Numbered from the stretch's first letter, positions 1 through 64,000 are shown. The stretch: 64,000 bases of DNA from Halorarum halobium (GCF_032116555.1 NZ_CP134949.1:2728001-2792000); one strand, 5' to 3'. Notes: a model not told the origin generated them from the sequence alone. Numbers and translations are program-made.

Positions 1-349
1 CATAAAAAATAACCATCCAGAGAAGGGCCTGTTCGGTACACGATAGCGAATCTTTCACTCCGACGCCTAACTTTGCTCCTGAATGACTCTGCTGCCGTGC
101 ACGTTCATACGCTTCGGTCAGCCATCGCCCTCTTTCAGTTAGTTCGCCTTCATCCAGAAGGTCAAGCAGTTCCAAGAGTCGAGTCACATGCTGAACTTTT
201 CTTGACCCAACGACACCTCTGTTGAAGGCTAATGTCCGCAGATCGGCATTCGGCTCACGCCGTCGCAACTCAAGCAATTCGCAAGCTAGCGGAAGGTCGT
301 CCCAATCCGGCTGAACCGTCTCGAGGTGCCTGACTGACGACGTTTCCAC
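1..349 (-). CDS. 5' part of a hypothetical protein running off the left edge, possible winged-helix N-terminus, divergent from queD
   Basis: Manual translation: GTG at 349, open for 116 codons to the window edge (VETSSVRHLETVQPDWDDLPL...LLELLDLLDEGELTERGRWL...). Absent from the ORF track because it has no stop in the window. Confidence 0.6.
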   Translation of the reverse strand, partial: METSSVRHLETVQPDWDDLPLACELLELRRREPNADLRTLAFNRGVVGSRKVQHVTRLLELLDLLDEGELTERGRWLTEAYERARQQSHSGAKLGVGVKDSLSCTEQALLWMVIFY

Positions 350-457
350 GACTATTGGTTCTAATTTACCAACTGCAATATAATTTCCTCACGTGATTAG
401 AGACATAGTGAGTATGCTACCGATAATACTTAGTGAATACTGGGAGAGCCTCTTGGT

Positions 458-913
458 GTGCATCTTGAACAAGAATCGGTCCCTGATCTTACTGAGTCTG
501 GTAAGAGAACACTATTCGTAGGAAAGGACAACCCGATCCGAATCAGCACCGGGCATCGCCTCCTCCACCATGATGGGAAATGTAGCCGTCCACACGGCCA
601 CAACTATGAGATCTCGGTTGAGGTCACCGGATCTCTCACTCAAGATGGCTGGGTTGTAGACAAAGGAGATATTACCTCAGTAATAGATGACTGGGACCAC
701 CGCTTCCTCCTCGAGAAGGACGACCCGCTCATCGACGCCTTCGAACAGAGCGGCGACGGTGATTCACTCGTCGTTCTTGAACACCCACCGACCGCGGAAG
801 TGATGGGGCTCGTCTTGGAACAAAAACTCCTCGAGACACTCCCAGAGTCACTCTCAGACATCTCAGTGACGGTGCGGGAGACATCAGAGCTCTGTGCGGG
901 GGCGACGCACTGA
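458..913 (+). CDS. queD: 6-carboxy-5,6,7,8-tetrahydropterin synthase
   Basis: GHRL..HDGKCSRPHGHNY and PTAE motifs; first gene of a coupled queD-E-folE-C operon. Confidence 0.93.
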   Translation: MHLEQESVPDLTESGKRTLFVGKDNPIRISTGHRLLHHDGKCSRPHGHNYEISVEVTGSLTQDGWVVDKGDITSVIDDWDHRFLLEKDDPLIDAFEQSGDGDSLVVLEHPPTAEVMGLVLEQKLLETLPESLSDISVTVRETSELCAGATH

Positions 914-1686
914 TGCCAGTCAGTTCGACAGCTGATGAGCAGCCAACGGACGATGTCGATGGCGCGGCGCTGCCGGTCAACGAGCTCTTCTACTCGCTCC
1001 AGGGCGAGGGCAAACTCACCGGGACACCGTCGGTGTTCGTCCGAACGAGTGGCTGTAACCTCCGATGTTGGTTCTGTGACTCCTACCACACCTCATGGGA
1101 ACCGACCCACGCTACCATAAGCGTCGACGACATCGTCAAGGAGGTCCAGTCACACGACGACGCCGACCACGTCGTCCTCACTGGTGGCGAACCGCTCATC
1201 CATGACGATTCGGTCACCCTCCTGAAACACCTTGATGATCTCGGGTACCACACCACCGTCGAAACCAACGGCACCATCTACCGCGACGCCCCCATCGATC
1301 TGGCGAGTATCAGTCCGAAACTCGCCACCAGCACACCCACCACCGAGAAAGACCCCAAGGGCGATGGCGAGTGGGTGGACCGCCATGAGGACCGTCGTAT
1401 CGACCTCAACACGCTGAGCGCGCTCGTCGACGACTACGGTGCACAACTCAAGTTCGTCGTCACTGGCCACGACGATCTGCCCGAGATCGAATCCCTCCTC
1501 GCCGACGTCCGCTCGAAAGCGGCGAGTCACATCCCTGACTCCGACGTGTTGTTGATGCCGGAGGGAACGACTCGGGACGAACTCGACGCTCGCCGGAACG
1601 AGGTCGCCGACCTCGCGATGGAGTACGGCTACCGATACACGCCCCGCTTGCACGTCGACTTGTGGAACGACGCTCCCGAAACGTAA
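913..1686 (+). CDS. queE: 7-carboxy-7-deazaguanine synthase (radical SAM)
   Basis: ELFYSLQGEG, CNLRCWFCD (CxxxCxxC), LTGGEP, VETNGT, PRLHV; TGATG overlap with queD. Confidence 0.95.
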   Translation: MPVSSTADEQPTDDVDGAALPVNELFYSLQGEGKLTGTPSVFVRTSGCNLRCWFCDSYHTSWEPTHATISVDDIVKEVQSHDDADHVVLTGGEPLIHDDSVTLLKHLDDLGYHTTVETNGTIYRDAPIDLASISPKLATSTPTTEKDPKGDGEWVDRHEDRRIDLNTLSALVDDYGAQLKFVVTGHDDLPEIESLLADVRSKAASHIPDSDVLLMPEGTTRDELDARRNEVADLAMEYGYRYTPRLHVDLWNDAPET

Positions 1687-1687
1687 T

Positions 1688-2296
1688 ATGACGAGTACGC
1701 ATTCCCAATTCGCAACTGATGAGGTGGAATCAGACATCGACTACGAGAAGGCCCAGCGCGGCGTTCGCCTCCTGTTAGAGGCTGTCGGCGAGGACCCGGA
1801 CAGTGACGCGCTCGCGGAGACCTGCCAGCGGCGCGTTCCGGACACATTCGCGACACTCACTGAAGGTCAACGGGAGGCCGCGAAGCCGACGATGCGGACC
1901 TTCGACGCCGAGACAACCGACCTCGTCGTGAAAACCGGCATTCCCGTATACTCGCTGTGTGAACACCACTTGCTGCCGTTCTTTGGAACAGTCCATCTCG
2001 CGTATCAGCCGACAGACGAGGTAGTAGGGCTCTCGAAGCTGACTCGGTACGTTCGCTGGCAGTCACGCCAACTCACAATGCAGGAACGGCTGACGAACGA
2101 CATTGCGTCGGGGCTCAAAGAAGAACTCAACGCAGACACTGTTCTCGTCGAAGTGAACGCAACGCACCTCTGTGAGGCGATGCGTGGCGTCGAAACGGAA
2201 AGTACGACCACCACGAGAGCGACAGCCGGCGAACCGACCGCGGCCGAACGTGAGCGGTTCCAGGCAGCGATCAAGGGTACGGAGGGGCAGCGATGA
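1688..2296 (+). CDS. folE: GTP cyclohydrolase I (FolE type)
   Basis: SLCEHHLLPFFG, VVGLSKL.R, QERLT, HLC..MRGV motifs. Confidence 0.93.
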   Translation: MTSTHSQFATDEVESDIDYEKAQRGVRLLLEAVGEDPDSDALAETCQRRVPDTFATLTEGQREAAKPTMRTFDAETTDLVVKTGIPVYSLCEHHLLPFFGTVHLAYQPTDEVVGLSKLTRYVRWQSRQLTMQERLTNDIASGLKEELNADTVLVEVNATHLCEAMRGVETESTTTTRATAGEPTAAERERFQAAIKGTEGQR

Positions 2297-2988
2297 GTGA
2301 CCAGCGAGCAGTTATCTTGGCTTCTGGGGGGATGGATAGCGCGACGGCTGCCGCTGTCGCGCAGGATACCGGCTACGAGTTGTACATGCTGCACACGTCC
2401 TACGGCCAGCAGACCGAGAGTAAAGAGTACGACTGTGCAAAGGCTCAGGCTAAGACCGTCGGCGCCGCTGATTTCCTTCACCTGACAACGGATCATCTCT
2501 CGAAAATCGGTGCGTCGAGTCTTACCGACGATGAGATGGACGTTGAGGAGGCGGACCTCGAAAGTGACGAAATTCCGTCAAGCTACGTGCCGTTCCGGAA
2601 CGCGAACCTGCTGTCGATGGCAACCTCGTACGCGGAAGCCAACGACTGTGCGGCTGTGTTCATCGGTGCGCACAGCGAGGACTTCTCGGGGTATCCGGAC
2701 TGCCGGCCGGAATTCTTCGAGGCATTCCAGCAGGTCGTCGACGTCGGCACGAAACCGGAGACGGAGATCAGCGTCGAAGCGCCGTTCGTCGAGTTGTCGA
2801 AGACGGACATCGCCGAGCGCGGTCTCGAACTCGAGGTCCCCTACGAGCACACTTGGAGTTGCTACCGGGACGAGGCACCAGCGTGTGGCACGTGTGACGC
2901 GTGTGCGTTCCGCCTCCAGGCGTTCCAGAATCTCGGCGCGCGCGATCCGATCGAATACGCCGAGCGCCCGGACTATACCGAATCATAG
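2293..2988 (+). CDS. queC: 7-cyano-7-deazaguanine (preQ0) synthase
   Basis: SGGMDS PP-loop, YVPFRN, YPDCRPEF, TWSCY...CGTCDAC Zn site; ATGA overlap with folE. Confidence 0.96.
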   Translation: MSDQRAVILASGGMDSATAAAVAQDTGYELYMLHTSYGQQTESKEYDCAKAQAKTVGAADFLHLTTDHLSKIGASSLTDDEMDVEEADLESDEIPSSYVPFRNANLLSMATSYAEANDCAAVFIGAHSEDFSGYPDCRPEFFEAFQQVVDVGTKPETEISVEAPFVELSKTDIAERGLELEVPYEHTWSCYRDEAPACGTCDACAFRLQAFQNLGARDPIEYAERPDYTES

Positions 2989-3426
2989 ACGCCGCTGAGC
3001 CGATATATCCATGGTTAACCTGGTCTGCGTTAATTCTTCTCGACGCGGGGGCTCACGAAGAGGAGGTCCGATGCTGGAGACACCGAACCCAGAGTACCTG
3101 TTGCAGACAGCAATTTGAGTATCATCCAACTGTTCTAGCCTGCGAATTCCTATGGGGGTTTCACCTATTCGCCTAATCGGTCAACTAAGGTGGTCATGGC
3201 CAGTCCATACATTACTACAACCGGTAACACCCACATCAACCGATCAATGGGTTAGCACTAACTGACGAGGCGCTAAACAGGACAGTGACCAAAATACTAT
3301 TAGATTATACCCAGGATGGTGAAGCTAACATACTGCTAATGGTGGAAGAAATTCATTCACAGAGGGGCGGCGGGATACATTCAATATGATTAAACTATTT
3401 TGTGACCTGGCAGAGGGGGAGGACTG

Positions 3427-5322
3427 ATGATGGGCCTGGATCTTGACATACCTGACCAAAGAAACTCGTGGGGGACTCTAATAACATATACTACACAAAA
3501 GGAGAAGGAGAAAGTGATTGAATATTTAGGAGAGGAAATAGACAACCTACAGCGCCGAAATATTGGGGATATAGAAGATTTTGACCCCGCAATTGGCGTT
3601 GTGAATTGTGTTGATATTTCTGATAAGAGTGAAATTGTTCTGTCCGAACCTAAGGCAGGAAAGCAGGTAATGGGCTGGGTCAAAACCTACAAAACAGTTC
3701 TCCTCTGTAAGACCTGGCAATGGAAACTCCTCCAAACTCGAGACGGAAGATGGACTAGTCACCTGAACTCAATCCACCATATCTCCGACCACTCACCAAT
3801 TGAGAAGTCCGCACAACACCTCCTCAAAGAAGAAAATATATCGAAAAAGCAAAGCCGACTAGCTATTCACGAATACCTCCAACAAAGGGATCTCTTCACC
3901 GAGTTCCTTGATGAAGCTGGAATTAACCCTAACCGGCTTCAATCTATTATTGACCGAAAAGGGCTTTGGAATCTAAGCGACTCAGAGAAAGCACTCTTAC
4001 TTCGTCCAAACAAAGAACTCCTTCGCTACATAGCCGCTCAAGAGCTAAGAGAACGACAAGGAGGTCGGTTCGCCCGACAAGACTTCGTCAATCTCTTCGG
4101 CGAAATCCCCCGCCAAATCCAATCTAACAGCCAAAGATTCGAAGATATTCTTGAAGAAATGACTATTGAAGAAGGCGATATAGAGGAATTCAGTACAATT
4201 CAGGTTCTAGCAGGCATACTATGTCTCGATACCTTTGAGAACCAGTTGGAGCAAGCCATACGCGATAACCTTGCAAGGGAACCGAGTGACGTCCTTAATA
4301 ACATCGAAGAAGTAGACCGAAGCCAATTCCTGGAACGTTCAAGCTATATCGCCGAGTTTCTGGAGTCAGACCCCACAAGAAGCATCTTCTCAGCACTACT
4401 CACTGCAGTTAATCTAGATGGGATTAGTGGTGGGGATCCGTTCTTAGATATCCTAAAAAGATACCAGATGGAAGTCACGTCCAGAGATAAGGCCTTAGTG
4501 ACGAGACTTCTAGTCGAGAAAATTATTAGTGGGGACTACTCCTCTTCAAAAAACCACAGCGTGATAGCGGACTTCTTAGATGAAGATGGACCGAAAATAG
4601 TTCTCCTATTAGATGGTCTCCCACTCGCCACCCATGAAACGGCAGGATTCCTGTCTGAAAGGAAAACGGACGAGCGATGGGAAATTCAGCAGGCAATCGC
4701 CCCAATCCCGTCAGTAACGGAGATGTTTCGATCTTCCCTCAGCAGCGAATTAGACTTTGACGACTTAGGTGGATTTACTGATGGCGAAGATGGACTAGCA
4801 GGACTTGATTTAGATGCATTTCTCGGAGATGAAAAAGAGGAGGAACTCTTCGAAATGCTTCAGAATGGTGATTCAGTAATCATATACAACGCCGACATCG
4901 ATCAGGGTGCACGCTACCCTACAGATATTCATCGGAAGATAGACGCTCACTTGAGAGAAAATATCCCAGAATTTATACGAAAATACGGGGACCACGCTGA
5001 TATCTTAATCACATCAGATCACGGAATGGTCGAAACGCTTGAGTCGGAAGCTATTCCACGACCCACAGAAGCGAATCAAAGGGGAATGAGTCACTGTCGT
5101 GGAACATTTGTAGACGACGTCGATGAAATAAGGGGGGAACTCTCAGATGACACGGTAAGTTATATTGAAGTGGGATTACCAGACAGTGATGAGAATTGTG
5201 TGATGCTAAATCCTAACAACCCTAACGCGAAGTTTGGGACTCAAAGCTCCGACCTTTGGATTCACGGCGGAGTTTCTATAGAGGAGTCTGTTGTTCCTGT
5301 CGCAATTTGGAGGGGTGTATGA
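3427..5322 (+). CDS. PglZ-like alkaline-phosphatase-superfamily protein
   Basis: C-terminal half has LLLDGL, PIPSVT, ITSDHG and HGGVSIEESVVPV, the ordered PglZ-domain motif set; N-terminal half unrecognised. Confidence 0.8.
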   Translation: MMGLDLDIPDQRNSWGTLITYTTQKEKEKVIEYLGEEIDNLQRRNIGDIEDFDPAIGVVNCVDISDKSEIVLSEPKAGKQVMGWVKTYKTVLLCKTWQWKLLQTRDGRWTSHLNSIHHISDHSPIEKSAQHLLKEENISKKQSRLAIHEYLQQRDLFTEFLDEAGINPNRLQSIIDRKGLWNLSDSEKALLLRPNKELLRYIAAQELRERQGGRFARQDFVNLFGEIPRQIQSNSQRFEDILEEMTIEEGDIEEFSTIQVLAGILCLDTFENQLEQAIRDNLAREPSDVLNNIEEVDRSQFLERSSYIAEFLESDPTRSIFSALLTAVNLDGISGGDPFLDILKRYQMEVTSRDKALVTRLLVEKIISGDYSSSKNHSVIADFLDEDGPKIVLLLDGLPLATHETAGFLSERKTDERWEIQQAIAPIPSVTEMFRSSLSSELDFDDLGGFTDGEDGLAGLDLDAFLGDEKEEELFEMLQNGDSVIIYNADIDQGARYPTDIHRKIDAHLRENIPEFIRKYGDHADILITSDHGMVETLESEAIPRPTEANQRGMSHCRGTFVDDVDEIRGELSDDTVSYIEVGLPDSDENCVMLNPNNPNAKFGTQSSDLWIHGGVSIEESVVPVAIWRGV

Positions 5323-5323
5323 G

Positions 5324-6319
5324 ATGTCTTTAAACAAACCTATGCCGAAAGGAGGTTATCGCACTATACTTGAAATCGTGAATATCCTAGGAGGTGAGGG
5401 AAGTCAATCCGTTAGAGACCTAGTATCAGAGCTTGACCAATTTGGCTACAGAATAGTTCAGGATGACAGTGGAGAAGACCATAGTCCTGCCCTCAGCCCA
5501 GGAGGACACACCTACTCTGAGATCACTCAGCTCCTGAACTTTGTAGAAGCTAAAGGTGATGACCCTCTAGATACTGAACTCAGTTTAACAGAAGAATCAG
5601 AGAACAACTTCGGCACCAAGACAAGCGGCAGAAAAGTCTACGATATTTTATCTACCGATAAATTAGATGATGAGACAAAAAGAGGAGCTGTTAGCGCATT
5701 AATACTCTCTCTTCTCTGCGAAGCCGATATTGATACCTCAAATGTGACTATTCCCAACGCATTCCGGACCTTCCTAACTAAAGTATGGGAACAAAAGGAT
5801 AAGTCTACAGGTCGTTATCAAACAAACTGGAGAAAAGACAACACGTACTTCAAAGATATCCTAACCGATCCTGAAATATCTGAGGACTGGAACGAAGAAA
5901 AGCTTCGCCACTGCGCAACAAGAGCTATTGACCTCGGTGTTTGCCGGCGCTCAGAAAGAGGCGGCAGCTCAGACCTCATATGCCCTGTACTTGTTGAAGA
6001 CATCTTCCAAGCGAGCGTGTTCTACATGAACCATCACTACCGAAAAGACCTGGCCGATACAACTCCAAATATACGGCAATTTTACAGTGATCTTAGCAAA
6101 TGGTATCCGATAGCCAAGGAGTTCTTCGAACAGAATGTCCTCTATGATGGCATTCTACACCAGAATACCAAAATATCTGATAAAACCTACCCTGTGCTTC
6201 ATGACCTGCTCAACCGGAATAACAATGAGACAAACAATTATCAAGTGAGATGGTTCGAAGGAGAGGATAGCTGGGATGAAAACGTCCGCTTCGCTGAATT
6301 CGAATTTGGAGTGATGTAA
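5324..6319 (+). CDS. Hypothetical protein (331 aa), possibly tandem winged-helix
   Basis: ATG 1 nt after the PglZ stop with GGAGGGGTG upstream (preferred over TTG 5291); no catalytic motif recognised. Confidence 0.75.
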   Translation: MSLNKPMPKGGYRTILEIVNILGGEGSQSVRDLVSELDQFGYRIVQDDSGEDHSPALSPGGHTYSEITQLLNFVEAKGDDPLDTELSLTEESENNFGTKTSGRKVYDILSTDKLDDETKRGAVSALILSLLCEADIDTSNVTIPNAFRTFLTKVWEQKDKSTGRYQTNWRKDNTYFKDILTDPEISEDWNEEKLRHCATRAIDLGVCRRSERGGSSDLICPVLVEDIFQASVFYMNHHYRKDLADTTPNIRQFYSDLSKWYPIAKEFFEQNVLYDGILHQNTKISDKTYPVLHDLLNRNNNETNNYQVRWFEGEDSWDENVRFAEFEFGVM

Positions 6320-6321
6320 AA

Positions 6322-9300
6322 ATGGCTAAAAAACTGGAATCTGAAGCAGAAGAGGCACTTGAGTCGGAGTTGGGCATCAACCCACAACGATTCGATGTCG
6401 TATTCTCGCAGGTCTGGGACTCGGACGAAGATCCCGAGGATCGAGTCCACATCGATACAGAAGTCGAATCAGAAGTTCTCCGCCTCGTAGATGACTGGGC
6501 AGATCAAATCCACGATTCTGCAGGTAATCCCGGTGGCTCAGATGACGGCCTATTTCTCGTGATCGAAGGAGCTCAAGCTACCGGGAAGACCACGATGACC
6601 CGGTATACTCGGAACCAGTTAGACCCCACTGAAAATCCAGATCAATCGAATATCCCAATGATCATCCCGGTCTGGGATTCAACTGATCCAAATCCAACCT
6701 CCTTCAAATACAGAGGCCTCCTACAGAATGAGGGTCGCAGAGTCTTTGAGGAGTTAGATGTTCCTGACATAGACGACAAGATAGAACTTCTCAACGGAAT
6801 GGACGCAGAACTATCTGATGAAGAGATCTCAAAGATAGGGGAGCAACACGGAGCTAACGCAGAACAAGTCAAAGGAATTCTAGGAGAAGCAGGATTCGGA
6901 GGGGGAGAATACGAACCCAAGGAAGTTGTAAGCCAACTCGCCAGCGAAGGCTATCTCTTCCTATTCATCTTCGACGAGATGGTCTCTGAGAATGACGCAG
7001 AAAAAGCCAAATCTGTACTAAAATGGTTTAAAGACCACCTCTACCCATACGTTGGCCTTGTACTCTTCTCCCATCCAGACGTCTCTAGCGCCATTAAGAG
7101 CGAAATGCAGGACCAAGCTACCAGGAGAAATATTGACAGAACTCTCAACATCGCTGGGGAAACTTACGACATCAAAGAGGATATTGTCATCAACATCCGG
7201 GGCAAGCAGCACCGGATAATAGATATCGAAAAACTGCTCCAAGACTACTTTTCGGATGTATATATAGAGGAGGACCATCCCGATTACGGGCCTCTGGACG
7301 AGGCAAACCTCGAATGGATGAAACGGCTCTTAGCAGCAGGTGGTCTAATAGGGAACCTCATCGACGGCCTAAATACTGCTATCGAGCGATTCGCTCAGGA
7401 CAGAGCAGACGGTAATGACGAAAAAGAGATCGGGGCATATCTATTCGACGAATGCAGCCGGAAGATGAGTCACGTTCAAATCAAGCAACGGTTTGAGGGT
7501 AACTCAGATCTAGATCCGGATGAAGAAACAGAAGCAGTTTGGAGGGCAAAGGAACTGATCACGCAATCTACAGGCTTAGAGGAAGTGGAAGACGAGATTC
7601 AAAATGAGTTAGAACAAGCCCGTGTCCTGATTGAGGACTCCGACAGCGGAGTGCTCGATCTGAACCCATATTTGATGAACTATGAAGAGTCTGACTACTC
7701 TCGGTCGAGAGAAACCACTCCACGTACAACAGAGGAACCAGAAGGTCAGTTAGCAGCCTACCGGGATACAGTACAAAGCTTCAGTGATGACAAGGCCAGT
7801 GACCGCGGAACACTACGGAGAAATGTTGACATAGGTCTTTCAACTCTACTGGAAAGAGTTAATTCCCAGCAGGCGAACATTTCCCAGTCGTCTTCTCTCG
7901 CTCTTCCAGGCGGCAACAACCCTGAATCCGATTTCTTAGAACTAATAGGTTCCTCAACTACAGGACGTGCTGAGAAAATCGAAATAAGCGACGGAAACCT
8001 TTCCGAATACGACTATCGATTCCTCGCCACAACCCTCTTCTCAGATGACTCACTGAATGATCCAGAAATCCGCGACGATATCCAAGAGTGGTTTGACGGA
8101 GACAACGGATTACTCATCGTCACTAACAAAGATCCAGAGGATATCTCAAAACCGGGTTGGTTTGATGACACTATCGATAAACAGCGGTGGAGAGAAAACG
8201 AATACACGTGGGCAAATATAACCCAGATAATCCACGTTGACCGGCTAAGAGACTTATTAGGCCTTTACCGTCATCTCCAAGAGGAAGACTTCGAGAACGA
8301 TAGCGAAGTCTTAGCAGAAATCAGAAGACTTTCTGACCAGTCACAATTCCCGGAACTCCCTGATTTGGAGGATTTAGTAACGGGGCTTTACGAGGACTCC
8401 TCAGAAGCGGTCCGCAACATCCACAATAGCATCTACGAAAAGTATGATGGACCGACTATAGACGAAGCAGAAGCCTTCTCGGAAATCCTTGATGAGGTCA
8501 AGGATCGAGGCTTCATTTCAGATGAAGTTCTGGATAAGCTTCGGGAAGATCATGGAGTTGAAATAGAATCTCTAATCAAAAAAGGCGCTATAAAACGGTT
8601 CGAAACAGAAGATGATCGGACAGTCGTCTATTTGAAGCAAGAGTTCGGTGGAGCATCTAAGATTGGAAGAGTCAGTGACAAAAGAGACCTCTTCCCGGTG
8701 GGGCCAGAAATCTTCGATAAACTCGAAGAATTCCACGGGATGGAATCCGGCCGTGTCATGCGGGATGACGACGAAATCAGTAACAGGCTGGATAACCTGG
8801 AAAAGAAGAGCAGCATAGTCGACTTCTTCCTCTATAACGAGGATAAACTGGCAGACATCAAAAGCGAGATCAATGACTCCGATGTCAAAATCTTCTCTGA
8901 CGTCTTAGACAAGATTGCAGAAGCAAAACAGACTGACGAGGAAGACTTTAAACTCGTAAGAGAAAAATTTGAAGCCGATCAAGACCTCTGGTCAAAAATA
9001 CAAGACTTAGATGTCGATGATGACATCTCACCAATTCACCGAGAGCTCTTCTACGCTAAACTCCCAGAACAACCGCCAAATTGGGCCACAGACTACATAG
9101 ACGACGACAGAGACTATCCTACTCTAATCTACGATCTTCACAAAACAATTCAGCAAATACTGGAAGAACTCGATGACGTGGATGAGGAAGTCTCTGAGGG
9201 ATTCGAAGACGAAAGCAGCGACCTGGAAGAGCTACGTTCCGACTTAGAAGAATTCGCGGATATTGATTCAAGCTCGGAAGATGATGTTGAACTCAATGAT

Positions 9301-10086
9301 TCGAACTCAGAGACTCTATCAGAACTGTCCAAAGAAGATCTCGAGGACTTCGACTTCGAGTCCTTCATCTCGGACATTGCTGAGAATGAATCCAAAAGAA
9401 GCAATCTGAGCAGTGCGACCGGACTACTAACTAGAGCGGATCGAACCCGTAACACCTTCGTTGAGACCCTAGACATAGAATCTCTAAAGGACATAGACCA
9501 CGACAAAGCTTCAGACCACACCGATGTCGGAAAGCAGATCGTCCAACGACTATTAGACGACGACGTCCTCTTCGACGACGACAGCGATGAACCAGAGATA
9601 GTCCTTCAAGACCTTCAGGACTTCTGTGAGAATACCAGGAAGCTAATCCAGGACTCCTCAAAATTACAAGAGTTGACAGAAAATGCAGAAGAGGAGCAGG
9701 AGAAGGTAGAATCGGTTCCCGGAGATGATATAGAGGATAAGCTGGAGCATCTCGAAGAAAAGGTCGAGGACATAGATAACGCTGAGAGGTACCTCAAACT
9801 CAAAGAAGAACACTGTGAGGTCTGTAAAAGCGATTGGAAGGATCTATCGCTGGAACGGAAAGAAGAAATTGAAGATGAGCTGGAACGGATGGAAGAGGAT
9901 TATCCGGATGTCGACTTCTCCTTAGACTCTATTGAATCAGAAAAGGACGCCGCTGAAGACAAAAAAGAGGAAGCAGACGACGTAGAAGAAGAGTTGGAAA
10001 AGATAGAGAGGAAGAAGGGTCAAATCGATCTCAGCGAATACACCAGTGAGTTAGGAAACCTCCAGGAGAAGTATGCCTCAGATTAA
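6322..10086 (+). CDS. Large P-loop ATPase with C-terminal coiled coil and CxxC
   Basis: Walker A LVIEGAQATGKTT, Walker B LFLFIFDEM; E/K/L-rich heptad-like tail flanking HCEVCK. Confidence 0.85.
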   Translation: MAKKLESEAEEALESELGINPQRFDVVFSQVWDSDEDPEDRVHIDTEVESEVLRLVDDWADQIHDSAGNPGGSDDGLFLVIEGAQATGKTTMTRYTRNQLDPTENPDQSNIPMIIPVWDSTDPNPTSFKYRGLLQNEGRRVFEELDVPDIDDKIELLNGMDAELSDEEISKIGEQHGANAEQVKGILGEAGFGGGEYEPKEVVSQLASEGYLFLFIFDEMVSENDAEKAKSVLKWFKDHLYPYVGLVLFSHPDVSSAIKSEMQDQATRRNIDRTLNIAGETYDIKEDIVINIRGKQHRIIDIEKLLQDYFSDVYIEEDHPDYGPLDEANLEWMKRLLAAGGLIGNLIDGLNTAIERFAQDRADGNDEKEIGAYLFDECSRKMSHVQIKQRFEGNSDLDPDEETEAVWRAKELITQSTGLEEVEDEIQNELEQARVLIEDSDSGVLDLNPYLMNYEESDYSRSRETTPRTTEEPEGQLAAYRDTVQSFSDDKASDRGTLRRNVDIGLSTLLERVNSQQANISQSSSLALPGGNNPESDFLELIGSSTTGRAEKIEISDGNLSEYDYRFLATTLFSDDSLNDPEIRDDIQEWFDGDNGLLIVTNKDPEDISKPGWFDDTIDKQRWRENEYTWANITQIIHVDRLRDLLGLYRHLQEEDFENDSEVLAEIRRLSDQSQFPELPDLEDLVTGLYEDSSEAVRNIHNSIYEKYDGPTIDEAEAFSEILDEVKDRGFISDEVLDKLREDHGVEIESLIKKGAIKRFETEDDRTVVYLKQEFGGASKIGRVSDKRDLFPVGPEIFDKLEEFHGMESGRVMRDDDEISNRLDNLEKKSSIVDFFLYNEDKLADIKSEINDSDVKIFSDVLDKIAEAKQTDEEDFKLVREKFEADQDLWSKIQDLDVDDDISPIHRELFYAKLPEQPPNWATDYIDDDRDYPTLIYDLHKTIQQILEELDDVDEEVSEGFEDESSDLEELRSDLEEFADIDSSSEDDVELNDSNSETLSELSKEDLEDFDFESFISDIAENESKRSNLSSATGLLTRADRTRNTFVETLDIESLKDIDHDKASDHTDVGKQIVQRLLDDDVLFDDDSDEPEIVLQDLQDFCENTRKLIQDSSKLQELTENAEEEQEKVESVPGDDIEDKLEHLEEKVEDIDNAERYLKLKEEHCEVCKSDWKDLSLERKEEIEDELERMEEDYPDVDFSLDSIESEKDAAEDKKEEADDVEEELEKIERKKGQIDLSEYTSELGNLQEKYASD

Positions 10087-10098
10087 GCCTGAGGAGAA

Positions 10099-13000
10099 GT
10101 GGTCTCAATGAATATCCTAGATATCAAAAACAGGTCTGTTGATCACCTCACCGAGACGATTTGGTGGAACAAAGGCCTGACTAAACTCAACGAAGATACG
10201 ATTTCGAACTACAACGAGTTTATCGATAACCTGGTTCAGGTCAAGGGGCCTTATCTCGAAAAAGTCCAACCACCTAAGTTTTCGAATCAACCTTGGCCCT
10301 ACTACTGTGAAAACCACGACATCCAACATGAGGTACAGTCAGCGATCCGCGACGTAGTTTTCGGTGGAGGTGACGGTCGTCTTTACCGACACCAAGGAAG
10401 AGCAGTAGGATCTATCTTGGACTCAGTCCACGGAGACACAGAAGACGACGTCATCATAACAGTTCCGACTGCCACAGGGAAAACAGAGTGCTTCGTAATA
10501 CCCGCTCTCGACACCGCTATCAGAAATCAACAAGAGCGAGAATTCCCTCGACAAATCAAATCACTCATCATCTATCCTCAGAAGGCACTCGAAACCGACC
10601 AACTTGACCGCCTGGTGAAATACACATACGAAATCAATAATCAACGGCCCAGCACTGAAGGCGTCAAAATAGGCATCTATGACGGAGACACCCCAAGAGG
10701 GCAATATAAAATCTCCAGCGGCCAAAACGTCCGAGGATTAGAATGCCCTGAATGCGACCAGAAATTAGGCTGGGATCAAGACTCTGGAACGATGGTCTGC
10801 ACAAACACTGAGGAACATCGCAGGCCAGTTGAAATCGACTTCTTGGAGCTCACCCGAGACGATATTGAAGAAAACGGGGCGGACATCCTACTCACGAATC
10901 CCGAGGCGCTTGAGTTCCGATTCTTTTCCTCTGATTCACGAGATTTAGTCAACTCTGATCTCTTGGATCTCGTGGTTTTCGACGAGGCCCACGTCTGGAA
11001 CGGGAACGGAGGTAAAGCAATCTCGCAGTTCATCAGCCGTTTAAGAAATCGTTACGGCTCCACAATGGTCTTGGCCAGTGCTACCATTGCCAACCCCAAG
11101 GAATTCGCTTCAGACCTTCTCAACCGTACTGAAACAGGTATAGATCATATTGACTTCGAAGCAGGGAATGTGGATACAAGACATCGAAGCACCAGCGAAT
11201 TCACCTCCTTAGATTTCCTATCCCCTCAGAACGGTTTCCGGATGCTGAGAGAAATCAGAGAAGGGAATCCAGACGTATCTGACCTAAAATCACTTGCGGA
11301 AGCTTCAGAAAAAGAGGTCCAGTCTACACTGACTCTTCTCCAGAGAATCGGTTATTTGGATAGTCAACAGGAGGCTACAGAACACGCAGAAGAACTCTTA
11401 GACGAGATAGAGAAACGAAATACAATAGAGGATAATGAACTCCAATCCGTATTCAACGAAGTTCTAAGATTCAGAGAACAGATAGCGGACAGCTTAGTCA
11501 ACGAAGTTCCCCAGGTTGCAGAGATATTCGACCAATTTGGCGAAGAAAATTTCATCGAAGTAGAAAGACTACTGGAGAGCATATTCACCGATCAGATTCA
11601 AGAAAACCAGTTTGAGACGCTCACTAATCTACTCGAATGGTGTAAATTAGGTGGAGTCCTCTACGACCGCTATCACTACTTCATCAAGCCGTATGTGAAC
11701 TTTTTCTACTGTCCTGACTGCCAAAGCATGTTCACGGAACGAGTTTCGGAGGGAGGAAGAGATCACCATTCTCTCCGAGAAGTCAAATTCTGCTCCAACT
11801 GCCACACACCATATTACGTAGACAGAGGCGAAGAATATGCAATCGGAGAACCTTGCTCCTGCTCCAGGCGCAGCTATACTGAGCCACCAATGCAGACAAC
11901 CACTTTCCTATCCTACTTCCTATCTAAGCTCGGTAGAGATATGAAGGAATTCGGAGCAGGCAAAGTCCTAGTCTTCTCTAATCGGAGAGGAGACGCAGAA
12001 GGAGTCGGCTCTCTAATGATGAAACTCGACTACTCGTTGGAAAGCGAGAGAATGATGGTATCATTATTAGAAGAGCAGGATGACGACCAATTCTACTCCG
12101 TCTCAAATCTCCGAGAAGACCTATACGAAGAGCTGAAAGAATACTACGTAAAGCAACCTTACACATATTTGGAGGACGAAACGCTCTCGCAAGGCCTCTT
12201 CTCGCAGCTAGGTGCTCTAGCAAATCCTCTCGACAAAGGCAACCATCGGAAATTGTGGGATGCAGGGATTCTCAGTGTTAGACCCGAGTCAGAAAACGAT
12301 GAAATCAACCTCATAGCGAACGAGATCGTGAAAATTCTGGCGTTCAAACCCCATACTGATCTGGATCAAAGTAATAGCATCAAAATCGATTCTCTAAAAT
12401 CTAAACTCTCAAACTCGGTGCCGACCTATTTCGATTCAGCACCTGATCTTGACGCGAAACTTGACGAAGCACTCTCCGTCTTGGAGCAAGCAGACATTAT
12501 TAGCCGAGAAAGAGAGCGGTCTAGCGATGAAGTCGTAACTATCCTCACCCTGAGAAGGAACTTCCTCGAGCTAGATGTTCAAAAAGAAGCCTGTGTTTGC
12601 GAATTTTGTTATTCAGGATGGCCATTCTGGGATAGAAGTTACTGTCCAGACTGTGGCGAGCACTTAGTCGAAGTGGACCGGGATTCATACGATAAAGTCG
12701 AATTCGACCAGGAAGAGTACTCACTAGACCACTGGGGAAATGTGGTCCTCGGTCACGGAGTTGATCCTCTCGTAAGTGCAGTGCATAAGGCCGGTATAAA
12801 GACCGATACTCGGAATAAAATCGAAGAAGGGTTCGGCGCAAATCCGCCCAAGATCAACGTAGTATCAGCTACAAACACCCTGGAGCTCGGCATAGACATA
12901 GGAACTCTCGATTGCATCGCCGGGCTGGGTATTCCACCTACAAAGACAAGCTATGTCCAGCGAGCTGGTCGTACTGGACGTAGCTTAGACCAGTCCTCAA

Positions 13001-13947
13001 TGGTGTTCACGGTTGCTCGTCCTCACAACGCCGTGGATAACTTCTATTTCGAAGATATAGAAAGTAGATTCCTCAATGCACCTTCCAAACCGGTACAGAT
13101 CAACCACCTCAATTACGATATCCTTAAGACACAGGTGATGTCCGAGGTACTCACATATCTGAATCTGAACGATCTCGACTATGGACGATTTGAGCGGTTC
13201 AAAACGGGCCAGGATATTGACGATGTGATTAATGAAGTCTACGACGGTGTAGAAGCATTACTGGATACTGTCGATGAAAATCAAGACTCTATCAAGGAGC
13301 ACTTGGAAGGTGCGTTTAAATCGGGTGAAGAGGACCTTGAACAAGCATTAGAAGATCTGTTTGAGAGCCCGTCTGAAGTAAAACAGCGTGTGCTTCGCCG
13401 ACTTTTCAAATTCTACACAACCTTCCGGGCATTGGAAAAGGAAACTGGCCAGGGTGCTCAGGGTCTCAGAAGGCGGAGAGTCATCCAGGAAGAAATTCTT
13501 CAGGAACTGGAGAGGGAAGTTGGATACCTGCCAATGCTTCTGTCCAGTGCCGGAATGATCAGCCAATACCGTTCCACCGAGGATTCAGTAGCGCTCTTCC
13601 GAGAAAAGGAAAGTGAGGAAAACGGTCAAGTCCATCTCAGCTACGAATCCAAGAGCGTCTCACAAGCATTGAGAGAATCATATCCAGAAGCAATGGACAC
13701 CTATGGAGGAGTCGACTACGAGGTTGTGAGTGCACAAGTTAGTCGAGATGAAATTTTCTCCACCAGCGTTTGCACAAACCAATTATGCACTCTTCCCTAC
13801 AATGAATACCCTGCCTTAGAAGTCTGCCCGCTCTGTGGAGATGACTTAGAGGAAATCAGCGTTCACGAATACTTGGGAGCGGTGCTCAAATCATCCAGAT
13901 CCAGAAAGAGAACACGGCCGCTGATAATGCGAGGTGTTGACTTTTGA
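10099..13947 (+). CDS. SF2 DEAH-box helicase with Zn fingers (DrmA/DpdJ/DruE/MrfA-like group)
   Basis: LYRHQ, PTATGKT, IYPQKAL, YDGDT, TNPE, DEAH, SAT, ATNTLELGIDIG, QRAGRTGR; several CxxC pairs; start may be ATG 10108. Confidence 0.92.
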   Translation: MVSMNILDIKNRSVDHLTETIWWNKGLTKLNEDTISNYNEFIDNLVQVKGPYLEKVQPPKFSNQPWPYYCENHDIQHEVQSAIRDVVFGGGDGRLYRHQGRAVGSILDSVHGDTEDDVIITVPTATGKTECFVIPALDTAIRNQQEREFPRQIKSLIIYPQKALETDQLDRLVKYTYEINNQRPSTEGVKIGIYDGDTPRGQYKISSGQNVRGLECPECDQKLGWDQDSGTMVCTNTEEHRRPVEIDFLELTRDDIEENGADILLTNPEALEFRFFSSDSRDLVNSDLLDLVVFDEAHVWNGNGGKAISQFISRLRNRYGSTMVLASATIANPKEFASDLLNRTETGIDHIDFEAGNVDTRHRSTSEFTSLDFLSPQNGFRMLREIREGNPDVSDLKSLAEASEKEVQSTLTLLQRIGYLDSQQEATEHAEELLDEIEKRNTIEDNELQSVFNEVLRFREQIADSLVNEVPQVAEIFDQFGEENFIEVERLLESIFTDQIQENQFETLTNLLEWCKLGGVLYDRYHYFIKPYVNFFYCPDCQSMFTERVSEGGRDHHSLREVKFCSNCHTPYYVDRGEEYAIGEPCSCSRRSYTEPPMQTTTFLSYFLSKLGRDMKEFGAGKVLVFSNRRGDAEGVGSLMMKLDYSLESERMMVSLLEEQDDDQFYSVSNLREDLYEELKEYYVKQPYTYLEDETLSQGLFSQLGALANPLDKGNHRKLWDAGILSVRPESENDEINLIANEIVKILAFKPHTDLDQSNSIKIDSLKSKLSNSVPTYFDSAPDLDAKLDEALSVLEQADIISRERERSSDEVVTILTLRRNFLELDVQKEACVCEFCYSGWPFWDRSYCPDCGEHLVEVDRDSYDKVEFDQEEYSLDHWGNVVLGHGVDPLVSAVHKAGIKTDTRNKIEEGFGANPPKINVVSATNTLELGIDIGTLDCIAGLGIPPTKTSYVQRAGRTGRSLDQSSMVFTVARPHNAVDNFYFEDIESRFLNAPSKPVQINHLNYDILKTQVMSEVLTYLNLNDLDYGRFERFKTGQDIDDVINEVYDGVEALLDTVDENQDSIKEHLEGAFKSGEEDLEQALEDLFESPSEVKQRVLRRLFKFYTTFRALEKETGQGAQGLRRRRVIQEEILQELEREVGYLPMLLSSAGMISQYRSTEDSVALFREKESEENGQVHLSYESKSVSQALRESYPEAMDTYGGVDYEVVSAQVSRDEIFSTSVCTNQLCTLPYNEYPALEVCPLCGDDLEEISVHEYLGAVLKSSRSRKRTRPLIMRGVDF

Positions 13948-14624
13948 CTGAGTTCTCCGAGAACTTCGAAGAAGCACTTGACTTGGACGAAGACGAGATA
14001 GAAGGAGGTCTAACACGAGACGCCGAAACACTGGATGAGACATACTTCAAGGATCTTCACATCCGCTTCGTATCTAACCTGAAAGTTCGAAGTACCGTGC
14101 CCAAAGTCGAAATTAGCTATTTCTCCAACAGCAACGTCGAAGACGCAAAAGGAGATATCCTGAAATTTGAAGATGGGGAAGTGAAATGGGATCACGCTAT
14201 TCCCGGTCATCAACATCCAACCGATGGGATCGTCTTTCTACATAGAATCGAAGATCTCAGATCGAAGCTCGGATCGAATGATAACAGGAAGGCAATTACA
14301 GCTGCATACTCGGCCGGATATGGACTTAGATCTATAATTTCTAGAAATCTCGGTGTCGACAGCTTGGATATCCAGTGTTCTGTAACAATGTCTCAACGGT
14401 TTATTCAGCTAATTGTCTATGACGCCGACGTAGGCGGAGCAGGATTATCCCACGCAGTCTATCAGGACTTAGAAGAGTTCCTATGGGAAACGAGAACCGC
14501 TCTGGATGATTGTGTCTGCCCGGATTTCTGTGAACAATGTCTCCTCCTACCACGAACACCCACACATATCATTGAAGAGGGGCTTCTGAATCGGTTTGAT
14601 GGCCTAAAGTTCCTCTCTGACTGA
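13944..14624 (+). CDS. DUF1998 (MrfA-type C-terminal Zn-binding domain) protein
   Basis: IVYDADVGGAGLS ... CVCPDFCEQCLL; TTG start overlaps the helicase stop, GAGGTG 7 nt upstream. Confidence 0.82.
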   Translation: MTEFSENFEEALDLDEDEIEGGLTRDAETLDETYFKDLHIRFVSNLKVRSTVPKVEISYFSNSNVEDAKGDILKFEDGEVKWDHAIPGHQHPTDGIVFLHRIEDLRSKLGSNDNRKAITAAYSAGYGLRSIISRNLGVDSLDIQCSVTMSQRFIQLIVYDADVGGAGLSHAVYQDLEEFLWETRTALDDCVCPDFCEQCLLLPRTPTHIIEEGLLNRFDGLKFLSD

Positions 14625-15135
14625 CTCGATACAAAGCTTATTCTCGATGTCGTGTTGTTTGAGCGTCATGACACTATCTGGTAGCATGTTCCGGGCTGGA
14701 TTCCCCGAAAAAATACGATCTCTCAGACACCCTGATTCTCGTCAATCAATTCGGCTACCGGACTTTCATCTCTGGACTAAAACTTAGTGGTCGAGTCTAC
14801 TATACCGACTGAACCCTCCTTGAGAAGTAGTTTCTTTCGCATCCACAAAATGCGCATCACCTGTTTCCATACTTCGCAGGTGGGTAGTCGGTCAAGCGTC
14901 CGTGAGTAGCTTGATAGTTTATGTATTACTCTCTAACCATCAGTGACCGTACCAAGCCCTCGATGAACAAGCGATGCAGAGCTGCTGTGTTCCTGGAAGT
15001 GAGTAGACTACGAAAACAGAAATCAAGTGACTGCGTTCAGTCGAAACGGCTCTCAAAAGTCATAACAACGTCTTTCCGGAAACAACCCGGTCAGGCTTTT
15101 ATCTCTTGACCGAAAAATCAGTCTATCAGAATCAA

Positions 15136-15630
15136 ATGATCCGCGATGCTCGCGTCCTCCGCATCGGATTCGTCCCTCGGGAAGTTGAGCATCGCGACGC
15201 CGCAGTCAACCACTTCTCCAGCGTCCGCGAACCGATAACGAACGGTGAACCCGCCGACACGGCCATCATCACAGGGCCCAGCGGCGCCGGCAAGACCTGC
15301 ATCTCGAAGTTCGTCACCGAACGCCTCCGTGAGGAGGTCCTCGACGTCGAGACCACTTACATCAACTGCTAGTACAACTAAACCACATTCCGGACGCGTT
15401 ATTAGATCCTCGACGACCTCGGCGCCACCATCGACATCCACCGGCAGTCGCGCCTCACGACGATCTCGTCGACCGTCTACAGCAGCACGACGGCCCGCGA
15501 ACCGTCGTCATCCTAGACGAGGTAGACCAACTGGAGGACCCAGCGTCATCTACGACCTCCACAGCCTCCCGCAGTTCACGATTATCTGCATCGCGAACAC
15601 AGAAGCGGAGCTGTTCAACCACGTCGACGA
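15136..15630 (+). pseudogene. cdc6: Orc1/Cdc6 replication initiator pseudogene
   Basis: MIRDARVL..FVPREVEHRD, GPSGAGKT, YINC then stop at 15370; [10 protein letters not shown] and IICIAN continue in shifted frames; truncated. Confidence 0.88.
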
Positions 15631-15632
15631 CG

Positions 15633-15860
15633 GCACTCTACGTGCGAGAGGAGGACATCGACGGCTGGCCGAACGTGATCGAACAGAAGGGGTTCGTCGG
15701 CGGCGGAAACACCGAACTCCGCGCAACCGACGAACACGTCTTCTCTGACGCCCAGACAGGTCAGGGCGTCACGACCGTCTCGATCCCACAGCTGATCGTC
15801 GATCTCCACGACCAGGACGGTCCGGCAGTCGAAGCCGGGGAGCGGCTCATCGCTCGCTAG
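15633..15860 (+). pseudogene. 3' fragment of an unrelated gene fused to the cdc6 remnant
   Basis: Acidic reading frame ending [24 protein letters not shown] with no convincing start; weak resemblance to AbiEi-type antitoxin C-termini. Confidence 0.4.
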
Positions 15861-15896
15861 CACGACGCGAATCTTGAGTAGGACGCCCCCGACCCC

Positions 15897-16340
15897 TCAC
15901 GGCGGGTTGGGTTGCTGGAGGCGGTCGAGATCACCGGATTCGACGGCATCCCGCCAGAGTTGGAGGACGGCCAGCGTGACTAACGGAACGACCTCGACCT
16001 CGATACACGACGGGACGGCGTCGTGACTCGCATCCGGCGGTTCGTGGAAGTGCTTCTCGGAGACGTCCGCTCGGGGGTGGCGGCCGTAGCGATAATTGAA
16101 TCCCTCACCTTCGGTGTAGTGATACTTGTAGTGCCCCTTCCCCGTCCACGTCACGTCGAACCGGCCAGTTTCGGCCCGAATGCCAGCATCCATGGAGAGC
16201 TGGAGCGTCTGTGGGTCGACTGGCGAATCGAACGTCGCCTCGCTGACGAGCGGTTCGTGCGCTGTGGCGACGGTTCGTGCCGTCTGAAGTCGCTTCAGGT
16301 CGGGCGACCCAGTCTCGACCCGCTCCCAGTCGTCGACCAT
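15897..16340 (-). CDS. Hypothetical protein (147 aa), putative TumE/DUF6516-like toxin
   Basis: MVDDWERVE start coupled by TAATG to the upstream HTH gene; YRYGRHP...KHFHEPP His motif. Confidence 0.65.
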   Translation of the reverse strand: MVDDWERVETGSPDLKRLQTARTVATAHEPLVSEATFDSPVDPQTLQLSMDAGIRAETGRFDVTWTGKGHYKYHYTEGEGFNYRYGRHPRADVSEKHFHEPPDASHDAVPSCIEVEVVPLVTLAVLQLWRDAVESGDLDRLQQPNPP

Positions 16341-16837
16341 TATGCCTCGGCGAGCCGATGGGCTTCGTCGACCCGGAGGGCGGCCTGGGCGATCGCGAGG
16401 TTCCGCCGCGTGGCACGCCAGCGCCCGACATCCTCCCAGCCGTCGGCGTCGGCGTCGAGTTCGATGGCGAGTTCTTCCGGTCCCTCCACCTCGTAGGTGT
16501 CGCGGTAGTCCTGCAGCTGTGCTTTCATCTCGCGAATGCCGTCGATGAGTTCGTCCCACGAAGTCGTTTCCCGGAGTTCGTAGATGCGTTCGTCGATCTG
16601 CCGGCCGTCGTTGCGCTTGTACAGGGTGGTCCGGCCGTCCTGGGTCGTGACCCCGATGCCGTCCGCGACGAGTTCGTCGAGGTACTTCCGCGTCGTCGGC
16701 TCGCTGGTGCGCGCACGGTCGGCGATCTCCGCAGCCGTCGCGTACTCGGTGGTCTCCTCCAGCACCGTCCGGATGCGCTCGCGACTCGTCGTCTCCTCGA
16801 TCCACGCCTCCGTCGCCCGCTCGTTGATATCGGTCAT
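16340..16837 (-). CDS. Winged-HTH protein, putative antitoxin
   Basis: TAAEIADRARTSEPTTRKYLDELVADG HTH followed by a helical C-terminus. Confidence 0.8.
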   Translation of the reverse strand: MTDINERATEAWIEETTSRERIRTVLEETTEYATAAEIADRARTSEPTTRKYLDELVADGIGVTTQDGRTTLYKRNDGRQIDERIYELRETTSWDELIDGIREMKAQLQDYRDTYEVEGPEELAIELDADADGWEDVGRWRATRRNLAIAQAALRVDEAHRLAEA

Positions 16838-16911
16838 ACTGGGGAGTGGGGCCCTAAGACAAAATATCTTTCCCGAAGTCGTATTTGTTATCTTGTCCTG
16901 AGCGTAGCGTG

Positions 16912-17853
16912 TCAGTGATCGTTGTCACCGAGCGCACGCAGTTCGTCCCATCGTGCGCGAATCGTGACTGGGGTCACGTCCGCAACCTCGGCGAGGTCGG
17001 GCTGCGTGACCCGCTCGCACCGTTCTCGAGCGGCTGTATACAGTCAGGCCGCCACGAGGCCAGTCGGAGGACACCTGTTCGCGAGTTGTTCCTCGATAGC
17101 TTTTGCTGCGATTGCCTCCGCCCGGTGCCGTGTCCCGACCGAGAGCCCGAGTGCTGATGCGAATCGGGGAACGTAGGCTGCGGGCGGCGTCGGCATGGCC
17201 GGGAGTCCGAGTTCGCGATTGAGGACGCCGTAGGCGTGCTCGACGCGCTCGGCGGTGGCCTTCGCGACGCCACCAACCTCCGGAACTGTGCGTGGAAGGA
17301 CGTTACAGCGACACACCGCGTAGACGCTCGCGGCGGCGACCGCTTCGATGGAACGACCAGGAAGGAGGTCCTCGCTGGATGCACTGCGATAGAGCGCACA
17401 GGCCTGATCACGAATGCTCTCCGGGAGGTCAAGGGCGCTCGCGAGACGGCGCGTCTCGGCCAGGCCGTGTGCGAGATTCCGTTCGGCTTTCGAGCGCCAG
17501 CGACCGCGGTTGTGCTCCCGTCGGAGTCCGCCCAACTGGCAGCGTTTCTGGCCGGGGAGGGTGTTCCCGTTGCCGTCGGTTTTGCGACCGATTTCGGTCG
17601 ACAGGCCTCGATCGTAGCGGGTTGGGGTTAACGGCGCGCCGGTTCGCTCGGGATCTCTCTCGTCATCATCGAAGGTTGGTCATTCCGGACCATGGTCGAT
17701 CGGCTGTGAGTCGAGTACCAGCCCTCAGTCCTCACAGACCGTTTCCACGGCGTTCGTTGTGACGTGACCGTCGTACTCGGCGCACTGGTTCGCGCTTGCG
17801 TCAGCCTATACGTCTTCGTCGAACGTTCTCTCGTAGATGTCTCTGATTGCCAT
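16912..17853 (-). pseudogene. tfb: Transcription initiation factor IIB pseudogene
   Basis: AERNLAHGL.E.RRLASALDLP, LLPGRSIEAVAAASVY, then TQPDLAEVADVTPVTIR in another frame; early stop after MAIRDIYERTFDEDV and frameshifts. Confidence 0.88.
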
Positions 17854-18471
17854 CGTTCTCACCGTGTTCAGGAACTCGCACTATGTCGAGCCCCTCACCC
17901 ATTGAGGGGTCAATAAACGCTATCGAGTACGGACATCGGTTCAGCTGGAGTGTGACTTCGACTATAGCGCTTGAGTCACTGTGAGGCCCCCTCTACAACA
18001 GAGTGATAAACTCCATGAGTGTCGAGGCAAATCCTCTACGGGTAGAAATGAAGGAGAGCTTTTGGGTCTTCTATAGGCTAATACAATCATAATCCAGGAA
18101 CTCAATCCCGTACTGCACGCTGCCCGGAACCCATTATTGTTCTACTTACACGTATATAGGAGTGAACACGAACTGCCGAAAGCCGGCGACAGTCCTCCCC
18201 ACAATGACCTGAACGACGATCTGCTCAACCTAGGTCGGCGGCAGATACTTCGTGAATAAATACTGGAACGCGGTCTACACGGCACTGGTAGTATGACAGC
18301 CTGTTAAGTCCCCAGAGTGCTGGGAGAGGTACGGATGGACAATGGCCGACGACTAGACAGCGTCGCTACTGCGGTAAGGTCGTCGACGATCAATGGATCA
18401 CCCTGTGCGGTGCTGGGGGCTATATACATCAGATAGTCTGGAAGATGCCGGGTTTCGTTTGAGTCGGATAG

Positions 18472-18732
18472 TTATCGACCGCGCCCCCATCCGCCGGAGC
18501 CACCGCCATCAAGGATTTCGGTGAGGATGAAAATCATAACGGCGATGCCGATGATGATCAAGCCGAGGCCGGTGACGAGATAGAGGGGTGAGACAGTCGC
18601 GGCCGCCGTCCCGAAGATTGGGATTGCCGGTGGCAGTATCGCAAGGCCGATGCCGGCAAGGACAACGAGGACGCCAAGGATTACCGCGGTCAGTGCGACT
18701 CCGATGAGTACGAGTGTTTCATTCATCGACAT
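18472..18732 (-). CDS. Small 2-TM membrane protein (86 aa)
   Basis: MSMNETLVLIG start coupled by TGATG to the upstream gene; two hydrophobic stretches. Confidence 0.65.
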   Translation of the reverse strand: MSMNETLVLIGVALTAVILGVLVVLAGIGLAILPPAIPIFGTAAATVSPLYLVTGLGLIIIGIAVMIFILTEILDGGGSGGWGRGR

Positions 18733-19391
18733 CAGTAGAATACCATGAGGAGAACGCCGGTCAGCATGACGAGGAAGGTCCACGTGAGGTAGCCGCGGAC
18801 AGCGTTAACGTACCGTTCCCGGGTGCGAAGTACCCGGTTGTTGTGGTGGATGCCGTCCACCGCGTCGGCGGCGACCAGGCGGGAAGCGTCGTCACGATCG
18901 ATATCTTCCTCAAATTGTGCGGTCGTGAGTGATCCTCCAGCAAATGTCAAGATTACGACAGGGAGATGGACTGCAGCCTGGGAAAGGAACGTTCTAATGC
19001 GCGTAAGCGTTGATGGTGGATCAGCCGATTCCGCGGGAATGTTCTCGCCGATGTCGCTGTGAACACCAAGTTGGAGGTCGGTGTAAGAGACACGAGCAGC
19101 ACCGACGTGGTTGTACCAGGCAAGGAAGGAGAGGAACGTGATGGTGAACCCGACGACCCATAATGGATTTTGTGTTTGGGGGAGGAATAGTCGGGCGTCG
19201 ATGAGGGAGATGAGCGTGACAAGACCCGCGCCGATAAGTACCTGTGTGCGCGTGGTTCGGAGGAGTTCATCGTTCAGCCGGCGGACGATTTGCAATTGTC
19301 GTTCGATGATGACTTCGACATCATCGACATTGAAGCTAGGAGCACTAGCCTCGGTGGTGGTTGCATCCGATTCCGACTGCTGTTCGCTCAT
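18732..19391 (-). CDS. Membrane protein (219 aa, about 3-4 TM)
   Basis: Acidic N-terminus, two adjacent TM segments, soluble loop, C-terminal TM; 1-nt overlaps on both sides. Confidence 0.75.
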   Translation of the reverse strand: MSEQQSESDATTTEASAPSFNVDDVEVIIERQLQIVRRLNDELLRTTRTQVLIGAGLVTLISLIDARLFLPQTQNPLWVVGFTITFLSFLAWYNHVGAARVSYTDLQLGVHSDIGENIPAESADPPSTLTRIRTFLSQAAVHLPVVILTFAGGSLTTAQFEEDIDRDDASRLVAADAVDGIHHNNRVLRTRERYVNAVRGYLTWTFLVMLTGVLLMVFY

Positions 19392-19594
19392 TATAATCGG
19401 GAGGCGATGTTGAAGATGGCGCCGACGATCACGAGCAATACGATGATTCCGGCGAAAAGATCAGGATGGTTCCCGAACCATACCAAAAAAGAATTACTCG
19501 GATCGCCGCCCTGGACGGTTCGCCAAATTGCCAGGGCTACAAGAATCATAAGAAAGAGAACCGCGAGGCCCCCGATAGCGTTCTCTTCCGCCAT
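19391..19594 (-). CDS. Small 2-TM membrane protein (67 aa)
   Basis: MAEENAIGG start, two hydrophobic helices, TAATG coupling to the next gene. Confidence 0.65.
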   Translation of the reverse strand: MAEENAIGGLAVLFLMILVALAIWRTVQGGDPSNSFLVWFGNHPDLFAGIIVLLVIVGAIFNIASRL

Positions 19595-19817
19595 TTGAGG
19601 TAGTATACCGACCGGCACTCCTTAAGCATTCAGTAGCAAACCAGTGGAATTGTGAATTTGAGCGGTAAGTGTATGGTCAATAAAGTCCTACTCCACACTC
19701 CTGAAAATGGTCGTGGCTGCGCGCGCAGCGACCGCAGGGAGCGAGCACGGAGCGGTGGGTGGGGAGGCGGGGTCAGGGTCGGCCTCGGCACACAGCAAAA
19801 AAGGAGACCCAACCCGG

Positions 19818-20693
19818 CTACTCCCACCACCGCCCCCGCTCGGAAAAGTGAATCGTCGACCACCCGGTCACGGCCAGCGACACGCGCCCCTCGTACCAGT
19901 TCCGCGCCGCCCCGTGAATCCGCACGCGCTCACCCTCCTGCATCCACGGTGCATCCGACCGCTTCCACACGGTCACCTTCACCGTCCCACTCTCATCCTC
20001 TACCAGCCCGACCTGGCTGATACTCGTATGGGATGGCTCCCAGAGCGTCTTCACACGGCCCTCGATGCTCACCTCCTGACGTCGCACCTCCTCCAGCGCC
20101 GCGATCGGAACGACCCGGCCTGGCTCCGTTTGTAGCGCCTCGAAAACTCCAATGACCGCACTCATCAGTGACGACCCATCTACGACTCGTTCTGCCAGCT
20201 TCCGACTGATCGCCGCACTCGTCCAGCCGTCCAGTTTCCGCTCCACCCGCACCGCCTGCTCATTCACTCCCGCCAGTTCCTCCTGGCTCAGTTGTGCCCG
20301 TGGGTCCGGCTCATCCGGGTGTGTCCACTTGTTCACAGACCCTGCTCGCTCCTCGAACACTCGTCCACGCTCAGTGCTTCCCTTCTCGGCCACCTTCTTC
20401 GTCCGCGCCTCCCGGCTCGACTCCTGCCGCGCATCGAATCTCGTCTTCGTCCGCTCGATCTCCCACTCTCTCGCTTCCAACCGCTCTTCCGCTTCCAACG
20501 TGAGCCCGAATGGCCGCGCATCCGGGTGGTTCGCATCCACCTTCGCCTTCATCTCCTGCTCGACCGCTGGCCTGAACTGTGGCGTCTCGTCCACCAGTTC
20601 GAACCCATCCTCGTCGACGACCGGCTCGCCGCTCTCATCGAATCCCTGTTCATCGACCGAAACTACTTGTCTGATTGCGTTCTCAGTAGACAT
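19818..20693 (-). CDS. OB-fold ssDNA-binding (RPA-like) protein of haloarchaeal mobile elements
   Basis: C-terminal VSIEGRVKTLW...GLVEDESGTVKVTVW...EGERVRI OB-fold pattern; ATG at 20693. Confidence 0.8.
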   Translation of the reverse strand: MSTENAIRQVVSVDEQGFDESGEPVVDEDGFELVDETPQFRPAVEQEMKAKVDANHPDARPFGLTLEAEERLEAREWEIERTKTRFDARQESSREARTKKVAEKGSTERGRVFEERAGSVNKWTHPDEPDPRAQLSQEELAGVNEQAVRVERKLDGWTSAAISRKLAERVVDGSSLMSAVIGVFEALQTEPGRVVPIAALEEVRRQEVSIEGRVKTLWEPSHTSISQVGLVEDESGTVKVTVWKRSDAPWMQEGERVRIHGAARNWYEGRVSLAVTGWSTIHFSERGRWWE

Positions 20694-21111
20694 TGGAGTC
20701 ATAGCTCCGAAGGCGTTTCACGACGCCACAACCGCGACCCAAATCGCGGTTTTCACCAACACACGTCTCACTCGACAGCGACATCGACGCGCGCCGCTCG
20801 CGCCTTCGCGAGCGCCCCTGGGCGCGAGCGGCGCGCGCCCGACGTCCTTCACAGTACCAGCACCGCGCGCCGACCCGCCCAGCGCGACCGTCCAGCGGAG
20901 TACGCGCGGGGGGTGAGCCTGCGAACCCCCCGCGGGTACCCGCTGGCGTCAAACCAGACGCCCGGAACGGCGAGCGACGCAGGAGCGAGCCGCACGCCCG
21001 GAATGGTCGGTGACGAGGGCGCGCTGGGCGGCAGCGGCGAGCGGGGCGAGCCGTTACGTACACATCTGTCCAGTCGGCTACGTTGCTCAGTGGACCATCT
21101 ACGGTCCTGGT

Positions 21112-21211
21112 GGACTCAGAAAGGGCGAGGCCGTCCCCGACCCCGTAAGCACCGCAGGCACGAGGAGCGCAGCGGCGGTCGCGGGATGCAGAGCGGTCGA
21201 GGGCTTTCAGG
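21112..21211 (+). repeat. Diverged copy of the dispersed structured repeat
   Basis: GGACTCAGAAAGGGC...AAGCACCGCAG..GAGGAGCGCAGCG...GGGCTTTC shares blocks with the copies at 27.2 kb and 52.5-53.0 kb. Confidence 0.55.
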
Positions 21212-21331
21212 AAACGAGGACAGTCAATGGCAAGCAGAACTGGATATAGCTCATCGCTAGTTGAGAATATCCGGGTCAGCACTATCTGACACAAATATTA
21301 TATTCATTGTCTTCAAATTTTTCGCTCAGAC

Positions 21332-22252
21332 ATGGCGTCCTATCCATCTGAGAATTCGCTTGTCGTGAATGCAACACACCAAATACTGACTCGTATACGT
21401 GGGCCGTACAATCGGACAACAGCCATCGCACCAACACGGTATCAGGAACATCAGGCTGGTGGGGGATACGATGTTGAACTTCCGTTAGCGATGCGACTTC
21501 TCTTCCAGTACAAAGCACCCAAGGCTGAGCCAAACCGAGGTGTTCGATTCAAACTCGATACTCAGCAAATCACGACACTTGCGACCCGAGAGCCAGGTGA
21601 AGTCGCTTACTACGCATGTCCCGTCGTTGATTCTAACAACCAATTATCCGATGCGCTGACGGAGTGCTATTTTATCGATGCGCAGGCGATCGAAGCTGGA
21701 TCCTCTCAACTCTATATTCCAACCGATTACCCCAATTCGCCTGTCGAGGCGAAATTCAAGGATTCCGCTGACCAATCCGGGTGGATTGGAGATCCAGTGA
21801 ATTACTACGAAATCCCACATCCAGCTGTCAAAATGTGGGACGACCTGAGAACTGGCATCGAGTCACGGAACATTGGGATGGTCATTCGTGAGAGCGGATC
21901 GACAACGGACTCCCACGACGATTTCGTGGACCGGTTACAGGACCTCTGGGCGCTCCATGATGATACTCGTGGCCAAGCACGAACTGACGGTGGCGAGCCG
22001 AATGAGAATAACCAACAGCAAATCGAGCGACTCGTCTCGTTTGCGAGCTCACAACATCGACAGCTATTCGAAGAATCTGACGTAGCAGTGCCCGATATCG
22101 AACGGCATGAACGTCATCTACGAGAGACCCTTGAAGGCTATCAAACTGTCCGACGGCCTGATGTTCACGGAATCGGGCGAGCACAAGAACTCATCGCCCA
22201 ATCTGGGAGCACAGATAGGAGCCGAGCACTCCAGCTCGGGAATCAGCCCTGA
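21332..22252 (+). CDS. Hypothetical protein, putative PD-(D/E)XK nuclease
   Basis: E...GGGYDV......LLFQYKAP fits a D-x(n)-QxK active-site variant. Confidence 0.6.
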   Translation: MASYPSENSLVVNATHQILTRIRGPYNRTTAIAPTRYQEHQAGGGYDVELPLAMRLLFQYKAPKAEPNRGVRFKLDTQQITTLATREPGEVAYYACPVVDSNNQLSDALTECYFIDAQAIEAGSSQLYIPTDYPNSPVEAKFKDSADQSGWIGDPVNYYEIPHPAVKMWDDLRTGIESRNIGMVIRESGSTTDSHDDFVDRLQDLWALHDDTRGQARTDGGEPNENNQQQIERLVSFASSQHRQLFEESDVAVPDIERHERHLRETLEGYQTVRRPDVHGIGRAQELIAQSGSTDRSRALQLGNQP

Positions 22253-22316
22253 ATCTATCGTCGACCGAGCAGGGGTTCTTATTCGTCAGATATCGCTCTA
22301 CAGAACGGTGACCCCA

Positions 22317-22952
22317 TTACAACCGGCCATCCACCGAGGGTAATTCCCTCAGGGCGTAACAACGATATCCCCTCTGCTCGGAACTCTCGTTCTTTCTCGA
22401 ATCTGCTCCAAATTCCTCGATATCGGAGTGCTCGGAGACGACTGGCCGAAGCGCTTGGAGAATCAGCTCCGCAGCCAGCGGCGAGATATCGAGGTCCTCG
22501 GCCATCAGCCGGTGGGTCACCTCGCCGCGTTCGCGTACGACCGCGTAGGTGAGCGCCGTCGCGAGGCCGGCGACGCCGTGGCGGTCGATGTACGTGTCGA
22601 TGTCGGCGTTCGTCTCCCGCCGTCCAACGGCGTCGATGAGTGCCGGCGTGATCGTGTACTCGCGGTCGTCCGCGGCCGTCGTCACGGTCAGGTCGATCTC
22701 GCGGGCCGCGTACGTCCGGGGTTGCTCGTCGGTGGTGACCTCGACGACGCCGGCGTCGTCGAGTCGATTGACGTAGCTGTAGGCGGTTCCCTGGGGGAGC
22801 CCGACGTTGTCCATCACGTCCTGGACGGTCGCGTCCCCCTCGCGAACGAGGGACGCGTACAGCTGGGCCAGCTGTGGCTCCTCGAGGAGGTCCGCAACTG
22901 AGAGGAAGTCGCGGACGATGTCACCGTCGGCGCGGGGTGATGTGCGTGACAC
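22317..22952 (-). CDS. TrmB-like HTH transcriptional regulator
   Basis: ATVQDVMDNVGLPQGTAYSYVNRL...PRTY; GTG start at 22952; 3' tail looks atypical. Confidence 0.8.
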   Translation of the reverse strand: MSRTSPRADGDIVRDFLSVADLLEEPQLAQLYASLVREGDATVQDVMDNVGLPQGTAYSYVNRLDDAGVVEVTTDEQPRTYAAREIDLTVTTAADDREYTITPALIDAVGRRETNADIDTYIDRHGVAGLATALTYAVVRERGEVTHRLMAEDLDISPLAAELILQALRPVVSEHSDIEEFGADSRKNESSEQRGYRCYALRELPSVDGRL

Positions 22953-23326
22953 GATTCGGCCTTGATTACAGTTTGCAGCGAATCGGTAAAGGGTATTTGA
23001 ATCGCTCCGTCGGCGTCGCCACGAGATACTGTTTAAGCTCGTGTATCCAGTACGCCGCTTGTGCCTCCTCCGTTTAGTCAAGGGCGTCGGTGAATTGATC
23101 GCTCATAGTGGCTCATCATACTGCTCCGGCTTTAATCTAAGCTGAAGATTAATCTTAAGATAAAGATATGGTTGTTTTTCACACTTCGGTCGGTAACAAG
23201 GTGACTGCTCGGTGCTATCCTTTACCACGCTTATATACAATCGAACTTAGAGAGAAGATCGGGGAGCGCGAAGGGTGTTGCCTGTTGTTGAGACGTTTCC
23301 TCAAACCTCGCTACTGAGGTATTACG

Positions 23327-25555
23327 CTACACCTCTCCTACATCGAATATTCTGCTTAAGAATAACTCCAAGTCAGTCGTATCTCCCTCCGAAAATGTAG
23401 TAAAGTTCTCCCTGAGCTCTTCTTGAGAGTAATCTCCTGGAGTGAATTCCATCGCTTTCTGGGTGCTGTGTCCAGAATCTGGATAATAGTCTTCTATAGT
23501 GCCTTCGAGAACGAGGGCATTATTGTCTTCAATGAGGGTTCTGACAAGCTGTGTCCGTTTTTCTTGCACATCAGGATGACCCAAGATCATCTTCTGGTTT
23601 ACTAGGGGTTGGGATGAGTCGTCTCCACGACTCTCCTCGCGGGCGATCAATGTTTCCAGTGACCCAATACCATCTTCTTCGGGTTCTTGCCCTTGCTCTA
23701 GAGCCGAGTGAAGCGATTTTAGATTCTCAACGGCCTCAGATTTCATGTGTTTGAACCGCTCCTCGATTGTGCTATAGTCAAATCCATCAGAAACATCTTC
23801 GTCGGCTACACACTCGTCTGCAGTTTGCTCTAACTCATCAAGCTTCGTCTGAGAACGTCCTGAAAGAGGGAACTCTTGGACTGTTTTTGGAATAGCGTCT
23901 CGGTCCAGAACGGAATACGCGGAGATTCCCAGTTCGGAAAGTACTTTTTCGAAAATAGGAACGTAGTCCTTGCCACTTACTTCTAACACAGGAATATCGT
24001 GACTATTGAAGTCCCATTGCGAGTCGAAATGGGGGGCTATTTTTTCCAGTATTATTTGATCAGTATCTCCTTCCACGAGGAGGACTGTATCTGCGAAAAT
24101 GTAGGAAGAGATCCGATGAAGACGAGTCAGCCTTTCCGTTCCTTGATGTCCTATCGTTTCTAGTGCCCTGTGGAATTGAGAAACGGTGGTTGTATTTTCT
24201 TTTCTGACCACGTTTATTGTGTCAGCTGACCTCTCAGAATCACCTCCGGTATCATATCTCACCATGACAGGGGAGTGGGTTGAGAAAATAACCTGGGCGT
24301 TATTGTCTACTAACTGGTTGAATGCGGACACCAGCGTTGTTTGGAGTTGAGGGTGGAGGAAAAGGTCCGCCTCTTCGTAGAGAATCAAGAGCGGACGTTG
24401 GGTTGTTTCTCCCTCAAGGCTCTCTTCGGGACCCGTTCTGAGACCTAATGTTTCCTCGCGTAGGTCCGCGAGGGTTCGTAACAGGCTAAAAATAAGCGTC
24501 CGCTTGACACCTTCACCGACATTCCGCATTGACAGCCCTTCCAAATCTGTCTCATCTATCTCAAGTTGCATGTCTCGGAGGACATACTCTGATGTGAAAT
24601 CTGGGAATGTGAGGCTCGCTTTCCTGTCCGTGAACGTTTCCTGTAGATGCTGTGTGATATTCTCCTCGATTATACTGATTGCGTTAAACCGATCCTGGCT
24701 ACCGTCAGGTGTTAGCCTACCGCGGAGTGTTTCAAGTTGTTCTTGGACCTCGTTATCAAGAGTGTCCTGTATCGCTTCGGATAGTGCCTGTTGTAATTGC
24801 CCGAGTTCTCCACTCCGTTGTGTTGCTGACTCTACCTCTCGAACTGCTGGGATATTGATGGTGCGAGGCAAGAGCTGTTCGAACAGGGGAGTCTCAACTC
24901 CACTTGGTATATCCAAGGGGACCGCATCGTGGTCTGCGTCTATATTGTTCTCGTCGACACATTTCAGATAACCTTTAAACCACGAATCCTTCTGCTTCAA
25001 CTTCGCCTCGTCTACATACTCTTCAACGAGGCTGTAGTCCTGTCGCAGATGATTTCGATAATCTGTTTTTGTGTCATCGTGATCGTCACTGGTCGCGTTT
25101 TCCCACCACTGGCTATGGTCTGATTCGAATGAATCGAACGCCATCTCCCCTTCCACTGGCACGGATTTCACGAGTTTTGCGTCGGGGTTCGGGTGGTCCA
25201 TTCCAGGTGGAACAATTTGACAAACACCGATTTCTACTGTATCTTCGTCGACTTCGGATAAGAATGGCTCAAGATCTGTCTGAGCTCCCTCGTCTGCTCG
25301 ATTTAACTCGCTTTTGTCAAACCTGAAAAACCCCTTGACCGCCACTTCTCGATTCGTTTCCCGATTCCAGTAAAGTTCTTCATCCAGTTCTTTCTCTGGA
25401 TTATTTAATAAAAACTGAACTGCGGAAAGAATATTTGTTTTACCTGCATTGTTCTTCCCTACTAAACAGTCTACTCCTTTGAAAACAATCGCTTCACCGC
25501 TTTCCTCTCCTTGAATTGAGCGGTAATTCTTTACTATGAGTTTGTGAAGATTCAT
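23327..25555 (-). CDS. OLD-family ATP-dependent nuclease (ABC ATPase + TOPRIM)
   Basis: KNYRSI, GKNNAGKT, ILYEEADLFLHP, STHSP, LLVEGDTD, VLDRD. Confidence 0.9.
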   Translation of the reverse strand: MNLHKLIVKNYRSIQGEESGEAIVFKGVDCLVGKNNAGKTNILSAVQFLLNNPEKELDEELYWNRETNREVAVKGFFRFDKSELNRADEGAQTDLEPFLSEVDEDTVEIGVCQIVPPGMDHPNPDAKLVKSVPVEGEMAFDSFESDHSQWWENATSDDHDDTKTDYRNHLRQDYSLVEEYVDEAKLKQKDSWFKGYLKCVDENNIDADHDAVPLDIPSGVETPLFEQLLPRTINIPAVREVESATQRSGELGQLQQALSEAIQDTLDNEVQEQLETLRGRLTPDGSQDRFNAISIIEENITQHLQETFTDRKASLTFPDFTSEYVLRDMQLEIDETDLEGLSMRNVGEGVKRTLIFSLLRTLADLREETLGLRTGPEESLEGETTQRPLLILYEEADLFLHPQLQTTLVSAFNQLVDNNAQVIFSTHSPVMVRYDTGGDSERSADTINVVRKENTTTVSQFHRALETIGHQGTERLTRLHRISSYIFADTVLLVEGDTDQIILEKIAPHFDSQWDFNSHDIPVLEVSGKDYVPIFEKVLSELGISAYSVLDRDAIPKTVQEFPLSGRSQTKLDELEQTADECVADEDVSDGFDYSTIEERFKHMKSEAVENLKSLHSALEQGQEPEEDGIGSLETLIAREESRGDDSSQPLVNQKMILGHPDVQEKRTQLVRTLIEDNNALVLEGTIEDYYPDSGHSTQKAMEFTPGDYSQEELRENFTTFSEGDTTDLELFLSRIFDVGEV

Positions 25556-25593
25556 TGGAGAATAACATCACAGGACCTCCCTTTAAAACGGTC

Positions 25594-26587
25594 GGCCCTG
25601 TTGAAATCCTCAACCAGTGATAGGATGGCGAAGCCATGCTGAATATGGAGGAGTATCGGACACAGGGGGTCTGGTAGTCGGCAGAGTTTTCATAATTCAC
25701 ACACACACCTTCTGATTAGAGTGTCTGGTCGAGATTGTGGGTGAGACAACCGATGGAAAGTTCGAGGAACTGCTTCCACCAACGTCGAGAACGAACGAAA
25801 GACCCGTATTTCCGCTTGATACGAGAATTAACCGCCTCATTTTGACTTCGCTGACCGTAGAGGTTGGCATCTAATCGTGCGTTCTATGCTTTCTCGAGGG
25901 GCGAGAACTCGCGGTATTTGATGATCGGACGCACCTCTTTCTCACGAGCCAACGTGCGAATCATCTGGTCGTCGTAACCCTTGTCTCCGAGAAGAATCGC
26001 AACATCGTCAGTATTCCGTGTGATGAATGATGGAGCAATCTACGTATCGTGTTTTCTGGTCGTCGTCACGTGTAGGTCAAGGATTGCATTCGCTCTCGTA
26101 TCGACCAATAACGTGACTTACAACTGCTGGATCGTCAGATTCGCTCGCTTCGTGTAGTGCTTGGAGGCATGACTACGGTCGAAGCCCGATGCATCGATCC
26201 CGACGAACCGTTCGTCAGAAGAAGGGGTACAGAGAGATTGAGAAGTACCCTCCACACGGCCATATCGAACCGGTCAAACGCTTTACAGAGGGTTGACGGA
26301 GTCGGAATCCTGGTGAGCCAATAGCCTTCCGGATGCGTGGCATCTCGATGAGTTCGTCAAGTAGGGTGCGGAAAGTCGTATTGATCCGAATTTTGAGACA
26401 CAGAAGGACGATATGCTGGTGAAGCGTGTAGCGTCGTTTCGAGAACTTCGAGGAGTATTGTGCAATTGCTTGTCGAGCCAAGTGAAAGGCCTATCCGACG
26501 AACCGCAGTAACCGCGACTTTGAGAAGGCCTGCATCCACCCACACTACTGATTGAACCTATAATTCCCCGAAGATTTCAACGGAGCC
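25594..26587 (-). mobile_element. IS5-family (ISH-type) insertion sequence with a degraded transposase
   Basis: Terminal inverted repeats GGCCCTGTTGAAATCCTC (25594-25611) and GAAGATTTCAACGGAGCC (26570-26587), 15/18 match; YSSKFSKRRYTLHQHIVLLCLK, GIDASGFDR and LGDKGYD pieces split by frameshifts and stops; no target duplication seen. Confidence 0.88.
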
Positions 26588-26640
26588 AATACAGTAGTAC
26601 TGTAGGCGTCGATGAGTCACCTCCGTCCTATGCCATGAGC

Positions 26641-26859
26641 TCACGGTCCGGGAAACGCCATCGACTGTGCGACTGGCTCAGCGTCCAGCGTCAGTTCTCG
26701 CACCGACTCGACCTCCTCCTGGTACCACGGTCCCTCGGGCGTCTCCCGCCTTAGTTCGATCCGCTTCCACCCGCCCTCGACGAGCATCGGCTGGAATCTA
26801 AGCTGTCGCTGACTCCCGTCCTCGAGGTCGAACGTGATCGTGAACCGATGCGCTGTCAT
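26641..26859 (-). CDS. Small hypothetical protein
   Basis: 72-aa ATG ORF with haloarchaeal acidic composition. Confidence 0.55.
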   Translation of the reverse strand: MTAHRFTITFDLEDGSQRQLRFQPMLVEGGWKRIELRRETPEGPWYQEEVESVRELTLDAEPVAQSMAFPGP

Positions 26860-27180
26860 CGCTCACCCGCGTCGACGTCCAGCCATGGTTCCCAGAGTGG
26901 CGTCCGGGTCAGGACCGTCCCGCATCGCTCACAGCAGTCCAGCAGATCACCTGAGAGAACCGTCACTGACCGATCTCGCGGGTGGTGTGAACACCGACTC
27001 GGAAACCCGATCAGGGGATCACCCCGCTGGGGAGAGCGAGTCGGAAGGTAGTCGGCAAGCCGTCGTGGAACTGACGCACTGTTGTACAATTCAAAGCACC
27101 TCACCCCGCAGGGGTGCTGATAGACTTTCTGACGTACACACCAGAAAAACACGGACGTCACCCCCGACGAGCCACGGGGT

Positions 27181-27297
27181 GGGACTGAAAGGGGCCGTGG
27201 CGCTCGGGGAGGAACGGACCGTCAAGCACCACAGCGAGCAACGCGAGCGAGGAGCACAGCGGCCGTACCGAGCCGAGCGCCACGGGGGCTTTCGAGG
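27181..27297 (+). repeat. Dispersed structured repeat copy
   Basis: GGGACTGAAAGGGG-[13-bp stem 27195-27207 / 27273-27285]-GGGCTTTCGAGG. Confidence 0.7.
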
Positions 27298-27741
27298 ACA
27301 CCACAACGCCAGACAGCCCCGCGAATCCACACGAGAACCAGCCACCGCATCCAGCAATCACGGAGAGAGAACCCACTTCTGAACCAGTTTGGGCCAGTAT
27401 CGGAGACACTCAGCGATTCGACGGCTGCACTTCTCCCACAATCCGCACACATTGCCTACGCCCCATGGACCGAGGCCGCATTTCGAACCACGTCTCCTGA
27501 TGCGAGACTATCCCTCGAAATGAGACCTATGCTCTATTGATACCTCAACTGCTAACAGATTCGGGGGAAGGGAAGCTACGTACAGGGCATCAAGACAATG
27601 TCAGACGAGCATGGTCTCTTGGAGAGGAATGGGCACAACCAAGGTTGTGAGTCGTCGGCCGAAATTAAACACTGAACGACGCTCGGTTGCTTGTCACCCC
27701 CTGCGAAAGCTATTAACCTTCAAACAAAAACTTGAATTTGA

Positions 27742-28494
27742 ATGTTGGATGTGATTCTGGATACTAACCACTGGATCGCACTCAAGGAAAACCAGAACAT
27801 CCTTTCTAAATTCGAAAAGTCGAAGCGAAGACATGGATTCAATGTTCTATTCACTCGACCGAATTTCATCGATCTTGCCAAATGGGATCAGCAAGACACA
27901 CTAAGCGATATTATCGCCGAAATCACCGACACATATGTTGTAGTTGAAGACTATAATTCTGATGGATACCATTACTCGGACGACCCTTTGCTAATCCCTC
28001 CGCCCGAAATCCGCGACAACCTCAAGGAATACACGTTGGACTTCGGGGCGGCAAAAACACTGAGATTCTTATTCCGTTCGATGGAGCAAGACCCTGATGA
28101 AGGGTTTTCGGACTTATCTCGCGAGCTTAGTGACATCCATGATGAAGGCGGGGAGAGTTATTTGAAGATGGCTGCATTCTGGCGGTATGTCGAACGAGAT
28201 GACGATCGGGCTCGAGTCGAGTTGAGCGATGCCTCAAAACTCGGCTACGTAAGAAGGCAGCTTACTGTTGAGCACGCAAAGCAGATTCAGCCAAATGAGA
28301 ACATCGAAACACAGGATTATGTAGACATGGAGATTTGTGCCTACGCTATCTATGCATCTGATGCGTTTGTCGGTGAAAAGAAATGGATTAATCAGGATAT
28401 CATTCCAAATGTGTGTGAAGGAATTGAAGGCGACGACGGACCTATATTGATGAAATCTCTTGACGAGTTCTTTGCCGTGTTCCCTGAAGTGTGA
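27742..28494 (+). CDS. Hypothetical protein, PIN-like
   Basis: N-terminal VILDTN and C-terminal QDYVD..I......DAFVGEK acidic pattern; AT-rich gene. Confidence 0.6.
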   Translation: MLDVILDTNHWIALKENQNILSKFEKSKRRHGFNVLFTRPNFIDLAKWDQQDTLSDIIAEITDTYVVVEDYNSDGYHYSDDPLLIPPPEIRDNLKEYTLDFGAAKTLRFLFRSMEQDPDEGFSDLSRELSDIHDEGGESYLKMAAFWRYVERDDDRARVELSDASKLGYVRRQLTVEHAKQIQPNENIETQDYVDMEICAYAIYASDAFVGEKKWINQDIIPNVCEGIEGDDGPILMKSLDEFFAVFPEV

Positions 28495-29237
28495 AGCCCG
28501 ATCCCACACAACCCGTCAACTGAAATCATATAGAAGGAATAACTTGGCATGTCGAATTCCACAGGCGGTTGGTTTCACAACAGCAGTGGATGAATTACCT
28601 GATCTATGCGCAGCCCTCCTGAGCGGCTTTTTCACGAGGAGCGATGTCGAATAATATGATTCCAACACAGCCACCGATCGTTATATGCCACTGACCCGGT
28701 GTGAATCGGCATCCCCCTCCATCCACTCATCGTCGCACCGTTCATCGCCCTCCTCGCGATGGGCATCGTCTATTCGGATCCGACCAATCGGTCCCTCTCG
28801 TGGCAGACGAAGCTCCGGTGGACTGCGGGAGTTGGCCTCACCAGCCTCGGAGTTTCTCGCAGTGTTCGCACTCGACGACGTGCTGTTGCGGGTATACCTG
28901 GGTCTGCGTGGCAACCGTTCATCGTTCGCTCTCCCAGGGAGGTACTCGCAGTATTGGTGCTCGGTGGAACTGCGTTAACCGCGATGGCTGTCCTCACGTA
29001 TGGAGTCGGGAGTCGGTACGGGCCACTCAAGATACAGCCACCGTCCCAGTAGAGATCCCCACTGATTCGAGCTCGGTCACACGCGAGCTGTACGCGTCTG
29101 CTCGTCCACACTGGCCAGAGACCGACCGCACACCCCGAAACCCAACCACGAAAGCAGGTCTCAGTAAGACACATCAACGGCCCTGAACGCAGCTTTAAGC
29201 CTCCACACTGGTCGGCATCGAGTACACACGCGACCAC

Positions 29238-32200
29238 ATGGCCACAACACCCACGACCGATCACCCACCGCCCTCCAGACAGTATCTCGAACTCACGCCG
29301 ACCGATGCCGCGTTGAACCCAACAACAGTCGTCTCACAGTTCGGCCGACTCTGTTCGCTCACACGCCCCACGACAGCAGAAGAGATCCCCTGGTATTCCC
29401 GCCTCTGGAACAGGATAGCCAGCGGCCCGGCACCGCTCACGTTCGAGTGGTTGCTCGTCACCGACGGCGACCCCGACACACCGGTCCGCTATTTCATCGG
29501 CGTCGACGACGACGCAGTGTTCGACCAGCTCGAACAGCTCTGTCGGGCGCTCGTCCCGAACGAGTACGAACTCCGGCGCGTCGACTTCCATCCTGCAGAG
29601 ATCGCCCCCGAGACCACGTCAGCCGAAGACACCCCCGACGCTGAACCCAGTGAGGAGAGAGAACAACTCGATTCGGGAGACACTCTCTCTGACACCGACA
29701 GAGAACCCGCAGAACCAGCCAGACCCGCGAACGACCACTACCACGCCATCGAGTTCTATGGACACGCAGCCCGGCGCGACGACTGGATGACACAGCTCAC
29801 GTCTTTCACGTCATTTAGAGACGACGCCGACACCCGCCTCCCGCTCGCAGCCGTCCTCGAAGCTCTCGCACGCCTGGAGACGCCCGCGGTCTATCAGGCG
29901 CTGCTCCAGCCGTTTCCAGACTGGACGAGCGCTGCGACCGGCCGGCTCGGAGACCTGGAGCAGGGCCTCGATACGCCGGCGATGCGAGCGCTCGACGGAA
30001 TCATCCCCACGGACGAGCCAGACACTCATCGCAGAAGCAGGGACCACCCAGAGCAGGGGCGAATGGACGCGATCGACGCGAAGGACTCGCGGCGATCGTT
30101 CGTCTGTACCGCCCGTATCGTCGCCCGACGGCGTGAGACGAATGCCGAGGGGACGCCACCAGTCGCGTTCGACGCCCTGGAGAACGCACTCGAGACGGTG
30201 AGCCACACCTGGTATCGCATCGATGCCCGTGTTCGGAACGGCTCGAAGGCACGAGGCGTCCGCACGGACCTCCTCGACCGAACCGTCCACCCGCCCAACT
30301 ACGACACGCTCACCGCGAAACTCCCGTGGACGCAGAACACGAGTCGGGGCATCGTCGTCGATCCGGACGAAGCGCCCGTGTTCTGTCTGGTCGATGGCGG
30401 CTCGCTCACCACGACTGGGGCGAGAGCCCTGGCCCCGACGCCCGGCGAGCGAACGGCGCTCTCGCGACCGCCCAACCGATTACTTGCACGCTATCGCGGC
30501 TCCGGACTCCCACTCGGGACGCCGCTCACTCAGGACGGCACACCCGATGGCGAGCCACTCGTACTTCCACCGGCCCTCCAGTCGCTTCACGTCGGGATAT
30601 TCGCAAAGACCGGGGGTGGGAAATCGGTCTCCACGGTCAACGGGGTCCTCCAGAACCACGCTGCGACCGACGGCGCGGACATCGTCATCGAACCCAAGGG
30701 CGACGGGATGGCCATCGACTACCTCCGCGCCCATTATGCAGAATACGGCACGCTTGACAATGTCCTCTACTTCGACTGTGCGAAGGTTCTCCCCGCGTTC
30801 GGCTTTTTCGACATTCGCGACGAACTCGATGCCGGCATCTCTCGAACCACTGCGGTCGAGGACGTCACCGATCACTACGTCGAGATTCTCACCCAGATCA
30901 TGGGCCGTGACCGCTTCGAGCAGGCCGTCCGCTCACCTGACGTCATCCGCTACATGGTGAAAGCGCTGTTCGACCCGATCAACGGGCAAGATGCGTTCTC
31001 CCATCGAGAGCTCCATGGCGCCGTTCGAAAGATGCACGAACGCCAATCCGTCCCACCGGTGAGCGATGGCGACCTCGAACGAATGCTCGGTGGCGTGGTC
31101 GCGAACCGCGCTCAGACGTTTGACGAGATCATGCAGGGCGTGGCAAATAGGATGGAGAAGATTCCCGTCGACCAGCGGCTCGCCCGCATCTTCAATCACG
31201 TTCCAGAGGGCAGTGAGAGGGATGACGATGCCGATGACACGGATGAACCAGCAGCCATCGACCCCCACTTCGATCTCGCAGACCACCTCAACGAGAATCA
31301 GGTGCTCATCTTCGATACGGGTGGGTTGCGATCACAGGCACAGCGCGTCCTCACCCTGGTCGTCCTCTCGAACCTGTGGACCGCACTGCGTCGACGGACA
31401 CAGCGTGGTGAGGATGACGCCCTGGTGAACGTCTACGTCGAGGAGGCAGCGAGCGTCGCCGTCTCGGACCTCCTGACGGAGCTGCTGGCCCAGTCACGGG
31501 GGTTCAACTGCTCGATGATGCTCGCCATGCAGTTTCCCGCACAGTTGCGTGAGACCGATGCTGGTGCCTACGATGAGGTGTTGAACAACATTTCGACGTT
31601 CGTGACGGGGAACGTTCCGATCGACCGCCAGCTCGCAGCCCGACTGGCGACAGCCGAGATGGATGCCCAGGCGGTGGGCAATCGGTTACGTGCGCTTCGT
31701 CGTGGCCAGTGGCTCGTCTCGCTCCCCGCCGCCTTCGGCGTTGACGAACCACGACCGTTCACGGTCGAATCGCTCCCCCCACCGCCAGGCCATCCCGCTG
31801 GGCCGCCAGCCGAGCAAGGTGTAGACGGATTCAGTGAGGCGCTGGAGTCGGTCCGCGAGCGGACCCGCAGCGACGTTGGACTCACGCTGGGCGAGCCGAG
31901 CGTCGCAGCCCACGACGAGTCAGCGATCACGGACGACGAGGATGCTCCACAACTGCGGGTCGATACGGCGCTCCCGCATACGAACCGGATGCCGCCGACG
32001 GTCGAGTATGCCCCCGAGATGAACTCGCTCGAATGTACGGGCTGTGGCAATCGCTACGACCCCTCGATCGAGGGGATGAAACGCGCCATCGCGTGTTGTT
32101 CGAGCCTGGATGCCGTCGACAGTGATGACGTCCCCATCTGTGCGGTGAATCTCAAGCTCACCCCCGATGAGCGGCACGTCTCAGACTGGTCAGAGCACCA

Positions 32201-32927
32201 GCTCATGTTCCTCCAGGCGGTCTACAACGCCCAGCAACTGCGGTATGATCCACTAGAATACGACCTTCTCACCGATTCGATGCTCCGCTTACAGGAGTAC
32301 ATCGCCATTGGCTCCGAGTCGATTCAGGATCTGCTCGATGCCGACCTCCTTCGCCACGACACGGACCACCCCCATCGCATGTACACGGTGACGCCAGATG
32401 GGCGCTCGGTCATCGGCGAGAGCTATCGTCAGGGCGTCGATTACGGCCACGGTGCGGGCGATCTCGAGGAGTCGAGCCAGCACGTCTTTGCCGTCGAGAT
32501 CGGCCGGCGCTATCTCGAACGAGCCTTCGTGGCTGATCCAGACTCGCCGGTCGTCGAGGTCGTCCCCTACTACGATCTGGATGAGAACCGTCGGCTCGAC
32601 ATCGCAGGGCTCGACGACGAGGGGGACGTCGTCGCCGCCGTCGAAGCAGAACGGGTGAATCACGACATCAAGCGTGCGGTCCCCGAGGATTTCGATAAGA
32701 TGGCCGACTGTGGGGTGGAAGACGCCATCTGGGTGGTGATGAAACAGTCGGACGGCCACGACGTCCTCCAGGCGTTGAACGATCCGCCCGAGGGCGAGCC
32801 CCGCGTCGAGAAGACGTATGCGAAGACGACCCCGCCCCAGCAGTTCACTATCGAGACGCCAGGGTTGACGGCGATGTATCCGGCTGGGTGGCTCCGTGAT
32901 CGGCTTGCGGATGGTGAGCTGCCATGA
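29238..32927 (+). CDS. HerA/FtsK-superfamily ATPase, VirB4/type IV coupling-protein-like
   Basis: IFAKTGGGKS Walker A, VIEPKGD, YVEEAASV Walker B, LAQSRGF...LAMQFPAQL; C-terminal CxxC and RRLDIAG..AVEAE nuclease-like segment. Confidence 0.8.
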   Translation: MATTPTTDHPPPSRQYLELTPTDAALNPTTVVSQFGRLCSLTRPTTAEEIPWYSRLWNRIASGPAPLTFEWLLVTDGDPDTPVRYFIGVDDDAVFDQLEQLCRALVPNEYELRRVDFHPAEIAPETTSAEDTPDAEPSEEREQLDSGDTLSDTDREPAEPARPANDHYHAIEFYGHAARRDDWMTQLTSFTSFRDDADTRLPLAAVLEALARLETPAVYQALLQPFPDWTSAATGRLGDLEQGLDTPAMRALDGIIPTDEPDTHRRSRDHPEQGRMDAIDAKDSRRSFVCTARIVARRRETNAEGTPPVAFDALENALETVSHTWYRIDARVRNGSKARGVRTDLLDRTVHPPNYDTLTAKLPWTQNTSRGIVVDPDEAPVFCLVDGGSLTTTGARALAPTPGERTALSRPPNRLLARYRGSGLPLGTPLTQDGTPDGEPLVLPPALQSLHVGIFAKTGGGKSVSTVNGVLQNHAATDGADIVIEPKGDGMAIDYLRAHYAEYGTLDNVLYFDCAKVLPAFGFFDIRDELDAGISRTTAVEDVTDHYVEILTQIMGRDRFEQAVRSPDVIRYMVKALFDPINGQDAFSHRELHGAVRKMHERQSVPPVSDGDLERMLGGVVANRAQTFDEIMQGVANRMEKIPVDQRLARIFNHVPEGSERDDDADDTDEPAAIDPHFDLADHLNENQVLIFDTGGLRSQAQRVLTLVVLSNLWTALRRRTQRGEDDALVNVYVEEAASVAVSDLLTELLAQSRGFNCSMMLAMQFPAQLRETDAGAYDEVLNNISTFVTGNVPIDRQLAARLATAEMDAQAVGNRLRALRRGQWLVSLPAAFGVDEPRPFTVESLPPPPGHPAGPPAEQGVDGFSEALESVRERTRSDVGLTLGEPSVAAHDESAITDDEDAPQLRVDTALPHTNRMPPTVEYAPEMNSLECTGCGNRYDPSIEGMKRAIACCSSLDAVDSDDVPICAVNLKLTPDERHVSDWSEHQLMFLQAVYNAQQLRYDPLEYDLLTDSMLRLQEYIAIGSESIQDLLDADLLRHDTDHPHRMYTVTPDGRSVIGESYRQGVDYGHGAGDLEESSQHVFAVEIGRRYLERAFVADPDSPVVEVVPYYDLDENRRLDIAGLDDEGDVVAAVEAERVNHDIKRAVPEDFDKMADCGVEDAIWVVMKQSDGHDVLQALNDPPEGEPRVEKTYAKTTPPQQFTIETPGLTAMYPAGWLRDRLADGELP

Positions 32928-33192
32928 GGAGAATGGTGTGATGGGCGATCGTTCGACTCCGCCGAAACGCTCAGGAGGTGATAGTTTCTGCACCGTCGAT
33001 CGCTCAATACAGGTAGTGAACTTGTCGACGCGAGGAATGTTATCTCGTTCTCTTCGCTGCAGGACGCTGTCATCACTCACCACCGTACTGTGGAAAGTAG
33101 CCGATCCAAGGTCAGCCCAACCCCAGGTAGAGGCATATAGGTCAATGTACCAATGACGACCTCGACCCCAGTACCGGTCCTACATGGAATGT

Positions 33193-33780
33193 TTAGCCGG
33201 GGAGAAAGATGCTAATGACCGCGACGACGATTCCCGCGAGCCCCATCCGAATCCCAGCAACGTACCACTGTTGGCGGGAGATCGACGCCATATAGGCACC
33301 GAAGGCGAACAACACGCCGACCGCGAGCGCTACCGAGATGAGCGTGGCGTGGAACAACGAGAGAACAACACCTTCGAATAGAAAGGGTGTGAGCGGCAAA
33401 ACCATCCCGAACAGCGGACCGAGCCCGCTCATCACCGCATTTACGACTTGAGTACTGGTCTTCTCACGCTCGATCTGGGTATCACTCAAGTCGGTGAGCA
33501 TCGCGTCCTCGATATCGTGTAGTTCGGCACGCATCTCGGCGCGTTCGATCTCCCAGACGCTCCACACGCCAGAGGTGGTGAGACCGACGGCGCCCCCAAG
33601 GCCAATCCTGATGACGGTGAAGCCGTCAGGCACTCCGGAAAGGTACGCGCCGACGGTAACTCCGACTCCGGTGAGCGCACCGTCAAACCCATTTGAAACG
33701 AAGTACCGCCTCGCAATCGGCCCAATTCTGTCGAGCCCCAATCGCTCCGTCAGCGACTCTGAGTTGGATTTCGCCCCCAT
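33193..33780 (-). CDS. VIT1/CCC1-family membrane protein
   Basis: RRYFVSNGFDGALT, EIERAE, about 5 TM; TGATG coupling to the DUF211 gene. Confidence 0.85.
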   Translation of the reverse strand: MGAKSNSESLTERLGLDRIGPIARRYFVSNGFDGALTGVGVTVGAYLSGVPDGFTVIRIGLGGAVGLTTSGVWSVWEIERAEMRAELHDIEDAMLTDLSDTQIEREKTSTQVVNAVMSGLGPLFGMVLPLTPFLFEGVVLSLFHATLISVALAVGVLFAFGAYMASISRQQWYVAGIRMGLAGIVVAVISIFLPG

Positions 33781-34067
33781 CAGTCCTGTGGGGTTGGGGC
33801 GTCCTCCACGATGTACTCCCCACACACTACCTGGTCAACCGAATGAATCGTCCCACCCGCATCCTCAATGATCGTCTTGACGTCGTCGTACTTGATCTCT
33901 TCTCCCTCAATGGTAAACTTAACATTCTGGACCTCTCTGTCAAGTTCGATGAGCGTCGCATTGACGCCGGCGATGCTTTCAGCCTCTGCAATCTGCTGGG
34001 TGAACGCAAGCGTCGGCGGTTCATAGGGTTTCAGCACGTCGACAACCAAGCGGCGTATTGGAGCCAT
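33780..34067 (-). CDS. DUF211 family protein
   Basis: IRRLVVDVLKP ... GGTIHSVDQVVCG. Confidence 0.88.
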   Translation of the reverse strand: MAPIRRLVVDVLKPYEPPTLAFTQQIAEAESIAGVNATLIELDREVQNVKFTIEGEEIKYDDVKTIIEDAGGTIHSVDQVVCGEYIVEDAPTPQD

Positions 34068-35288
34068 TGAGATTGATACTTCACCTCGTCCCAAAGTAGT
34101 ACTGGTACTGTAGAACGTGAACGCGTGGTCCTTCAGCCGGAAGCGGTCATTTGCTCATGAGTCTCGTGACTAACCTGGTACGTCTCTTCGAGATGTGATG
34201 CCTCAGTCGAAACGGTTGTGACGGTAAGAGGTTCAGCCACGGTACTAACCACTAACAAGAGCAGTAAGAACAAGACGAGCAGCGCCAGTAGTATCCAATC
34301 CCATCTCATCGGCACTCACGTACTGTGATAGCTGTGTACATGATTACTTGCCAACAATGTACTTAGGTCTACCTCTGCTGGTCAACCGCTGAGACTCGTC
34401 CCTTAGTACTCAGAGACACACTGTTCTGACTGCTGAATCTGTTTATCTGGGCGGCGGTCAATCCGTCCTCCACTACAGTCATATGTTAATATATCACCAT
34501 TCCTATATATCAACAGATTCTGGTCGCAGTCGATAACTAAGCAGTTCTACCTACCGGCTGGATCAGCTGGAAAGGTGTCTGACCAATACGCGTTCAACGA
34601 AGCCGATAGTTCAGGGTCATAGCTGGGCCGAAGAGCAGCGCGGGACTGAGACGGTCGCTCGCGGTCTCCACGATGGCCATCGGGGTTCATACTCAGCGTT
34701 AACCCCCGGAAGAGGCCCCCTCGACCGGTTCTGTGTCGCGACTAGGTGAGCGGACGGGTTCACGACGTGTGGGCGGTCACCTCCCCTGTGAGTCACGGCT
34801 AGTGACCATCACTCGCGTCTGGGGGTTTCGTGCGTCGACGATGAATCGGTTGTGGGGAGGCGCTCGATACGTAATCGCCAGACTGCAACCGAGTATGAAG
34901 CTGTGAGCACCGCAAGTACCGATCAGAACGTGTCGTCACTGACGGTGTATGCATGGCGTAGACGGCCGCTCGCGCCCGCTATCGGGGGTTGTGTCGGGTT
35001 TGCGTGCCGCTCGTGTTCGCGTCCTAGTTCTGATTGTGATGCGAGGGGGGAGTGTTCTTGCGGGGAATATCCCCGATTATGAGCCCTCCTGCAGGGCTGT
35101 CATTCTCCAGAGAACGTTCATAATCGGTTTTCGTGTGGTGGTTTCGTGTATGGAGTGTGGCCATCCTCTGGCCTCACAGTTGCTCCTGATTGAATGCACA
35201 TTCCACTCAGTATCTATCGACCCACTCTTCATTGGAGGACAGCTCCAGCCACCCCGAGAGTAATGACCCCGCACCCGTAGAGACGACC

Positions 35289-35516
35289 ATGGACGTCGAC
35301 ACCGACGAACTGCGCGCGTCGCTGACGCCCCGCGAGGAGAACGCCGCCATCAAATCGTTCCAGAACACCGTCTCGGTCGCCTGCCCGGCCTGCGAGCGGC
35401 CGTTCGACGACCTCATCGTCTGCAAGCAGAACCCGACGAGCCTCGACCTCTCCAAGCTGCTCGACCTCTGCGTGGGCGTCGACGACGGCCAGACGTACAT
35501 CTTCACGCACGGCTAG
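35289..35516 (+). CDS. Small CPxC zinc-binding hypothetical protein
   Basis: ATG 35289, ACPACERPFD; first gene with core high-GC codon usage. Confidence 0.75.
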   Translation: MDVDTDELRASLTPREENAAIKSFQNTVSVACPACERPFDDLIVCKQNPTSLDLSKLLDLCVGVDDGQTYIFTHG

Positions 35517-35693
35517 CCGCGGCGGTCAGCCAGCGGCGGAGCAGCCCGGAGCGTCGCGGACCGAAGCGTCCCGCGGACGACGGGCCGCAGACTCTTGTGA
35601 ACGGGCGGACAACGTTCTCCGGCACGATGGCGAGGACTCAAACGCAGCCGTCGGGGGCGTCACGACGCGACCGGCCGCGACTCCCCGAGGCGC

Positions 35694-37805
35694 ATGGCTG
35701 ATCGGGACCGGGACCTGTCGGGGCTGTTCTCCCCGGACCGCGTCGCCGTCGTCGGGGCCACCGAGCGCGAGGGGTCGGTCGGCCGCGCCGTCACGGCGAA
35801 CCTCCTCGCCGAGTTTGCCGGCGAGGTGATCCCCGTGAACCCGGGACGGGAGTCGGTGCTCGGCGTCCCCTGCGTCGCGAGCGTGGCGGATGCGGACGCG
35901 GACCTCGTGGTGGTGGCGGTGCCGCCCTCGGCGGTGGCCGACGTGCTGCGTGACACCGGTGAGGCCGGCGTCCGCGACGTCGTCGTCCTCACCGCCGGGT
36001 TCGGCGAGGCGGGGTCGGAGGGCGCGGCGCGCGAACGCGAGTTGCGGGAACTGGCCGCCGAGTACGACCTGAACCTCGTCGGCCCGAACAGCCTCGGCGT
36101 GATGAGCAGCCCGGCGGGGCTGAACGCGACGTTCGGCCCCGACGCGTCCCCGGCGGGGGGCGTCTCGTTCATGAGCCAGTCGGGGGCGTTCGTCACCGCC
36201 GTCGTCGACTGGGCGAGCGAGTCCGGCCTCGGCTTCAACGAAGTCGTCTCGCTCGGCAACAAGGCCGTCCTCGACGAGACCGACTTCCTCCGCGAGTGGG
36301 GGGCCGACCCGGAGACGGACGTCGTCGTCGGCTACCTGGAGAGTATCGAGGACGGGCGCGCGTTCGTCGAGACGGCCCGCGAGGTGACCCGTGAGACGCC
36401 GGTCGTCGTGGTGAAGTCCGGGCGGACCGAGGCCGGCGCGCAGGCCGCCTCGAGCCACACCGGCGCCATCGCCGGGAGCGACCGCGCGTACGGGACGGCG
36501 CTCGCGGAGGCGGGGGTCGTCCGCGCCGACACCGTCCAGGAGCTGTTCGACGCCGCCCGGGCGTTCGCGGCCGGACGGAACCTAGCGACCGACGGCGTCG
36601 CGGTCGTGACCAACGCCGGCGGCCCCGGGGTCATGGCGACCGACGCGGTGGGCGACGCCGACCGGCTCTCGCTGGCGTCGTTCGCGGACGACACCCTCGA
36701 CGCGCTCGACGCGGCGCTCCCCGCCGAGGCGAACGTGTACAACCCGGTCGACGTCGTCGGCGACGCGGACGTCGACCGCTTCGAGGCGGCGCTCGAGGCG
36801 GCGATTTCGGACCCGAACGTCGGCGCGGTGGTCCTCATCACCGCGCCGACGGCGACCCTGGCGTTCGGCGACCTCGCGGAGTCGGCCGTGGCGCTGGGCG
36901 AGGAACACGAGGTCCCGGTCGCCGCCTGTCTCATGGGCGGCCCACGGCTCGCTGACGCCCGCGGGACGTTCGGCGAGGCCGGCGTTCCCACCTACTTCGA
37001 CCCGGCCCGCGCGGTCGCGGGACTGGACACGCTCGCCGAGTACGACGAGCGACGCGGACGCGAGCGGCGCGAGTTCGAGCCGTTCGACGTCGACCGCGAG
37101 CGGGCCCGCGAGACGCTCTCGGCCGTGACCGAGCGGCGGGACAACCAGCTCGGCGTCGAGGCGATGGACGTGCTCGACGCGTACGGCATCCCGACGCCCG
37201 AGGGCGAGGTGGTCGAGGACCCGGCGAAGGCCCGCGCTGTCGCCGAGCGAATCGGTGAACCGGTCGCGCTGAAGCTCGTCAGCCCGGACGTCGTCCACAA
37301 GTCCGACATCGGCGGCGTCAGGGTCGGCGTCGACCCCGCCGACGTGGCCGACGCCTACGAGGACCTCGTCACCCGCCTCCGCAACTACCAGCCCGACGCC
37401 CGGCTGCTGGGCGTCCAGGTCCAGGAGCTGGTCGACGTCGACGCCGGCGTCGAGACCATCGTCGGGAGCCACCGCGACCCGCAGTTCGGCCCGCTCGTGC
37501 TGTTCGGGCTGGGCGGCATCTTCGTCGAGGTGCTCTCGGACGCCACGTTTCGGCTGGCACCCGTGGCCGAGGCGGACGCCCGCGAGATGACCGGCGAGAT
37601 CGACGCCGCGCCGCTGCTCCGGGGCGCCCGGGGCCGCGAGCCGGTCGACCTCGACGGGGTGGTCGAGGCCGTCGGGCGGCTCTCCCAGCTCGTCGCCGAC
37701 TTCCCCGCGATCGTCGAACTCGACGTCAACCCCCTCGTCGCGACCCCCGACGGCGTCCGGGCCGTCGACCTGCGACTCACCGTGAACCCGGAGGAGCTCC
37801 AATGA
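35694..37805 (+). CDS. acd: Acetate--CoA ligase (ADP-forming), fused alpha/beta
   Basis: VAVVGAT, GPNSLG, SQSGA, ASSHTGA, TNAGGPG, HKSDIGGV, ELDVNP. Confidence 0.93.
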   Translation: MADRDRDLSGLFSPDRVAVVGATEREGSVGRAVTANLLAEFAGEVIPVNPGRESVLGVPCVASVADADADLVVVAVPPSAVADVLRDTGEAGVRDVVVLTAGFGEAGSEGAARERELRELAAEYDLNLVGPNSLGVMSSPAGLNATFGPDASPAGGVSFMSQSGAFVTAVVDWASESGLGFNEVVSLGNKAVLDETDFLREWGADPETDVVVGYLESIEDGRAFVETAREVTRETPVVVVKSGRTEAGAQAASSHTGAIAGSDRAYGTALAEAGVVRADTVQELFDAARAFAAGRNLATDGVAVVTNAGGPGVMATDAVGDADRLSLASFADDTLDALDAALPAEANVYNPVDVVGDADVDRFEAALEAAISDPNVGAVVLITAPTATLAFGDLAESAVALGEEHEVPVAACLMGGPRLADARGTFGEAGVPTYFDPARAVAGLDTLAEYDERRGRERREFEPFDVDRERARETLSAVTERRDNQLGVEAMDVLDAYGIPTPEGEVVEDPAKARAVAERIGEPVALKLVSPDVVHKSDIGGVRVGVDPADVADAYEDLVTRLRNYQPDARLLGVQVQELVDVDAGVETIVGSHRDPQFGPLVLFGLGGIFVEVLSDATFRLAPVAEADAREMTGEIDAAPLLRGARGREPVDLDGVVEAVGRLSQLVADFPAIVELDVNPLVATPDGVRAVDLRLTVNPEELQ

Positions 37806-38926
37806 CACGCACGTTACTCGTCACCTCGACCCGCGAGAGCATCGGCAAGACCGCCATCGCCGTCGCGCTCGGCCGCATCGCGGCCGGCCGCGGCCTGTCG
37901 GTCGGCTACATGAAACCGAAGGGGACCCGCCTGCGGAGCGTCGTCGGCAAGACGCTCGACGAGGATCCGATGCTGGCGCGGGAACTGCTCGACACCGGCG
38001 CGGAGACCCACGAGATGGAACCCATCGTCTACTCGCCCACCTTCATCGAGGGAGCGGTCCGTGGGCGCGAGGACCCCGACGCGCTCCGGGACCGGATCCG
38101 CGAGTCGTTCGACGGCCTGGCGGCCGGCCGGGACCTCGTGCTCGTCGAGGGCGGCGGCGACGTCCACACCGGCGCGGTCGTCGACCTGACCGACCCGGCC
38201 GTGGCCGACCTGCTCGACGCCGAGGTCCTGCTCGTCGCGGAGTACGGGGAGCCCGGCGACGTCGACGAGGTGCTCGCCGCGGCCGCGGACGTGGGCGACC
38301 GGCTCGCCGGCGTGCTGTTCAACCGGGTCGACGACGCGGCCTACGACACCCTGGAGGCCGACGTCGTCCCGTTCCTGGGGTCGCGGGGCATCGAGACGGT
38401 CGGCATCCTCCCGCACCGGCGGGACCTCGCCGGCGTGACCGTCGATCGACTGGCGGCGGAACTCGGAGCGGACCTGCTCACGGGCGGGGACACGGATGCG
38501 CTCGTCGAGCGGTTCCTGGTCGGCGCGATGGGCGGGGACGCGGCGCTGCGGTACTTCCGGCGGAGCCGGGACGCGGCCGTCATCACCGGCGGCGACCGTG
38601 CCGACATCCACACCGCCGCCATCGAGGCGGGCAGCGTGAACTGCCTCGTGCTCACCGGCGGGCAGCGTCCCCCGGGGTCCGTGCTCGGGGCGGCCGAGGA
38701 GGCCGGGGTTCCCGTCCTGCTCGTCTCGGGGGACACCCTGACCACCGTCGAGCGCGCCGAGGACGTGATCCGGAACGGGCGGACGCGCGACGAGCGGACG
38801 GTCGAGGTGATGGAGGAACTGCTCGCGGGCCACGCCGACGTCGGGCGCATCATCGGAAACGTTGCGGGCGAAGGGGGTAAAGAGGGCGAAGAGGGGGCGA
38901 GCGGCGAGGACGACGGGAGTATTTGA
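37802..38926 (+). CDS. Phosphotransacetylase-family protein (BioD-like N-terminus + DRTGG)
   Basis: GKTAIA, GYMKP, VEGGG, ITGGDR, LTGG; overlaps the acd stop. Confidence 0.88.
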   Translation: MTRTLLVTSTRESIGKTAIAVALGRIAAGRGLSVGYMKPKGTRLRSVVGKTLDEDPMLARELLDTGAETHEMEPIVYSPTFIEGAVRGREDPDALRDRIRESFDGLAAGRDLVLVEGGGDVHTGAVVDLTDPAVADLLDAEVLLVAEYGEPGDVDEVLAAAADVGDRLAGVLFNRVDDAAYDTLEADVVPFLGSRGIETVGILPHRRDLAGVTVDRLAAELGADLLTGGDTDALVERFLVGAMGGDAALRYFRRSRDAAVITGGDRADIHTAAIEAGSVNCLVLTGGQRPPGSVLGAAEEAGVPVLLVSGDTLTTVERAEDVIRNGRTRDERTVEVMEELLAGHADVGRIIGNVAGEGGKEGEEGASGEDDGSI

Positions 38927-38996
38927 CGGACTGGCCGGATGGGAGGTCGACGGGGGCGACAGGCATATCACCTCCTACCCGCCTACGGAGGCCACG

Positions 38997-39605
38997 ATGA
39001 TGGCGACGACCCACGCGCTGGCCGGGATGCTGCTCGCGGTTCCCGTCTCCCTGGTGGCTCCCGAACTGGCACCCGCGGCGTTCGTCGCGGGCGGCGTCGG
39101 TGGGTTCGTCCCGGACCTCGACCTGTACGCCGGCCACCGGAAGACGCTCCACTACCCGGTGTACGGGTCGGTGGCCGCGGTGCCGGCCGTGGGCCTGGCC
39201 GCGCTCGTCCCGACCGAAGCGACGGTCGCGCTCGCGGCGTTTCTCGTCGGGGCCGCCCTCCACGCCCGCATGGACGTCTACGGCGGCGGCCTGGAACTCA
39301 GGCCGTGGGAGGGAACCTCCGAGCGGGCGGTGTACGACCACGCCCGCGGTCGCTGGCGGCGGCCGCGACGGGTCGTCCGCTACGACGGCGCGCCCGAGGA
39401 CCTGCTGGTGTCGCTCGCGTTTTCGGCGCCGCTCCTCGTCGTCCTCGACGCCGCGCCGAACGTCCAGCCGGTCGTGTCGTCGCTGCTCGCCGTCTCGCTG
39501 CTGTACGTCGCCCTTCGAAAGCCGCTCGGCAGGCTCGCCGCCTCGCTCGCCGCGCTCGTTCCGGCCCGGGTTCGCGGCTACGTCCCCGACCGGTACTTCA
39601 CCTGA
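38997..39605 (+). CDS. Membrane-bound metal-dependent hydrolase
   Basis: THAL, PDLD, HRKTLH, H..MD motifs. Confidence 0.8.
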   Translation: MMATTHALAGMLLAVPVSLVAPELAPAAFVAGGVGGFVPDLDLYAGHRKTLHYPVYGSVAAVPAVGLAALVPTEATVALAAFLVGAALHARMDVYGGGLELRPWEGTSERAVYDHARGRWRRPRRVVRYDGAPEDLLVSLAFSAPLLVVLDAAPNVQPVVSSLLAVSLLYVALRKPLGRLAASLAALVPARVRGYVPDRYFT

Positions 39606-39834
39606 CCGCGGTCGCTCGTGGGTCGTCACTCGTGCTGGTGAGCCACGAAGCGTCGCCGGCGACGTCGAGTCGGTGAGTTTCCCCGGATTCGGGTCTCGAA
39701 ACTCCACACGTGCCCTTGCTGACGGGCCTGATCGGGGACGTGCGTCCCGTCGCCGGGGAGTATCCGCTGAGAGAGGGGCTCTCTCACGGTCGGGTCACAC
39801 AAAGTATTCAGGACGCCGGGAGCCGGGAACGGGC

Positions 39835-40689
39835 ATGCAGCGACGCGCAGTGCTCGGTCTCTGTGGTGCCGGCCTCGCCGGCCTCGCCGGCTGTTCCTCG
39901 CGACAGGAGGGCGGGGCCGACACGCCGGCGAGCGAGACCGCCGTCTCGCCGACGGCGACTGCGACGACACACTCCGAGAGGGAGCTCACGGTCGAACTCG
40001 ACGCGCTCCAGCCGGCACTCGTCGAACTGGACACCGACTACTACCGGCTGGTCGCGGAGCGCGACCGGCAGTACCTGGTCCTGTCCGTTTCCGTGGTTTC
40101 GGGGTCGCCCCCCTCGCGGTCGGCCCTCCGCTTCCGGTTCGACGGAACCGATCACGCGCCGAAAACGTGGGAACGAATCCCGGCACGCGGGTCCGACGGG
40201 TCGGACGACGAGCAGTACTCCGGCGAGAACGGGTCCGGCTGGGTCGCGTTCGAGATTCCCGCGACCGGCGACGCGAGCGACGCCGCGCTCGTCTGGCCGG
40301 GTGGCGAGTGGCGTCCCGACGACCGACTCCGGGAGCAACTTGACGCACCGTTGCCCTCGCTGTCGCTGGACGGGTGGCGTGTCGCGGAGACCGTCCCGCT
40401 GGGCGGCACCACGACGTTCGAACTCACGGTCCGCAACGAGGAGGACCGGACGGGCTGGTTCGTCGGCGGCATCAACGCGGACGGGTGGTTCCCCCACCGG
40501 CCCGTCGCACACGTCTCGCGTCAGATCCCTGCCGGCGAGACGGTCACGTGGGAGGTCCCGGGCGAATCGATCGACCTCCCGGGGGAGAGCTGGTCGGAAC
40601 GCGTCGGGGACGGGGAGGCGGACGTCCACTACGAGCTGGTCTGGCCCGACGGCGACGAGTCGAAACCGGTCCGCGTCGTCGACGAATAG
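39835..40689 (+). CDS. Tat-secreted lipoprotein of unknown function
   Basis: MQRRAVL twin-arginine and LAGC lipobox. Confidence 0.8.
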   Translation: MQRRAVLGLCGAGLAGLAGCSSRQEGGADTPASETAVSPTATATTHSERELTVELDALQPALVELDTDYYRLVAERDRQYLVLSVSVVSGSPPSRSALRFRFDGTDHAPKTWERIPARGSDGSDDEQYSGENGSGWVAFEIPATGDASDAALVWPGGEWRPDDRLREQLDAPLPSLSLDGWRVAETVPLGGTTTFELTVRNEEDRTGWFVGGINADGWFPHRPVAHVSRQIPAGETVTWEVPGESIDLPGESWSERVGDGEADVHYELVWPDGDESKPVRVVDE

Positions 40690-40806
40690 GCTCCCGCCGA
40701 GCCGCCCGACGGGCGCGGTCCGGCCTCCCTGGCGACCCTCGGAGCCGTCCCGGTCGGCTTCGAGGACCGGAACCACGGACGCCGTCCGCGACAGAATCTA
40801 TTTGCC

Positions 40807-41409
40807 GTGCGGTCCCGTCTGCTGACGGGAGAACACGTGACGGATGCCAGCGAGAGCGGGCGCGGGCAGCACGTCGACCGGACGATCAGGGGCGGGATCC
40901 TGCTCGTGTTCCTGCTCGGGGTTCGACGGGGGAACCCGAACACGGCGATCAACGCGGTCGGCTCGCTCGCCGGCAGCTACCTCCCCGCTCTCGTCGAGGG
41001 GGAGTGTGGCGTCGAGTTGCGACCGTGGCAGCGCGCCTACGTCGAGACGGCGATGCTCACCCACGCCGTGGGGATGGCGGGACCGTACGACGACGTCTGG
41101 TGGTGGGACCACCTCACCCACACCCACTCGGCGACGGTGCTGGGCGGCATCGTCCACGCGGTCGCCAGCCGCCGCGGTCGGGAGCCCGGCCCGCGCGTGC
41201 TGGCCGTCGTGTTCGTCGGCGGCCTCGTCTGGGAGCTCGCCGAGTACGCCATCCACCTGGTGGCCGACCGCCTCGGGCTGGAGCCGCTGCTCGTCTTCTA
41301 CGGCAGGCGGGACACCCTCCTCGACGTCTGCTTCAACCTCCTCGGCGCCCTCCTCGTGATCGCGTTCGGCGATCGGCTGCTGGGGAACCTCGCGCCGTCC
41401 GGCGAGTAG
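40807..41409 (+). CDS. Membrane protein with conserved His/Asp/Glu motifs
   Basis: H..G, WWWDHLTH, WE..EY, DT..D; start uncertain. Confidence 0.75.
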   Translation: MRSRLLTGEHVTDASESGRGQHVDRTIRGGILLVFLLGVRRGNPNTAINAVGSLAGSYLPALVEGECGVELRPWQRAYVETAMLTHAVGMAGPYDDVWWWDHLTHTHSATVLGGIVHAVASRRGREPGPRVLAVVFVGGLVWELAEYAIHLVADRLGLEPLLVFYGRRDTLLDVCFNLLGALLVIAFGDRLLGNLAPSGE

Positions 41410-41465
41410 CCCGTCGCCGGTCGGTTCCCACCGGCCGAACCGGCACTTCAGGGGGCCCGTCACGG

Positions 41466-43661
41466 TCAGCGTTCGACGGTCACCGTGGCGCGAGCGTCCC
41501 GCGATGACCGGCCGAGTTCCACCGTGAACGCCACCGAGTCGACGGTCCACTCGCCCGCGTCCTCGTCGTAGTAGGCGAACGCCCTGTCGTCGAGATCCAG
41601 TTCGACGGTCCGCTCCTCGTCCGGATCGAGTTCGACGGACGCGAACCCGGCGAGTTCCCGCGGCGGTCGCGGGACGGCCGCGTCCTCGTCCCCGACGTAC
41701 GCCTGGATCACTTCCCTGCCCGCGCGCTCGGCGACGTTCGCGACCGTCACCGAAACCGTCGCGGAGGCGTCCGTCGTCGATTCGACCGTCGCGTCGCGGT
41801 AGGCGAACTCGGCGTAGCTCAGCCCGTGTCCGAACGGGAAGGTCGGCTCGATCCCGTCCGCGTCGAACCCCCGATAGCCGACGAAGACGCCCTCGTCGTA
41901 CTCGGCGACGGGGTACCCCTCGCCGCCGTCGACGCCCGGATGCCGCGTCCGCGAACTCGCCGGGTAGTCGCGCTCCGGCGCGAACGTGACCGGGAGCCGT
42001 CCGCCCGGGTCCGCGTCACCGTACAGCACGTCGGCGAGCGCGCCGCCGACCTCCTGCCCGGGGTACCACGCCGAAAGCGCCGCGTCCACCTCGTCGATCC
42101 ACGGCAGTTCGACCGGTCCCGACGTCTGGAGGACGACGACGGTCCGATCGGCCGCCGCCGCGACCGATCTGACCAACTGATCCTGCTCGCCGGGCAGGGC
42201 GAGCGACTCCCGGTCCCGGGCCTCGGTGGCGACGTCCTGCACGACGACGACGGCGACGTCCGCGCTCCGGGCGGCCCGCTCCGCGTCGGCGACGTCGCGG
42301 CCGGCCCCCTCGTCGGAGAACGGGAGGTCGATCCCGAGCGAGAACGCGTCGAACATCGACGCGCTCTCGATCGGCGGGTGGCCGTACGCGGCCGTCACCG
42401 GCCCCTCCGCCCGGGCGCTGATCCCCTCGATCGGGCTCGTGGTGGTGACCGGCGTGACCTCCGAACTGCCGCCGCCGCCGACCGTCGCCTCGTCGACGTT
42501 CGGGCCGATCACCGCGACGGACGCCTCCTCGGCCAGCGGCAGGACCCCGCCGTCGTTCTCGAGGAGGACGGTCCCGCGGGTGGCGATCCTGCGCGCGAGG
42601 TCGCGGTGGCTCCCGGGCGGCGTGCCGGCCGGACGGTCACCGTCGAGGGAGCCGACCCGGTCGTGGAGGGTGAGCACGCGCCGGACCATCTCGTCGAGCC
42701 GCTCTTCCGGGAACGTCCCGTCCGCCATCGCGGCCGGAAGCTGCTCGGCGAACAGCGACTCCGTGGGGTTCGGGATGCCGCCGCCCGAGATCGCCCGGCG
42801 CAACAGCGGCTCCGCCACGTCGCCGGGGCCGGGAACCGCGTCGGGCCAGCGGTCCTCTATCGTGGCGAGTCGGCCGAACCCGCCGAAGTTCGCCAGCAGC
42901 ATGTCGAACACGCCGACGCCCGGCATCTCCAGGTCCGTGCCGGCCCGCGCCGCGGCGACCCCGTCGTTCACCGCCCACCAGTCCGACATGACCGGGCCGT
43001 CGAACCCGAACTCGTCCTTGAGGACGTCGGTCAGGAGCCGCTCGTGTTCGGTCGCGTGGACGCCGCCGATCCGGTTGTACGCGGCCATCACCGACCCGAC
43101 GTCCGCCTCGGCCGCGGCCTCGAACGCGGGCAGGTAGAGCTCGCGCAGCGCCCGCTCGCCCACCTCGGCGCTCACCGTCGCACGGTCGGCTTCCTGGCTG
43201 TTTGCGACGTAGTGTTTGGCCGTCGCGGCGACGCCACGCGACTGGATCCCCTCGATGGTCGGCCCGACGATGCGCGCCCCGTGGTGGGGGTCCTCGCCGT
43301 AGTACTCGAATTTCCGGCCGCAGTGGGGTACCCTGATCAGGTTACACCCCGGGGCGAGGAGGACGTCCATCCCCTTCGCGCGCGCCTCGCAGCCGATCGC
43401 CTCGCCGAACTCCCGTGCGAGGTCGGGATCGAAGCTCGCGCCCAGCGCGAGCGAGGCCGGGAACGCCGTCGCCTCGTCGAGTCTGACCCCGAGCGGTCCG
43501 TCCGCCATCCGGAGGGGCGGGACGTCGAGCCGCTCGACCGGCGCGACGGTGCCCGTCGCCCGCCCCTCCTCGAGGCGGACCGTCCCCCGGATCAGGCTGA
43601 GCTTCTCGGAGCGCGTCAGTGCCTCGCAGCGTTCGTGCGCGGACTCGTCCTCGCTCGCCAT
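41466..43661 (-). CDS. Beta-glucosidase, glycoside hydrolase family 3
   Basis: ADGPLGVR, FEYYGEDP, KHY, VMSDWW, GVFVGYR, FPFGHGLSY, FnIII tail; ATG 43661. Confidence 0.92.
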   Translation of the reverse strand: MASEDESAHERCEALTRSEKLSLIRGTVRLEEGRATGTVAPVERLDVPPLRMADGPLGVRLDEATAFPASLALGASFDPDLAREFGEAIGCEARAKGMDVLLAPGCNLIRVPHCGRKFEYYGEDPHHGARIVGPTIEGIQSRGVAATAKHYVANSQEADRATVSAEVGERALRELYLPAFEAAAEADVGSVMAAYNRIGGVHATEHERLLTDVLKDEFGFDGPVMSDWWAVNDGVAAARAGTDLEMPGVGVFDMLLANFGGFGRLATIEDRWPDAVPGPGDVAEPLLRRAISGGGIPNPTESLFAEQLPAAMADGTFPEERLDEMVRRVLTLHDRVGSLDGDRPAGTPPGSHRDLARRIATRGTVLLENDGGVLPLAEEASVAVIGPNVDEATVGGGGSSEVTPVTTTSPIEGISARAEGPVTAAYGHPPIESASMFDAFSLGIDLPFSDEGAGRDVADAERAARSADVAVVVVQDVATEARDRESLALPGEQDQLVRSVAAAADRTVVVLQTSGPVELPWIDEVDAALSAWYPGQEVGGALADVLYGDADPGGRLPVTFAPERDYPASSRTRHPGVDGGEGYPVAEYDEGVFVGYRGFDADGIEPTFPFGHGLSYAEFAYRDATVESTTDASATVSVTVANVAERAGREVIQAYVGDEDAAVPRPPRELAGFASVELDPDEERTVELDLDDRAFAYYDEDAGEWTVDSVAFTVELGRSSRDARATVTVER

Positions 43662-43762
43662 GAAATATGTCCGTGGATAATTCATCGAGACCCGAGAAAA
43701 GTTCTTCGTGACACGTCGTACGACGTGGGATTTCCCTGATCGCTCTCCGTCGCCCCGGCCGG

Positions 43763-44512
43763 TCAGAAGTGCGCGAACTTGTCCCGGCGGTAGAGGTCGA
43801 GTTCGTTCACCGTGTCCGTCGCGGCCTGGCCCAGACAGAACCGCACCGCCTCCGCGATGGCCCCCGGATCGGTCACGTCCTCGGAGTCGAACCGCTCCTC
43901 GAACGGGTCGCCGTCCTCCGAGCCGAACTCGGTCCGCACCTCGGTCGGGTTGACGACCGACACCGCGACGCCCTCGTCGCCGACCTGGGCCGCGAGGCTG
44001 TGGGCGAACCCGCGGACGCACCACTTGGTCGCGGCGTACACCGGGTTCGCCGGACGGGGGTACTGGCCGGCGAAGCTGCCGACGAAGACGACCGTGCCGT
44101 CGGTCTCGTGGAGGTGCGGGAGCGCCGCGCGGGTCGCGTAGAACGTGCCGGTGACGTTCACGTCCAGCATCGTGTGGTACTCCTCGTCTGTCAACTCGGC
44201 CACCTCGCCGCCGCGTGCGAGGCCGGCGTTGTTCACCAGGCCGTCGAGGCCCCCGAACTCCTCGACCGACGCCTCGATCAGGGCCTCCACCTGCGCCCGG
44301 TCGGTGACGTCGGTCCGGACCGGCCGCACCGCCACGTCGTGTGCCCCGGTCAGTTCGTCCGCGATGGTCTCCAGCCGGTCGAGCCGGCGGGCGCCGAGGA
44401 CGAGGTTCGCCCCCGCCTCCGCGAGCGCCCGCGCCGTCGCCGCCCCGATTCCCGAACTGGCACCGGTGAGTACGATCGCGTCGCCGTCGAGGTCCTGCAT
44501 CGTGGAGCCCAT
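43763..44512 (-). CDS. SDR family oxidoreductase
   Basis: TGASSGIG, NNAG, YAATK. Confidence 0.92.
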   Translation of the reverse strand: MGSTMQDLDGDAIVLTGASSGIGAATARALAEAGANLVLGARRLDRLETIADELTGAHDVAVRPVRTDVTDRAQVEALIEASVEEFGGLDGLVNNAGLARGGEVAELTDEEYHTMLDVNVTGTFYATRAALPHLHETDGTVVFVGSFAGQYPRPANPVYAATKWCVRGFAHSLAAQVGDEGVAVSVVNPTEVRTEFGSEDGDPFEERFDSEDVTDPGAIAEAVRFCLGQAATDTVNELDLYRRDKFAHF

Positions 44513-44613
44513 CGCGGGCCGTCTCAAAGTGGTTTCCCCCGAACCGACGCGGCGGCGGACGGTCGAGCCGACGCCTGCAGTACCGTTATGGGCCGTCGTT
44601 CCCACCGCGAGCC

Positions 44614-45516
44614 GTGGACGAACCGGAACTCGGATCGACGCGACGATCGGAAGCCCCTTCAGAATCCACCACTGACCAACGGTTGGTGCCCTCCACGCCG
44701 CCTCGAGACGCCGACCTCCGGACGGAAGAGTACGCCCTCTCGGACGGCCGGACGCTCGCGTGTACCATCGGCGGTGATTCACGCGGGCATCCCGTGGTCG
44801 CTCACCACGGGACCCCGGGCTCCCGGTTGTTCGCGGCCTTGCTGTCCGAGCAGGCCGCCGAGGAAGGCGTCCTGCTCGTCGTCCCTGACCGTCCGGGATA
44901 CGGCCGCTCGTCGTCGCCACCGCCGGACTGGACATGGAGTGACTGGCGAGACGACCTGGAAGAACTCCTGGATGCGGCGTCGATCGACCGGGCCGGCGTT
45001 CTCGGGTTCTCCGGCGGTGGCCCGTTCGCACTCGCGGCCGCGAACGGCGACCGAGCGACCCGGCTCGGGCTGATCAGTCCCGTCGTTCCGCCGGCCGAGA
45101 ACGGCCTCACCGCGCTCGCCACGGTTCCGTTCGCGCTCCGCGTGTTCTTTCGACTCTCGAAGGCGGTCGCGTCGATCACGGGACCTGACGCCATCGTCAA
45201 CCAGTACACCGACCGGTCGGTGTCGGGGCCGGTTTCGAACGCCGTCGCGGACGACTTTCACGAGGCCCTCCGACCGGGGGCGAGCGCGGTCGCGCGCGAG
45301 ACGCGGACGTTCGCGACCGGGTCGCTCGAACCGGATCGCCCGGACGTCCCGATTCGTGGCTGGCACGGTACCCGGGACGAGAACACGCCGCTGGCTCCCG
45401 CCCGGAGCCTGATCGAAGCGCTCGACGGGACGCTAGCGACCCCCGACGCCGATCACCTCGGGACCCTCCTCGACCGTCGGCAGGACGCGCTCGAGTGGCT
45501 CAGCGCGGAGGAGTGA
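44614..45516 (+). CDS. Alpha/beta-fold hydrolase
   Basis: HGTPGSR, DRPGYG, GFSGG, HGTRD; start uncertain. Confidence 0.88.
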   Translation: MDEPELGSTRRSEAPSESTTDQRLVPSTPPRDADLRTEEYALSDGRTLACTIGGDSRGHPVVAHHGTPGSRLFAALLSEQAAEEGVLLVVPDRPGYGRSSSPPPDWTWSDWRDDLEELLDAASIDRAGVLGFSGGGPFALAAANGDRATRLGLISPVVPPAENGLTALATVPFALRVFFRLSKAVASITGPDAIVNQYTDRSVSGPVSNAVADDFHEALRPGASAVARETRTFATGSLEPDRPDVPIRGWHGTRDENTPLAPARSLIEALDGTLATPDADHLGTLLDRRQDALEWLSAEE

Positions 45517-45603
45517 CCGGCGCGAACCGATCGGCGAGTCGCCAGTAGTGCCGTTTCGCCCACCTCGGCGGGCCTCGTTCGGGCGATTCAGCGACGCCAG
45601 CGG

Positions 45604-46071
45604 TCAGGTATCACAGCTCCCCGACGCGACCGACCACGCGCGTCCCGTCGCGAGCGCCGAGACGAGGACGATCAACACCGCGTTCACCGGATGGACCGCG
45701 GCGACCAGCGAGTCCGACATGCTCGCGGTCGCGTACTGCGCCGAGACCAGCGCGAACAGCCCGGCCGGTGCCAGCTTCGGGAACCGGGGGAGCCGCCCGA
45801 CCAGGCCGAGGAGGAGCAACACCAGGAGTAGCGGCTCGAAGAGGTGGACGAACCCCGCGTGTAGCCGCCAGTTGGCCGGGTCGACGAAGACGGCAATCCC
45901 AGCGAGGTACGTCTGCGCGAGGACACAACAGGTGAAGACGGCCGCGACGAGAACGTAGCCGAGCCGCGCCCACGCGACCGGCCTCGAGCGCGCGGTCGTC
46001 GTCTCCCGCGTTCGGTGGTCCCCGGTTCGATCGTCCCCGGTTCGCCCGGTCCGTGCGGATTCACGATCCAT
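45604..46071 (-). CDS. Small membrane protein (DUF6220-like)
   Basis: Q.YLAG, LH..F, HPVNA; about 4 TM. Confidence 0.7.
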   Translation of the reverse strand: MDRESARTGRTGDDRTGDHRTRETTTARSRPVAWARLGYVLVAAVFTCCVLAQTYLAGIAVFVDPANWRLHAGFVHLFEPLLLVLLLLGLVGRLPRFPKLAPAGLFALVSAQYATASMSDSLVAAVHPVNAVLIVLVSALATGRAWSVASGSCDT

Positions 46072-46265
46072 CTCGGTCGTTCCATCCGACCGTGGGGCGG
46101 TAAGCCGACCAGCCGATTCGTCGGGAGCGCGTCCGTGGGGAGCAGTTAAATACGAGAACGGCTCGCCCGCGACGAATCGACCCCGGCGGTTCGCGTCGAC
46201 GAACCGGCGACCCCGTCGCCGAACGGAAACCACTTGGTCACCGCCTGACCAGTATCGGTCTCCAC

Positions 46266-47711
46266 GTGTCGAAGATTCCGAACCCCCTCCGCTCGCTCGT
46301 CCTCGCCATCGGGCTGTCGCTCTCCCGGCTCGGCCTGCTCACCGAGCACCGCGCGCGCCGCATCACCGACCTCTCCTGGCCCCGCATCCTCACCGGTCTC
46401 GCGCGGATGTCGAAGAACGCCGTCGACGTCGCCATGGTCGGCATCGCGCTCGGCCCCGCGGCGATCGCGGGCGTCGGCTTCGCCTCGCCCTACTGGGGGC
46501 TGGCGTTCTCGCTCGGCGGCGGCATGGCCGCCGGCACCATCGCGCTCGTCTCCCAGCGCTACGGTGCCGACGCCCACGGCGGCCTCGGGCAGGCGGTCCG
46601 GTCGAGCGCGCTCGTGGTGCTCGCCGTCTCGCTGCCCGTGGCACTGCTGTTTCTCGCCGTTCCCGAGCGCCTCGTCGGCGTCGTCAGCGACGACGCGGTC
46701 GCGGTCGGCTACGGCGCGGACTACCTCCGGGTCGTCGCGCTGGGCGTCCCGTTCGCGGGGCTGAACCTCGTCGCCAGCCGGGTGTACATCGGCGCCGACG
46801 ACGCCTGGACGCCGATGGTGCTCCGGGCCGGCGGCGCGGTCGCGAACATCCTCATCAACGCCGTGCTCATCTTCGGCTTCGACATGGGCGTCGTCGGCGC
46901 GGCGACCGGGACGGTCGTCTCGAACGCGGTCGTGACCCTCACCTTCTCGGGCGGCCTCGTCGCCGGCAGGCTCCCGGTGCTGGGCGACTTGCCCGTCCGG
47001 ATCGATCCCCGGGGGGCGTACCTCGACCGCGGAACGGTCCGCCAGATCGTCGAGATCGGGACGCCGGTCGTCGGCCGCAACCTCGTCTGGACGGTCGCGG
47101 AGTTCCCGATGCTCGCCATCGTCGACGTCTTCGGGCGCGACACCGTCGCCGCGTTCGTCGTCTCCCGGCGCATCTGGGGGCTGATGAACACGCCGGGCTG
47201 GGGCTTCGGGCTCGCCTCCTCCAGCCTGGTCGGCCAGCACCTCGGCACCGACGACGAGACGACCGCCGAGGCGTACGGCCGCGAGATCATCCGCTTTGCG
47301 GTCGCCACGTACCTCGTCTCCGCGCTCCTCGTGTTCGCGTTCGCCCGGCCGATCGTGGTGACGTTCGTCGGCGACCCGACCGCCGGGTCGGTGGAGCCGG
47401 CGGTCGCGCTCGTCCGGGCCGCCTGCGTCGCGGTCGTGCTCCAGGGCGTCTCCGGCGGGGCCGCGGGTCCGCTGGACGCGAGCGGCGACACCCGGTGGCC
47501 GTTCCTCAGTCAGGCGGTCGGGATGTTCTGCGTCTCCATCCCGCTTGCGTACCTCGGCGCGACCACCTCGCTCGGCTTTCTCGGCCTCCAGCTCGCGTTC
47601 CTCGCGGAGACGAGCGTGCCGGCCGCGCTGAACTACTACCGCTTCCGAACCGGGAAGTGGAAGGCGGTAAGTCGAGGCTACCGGCCGGACGCGGCCGCGG
47701 GCGGCGACTGA
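46266..47711 (+). CDS. MATE family efflux transporter
   Basis: DVAMVG..LG..A.AGVG, VSQRYGA, GDTRWP; about 12 TM. Confidence 0.9.
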   Translation: MSKIPNPLRSLVLAIGLSLSRLGLLTEHRARRITDLSWPRILTGLARMSKNAVDVAMVGIALGPAAIAGVGFASPYWGLAFSLGGGMAAGTIALVSQRYGADAHGGLGQAVRSSALVVLAVSLPVALLFLAVPERLVGVVSDDAVAVGYGADYLRVVALGVPFAGLNLVASRVYIGADDAWTPMVLRAGGAVANILINAVLIFGFDMGVVGAATGTVVSNAVVTLTFSGGLVAGRLPVLGDLPVRIDPRGAYLDRGTVRQIVEIGTPVVGRNLVWTVAEFPMLAIVDVFGRDTVAAFVVSRRIWGLMNTPGWGFGLASSSLVGQHLGTDDETTAEAYGREIIRFAVATYLVSALLVFAFARPIVVTFVGDPTAGSVEPAVALVRAACVAVVLQGVSGGAAGPLDASGDTRWPFLSQAVGMFCVSIPLAYLGATTSLGFLGLQLAFLAETSVPAALNYYRFRTGKWKAVSRGYRPDAAAGGD

Positions 47712-47757
47712 AGCCGGAGGGTACCGCCCGGGCCGTCCCGGTGACCGCCGACGCCTG

Positions 47758-48405
47758 TCAGTAGCGTTCGACGGCGCGCAACGCCGATCGCTGGTGTTCG
47801 GGCATCACCTCCAGGACGACGTCGCCGTCGAACCGAGCCCGGAGCACCCGAGTCAGCGCCGCCATGTCCATCTCGCCCTCGCCGAAGGGAACGCCGTCGG
47901 CGGTCGGGGTCGAATCCGTGAGGTGGACGACCCGGATGGCGTCGCCGTGCGTCTCGAGTAGCGACTCGGTCCGTGCGACGTAGTCGGCGTGGGCCATGTA
48001 CAGGTGGGCCGTGTCGAGGACGAGATCGTGGCCCCGGTCGAGGACGGTCGCCTCCAGATGGCGGACGCTCGTCCCGGGGTTGTTCTCGAAGCCGAACCGG
48101 GAGAGGTCGAGGGCAGCGAGTTCGGGGACGTGCATCGGCTGGAGGTACTGCGAGTGAACCACGAGGTAGGCGTCGAGCGCGGACGCGAGGTCGTCGGTCC
48201 GCTCGATCAGGCCGAACTCGTCGGCGGTGACGTGTGGCGTGTGGACCGAGGCCACCTCGACGGGCGAGTCGGCGACGGCGTCGCTTATCGCCGTCGGGTC
48301 CGCGAGGTATCGGCGCGGAAGGTGGAGTTCGACCGCCTCGAACCCGTCGTCGGCAGCAGCACGGAGCTCCTCGAGGTCCGGGGGGCACTTTCCGATGACG
48401 CGCAC
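47758..48405 (-). CDS. Sugar-phosphate isomerase/xylose-isomerase-like TIM barrel protein
   Basis: GFEAVEL, EN, LDTAH, VHLTD, PFGEG, LEV. Confidence 0.8.
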   Translation of the reverse strand: MRVIGKCPPDLEELRAAADDGFEAVELHLPRRYLADPTAISDAVADSPVEVASVHTPHVTADEFGLIERTDDLASALDAYLVVHSQYLQPMHVPELAALDLSRFGFENNPGTSVRHLEATVLDRGHDLVLDTAHLYMAHADYVARTESLLETHGDAIRVVHLTDSTPTADGVPFGEGEMDMAALTRVLRARFDGDVVLEVMPEHQRSALRAVERY

Positions 48406-48429
48406 ACTCGATCGGCCCCCGAGAACGGC

Positions 48430-49062
48430 TTATCGGTTTCGGCCGTCGGTCCCGGAGTCGCCTTCCCCGCGACCGTCGTCTCCCGTCTCGGAGACCAGTT
48501 CCCCGTCGAGCCCCCACTCGGCCGCACGCCGCTCGGCCTCCTCCCGGGCCTCCCGCCTGATGGCGTCCACGCGCTCCTCGTCGGCCAGAAACGCGGCGAG
48601 CGCGTCGTGTTCCGTCTCGTCGTCGCGGCGCTCGGCCGGCGCCCGATCGCTCGTCCGCTCGGCCAGCCCCGCGTCGTCGGCCAGTTCCCGTGCCGGCCCG
48701 CCGGGCGCGACGCGGAGCGGGTCACAGTCGTGAACGGGAGCGAGTTCGCCCGCCGGAAGCCGGTACGAGGACGCCCGTACCGGGCCCGTCCCCGCGAGCG
48801 ACGCGAGCGCGGCCGGCCCGCCGGCGTCCGAGTCGAGTTCGTAGGCGAGCACCGGCACCCCTGCCTCGAGCGTGATGACGCCGCGCTCGGCCCCGTCGAG
48901 CAACAGCGTCGCCTGCGGTTCGAGCACGAGATAGCCCGTCAGGCTCCGATCCAGCGCGTCCCGCAACGGGTCGGCCACGTCCGAGACGACGCGAGCGGCG
49001 AGCAGGTCCCCCCGAGGCACCGACACCGGCGAACGCGACTCGGCGAGCACGTCGCCGCTCAT
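48430..49062 (-). CDS. Conserved haloarchaeal hypothetical protein coupled to minD
   Basis: ATGA overlap with minD; LTGYLVLEPQ, AR.EAERRA.EWG. Confidence 0.75.
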   Translation of the reverse strand: MSGDVLAESRSPVSVPRGDLLAARVVSDVADPLRDALDRSLTGYLVLEPQATLLLDGAERGVITLEAGVPVLAYELDSDAGGPAALASLAGTGPVRASSYRLPAGELAPVHDCDPLRVAPGGPARELADDAGLAERTSDRAPAERRDDETEHDALAAFLADEERVDAIRREAREEAERRAAEWGLDGELVSETGDDGRGEGDSGTDGRNR

Positions 49063-49826
49063 GGCCGATTGGGGACCACCGCGCTCCGGAACCGGTCGGC
49101 GACGTCGCCCGCCTCGCCCGGTCGCGGGTCGAGGCGCGCCGTGGCGTCCCGGAACGCCCCCGCTGCCGCCGAATCGGGTGCGTGCGCGAGCAGCGGGACG
49201 CCCGCGTCGCGGGCCGCCCGCGCGGCGTCGCTGTCCGGGACCGCCCCGAGCGCTTCGCCGCCGAAGTAGCGCTCGGCCTGGTCGGCGACGCTCCCGAGGT
49301 CGCCGTGGACCTTGTTGAACAGCACGCCCGCCGTCTCCGTGCCGTACGAGCGGGCGTACTCCTGGACCTTCAGCCCGTCCGAGAGCGAGGGGATGGTGGG
49401 CTGGAGGACGACCACGACCCGGTCGGCCAGCACCACCGGGAGGACGGCCGACTTCGAGGCGAGCGTCGCCGGCGAGTCGAGGAGGATCACGTCCGCGTCC
49501 GCGGCGAGGTCGGCGACGACCGACCGAAGGCGCTCGGGATCGGCCGCCTCGAACGCCGCGAGGCTCGTGCCGCAGGGGACGACGCGCATGCCGTGGCGCT
49601 CGTAGGTCGCGTCCGCGACGTCCGCGGCCGTCCCCTCGACGAGCAGGTCGTGGAGGGTGACCGGCGCGTCGTCGAGGCCCGCGTGGAACAGCAGGTTCGC
49701 CATGCCGGTGTCGGCGTCGACGACGGTCACGTCATAGTCGGCCGCGAGCGCCATGCCGAGCGCGAGCGTGCTCGTCGTCTTCCCCGTCCCCCCCTTGCCG
49801 CTCGCCACGGCGAACGCTTCGACCAT
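49059..49826 (-). CDS. minD: MinD/ParA family ATPase
   Basis: ASGKGGTGKTT deviant Walker A, DADTGMANL, LLDSP. Confidence 0.88.
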   Translation of the reverse strand: MVEAFAVASGKGGTGKTTSTLALGMALAADYDVTVVDADTGMANLLFHAGLDDAPVTLHDLLVEGTAADVADATYERHGMRVVPCGTSLAAFEAADPERLRSVVADLAADADVILLDSPATLASKSAVLPVVLADRVVVVLQPTIPSLSDGLKVQEYARSYGTETAGVLFNKVHGDLGSVADQAERYFGGEALGAVPDSDAARAARDAGVPLLAHAPDSAAAGAFRDATARLDPRPGEAGDVADRFRSAVVPNRP

Positions 49827-50013
49827 GGGCGGGATGGTGCTCGCCCGTACAAATAATTTCGCCGTTCCGCCCGCGAAAGGTGTTCGGGCCGGCCTACCGG
49901 GGCGGCCACGCGCCCGGGGGACGCGGCCAAACGCTCAGTATCGCTCGTACCGCTTGTGTTCCAGGATGGAACGGTCGCAAGGCGACGGGAAACGGCGACC
50001 GGACGACTGCCGG

Positions 50014-51090
50014 TTACGCGACGGGCAGCCGCAGTCGGACCGCCACCCCTTCCGGCTCCCGGTTCTCGAACTCCGCGCGACCCCCGGACGCGTCGAGCAC
50101 CCAGTAGATGACCCACAGCCCCAGCCCGGTCACGTGCTGGAGGGGAAGTTCCCGGTCGCTCGTGAGGACCGCGAGCTCCTCCTCGGGAACGTGTGAGCCG
50201 TCGTCGACGACTTCCAGCGTCGCCCGTCCCGCCCCCTCGTCGACGTCGATCGAAACCTCGACCGACAGCTCGTCGGTCGGGTTGTGGACGGCGGCGTTGT
50301 CGAACGTCTCCCGAATGGCGAGGTGGAGATGCCGGCTGGCCTCGACGCTCACCCCGTCCGGGAGGTCGGTCTCGACCGACACCTCGGGACACGCCCGGCG
50401 GAACGCCTCCACCTCCTCCCGCGTGACCGCCCCGAGGTCGACGACCTCGGTCTCACCGTGCTTCCAGAGCTCGGAGAGCAACTGGACGTTCTCCGAGAGC
50501 CGATGCACCCGGTTGACGTGTGCGTCGACGGTGTCGAGTCGCCGCCGTCGGTCGGCCGAGTCGGTCGAGTCGGTCAGGTCATCCAGCAGCCCGCGAACGA
50601 CGGTGACCTCGTTCCTGATGTTGTGCCGGAGCACCCGCTGGAGGATGGTGAGCCGTTTCGTCTGCAGCTCCAGTTCGGCCCGTTCGCGCTCGACCGCCGT
50701 GAAGTAGTAGCCGACGAGCGCACCGCTGCTCGTCCCCAGACACCAGCTGATGAAGAGGATGAACCAGGCTTCCCCCGTGGGTTCGGCCGTGATCCCCCTG
50801 AGCAACAGAAAGAGGGTCCCGAGCAGGCCGACGATCGCGCCGAGCCCCAGACTGACGATGAGGATCCGATACACGTCCGCCGCCGGGAGCCGCTCCGCGA
50901 CGGCCCTGTGGCCGACGAAGAAGACGGCGGCCGCGAACACGAGCAGGATCGAAGCCTCCACCAGTTCCACGGCGAGGACCTCGCGGTCCACGAGGACGTG
51001 GATGCCCGAGAGGAGGACCATGACCGCCCCCAGCAGGTGGACGAGATATCCGACGGTCGGGGTGAGCCGGCCGGCCCGCTGGGTGGACAT
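50014..51090 (-). CDS. Membrane sensor histidine kinase
   Basis: N-terminal TMs, LRHNIRN H-box, NA..H, DDG, GLGLW. Confidence 0.88.
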   Translation of the reverse strand: MSTQRAGRLTPTVGYLVHLLGAVMVLLSGIHVLVDREVLAVELVEASILLVFAAAVFFVGHRAVAERLPAADVYRILIVSLGLGAIVGLLGTLFLLLRGITAEPTGEAWFILFISWCLGTSSGALVGYYFTAVERERAELELQTKRLTILQRVLRHNIRNEVTVVRGLLDDLTDSTDSADRRRRLDTVDAHVNRVHRLSENVQLLSELWKHGETEVVDLGAVTREEVEAFRRACPEVSVETDLPDGVSVEASRHLHLAIRETFDNAAVHNPTDELSVEVSIDVDEGAGRATLEVVDDGSHVPEEELAVLTSDRELPLQHVTGLGLWVIYWVLDASGGRAEFENREPEGVAVRLRLPVA

Positions 51091-51393
51091 TTCGGCCTCA
51101 CTTTTTTACCCGGGTAAATATAACTATGCAAAGGTGTTCCTCTCCATTCATCTCCGGTCGACCGCCCGGGGCCAGGCTCACAGTTAACCGCCGTCGCAGA
51201 GTCGGTACGCACGTGCAGCGTGCAGGACCCCAGCGCGACCAGCGGTGGTCGTTCCACCGGGGGTTCGTCCTCGCCGCAGTAGGCGTCGCTGTTCGGCCCC
51301 GTGCTCGTCGCGTCACTGGTCGGCGTACTGTGGGTCGCGCGACGGCCCGGCTAGGAGGACTCTCGGGACCCGGATCAATCGAGTCGACGGGGG

Positions 51394-51594
51394 TCACCCG
51401 AGCCGGAACTCGCGCCGTTCGGTGGCGCCACAGCGCGAGCAGACCCGGCGATAGACGAGCCGACCCTCGCGGTAGCGCGTCGTCCACTCGCCGGCCGCCT
51501 CGGCGGTCCCGCAGGCCTCACAGCGCTCGGTCCCGTCGAGGCGGTCCCGGTAACGCTCGAGCACGGTGGTTCCGCGTTTCGGTGCGGATGCCAT
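51394..51594 (-). CDS. Small zinc-finger protein
   Basis: CEACG ... CSRCG; usual position downstream of DUF3194. Confidence 0.75.
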   Translation of the reverse strand: MASAPKRGTTVLERYRDRLDGTERCEACGTAEAAGEWTTRYREGRLVYRRVCSRCGATERREFRLG

Positions 51595-51678
51595 GTGCTA
51601 ACAGTACGTGAACAGCCGGCAAAAATTGCTAGGACCGTTCATCCGCCGGTCGCCGCCGCCGGACCGGTCAGGGTCGCC

Positions 51679-51927
51679 CTACTCGCCGAACAGGTCGTCG
51701 ACGGCGTCGCGCGCCGCGCGCGCCGCCTCGTCGGCGACCTCGTCGGCGTCCGCCTCGGCGTCTTCCGGCGGGTTGACGTACACGTCGACCTCGAGGACGC
51801 CGTCCTCGAAGGTGACCGCCACGTCGAAGTCCGTCAGGTCGGCCTGGCGGTAGCGCGAGAGGACGACCCCCTCGGCCGCCTCGGAGGCCGTCTCGACGAC
51901 CGCCTCGTCGCTCGGTTCGCCTGCCAT
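51679..51927 (-). CDS. DUF3194 domain protein
   Basis: AAEG.V.SRY...FEDGVLEVDVY; follows pfdB. Confidence 0.8.
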   Translation of the reverse strand: MAGEPSDEAVVETASEAAEGVVLSRYRQADLTDFDVAVTFEDGVLEVDVYVNPPEDAEADADEVADEAARAARDAVDDLFGE

Positions 51928-51933
51928 CGCCCC

Positions 51934-52329
51934 TTACGCGCCGCCCGCGCCGCCGGGACCCATGCCGGCCGGGCCGCCGCCGGCACCGCCCTGCAGCATC
52001 TGCTGGAGCTCGGACTGGAGGTCCTCGAACTGCTCCTGGACGCGCTCCTCCTGCTTGTCGAAGCGCTCGGCGCGCATCTCCAGGGTGTCGACCTTCTCCT
52101 CGAGGTCCTCGTACGCCTCGTCGTAGTCGGTCTCGACGAGGAGTTCGCCGACCTCGCGGTACATCGGGGTGTCCTCGTCGATCTCCTCGAGCGCTTCGAG
52201 GGCGGTCTTGGACTCCGAGAGCGAGCTCTCGGTGGACTGTTTCTGCTCCGCGAGCTGCTGGGCCTGCTCCTGCAGGTCCTGCAGCTCCTCGATCTTCTCC
52301 TGCGCCTCCGGCGGCATGTTGCCCTGCAT
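51934..52329 (-). CDS. pfdB: Prefoldin beta subunit
   Basis: [22 protein letters not shown], Gly-rich tail. Confidence 0.95.
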
Positions 52330-52529
52330 GAACGGGTAGTCGGGCTTCGGCCTGAAAAACCCGGTTATTGTGGGACGAAGGGGTTCGGACGTGTGTGGAA
52401 TCGGGCAGGCATCCGGTCGGGAACGCCTCAGGATGGGTTTGCTTTGCCGGGTAGGGTAGAGAACAGTCTTCGAACGCCGCCGGCTGGCTACAAGTCTGGT
52501 GTGTCGCATTCGGTCCTGTCTCGGGTGTC

Positions 52530-53006
52530 GTGACGGCCGCCTCGAAAGCCCCCGGCTGGGTACGCTACCGGAAGACGGTCCTCCTCGCTGCGCTCGTCGG
52601 CTGCGACTTCCGTTGTCACCCTCGCTGCGCTCGCGTGACTCCCGCGGACCGCGCTGCGCTCCTCGTCACTCGCTTCGCTCGTTCCTGCGATGCTTGCGGG
52701 TCCGGGGTTCGCGTACCCAGCCGGCCCCTTTCAGTCCTACCCACCGCACCCGCACAGCACCGCAGCCACAGCCTCCCCAGCCGATTCCCTCGTCGCTGCG
52801 CTCCTCGCTCATCCCTCGCGCGCGTCTGCTCGCCCTCCGGGCTCGCCGCTACGCGCGCCACCGCACACGCCCAACCAGTCCACGTGGCGCGCGGCGGCCG
52901 AGAGAAGCGAGGACGCTCGTGCGAGGGACGAGCACCGCAGCGGGCGCGAGGAGCGCAGCGGCCGCACCGAGCCGAGAACGGCGGGGGCTTTCGAGGCATG
53001 CGTCAC
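52530..53006. repeat. Composite inverted-repeat element made of two outward-facing copies of the structured repeat
   Basis: Ends GTGACGgccGCCTCGAAAGCCCCCG (52530-52554) and CGGGGGCTTTCGAGGCatgCGTCAC (52982-53006) are reverse complements except 3 nt; internal 14-bp stem 52552-52565 / 52711-52724. Confidence 0.75.
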
Positions 53007-53126
53007 CACAACCGAACCAGCCCTCGAACCGAACGTAGCGGGGGCATTCGAGGTCAGCGTCGGCCGCCTAACCACCGGATCGAAACCGAACGCTACCGAA
53101 AAACGCGACCAACAGCGAACCGAAAC

Positions 53127-54629
53127 TCACCGAAGCGAGACGTCGATGCTCTTCGTCCGCGTGTAGTGGTTCACCGTCTCGAACGCCGTTTCCCGGCCGA
53201 TGCCGGACTGCTTGTAGCCGCCGAACGGCATCCCGGCCGGGAAGTCCTGGTACTGGTTCACCCAGACGGTGCCGGCCTCGATGTCCTTGGCCGTCCGGTA
53301 GGCCGTCTCGATGTCGGTGGCGAGCACGCCGGCCGCGAGGCCGTAGTCGACGTCGTTCGCGAGCGTCATCATCTCGTCGTAGTCGTCCCAGCGGAACACC
53401 TCCAGCACGGGGCCGAAGATCTCCTGCTGGACCGTGTCGCTGTCGTGATCGAGCCCCTCGACGATGGTCGGGGCGACGAAGCTCCCGCCCGCGAGGTCGG
53501 GGTCCTCGACCGGTTCCCCGCCCGTGAGGAACGTCGCGCCCTCCTCGCGCGCGTCCTCGACGAACGACATCGTGCGGTCGACCTGCTCGGGCGAGACCTT
53601 CGGACCGAGGCGGGTGTCACGCTCCAGCGGGTCGCCCATCGTCAGCCCCTCCGCCGCCTCGACGAGCGCGTCGAGGAACTCGTCGGCGACGTCCTCGTGG
53701 ACGAACAGCCGCGAACCCGCAGTACAGCACTCGCCGGTGTTGTAGAAGATGGCGAGCACCGCCGCGCGGACCCCCTTCTCGACGTCGACGTCGGGGTGGA
53801 CGACGAGCGGGCTCTTCCCGCCGAGTTCGAGCGTCACGTCGGCGATTCGCTCGGCCGCGGCCTTCATCACCTGCTTGCCGACCGGGGTGGAGCCGGTGAA
53901 CGCCACCTTGCCGACGTCCGGGTGTTCGGTGAGCGGCGCGCCCGCCTCCTCCCCGAAGCCCGTGACGACGTTCACCGCGCCGTCGGGAAGGACGTCGCCC
54001 AGGATCCCGGCGAGCTTCAGCGCCGACAGCGGCGTCTCCTCGGCGGGCTTGAGCACGACCGCGTTGCCCGCCGCGAGCGCCGGCGCGAGCTTCCAGGCCG
54101 CCATCAGCAGCGGGAAGTTCCAGGGGGTGATCTGGCCGACGACGCCGAACGGCTCCTGGACCGTCGAGACGTGCCGCGGGCCGTCGTCGGCCGGCAGCGT
54201 GATGCCCTCGTCGAGCCGCGTCGCCGCCGCGAAGAAGCGGAAGTGGTCGGCCGCGACCGCGACGTCGCCGAACGACTCGCCCGTCGGCTTCCCGTTGTCG
54301 AGCGACTCCAGCATGGCGAACGCCTTGCGCTCGGCCTCGATGCGGTCGGCGATCTCGTGGAGCAGTCGCTGGCGGTCGCTCGCGCCCTGCTCGCCCCACT
54401 CGCCCTCGTACGCCTCGCTCGCCGCCCGGACCGCGCGGTCGACGTCCTCCGGTCCGCCCGCGGGGACGTCCGCGAGCACGTCGCCCGTGGTCGGGTCGCG
54501 CGTCTCGAACGTCTCGCCGCTCGCGGCGTCGACGAACTCGCCCCCGATGAACAGCCCGAGCTCCTCGGGCACGACCTCGGCCGCCGTCTCCTCGTGCTTC
54601 TGTCGGATCGACTCCGCGGTGTCTCCCAT
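53127..54629 (-). CDS. Aldehyde dehydrogenase
   Basis: ITPWNFP, KPAEETP, FTGS, LELGGK, GECC, EIFGPV, PFGGYKQSG. Confidence 0.95.
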   Translation of the reverse strand: MGDTAESIRQKHEETAAEVVPEELGLFIGGEFVDAASGETFETRDPTTGDVLADVPAGGPEDVDRAVRAASEAYEGEWGEQGASDRQRLLHEIADRIEAERKAFAMLESLDNGKPTGESFGDVAVAADHFRFFAAATRLDEGITLPADDGPRHVSTVQEPFGVVGQITPWNFPLLMAAWKLAPALAAGNAVVLKPAEETPLSALKLAGILGDVLPDGAVNVVTGFGEEAGAPLTEHPDVGKVAFTGSTPVGKQVMKAAAERIADVTLELGGKSPLVVHPDVDVEKGVRAAVLAIFYNTGECCTAGSRLFVHEDVADEFLDALVEAAEGLTMGDPLERDTRLGPKVSPEQVDRTMSFVEDAREEGATFLTGGEPVEDPDLAGGSFVAPTIVEGLDHDSDTVQQEIFGPVLEVFRWDDYDEMMTLANDVDYGLAAGVLATDIETAYRTAKDIEAGTVWVNQYQDFPAGMPFGGYKQSGIGRETAFETVNHYTRTKSIDVSLR

Positions 54630-54722
54630 ACCTCTCCTCGGCACCCCCGTCGCAAAAATTGCGGTGTGAGACGATTCCGCACGGGCGCGCCGATCGGCGG
54701 GCGAACGACCGCAGACTCCCGG

Positions 54723-55004
54723 TTACTCCGCGGCGGAAGCGCCCTCGCTTGCGAGCCCGCAGACGTCCTCGGCCACGGTCAGCAGCCGTGCCCACGTGTT
54801 CGTCCCGGCGCGGAGCGCGACGAGGTCCCGTGCGCCGATCTCGACCGAGACGGTCCGGCCGTCGCGCGAGACGGTCGCCCGCGAGCGGTCGTCGTCCACC
54901 TCGCCGACCTCGACGGCGACCGCGTCGTGCACGTCGCGTGCGCGTCGCTCGTCGGCGTAGGAAACGGAGAAAACTGCGTCGTGTGCGGGGCCGTCCTCGG
55001 GCAT
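54723..55004 (-). CDS. pcc1: KEOPS complex subunit Pcc1
   Basis: A.DLVALRAG.NTW.RL; follows rpoP. Confidence 0.88.
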   Translation of the reverse strand: MPEDGPAHDAVFSVSYADERRARDVHDAVAVEVGEVDDDRSRATVSRDGRTVSVEIGARDLVALRAGTNTWARLLTVAEDVCGLASEGASAAE

Positions 55005-55014
55005 CGGCTGACGG

Positions 55015-55149
55015 CTACTCGACGTCGACTTCCTTCACGACCGGGGCGCGCTCCTTGAGGAGCACGCGGTGCCCGCAGTAGGGGCAGCGGACGCCGCCGT
55101 ACTCGTCGAGTTCGACGTCGCGCTTGCAGCGGGAGCACTTGTAGCTCAT
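55015..55149 (-). CDS. rpoP: RNA polymerase subunit Rpo12 (P)
   Basis: Manual translation [44 protein letters not shown] (below the ORF-track cut-off). Confidence 0.95.
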
Positions 55150-55187
55150 TGGTGTGTGGTGGGGGTGGAGGTACTTGGACGTGCGGA

Positions 55188-55493
55188 TTACTCCTCGTCC
55201 GCCTCGGCGTCGACCTCGACGTCGGCCGCGCCCTCGCCCTCGAGTGCCGCGCGGATGGACCGCCGGACGCCCCGGCCGCCGGGGGTCTGCGGGCGGTACG
55301 CGCCGCCGGTGAACGTCTCGCCGGTCTCCTCGTTGACCCAGACGCCGGTGCCGACCCGCTTGACCGAGTCGCCATCGACCGTCGCGGACTCCATCTCCGC
55401 CTCGATCTCGGCGACGCGCTTGCGAGCGACACGCCCGTATCGGGCGCCGAACCGCCCGGCGCTGCCGACCTTCCGTGCCTTGGATTCAGCCAT
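55188..55493 (-). CDS. rpl37ae: 50S ribosomal protein eL43 (L37Ae), cysteine-free variant
   Basis: [25 protein letters not shown]; upstream of rpoP. Confidence 0.93.
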
Positions 55494-55598
55494 AGTAGCC
55501 GTGGATTCGGCGGTCGCGGGTAAAAACCCCGCGAAATCACCCGCGGCGGCGGGCAGGCGGCGTCGCCGGGATCGTCCCGGATCGGTTCGACGCCCGCC

Positions 55599-56375
55599 TC
55601 AGGCGAACTCGTCGTCCGCGAGCGCCTCGTTGAGGTCGTCCCGGACGAGTTCGCCCGTCTCGCGGTCCCCGGCGGTCGTCACCACGCGGTTCTCCTGCAC
55701 GCTCGACCCGTCACGCAACAGCAGCCTGACGTTGCCGTGCTCGTCGGCACGGGTCACTTTGGCGCGCAGGCCCGTCCGCGACCCGGACCCGCCGGCGTCG
55801 ATGGGACCGGGGATGAGCTTCTTGACGTGCGGGTGGGCGGCGACGGACCGGATCGCCTGCCAGCCCTTGCGTCCGCCGATGAGCGTCGAGTGGGCCCCGC
55901 CGAGTTTCTCCGCGGGCGCGGCCTCGACGACCTCCAGGGACGGTTCGCCGTGCCGGGCCAGCACGGTCTCGACGGGGTCCTCGTCCGGGACGCGGTAGAA
56001 CTCGTAGTGGAGTTGCGCGCGGGTCTCCCGGAGCGGGTCGCGCTCACCCGCGGCGTACACGGTTTCGGGGCGCTTTCGCCTGATCTCGTCGGCGACGCGG
56101 CCCGCGTAGTTCCGGAGTTGCGTCTGTGCGGTGCGCTCGCCGTCGTCGGCGATCGTCGTCACCGCAGTCTCGCCGAGGATCGCCCGCTCGGGGTCGGACT
56201 CGGTCGAGTCCTCGGCGAACGTGCCGTCGGCATCGGCCGCCTCGCCGTCGAGCATCGTGAGCGTCGCCCGCTCCGGGCCGAAGACGACGACGACGGCGTC
56301 GCAGTTGGCGGTCGAACAGCGCAGACAGTAGTCCCCGGGCCGGTCGAGGGCCGCGCTGCACCGCCGACAGTTCAT
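55599..56375 (-). CDS. DUF2103 domain protein with N-terminal Zn ribbon
   Basis: CRRC...YCLRC; KLGGAHSTLIGGR, HPHVKKLIPGPI. Confidence 0.85.
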   Translation of the reverse strand: MNCRRCSAALDRPGDYCLRCSTANCDAVVVVFGPERATLTMLDGEAADADGTFAEDSTESDPERAILGETAVTTIADDGERTAQTQLRNYAGRVADEIRRKRPETVYAAGERDPLRETRAQLHYEFYRVPDEDPVETVLARHGEPSLEVVEAAPAEKLGGAHSTLIGGRKGWQAIRSVAAHPHVKKLIPGPIDAGGSGSRTGLRAKVTRADEHGNVRLLLRDGSSVQENRVVTTAGDRETGELVRDDLNEALADDEFA

Positions 56376-56645
56376 GCTCGACGGGAGGTGGCGGTTCCGG
56401 ATAAGCGCGTCCGTTCGGCGGCCATGAATCTTATTTTGCTATATGAAATTCGTGGAAAGAGAGTCATACAGCTTCGAAAGGGAGCACAGAAGAGAACCGA
56501 TTTGCGTTCCTCTTTCGGACTCTTTTTCGCGTAAAAGTGACAGATGAGACAGAGGTAAGCGTGATAACCAAACAATGCCCGAAACTCGGAAGAATATCGA
56601 CGCCGAGTGAGAATCGCATCCGCGAGATCGGAACTACTAATAGTA

Positions 56646-56661
56646 TTTAGGCTAGCCTAAA
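56646..56661. promoter_or_regulatory. DtxR/IdeR-type metal-repressor operator
   Basis: Perfect palindrome TTTAGGCTAGCCTAAA 4 nt before the ATG of a metal-chelate binding protein gene. Confidence 0.75.
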
Positions 56662-56665
56662 ATTT

Positions 56666-57889
56666 ATGTCAGGCGACGACACGAAACACGGGAGGCCCAC
56701 GCGACGCGACTACGTGAAGTACGGCGGCGCGGTCGTCGGCGGCGGGCTGCTTTCGGGCTGTACCGGGGAGTCGGAGGAAGTCTCGACGCCGACCGACACC
56801 GACCGGCACTCCACCGGGACGGCCGAGCCGACCGAGACGGACACGTCCTACGAAGCGTGTATCGAACCCGTCGGCTGTCATCGGTTCGAGGAGGAGCCGG
56901 AAACCTACATCGTGAACAACGGCGAGTGGGCGGACATGGCGTTCGCGCTCGGTCGGCGGGACGGCTTCCTCACCGCCACGAACATGATCCCCGGGTTCCT
57001 GTTCGAGCCGTTCGGGCTGGACGTGCCGCCACTCTCGGAAACCGAGTCGCTGTCGGCGACGAACTGGGACAAGGAGGTGTTCTACGAACTGGATCCGGAC
57101 GTGATCCTGATGGATCCGAACTACATGCACAAGACCGGCTGGGACGACGCCTGGGGGGAGTCGGACACCGAGGAGATCAGCGATACCGTCGCTCCGTTCT
57201 TCGGGAACAACATTCTCCGCCGGCGAGAGTGGCACGACTACCGGCATTACTCCCTGTACGAGGCCCTCAAACGGCTCGCGGATCTGTTCAGGGAACGCGA
57301 CCGATACGAGGCGCTCGAGGAGGTCCACGCGTCCGTCCAGGAGGCGGTTCGGTCCCGGCTCCCGCCCGCCGACGACCGCCCGGAGATCGCCCTGGTCAAC
57401 AGCGCGTCGAACCCGAGCGATGGAACGTTCTATCCGATGCGAACCCAGGTCGAGGGCGTCGAGATGAAGCCGTACCGTGATCTTGACGTCGGCAGCGCGT
57501 TTTCCGCCGAGCACATCGAAGCGGTGACCATCGACTACGAGTATCTCCTGAAGATCGATCCGGAGATACTCGTGTTCCACTGGGGGGTCGGGACGACCGG
57601 CGACGCGGACAGCTTCTCCCCGGAGACGTTCCGTGAGCGGTACGTCGAACCGCTCGAAGCGGACCCGGTCGGGAGCCAGTTGACCGCCGTCCGGGAGGGC
57701 AACGTCTATCCCGGCGCGTTCGGCTCGCAGGGCCCGCTCGTGAACCTTCTCCAGACGGAGATGGTCGCCCAGCAGCTGTACCCGGCGGAGTTCGGCGAGT
57801 TCGAACCCGAGCGGTTCCCCGAGGTCGCCAGGGAGAAACAGCTGTTCGACAGGCAGCGCGTCGCGGACATCGTCAACGGCGACTTCTAA
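56666..57889 (+). CDS. ABC transporter substrate-binding lipoprotein (iron-siderophore/cobalamin type)
   Basis: TRRDYVK Tat motif, LSGC lipobox, DKEVFYELDPD, IDYE.LL.IDPE, LTAV.EG.VY. Confidence 0.85.
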   Translation: MSGDDTKHGRPTRRDYVKYGGAVVGGGLLSGCTGESEEVSTPTDTDRHSTGTAEPTETDTSYEACIEPVGCHRFEEEPETYIVNNGEWADMAFALGRRDGFLTATNMIPGFLFEPFGLDVPPLSETESLSATNWDKEVFYELDPDVILMDPNYMHKTGWDDAWGESDTEEISDTVAPFFGNNILRRREWHDYRHYSLYEALKRLADLFRERDRYEALEEVHASVQEAVRSRLPPADDRPEIALVNSASNPSDGTFYPMRTQVEGVEMKPYRDLDVGSAFSAEHIEAVTIDYEYLLKIDPEILVFHWGVGTTGDADSFSPETFRERYVEPLEADPVGSQLTAVREGNVYPGAFGSQGPLVNLLQTEMVAQQLYPAEFGEFEPERFPEVAREKQLFDRQRVADIVNGDF

Positions 57890-58256
57890 CCGCGGAGTCG
57901 TTTGCTCCCCCCCGATCTCAGTTCAGTTACCAGCCGGTTTCTTTCCCGACTATACTGACAGGAAGGCAGGCAACAAGATTACCCCCGAGACGGTGGGATC
58001 CGTGATCGACAAGGTCCCGGGCGCTCTGTACTCCAGATGGATGGGTCCCCCGCCACGTGCCCCAATGGCGGAGTGCCCAGCGCGGTAAGAACGGCACATG
58101 TGGTCGCCCGGCGAGCGACGGGTGATCACCAGCTACCCAGTTAGACCGACCAAAGAGTATAAGAGAACGGAGGCTCGAGTAATATTTGATGAGTCTAAAT
58201 ATAGAGTTTGGGTCGCCTTCCACCGGCCGGCGACGTCCGGGCCGGGATCGACGGCG

Positions 58257-59522
58257 ATGACGCTCCTCCAGTCCGTGGGCGCGGGGGTGGGGGAGTTGCT
58301 CGACATCACCGCCCAGCAGGCGTTCGACATCCTCGTCTTCTCGGTCAGGGACGGGTTCGTGCAGGTGAGCGCGTTCGTCGCGGTCACGGTGCTCCTCTTC
58401 AGCTACATCCAGTACCGGACCGGGGGACGGATCGTCACGTACCTCGAGAACAACGAGCGGATGCAGCCCATCGCCGGCGCGCTGCTCGGGCTGACGCCCG
58501 GCTGTGGCGGCGCGATCATCGCGATGCCGCTGTACATCCGCGGCACCGTGAGCTTCGGGACGGTCGTCGCCGCCCTCGCGGCGACGGCGGGCGACTCGGC
58601 GTTCGTCATCCTCGCGCTCGCCCCCGAGGCGGCGGCCTACGCCTACGGGATGGCGTTCGTTTCGGCCATCCTGTTCGGCTACGCGATCGACGGCTGGGGG
58701 CTCGGCATCGGCCGGGTCGACCGCGCGGTCGACCGGCTCAGCCGGCCGGTGACCGACGGCGGGTTCGCCACGGCGAACGTCGCCAGCGGCGGCCCCAGCG
58801 TCGACGGCTACGAGATGGAACACGACGGCCACGGGCACGACCCCGAGCAGCCGTCGGGGACGCTGACGACGGTCAGCCACGCGGTCCACGTCCTCTGGTG
58901 GGTCGTCGCCGCCGCAGGACTCGTCGCGGGCGTCATGTACCTGGCGCGGGGCGCCCCGGAGGTCCCCCTCGCGTTCGACCCGACGTTCTTCGGCCTGTTC
59001 ACCGTCGCGGGGCTCGTGGGGACGACCGCGTCGTTCTACCTCCACTTCGTCGGCCGGCGATACATCGGCGAGGGGGAGGCGGGCCGCATCCGGGACAACT
59101 TCTCCAGCGCGTACGAGACGTTCCAGCACGCGGCCATGGAGACGAGCATGGTCACGGTGTGGGTCATCGCCGCCTACCTCATCTACGAGTACGGCATCGT
59201 GATCTTCTCGCTGGACGTCGGCGCGCTCACCGCGGCCGCCGGGGTGCTCGCCCCCATCGCGGGCGCGCTGCTCGGCCTGATCCCGGGCTGTGCGCCACAG
59301 ATCGTCTTCGCCCAGATATACGCGGAGGGCGGCATCCCGTTCTCCGCGCTGACGGCCAACGCGATCAGCCAGGACGGCGACGCGCTGTTCCCGCTGATGG
59401 CGATCGACATGAAGGCCGCCATCGTCGCCACGATCTACACGACGATCCCGGCGCTGATCGTCGGGGTGCTCGTCTACTACCTGTGGCCGTTCGCCCACTT
59501 CGGGTTCGGGGTGCTCGGATGA
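58257..59522 (+). CDS. Putative manganese transporter (multi-TM)
   Basis: Duplicated LLGLTPGCGG / LLGLIPGCAP, ATAGD, ISQDGDALFP. Confidence 0.82.
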   Translation: MTLLQSVGAGVGELLDITAQQAFDILVFSVRDGFVQVSAFVAVTVLLFSYIQYRTGGRIVTYLENNERMQPIAGALLGLTPGCGGAIIAMPLYIRGTVSFGTVVAALAATAGDSAFVILALAPEAAAYAYGMAFVSAILFGYAIDGWGLGIGRVDRAVDRLSRPVTDGGFATANVASGGPSVDGYEMEHDGHGHDPEQPSGTLTTVSHAVHVLWWVVAAAGLVAGVMYLARGAPEVPLAFDPTFFGLFTVAGLVGTTASFYLHFVGRRYIGEGEAGRIRDNFSSAYETFQHAAMETSMVTVWVIAAYLIYEYGIVIFSLDVGALTAAAGVLAPIAGALLGLIPGCAPQIVFAQIYAEGGIPFSALTANAISQDGDALFPLMAIDMKAAIVATIYTTIPALIVGVLVYYLWPFAHFGFGVLG

Positions 59523-59585
59523 CCCGCCGACGCCGGCGCGCCGCCGCGGTCGGGGGACGGCTCGCCAGCCACGCCCGGCTGGGAG

Positions 59586-60038
59586 GTGACTGACGTGTAC
59601 GAGCGCGTCCTCGTCCCGACCGACGGGAGCGAGCTCTCGGAGACGGCGGCCCGACACGCCCTCGACGTCGCAGCGCAGTACGGCGCGACGCTTCACGCCA
59701 TCTACGTCGTCGACACGGACACGGGCTGGCTGACCGTCTCGAAGGCGGACGTGCGCGACGCGATCCGGGAGCTCGGCGACAACGCCGGCGAGGAGGCGAT
59801 CGAGAGCGTCGAACGGCTCGCGGCCGACGCCGACGTGGACCTGGTGACGGCCGTCCTCGACGGGTCGCCCGACGACGAGATCCTCCGGTACGCCGACGAA
59901 CACGACGCGGACCTGATCGTGATGGGCACCCACGGCCGGGACGGCATCGGCCGCCGGGTCGTCGGGAGCATCACCGAGCGGGTCGTCAGAGGGGCCTCCG
60001 TCCCCGTGATGGCCGTCAACGCCGGCTCCGACGACTGA
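59586..60038 (+). CDS. Universal stress protein
   Basis: VLVPTDGS, DLIVMGTHGR, GSITERVVR. Confidence 0.92.
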   Translation: MTDVYERVLVPTDGSELSETAARHALDVAAQYGATLHAIYVVDTDTGWLTVSKADVRDAIRELGDNAGEEAIESVERLAADADVDLVTAVLDGSPDDEILRYADEHDADLIVMGTHGRDGIGRRVVGSITERVVRGASVPVMAVNAGSDD

Positions 60039-60083
60039 GACGCGAGCGTCGGTTCTGTTCGAGTGGCCCCGGTTCCGCGGTCC

Positions 60084-61436
60084 TCAGTGCCGCTCCGGGC
60101 TCCCCTTCAGATACTCCCGCAGCAGCGTCGTCGCGTACGACCCCGACGGCAGCGCGAACGAGAACACCGGGTCGCCCTCGCGCTCCGCGACCGCGAGGTC
60201 GGTCGTCAGTGCGATGGCCCGCCGCGTTCCGGTCGACTCGAACTCGCCCGGGAGCGCGAAGTCCGCCCGCCCGACGTCCAGTTCCGCGAACACCTCGCGT
60301 TCGATCTCGCCAGGTTCGCCGTCCGCGAACTCGGTGTCGGTGCCGACGAGCGGCGCGGTGACGAACGCCCGACCGCGCTCGCAGTGGCGCGCGAGGACGT
60401 CGACCCGACCCTCGGTGGCGCGCTGAACCCTGTCCGTGTCCGGCTTGGGGAATTTCACGTCGCGCTCGGCGAAGCAACAGACGTCGCCCTCGACGGGGCG
60501 GTGGAACGGCAGGCCGCGCCGGAGGCGCTCGCTGAGGATCCTGTTGAACGCGTACGACTGCGCGGCGTTGACGAACAGCCGCTGGAGGTTCGAGGGGACG
60601 GCCTCCAGCGTCTCGCGCCAGTCGGCCCCCTCCGCGAGCCGGTGGAGCATCGACCGCTCGTAGCGCAGTCGACCGGGCATCGCGTCGAGCGCGGCGCTCC
60701 AGTCCGTGTCGGCCGCGTCGGCCTCGCGCTCGACGACGTTCCTGGCGGCTTGCGAGCCCTCGGGTTCCGTCTCGTAGGGGTTGCCGACGTACGCGAGCAC
60801 CGCGCCGCGCCAGTCGCCCCGGAGGACGTGCAGGCCGACCTCGTGGGTGACGGGCCGCCTGCTGCCGAACCGCTGGTGGCCGAAGTAGTTCGGGACGGCG
60901 ACCTCGGCGGGCGCGTCCGCGGATTCATCGAGCCCCTCGCCGTCGTCCCCGGCGAACGCTCGGAGGTCGGCGGTGATGGGGGCGGGGTCGCCCGCCGCGT
61001 CGCGGACGCGGATCTCGAACTCGTTGCCCGCGAGGTCGCCGAAGGTGAGGGCTCGACCCACCCGGCCGAGCACCTCGACGTCGGCGTTCCGGACCTCGGG
61101 AATCCGCTCGGGGTCGACGTCCCGGACCGTGAACAGCTGTGTCGTCACGGCGTGCTTGTCCTTCGTTCCGGCCCAGGAGACGCGCTCGCGGCTGATTCCC
61201 AGGTCGTCGGAGAGCCGCCCGGCGAAGTCGTTCGTGTCCCAGCCGCGCAGCGTCGCCCGGAGGAGGACGTGCGGGTACGAGCCGGGGTCCGAGTCGACGG
61301 GCTCTGGCACCATCCGCTCGCGCTCGCGGACGACGAAGTCCTCGGGCTCCTCGCGGAGGTGGCCGCCGATGCCGTCGGCGTCGCTGACGTAGAAGTCGAC
61401 GCCGACGACCCGTTCGCGGGGGTGGGCCTCGCGCAT
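60084..61436 (-). CDS. truD: tRNA pseudouridine(13) synthase
   Basis: [46 protein letters not shown] 61436. Confidence 0.95.
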
Positions 61437-61774
61437 CAGTACAGCGGCAGGTCGCCGGTCACCTTGTCGACGACGTCGTCCCGGCCCGGACCGACCGCGA
61501 GCGCGGTGACGGTGCCCGGGTCGAGCTGGGTGTGCCCGGCGTCGCGGACGACGGCGTACGGCAGCCCCTCGCGCTCGGCGACGTCGGCGAGTTCGAACAG
61601 CTGCGACTCGCTCTGGCCCTTGAGGACGACCTTCTTTTGCCCCTCGCCCTTCCACTCCTTGCGGGTTCTCCGGTCGGCGTCCTCGTACGCCGAGAGGGCG
61701 GCGTGTGCCACCTGTGCGGCGAGCTTGCCCGTCCCCATCCCGATGTCGGTCCGGGCGACGATGGCCTGTTTCAT
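61436..61774 (-). CDS. pth2: Peptidyl-tRNA hydrolase Pth2
   Basis: [29 protein letters not shown]. Confidence 0.96.
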
Positions 61775-62090
61775 GGTTCGTGGGTGGTTCCGGGCGGGGT
61801 ATAGGTGCTGTTATCCGTATGGGTTGATTTCGGCTCGTTTCGTGGTTGGACGACGTTTTCGATGAGGGGGGCTGGCTCGAACGATCTCGTGGCTCGGTCG
61901 GTCGGTGTGGCCCACGCCTCGAAAGCCCCCGTGGGTGTCGGCTCTTCCGTCGGCTCATTCGGCACCACGACCGCCTGGAAAGCGTGCGTCACGGTGACCA
62001 AACCGACGACCGAGCCCAGAACCACGGATACGATCCGGACCGTGAACGAGTCACAAAACCCATACCGGAGCCACGAAACGCACACCGCAA

Positions 62091-62819
62091 ATGAGCGGTC
62101 CCCGAACGCCCCTCCTCCGTCCAGGGTCGTACTTCGAATCACACGACGGCTCCCCGCCAGTGGCGGACGCCGCCATCGCCGTCGCGGTCGTCGCGGCCCT
62201 TACGGCCGGCGGCGTCGGCCTGTTCCTCGGCGAGTTCGCGGCCTCCGTCGACGCGACCGTCGAGATGGACAATCCCGAGCACCGGCCCGAGTGGGCCTGC
62301 GAGAACTACGAGAACATGGACGTCTCGACGCCGTCCGGCTGTGGCTCGTCCGTCCCCGAGACGGTCGACCGGGACCTGGGCACGCTCGTCGCCGAGGAGC
62401 TCTCGTGGCTCCCCTGGGCGACCCTGTTCGTCGTTCCCGTCTTCTGGCTGTTCCAGGCCGGCGTGCTCCACGCGCTGACCGCGATGGCCGGCGGCGAGGG
62501 GTCGTTCGCCGGCACGCTCTCGGTCGCCGGTTGGGGGATGGTGCCCAGCATCGCACGGCTGCTCGGCGTCGGCGCGGTGATCCTCTACCAGCTTCGCACG
62601 ACGCCGGTTCCGGGCTCGCCAGAAGGGGCCGTCGCCGCGCTGGAGGCCGCACTCGCCGGGCTGGGAACGATCTCCATCGGTGCCGCGCTCGTGGTGGCCG
62701 TCTGGGGCGGGTACGTGCGGACGTACGGGCTCGCGTCCGCCCGCGACGTCTCGTTCGACGAGGCGCTCATCATCGTCGCCGCGACGACACTCGTCGGGCT
62801 CGGCTTCGAGCTGGTCTGA
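62091..62819 (+). CDS. Yip1-family membrane protein
   Basis: P..YF N-terminus, GGEGSF..TL...GW, about 5 TM. Confidence 0.75.
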
Positions 62820-62877
62820 TCGGCCGGCCCGGGACGGAGCGGTAGGGTTTACGTCGCCGCGTAACGGTCATCGTGAC

Positions 62878-63495
62878 ATGATACTGGCCGACACCGACAT
62901 CCTCGCGCGCCTCCGCGACGGGGACCTCGTGGTCGACCCGCTCGCGGACGTGGACATGCAGGTACAGCCCGCGAGCATCGACCTCCGACTCGGCCCGGAG
63001 TTCCTCGAGTTCCGGCGGACGAACATCCCCTGTATCCACCCGAACGACGAGCGCGAGGTCGACGAGTACGTGACCCAGACGCACGTCCCCGAGGGCGAGG
63101 ACTTCATCCTCCACCCCGGCGACTTCGTGCTCGGCACGACGAAGGAGCGCGTCGAGATCCCAGACGACCTCGTGGCTCACGTCGAGGGGCGCTCCTCGCT
63201 GGGCCGCCTCGCCATCGTCGTCCACGCGACCGCCGGCCTCTGTGACCCCGGCTACCGGGGCCAGATCACCCTCGAACTGTCGAACCTCGGCAACGCGCCC
63301 GTCGCGCTCTCGCCGGGCATGCGCGTCTCACAGCTCACCTTCACGGAGCTGAAATCGCCCGCGGACCGCCCGTACGGCAGCGAGCGCGGATCGAAGTATC
63401 AGGGCCAGTCCGGCCCGCAGGCCTCGCGCATCGGCGACGACCCGGAGTTCGTGGAGAACGGCCCCGAGGACGTCGACGGAACGGCGGTGGAGTAG
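62878..63495 (+). CDS. dcd: dCTP deaminase
   Basis: [36 protein letters not shown]. Confidence 0.95.
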
Positions 63496-63496
63496 C

Positions 63497-64000
63497 GTGC
63501 GGTTCATCGAGGAGATCGTCGTCGAGGAGTTCCTCCCGACGGTGCGGTCGATGCTCGCCGGGGAACTCCGCGACCGTGGGCTCACCCAGCGGGAGGTCGC
63601 CGACGTGCTCGGAATTAGCCAGTCGGCAGTCTCGAAGTACGCCCACGGCGAGGTCGGCAGACGGGAGGAGATCCTCCGCGACGAGCGCGTCGTGGCGCTC
63701 GTCGAGCGGGTCGCGGACGGCCTCGCCTCGGGGGACATGAGCCCTGTCGCGGCGCTGGTCGAGTTCGAGGTGCTCGTGCGCGAACTGGAGGACGGCGACG
63801 TGCTCGCGGAACTCCACGAGGAGGCGATGCCGGAACTCGCGGACGCCGAGTACGACTTCGTGGTCCACGACCCCGACAGCGCGCTCCGCGAGCGCGAGCG
63901 GACGCTCGCCTCGCTCCGGCGCGGCCTGCGGACGCTCACCAACACCTCCGGGTTCGCGGGGCTCATCCCGCACGTCGGCTCGAACCTCGTCGAGTGTCTC
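63497..64000 (+). CDS. thiR: HTH-ThiN regulator (ThiR-like), truncated by the window end
   Basis: Manual translation VRFIEEIVVEEFLPTVRSMLA..L...GLTQREVADVLGISQSAVSKY...LIPHVGSNL; follows dcd. Confidence 0.8.
   Translation, partial: MRFIEEIVVEEFLPTVRSMLAGELRDRGLTQREVADVLGISQSAVSKYAHGEVGRREEILRDERVVALVERVADGLASGDMSPVAALVEFEVLVRELEDGDVLAELHEEAMPELADAEYDFVVHDPDSALRERERTLASLRRGLRTLTNTSGFAGLIPHVGSNLVECL

Follow-up and report, generated by a model that had tools for sequence, protein, structure and literature searches.

A PglZ-containing five-gene cassette as a candidate restriction arm of a Dpd-like 7-deazaguanine island in Halorarum halobium

The genome of Halorarum halobium carries a five-gene operon with a PglZ-domain protein. 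We consider it reasonably likely that this operon serves as the effector (restriction) arm of a restriction-modification (R-M) island of the haloarchaeal Dpd-like, BRIGADE type, with a 7-deazaguanine self mark. Judging from the island's gene content, the archaeon probably uses it to label its own DNA with 7-deazaguanines. The operon lies in a window of 64,000 nucleotides (NZ_CP134949.1:2728001-2792000), the whole stretch of DNA analyzed here, and positions below are counted from its first letter.

RESULTS

A preQ0 operon precedes the cassette

As the initial annotation had described, queD, queE, folE, and queC are followed by five tightly packed genes, with order and positions as given there. 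The spacer between queC and the cassette is 438 bp. Within the cassette, the genes are separated by gaps of 1, 2, and 12 nt and by one 4-nt overlap, also as described, and GGAGG-like motifs upstream of the starts match the SD-like motifs that had been claimed. The preQ0 operon begins with queD (458..913, + strand), encoding a 6-carboxytetrahydropterin synthase (PTPS, 1.1e-19), and queE (913..1686, +), encoding a radical-SAM 7-carboxy-7-deazaguanine synthase (Radical_SAM, 2.2e-16) whose best NCBIfam matches are QueE models, all under their own cut-offs. By tblastn, each is the sole copy in the genome, queD yielding a single locus. Inserted between queE and queC is folE (1688..2296, +), for GTP cyclohydrolase IA (GTP_cyclohydroI, 4.5e-53; NF006826, 172 bits, cut-off 162), and queC itself (2293..2988, +), for preQ0 synthase (QueC, 6.9e-76; TIGR00364, 191.5 bits, cut-off 150.3), encodes the genome's sole true QueC. 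Together, FolE, QueD, QueE, and QueC are predicted to be able to make preQ0.

It is barely credible that this is simply a housekeeping archaeosine (tRNA) preQ0 operon that stands next to an unrelated island by chance. Such a reading would fit the presence of only one que operon in the genome, with ArcTGT and an ArcS-like gene elsewhere, so that this operon must also supply tRNA archaeosine. However, a same-genus relative has queD-E-C at a syntenic site that is empty in Halorarum halobium, and that native operon lacks folE (no folE match in the relative's locus, L055). The GC content of the que operon (0.596) also departs from that of the chromosome (0.682), and the operon is, jointly with the Dpd genes, 92.8% nucleotide-identical to a block in another family; it therefore arrived as part of the island. 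The association of cassette and deazaguanine genes, conserved as described below, argues against chance as well.

A DpdA operon lies just left of the window

A search of the left flank for DpdA/TGT placed dpdA 0.4 kb outside the window (G000:C1:2724697-2727597), together with a second TGT paralogue, which lifts the earlier caveat that no DpdA/TGT was visible. The dpdA operon is divergent from the que operon and encodes, in order, a 967-aa fusion of DpdA with a DpdC-like DUF6884 domain, the second transglycosylase (TGT2, ArcTGT-like and PUA-less), a 298-aa protein with a weak Atlas lead to DpdG (0.77), and a BrxD-like ATPase. By sequence, DpdA is a genuine member of the DNA-guanine transglycosylase family: it scores 281.2 bits against NF041059 (cut-off 200), 2.2e-75 against PADLOC DpdA, and 1.3e-40 against PDB 7ui4_A, and it retains the zinc site CxCxxC...H. 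In our own reading of the alignment, D89, D124, and D337 align with Asp95, Asp130, and Asp256 of 7ui4, which are reported to be essential in the work on the solved DpdA (PMC10164549).

The C-terminal domain of the fusion scores 30.7 bits for DUF6884, against a cut-off of 30, and 1.9e-6 for PADLOC DpdC, and has CxxxK and LSAxxG-like motifs. DUF6884, here a putative DpdC equivalent, has been described as a distant YaaA relative, with lesion binding or repair suggested (PMC11701544), a role that would weigh against our preferred explanation. A DpdB/DndB-like gene was also sought: Pfam and PADLOC scans of ORFs from the window and from 20 kb to its left gave no ParB, DndB, or DpdB match. Between dpdA and queD, the 3′ part of a 223-aa ORF (2..349, − strand) runs off the window's left edge. 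This is an uncertain gene: neither half matches Pfam, and the ORF is not conserved, as the corresponding spacer in locus L090 is only 133 bp.

Methyltransferase families occur only far from the locus

The initial annotation had reported no methyltransferase, and we likewise found no DNA methyltransferase among the ORFs scanned (within the window, the scan reached 34 kb and took in 12 of the listed ORFs between 14.6 and 34 kb). Methyltransferase families are present in the genome only at a distance from the locus: PF02384 and PF00145 gave 0 matches genome-wide, PF01555 matched only at C1:1.85 Mb, and PF07669 matched only on contig C2 and at C1:0.45 Mb. None was seen in any scanned flank of the homologous cassettes.

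The five cassette proteins

The first cassette gene (3427..5322, +) encodes a 631-aa protein, and its description as PglZ-like holds at the level of the domain (PADLOC PglZ, 3.6e-7) but not of the family (NCBIfam BREX_PglZ_3, 28.6 bits, cut-off 250). Direct searching gave no Pfam match. A precomputed PF08665 match exists in most of its relatives, and a PDB search with the family profile reached the PglZ domain of PorX (8e-5). The alkaline-phosphatase-type domain spans approximately residues 385–631; the N-terminal 380 residues are uncharacterized. Residues D396, T431, S530-D531-H532-G533, H613-G614-G615, S617, E619, and E620 are invariant in 8/8 sequences. As read from the alignment, these are catalytic-type residues that leave the metal and nucleophile motif set intact, and we propose the protein as the candidate effector of the cassette.

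The second gene (5324..6319, +) encodes a multi-winged-helix protein of 331 aa counted from an ATG; the ORF listing starts at a TTG at 5291, and the Atlas record starts at residue 12. No sequence family was matched in Pfam, PADLOC, or NCBIfam searches. Its AF2 model (pLDDT 85.5, pTM 0.86) has an SspB/BrxA-like fold, with VIA-align Z-scores of 9.4 against SspB (6juf_B, 236 aligned) and 7.3 against BrxA (7zge_A, 178 of 199 aligned), and on this model we propose it as a candidate DNA-binding or recognition subunit.

The third gene (6322..10086, +) was annotated as a large ATPase, which was upheld by intact Walker motifs, GAQATGKT (A) at residue 83 and FIFDE (B) at residue 215, and by an ORC/Cdc6-type AAA+ fold, but no family match could be added. 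The 1254-aa protein has its AAA+ ATPase in residues 1–460, followed by a long helical tail that is a separate gene in a second clade of cassettes, and by sequence its relatives are confined to its own small family. By fold, it compares best with Orc2/Cdc6 (Z ~12); BrxC (9zll_A) follows below the Orc/Cdc6 rows at Z 9.8 (352 aligned, VIA), and Foldseek gave 5.9e-3 against BrxC 9zdx_A. The AAA+ and winged-helix proteins are thus tied to BREX by fold alone, with middling Z-scores, a point that counts against our preferred explanation.

The fourth gene (10099..13947, +) is the DEAH helicase of the initial annotation, with DEAD and Helicase_C domains and the motifs PTATGKT, DEAH, and QRAGRTGR. This 1282-aa SF2 protein belongs to the YprA (DruE/DpdJ/DrmA) family (PADLOC DruE1, 1.3e-36; DpdJ, 1.5e-34; DrmA, 8e-30) and has a Cys-rich insert of ~530 aa between its two RecA lobes. 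The separate DUF1998 gene was likewise confirmed (13944..14624, +; PF09369, 1.5e-10). Its 226-aa MZB/DUF1998 zinc-binding product has a CxCx3Cx2C cluster and aligns to the C-terminus of DruE models; the module is split off from the helicase, as is DrmB in DISARM.

The cassette is a discrete block in a mobile-looking island

The cassette forms a discrete low-GC block (3190..14699). Nucleotide homology breaks at its junction with the Dpd-que block (3189..3190): homology to genome G131 (92.8% over 10.6 kb) ends at 3189, where a different cassette occupies exactly the same junction in G131, and homology of the cassette to locus L035 begins at 3190. A search for flanking repeats (at least 10 nt) around 3190–14699 found none. 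The initial annotation had cautioned that its two operons differ in base composition, and this caveat is real, the GC of the cassette being 0.462, compared with 0.596 and 0.531 in its neighbors, and the cassette being a discrete block at a junction reused elsewhere by another cassette. The region as a whole has a low GC content and the look of a mobile island, carrying ArdC-like, TFIIB-paralogue, and OLD-nuclease genes. DpdA copies with 90–96% identity turn up in two or more further families of this class, which indicates that the Dpd block is highly mobile.

A defence-island hotspot would give the same discrete block with a different G131 cassette at 3189. Block edges, low GC against neighbors at 0.53–0.60, the mobile-looking surroundings, and the mobility of the Dpd block would all suit an autonomous, modification-independent Druantia-/BREX-like machine of helicase, AAA+ protein, and PglZ, lodged at a cassette-exchange hotspot flanked by Dpd-que blocks in mobile haloarchaeal islands. 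Druantia type III is a YprA-helicase system without any modification gene, and because such systems exist, the arm could act alone. We nevertheless regard this as rather unlikely, on the distribution of the cassette.

The cassette adjoins deazaguanine genes wherever it was found

The five-gene cassette was found in 4/401 Halobacteria genomes and on 6 metagenome contigs, with identical gene order in 10/10 loci. All 10 are flanked by a TGT, DpdA, BrxD-like, or que gene; these loci are few and related, representing ~7 sequence lineages and at least five arrangements. Named relatives are a Halobacteriales MAG, Natronosalvus, and Halorubrum. The cassette sits behind queC in our locus and in L034, L035, and L041, is divergent from TGT2 across 390 bp in L040, and lies directly downstream of the BrxD-like gene in L036 and directly upstream of dpdA in L037. 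In the second clade, its partner is a different deazaguanine module, in which an ArcS-like protein (TGT+DUF5591) and a TGT of 415 aa are joined by a standalone DUF6884 and a GHKL ATPase. A second, dedicated queC adjoins the cassette in 2/4 genomes. No cassette was found elsewhere, away from deazaguanine neighbors, among the 401 genomes and the metagenome contigs searched. These counts take the adjacency of the two operons beyond chance, and against an autonomous machine, a single hotspot is insufficient to account for varied positions next to two non-orthologous modification modules. With DpdA nearby, deazaguanine neighbors at every locus, and scanned flanks free of methyltransferases, the core proposal of the initial annotation, that a methyltransferase-free PglZ operon works with a 7-deazaguanine mark, is favored.

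The DpdA core itself occurs in 67/401 Halobacteria genomes. Its four genes, for DpdA, TGT2, the 298-aa protein, and the BrxD-like ATPase, are kept in 12/12 sampled loci while the neighboring arm varies; the core is modular, with interchangeable partner arms. The commonest arm is a DEAH-MZB (YprA) helicase with a PLD protein, and a DNA2-like SF1-PD-(D/E)xK arm and a Csa3-like regulator were also sampled. The PLD arm was present in 30/401 genomes, 29 of which also have DpdA, and the two share a contig in 26/29. That this analogous arm is nearly confined to DpdA-bearing genomes also speaks against an autonomous cassette.

Relation to known systems

BRIGADE, named in a 2025 preprint by Bell et al., comprises haloarchaeal Dpd-like islands with YprA helicases; it is reported from halophilic archaea only, with a cluster for 7-deazaguanine biosynthesis and insertion (bioRxiv 10.1101/2025.09.15.676423). 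Our locus resembles that description in its halophilic host, its 7-deazaguanine cluster adjoining a YprA-family helicase, and its Dpd-like R-M logic, and the sibling loci sampled, with their PLD and DNA2-like arms and Csa3-like regulator, fit it as well. A DpdA core with interchangeable arms, mostly of YprA helicase and PLD nuclease, places the island with BRIGADE. BRIGADE is described there with PLD or PD-(D/E)xK nucleases, usually two YprA helicases, DpdG, and DpdHI/BrxC, and "PglZ" is absent from the preprint's main text (bioRxiv 10.1101/2025.09.15.676423). In contrast, the nuclease is replaced in our locus by PglZ, an SspB/BrxA-like protein, and an ORC-like AAA+ ATPase that is an orphan by sequence, and there is a single YprA-like helicase, split from DUF1998, with the next tblastn matches 1.3 Mb away. 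Scans of the cassette and of the Dpd operon revealed no PLD or PD-(D/E)xK nuclease, the sole lead being a weak NucS_C match ~10 kb further left, and the cassette ATPase has no profile similarity beyond the P-loop to the DpdH-like protein of sibling loci.

Compared with bacterial Dpd, for which dpdA-K of Salmonella Montevideo is the reference (PMC10164549, PMC5699537), the locus shares a DpdA above the NCBI equivalog cut-off, preQ0 genes within the island, a candidate DpdC-related domain, and a helicase with a DpdJ-like N-terminus. That helicase is below the DpdJ cut-off (NF041067, 103.9 bits versus 800, N-terminus only), and the cassette has no PLD domain. The locus differs in having a BrxD-like ATPase and no detected DpdB, a fused DUF6884 domain in place of DpdC, a further transglycosylase that is ArcTGT-like, no matches to DpdD-I or DpdK, and PglZ instead of a PLD nuclease.

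BRC systems are defined by a HerA/FtsK translocase, present in all of them, together with DUF6079, a STAND NTPase, and frequently GNAT, with no DpdC found by the authors and a TGT in a subset that is proposed to mark DNA with preQ0 (PMC12839542). Shared with these are PglZ, TGT, and, at the level of the fold, an ORC/Cdc6-type AAA+ ATPase and a putative DNA binder with tripartite winged helices of the DUF4007/BrxA-like kind, whereas our cassette has an SF2 YprA helicase with MZB instead of HerA and is accompanied by a full DpdA/DUF6884/que module. DUF87/FtsK had no match in the cassette or Dpd operon and one weak match (DUF87, 8.8e-4) in an ORF 15 kb away; DUF6079 and DUF4007 had no Pfam match even at E 10, the folds being of the same general kinds (ORC-like AAA+, SspB/BrxA-like tripartite winged helix).

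The proposal of a BREX/Dpd hybrid stands on its Dpd side, with a genuine DpdA and que genes, but the BREX side (types 1–6) comes down to a PglZ domain with an intact motif set and likeness of fold to BrxC and BrxA. By Pfam, PADLOC, and NCBIfam, the locus has no PglX methyltransferase (or BrxP), BrxB, or BrxL, its PglZ is far under the BREX model cut-offs, and no sequence relationship links its AAA+ ATPase to BrxC. The helicase and DUF1998, read earlier as parts of the hybrid, are of a family already typical of Dpd, DISARM, and Druantia. They mirror DrmA and DrmB of DISARM, and the helicase's best PADLOC matches are DruE models, but DrmC, DrmD, DrmM, a PLD domain, and a methyltransferase are absent, DrmA models score 22 against a cut-off of 950, and there is no DruA-D or DruH.

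DISCUSSION

In the mechanism that we propose, DpdA would exchange guanines in host DNA for preQ0, aided by an ATPase in place of the missing DpdB, and the DUF6884 domain may convert the inserted preQ0 further. The cassette proteins together would form a surveillance machine: DNA binding and the detection of absent marks would fall to the winged-helix protein with its SspB/BrxA-like fold and to the ORC-like AAA+ ATPase, translocation on or unwinding of DNA to the split YprA helicase-MZB, and attack on unmarked incoming DNA, as a phosphodiesterase or nuclease, to PglZ. In related islands, the place of PglZ is taken by a PLD or PD-(D/E)xK nuclease. The invariant catalytic-type residues of PglZ and the intact motifs of the helicase and the AAA+ protein speak for this reading.

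The cassette might instead be a modification-dependent (type IV-like) arm directed at viral DNA with a different 7-deazaguanine, such as dPreQ1, the host derivative being tolerated. Halovirus HVTV-1 is reported to have ~30% of its G replaced by dPreQ1 (PMC6884629), so that deazaguanine-bearing viruses exist in this habitat, and the predicted winged-helix DNA-binding modules could read a modified base. We hold this to be improbable, since searches of the cassette revealed none of the known domains that read modified bases (EVE, SRA, or similar), joint inheritance with a writer from the same chemical class is more simply explained by classical R-M, and sibling arms have ordinary PLD or PD-(D/E)xK nucleases, as does bacterial Dpd.

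Returning to a restriction arm guided by a self mark, we found no arm with PglZ in the nuclease position in the published literature, where the nearest idea is the HerA-centered BRC, with its PglZ and TGT. To call the locus a new defence system, as the initial annotation did, is too strong, as both BRIGADE (bioRxiv 10.1101/2025.09.15.676423) and BRC (PMC12839542) precede it; the PglZ-based arm looks like a rare variant of these known kinds.

Layout of the locus and the neighboring Dpd operon

An ORF listing recovered the four genes of the que operon (queD-queE-folE-queC, window 458-2988) and the five of the adjoining cassette at the positions assigned to them in the initial annotation. The cassette genes, encoding a PglZ-domain protein, a 331-aa protein, a 1254-aa AAA+ ATPase, a YprA-family helicase, and an MZB/DUF1998 module, are co-directional, with the gaps of 1, 2, and 12 nt and the single 4-nt overlap described there, and a GGAGG-like motif precedes each of them. 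The products of queD, queE, folE, and queC are clear members of their families. The reported difference in base composition also held, the GC content being 0.596 in the que operon and 0.462 in the cassette against 0.682 for the chromosome, as did the lack of a DNA methyltransferase in or near the locus among the ORFs scanned. Genome-wide, PF02384 and PF00145 gave 0 matches, and PF01555 and PF07669 matched only at distant sites.

No DpdA had been visible in the window, which spans C1:2728001-2792000 of the source genome (G000), and a search of the 20 kb to its left for a TGT/DpdA gene had been suggested. A whole-genome TGT search placed a third TGT-family gene 3.5 kb left of the window, and this flank (L008) holds an operon, divergent from queD, that includes DpdA. 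The N-terminal 600 residues of the 967-aa protein encoded at C1:2724697-2727597 are DpdA (PADLOC, 2.2e-75; 281.2 bits with NF041059, whose cut-off is 200; 1.3e-40 with the solved DpdA 7ui4). With positions counted by hand in the 7ui4 alignment, D89, D124, and D337 align with Asp95, Asp130, and Asp256 of DpdA, which passages of Gedara et al. (PMC10164549) describe as essential or invariant. The C-terminus is formed by a DUF6884 domain, which matches DpdC weakly; DUF6884 is called a distant relative of YaaA/PF03883 in a passage by the Pfam authors (PMC11701544), and PF03883 is named as the DpdC family in a section of PMC12839542. The operon further encodes a PUA-less TGT (TGT2, 344 aa), whose nearest solved relative is the ArcTGT catalytic domain (2.2e-19), a 298-aa protein of no family and with weak protein-atlas leads only, and a 385-aa BrxD/BrxC_BrxD-type ATPase. 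A ParB-like DpdB was not found among the scanned ORFs of the left 20 kb and the window. A bDpdA homolog in Haloarcula vallismortis is noted in an excerpt of Hutinet et al. (PMC6884629).

The island is flanked by TFIIB paralogs or fragments and an ArdC-N-like gene (window 17044-17535, L008:7506-8441, and L008:5852-6904, all on the minus strand), which suggests an integrated mobile element. An OLD-family protein of 742 aa (window 23327-25555, minus strand; AAA_15, 1.5e-31; OLD-like TOPRIM, 4.1e-15) is likely another defense gene of the same low-GC region. A 1229-aa ORF (window 29238-32927, plus strand), with only a weak HerA/DUF87 match (8.8e-4), does not belong to the cassette elsewhere.

Origin of the que operon

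A genome of the same genus, G381, carries queD-E-C without folE (L055, G381:C1:255001-275000), and the flanks of these genes are syntenic, at 80-91% nucleotide identity, with 1.955-1.970 Mb of the source chromosome; que genes are absent at the corresponding site there (G000:C1:1959724-1961730). G131, a genome from a different family, shares with the source genome a 10.6-kb block (92.8% identity) that covers window -7382 to 3189. Judged by these alignments, the que operon of the window is not the native operon of the genus and travels with the Dpd genes. Each of queD, queE, folE, and queC is single-copy in the source genome, which also has ArcTGT and an ArcS-like gene at 0.65 Mb, and the que operon must therefore supply tRNA archaeosine as well. 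With the island-borne queD-E-folE-C as the sole preQ0 pathway, tRNA archaeosine would thus depend on the island.

A DpdA core with interchangeable arms

Matches to DpdA(-DUF6884) occurred in 67 of 401 Halobacteria genomes at E ≤ 1e-10, 52 of them at E ≤ 1e-200 as counted from the match table. Beyond the family of the source genome, at least two more families of the class have DpdA-DUF6884 genes 90-96% identical to the one beside the window (in G131, G240, G204, G059, G371, G349, G321, and G376), which points to recent horizontal spread. All 12 sampled loci have DpdA, TGT2, the 298-aa gene, and the BrxD-like gene within the 20 kb covered, with DUF6884 counted whether fused to DpdA or encoded by an adjacent gene; in 3 of the 12, DpdA is separated from the rest. 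A divergent queD-E-folE-C operon accompanies this core in five.

The arms beside the core vary. They comprise a DEAH-MZB helicase of 1816-1819 aa paired with a PLD-domain protein of 658-723 aa (loci L089, L090, L091, L096, and L097), a UvrD-PD-(D/E)xK fusion together with a protein resembling DpdH (L092, L094, L095, and L099), an SF1 helicase-PD-(D/E)xK protein (L093 and L096), and an AAA+ coiled-coil protein (L088). Of the 401 genomes, 30 encode the PLD-arm protein, and 29 of these also have a DpdA match, with both on the same contig in 26 of these 29, 0.2-57 kb apart; we give this association as bare counts because relatives are not independent. At the same junction as in our locus, G131 carries a different three-gene cassette (L088:2782-8152), encoding a 1136-aa AAA+ coiled-coil protein and proteins of 255 and 388 aa, that gave no defense-model matches and may be a further undescribed arm.

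Proteins of the cassette

The description of the first cassette protein as PglZ-like stands at the level of the domain and no further. D396, T431, SDHG at 530-533, and HGG at 613-615 are invariant in 8/8 members of its family, and PglZ occupies the place of the nuclease in sibling arms. The helicase has DEAD and Helicase_C domains, with DruE, DpdJ (at the N-terminus), and DrmA as its top defense-model matches, and shares 25-33% identity with the helicases of sibling arms.

The large ATPase has Walker A and Walker B motifs but no family match, and its profile had no significant match in the PDB. Modeling of residues 1-1000 (pLDDT 71.2, 22 sequences) predicts that residues 1-460 form an AAA+ domain of the ORC/Cdc6 type, with Orc2 (5e-4) and BrxC 9zdx_A (5.9e-3) retrieved by Foldseek and Z scores of about 12 for Orc2/Cdc6 and 9.8 for BrxC 9zll_A in VIA-align. 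The helical tail (window 9600-10086, residues about 1100-1254) has a conserved H-C-x-V-C motif in a predicted coiled coil; its sole PDB lead is the Rad50 zinc hook, at a non-significant E of 0.82, and in a second clade of cassettes it is encoded by a separate gene.

The 331-aa protein was confidently modeled as tandem winged helices (pLDDT 85.5, pTM 0.86). The top whole-chain match of the model was SspB 6juf_B (Z 9.4, 236 residues aligned), and BrxA 7zge_A aligned over 178/199 residues at Z 7.3; these middling values indicate the fold and not the function. Foldseek returned nothing for this model at E ≤ 1e-3, the profile of the protein had no PDB match, and the protein atlas gave no usable one. 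When the AAA+ and 331-aa profiles were compared with sibling-arm proteins by hhalign, they had the P-loop alone or nothing in common.

Distribution and arrangement of the cassette

The cassette proved to be rare. Strong matches to the PglZ-domain protein occurred in 4 of the 401 genomes, namely the source genome, a Halobacteriales MAG (G155), Natronosalvus hydrolyticus (G306), and Halorubrum alkaliphilum (G313), and 14 further weak ones (E 2e-6 to 5e-4; frames of 810-833 aa) were to its last 250 residues. In a set of 5.8 billion proteins, 28 belong to the AAA+ family, and a set of 1.84 billion yielded five representatives, all of them its own relatives; the PglZ-like family numbers 15. As a single query against genome contigs, the PglZ-domain protein found no relatives, and an alignment-based profile scan recovered the three other genomic loci and added six cassettes on metagenome contigs. 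Viral contigs held no relatives of the AAA+ profile or of DpdA, which as a single sequence would find close relatives only.

The order of the five genes is kept in 10/10 loci, which form about seven lineages by helicase identity, and the co-occurrence anticipated in the initial annotation was borne out by a deazaguanine-pathway gene in the sampled flank of every one (10/10). The arrangement differs between them. Our locus, L034, and L035 run from the Dpd operon through the que operon to the cassette. In the MAG (L040), the cassette diverges from TGT2 across 390 bp, and beyond TGT2 lie the 298-aa gene, the BrxD-like gene, dpdA, folE, queD, queE, and queC. The BrxD-like gene stands directly upstream of the cassette in L036, dpdA directly downstream in L037, and a queC fragment downstream in L039. 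G155 and G306 have a dedicated second queC adjoining the cassette, besides another copy elsewhere. In the second clade (L041, L042, and L038; 28-50% identity), the cassette is partnered by another module (L042:8-5353, L041:357-4051), which consists of an ArcS-like TGT+DUF5591 protein of 634-660 aa, DUF6884 encoded on its own, a TGT of 415 aa, and a GHKL (HATPase_c_3) ATPase; this module may write a different derivative, e.g., deoxyarchaeosine.

Functional coupling of the cassette to the island is what we infer from this conserved, rearranged co-localization. The main rival is that the cassette is an autonomous system lodged in a cassette hotspot. As a discrete block, the cassette spans window 3190-14699; it is 93.7% identical to that of L035 and joined at 3189/3190, the exact end of homology to G131, and its borders showed no repeats of ≥10 nt, whether direct or inverted. 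In the metagenome locus L035, which is nearly identical, an insert of 3.5 kb (L035:3319-6875) separates queC from the cassette and contains a gene of the queuosine-salvage family (PF10343, 1.9e-52), an uncharacterized 376-aa gene, and a duplicated queC 3′ end (window 2827-3189).

Relation to described systems

Four known systems were considered and rejected: BREX, as the locus gave no matches to PglX methyltransferase, BrxB, or BrxL; DISARM, as DrmA models scored 22 vs a cut-off of 950 and there is no PLD domain or methyltransferase; BRC, as neither the cassette nor the Dpd operon has HerA/FtsK; and Druantia, as DruA-D and DruH are missing. A section of PMC12839542 describes BRC as PglZ, DUF6079, a STAND NTPase, and DUF4007 together with HerA/FtsK, which is universal in it, while a subset has GNAT and TGT in addition; DUF1998, MrfA, Druantia, DISARM, and Halobacteria are terms that do not appear in that paper, whose tables may hold a PglZ-bearing haloarchaeal locus. 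BRIGADE, in the main text of a preprint by Bell et al. (bioRxiv 10.1101/2025.09.15.676423), denotes Dpd-like systems found only in halophilic archaea, in which a deazaguanine cluster is combined with YprA helicases (as a rule two), nucleases of the PLD or PD-(D/E)xK type, DpdG, and DpdHI/BrxC. The sibling DpdA-core loci fit this main-text description, which does not mention PglZ; the supplements may list it. Literature on a PglZ-Dpd link yielded only BRC, BRIGADE, and reviews.

The locus is best read as a putative BRIGADE/Dpd-type 7-deazaguanine restriction-modification island with a PglZ-AAA+-winged-helix-YprA effector arm, and this arm is rare and undescribed. A fuller reading is tentative, and we give it somewhat less than an even chance: a BREX-type exclusion module (PglZ, ORC-like AAA+ ATPase, and BrxA/SspB-like DNA binder), driven by the YprA helicase, would read 7-deazaguanine hypermodification and not N6-methyladenine, PglZ would be a drop-in for the sibling PLD nuclease, and the island would have taken over the host's sole preQ0 pathway, tying tRNA archaeosine to its own retention.

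Haloarchaea are a group with genetic tools, and the prediction that loss of dpdA leads to self-restriction by the cassette is thus directly testable. If the fuller reading is true, the locus would represent a natural nuclease swap within one system family, from PLD or PD-(D/E)xK to PglZ, which would bear on the open question of the role of PglZ in BREX, and PglZ/AAA+ machinery would not be bound to methylation marks. Loss of the native que genes, in turn, suggests how a defense island could become indispensable to its host.
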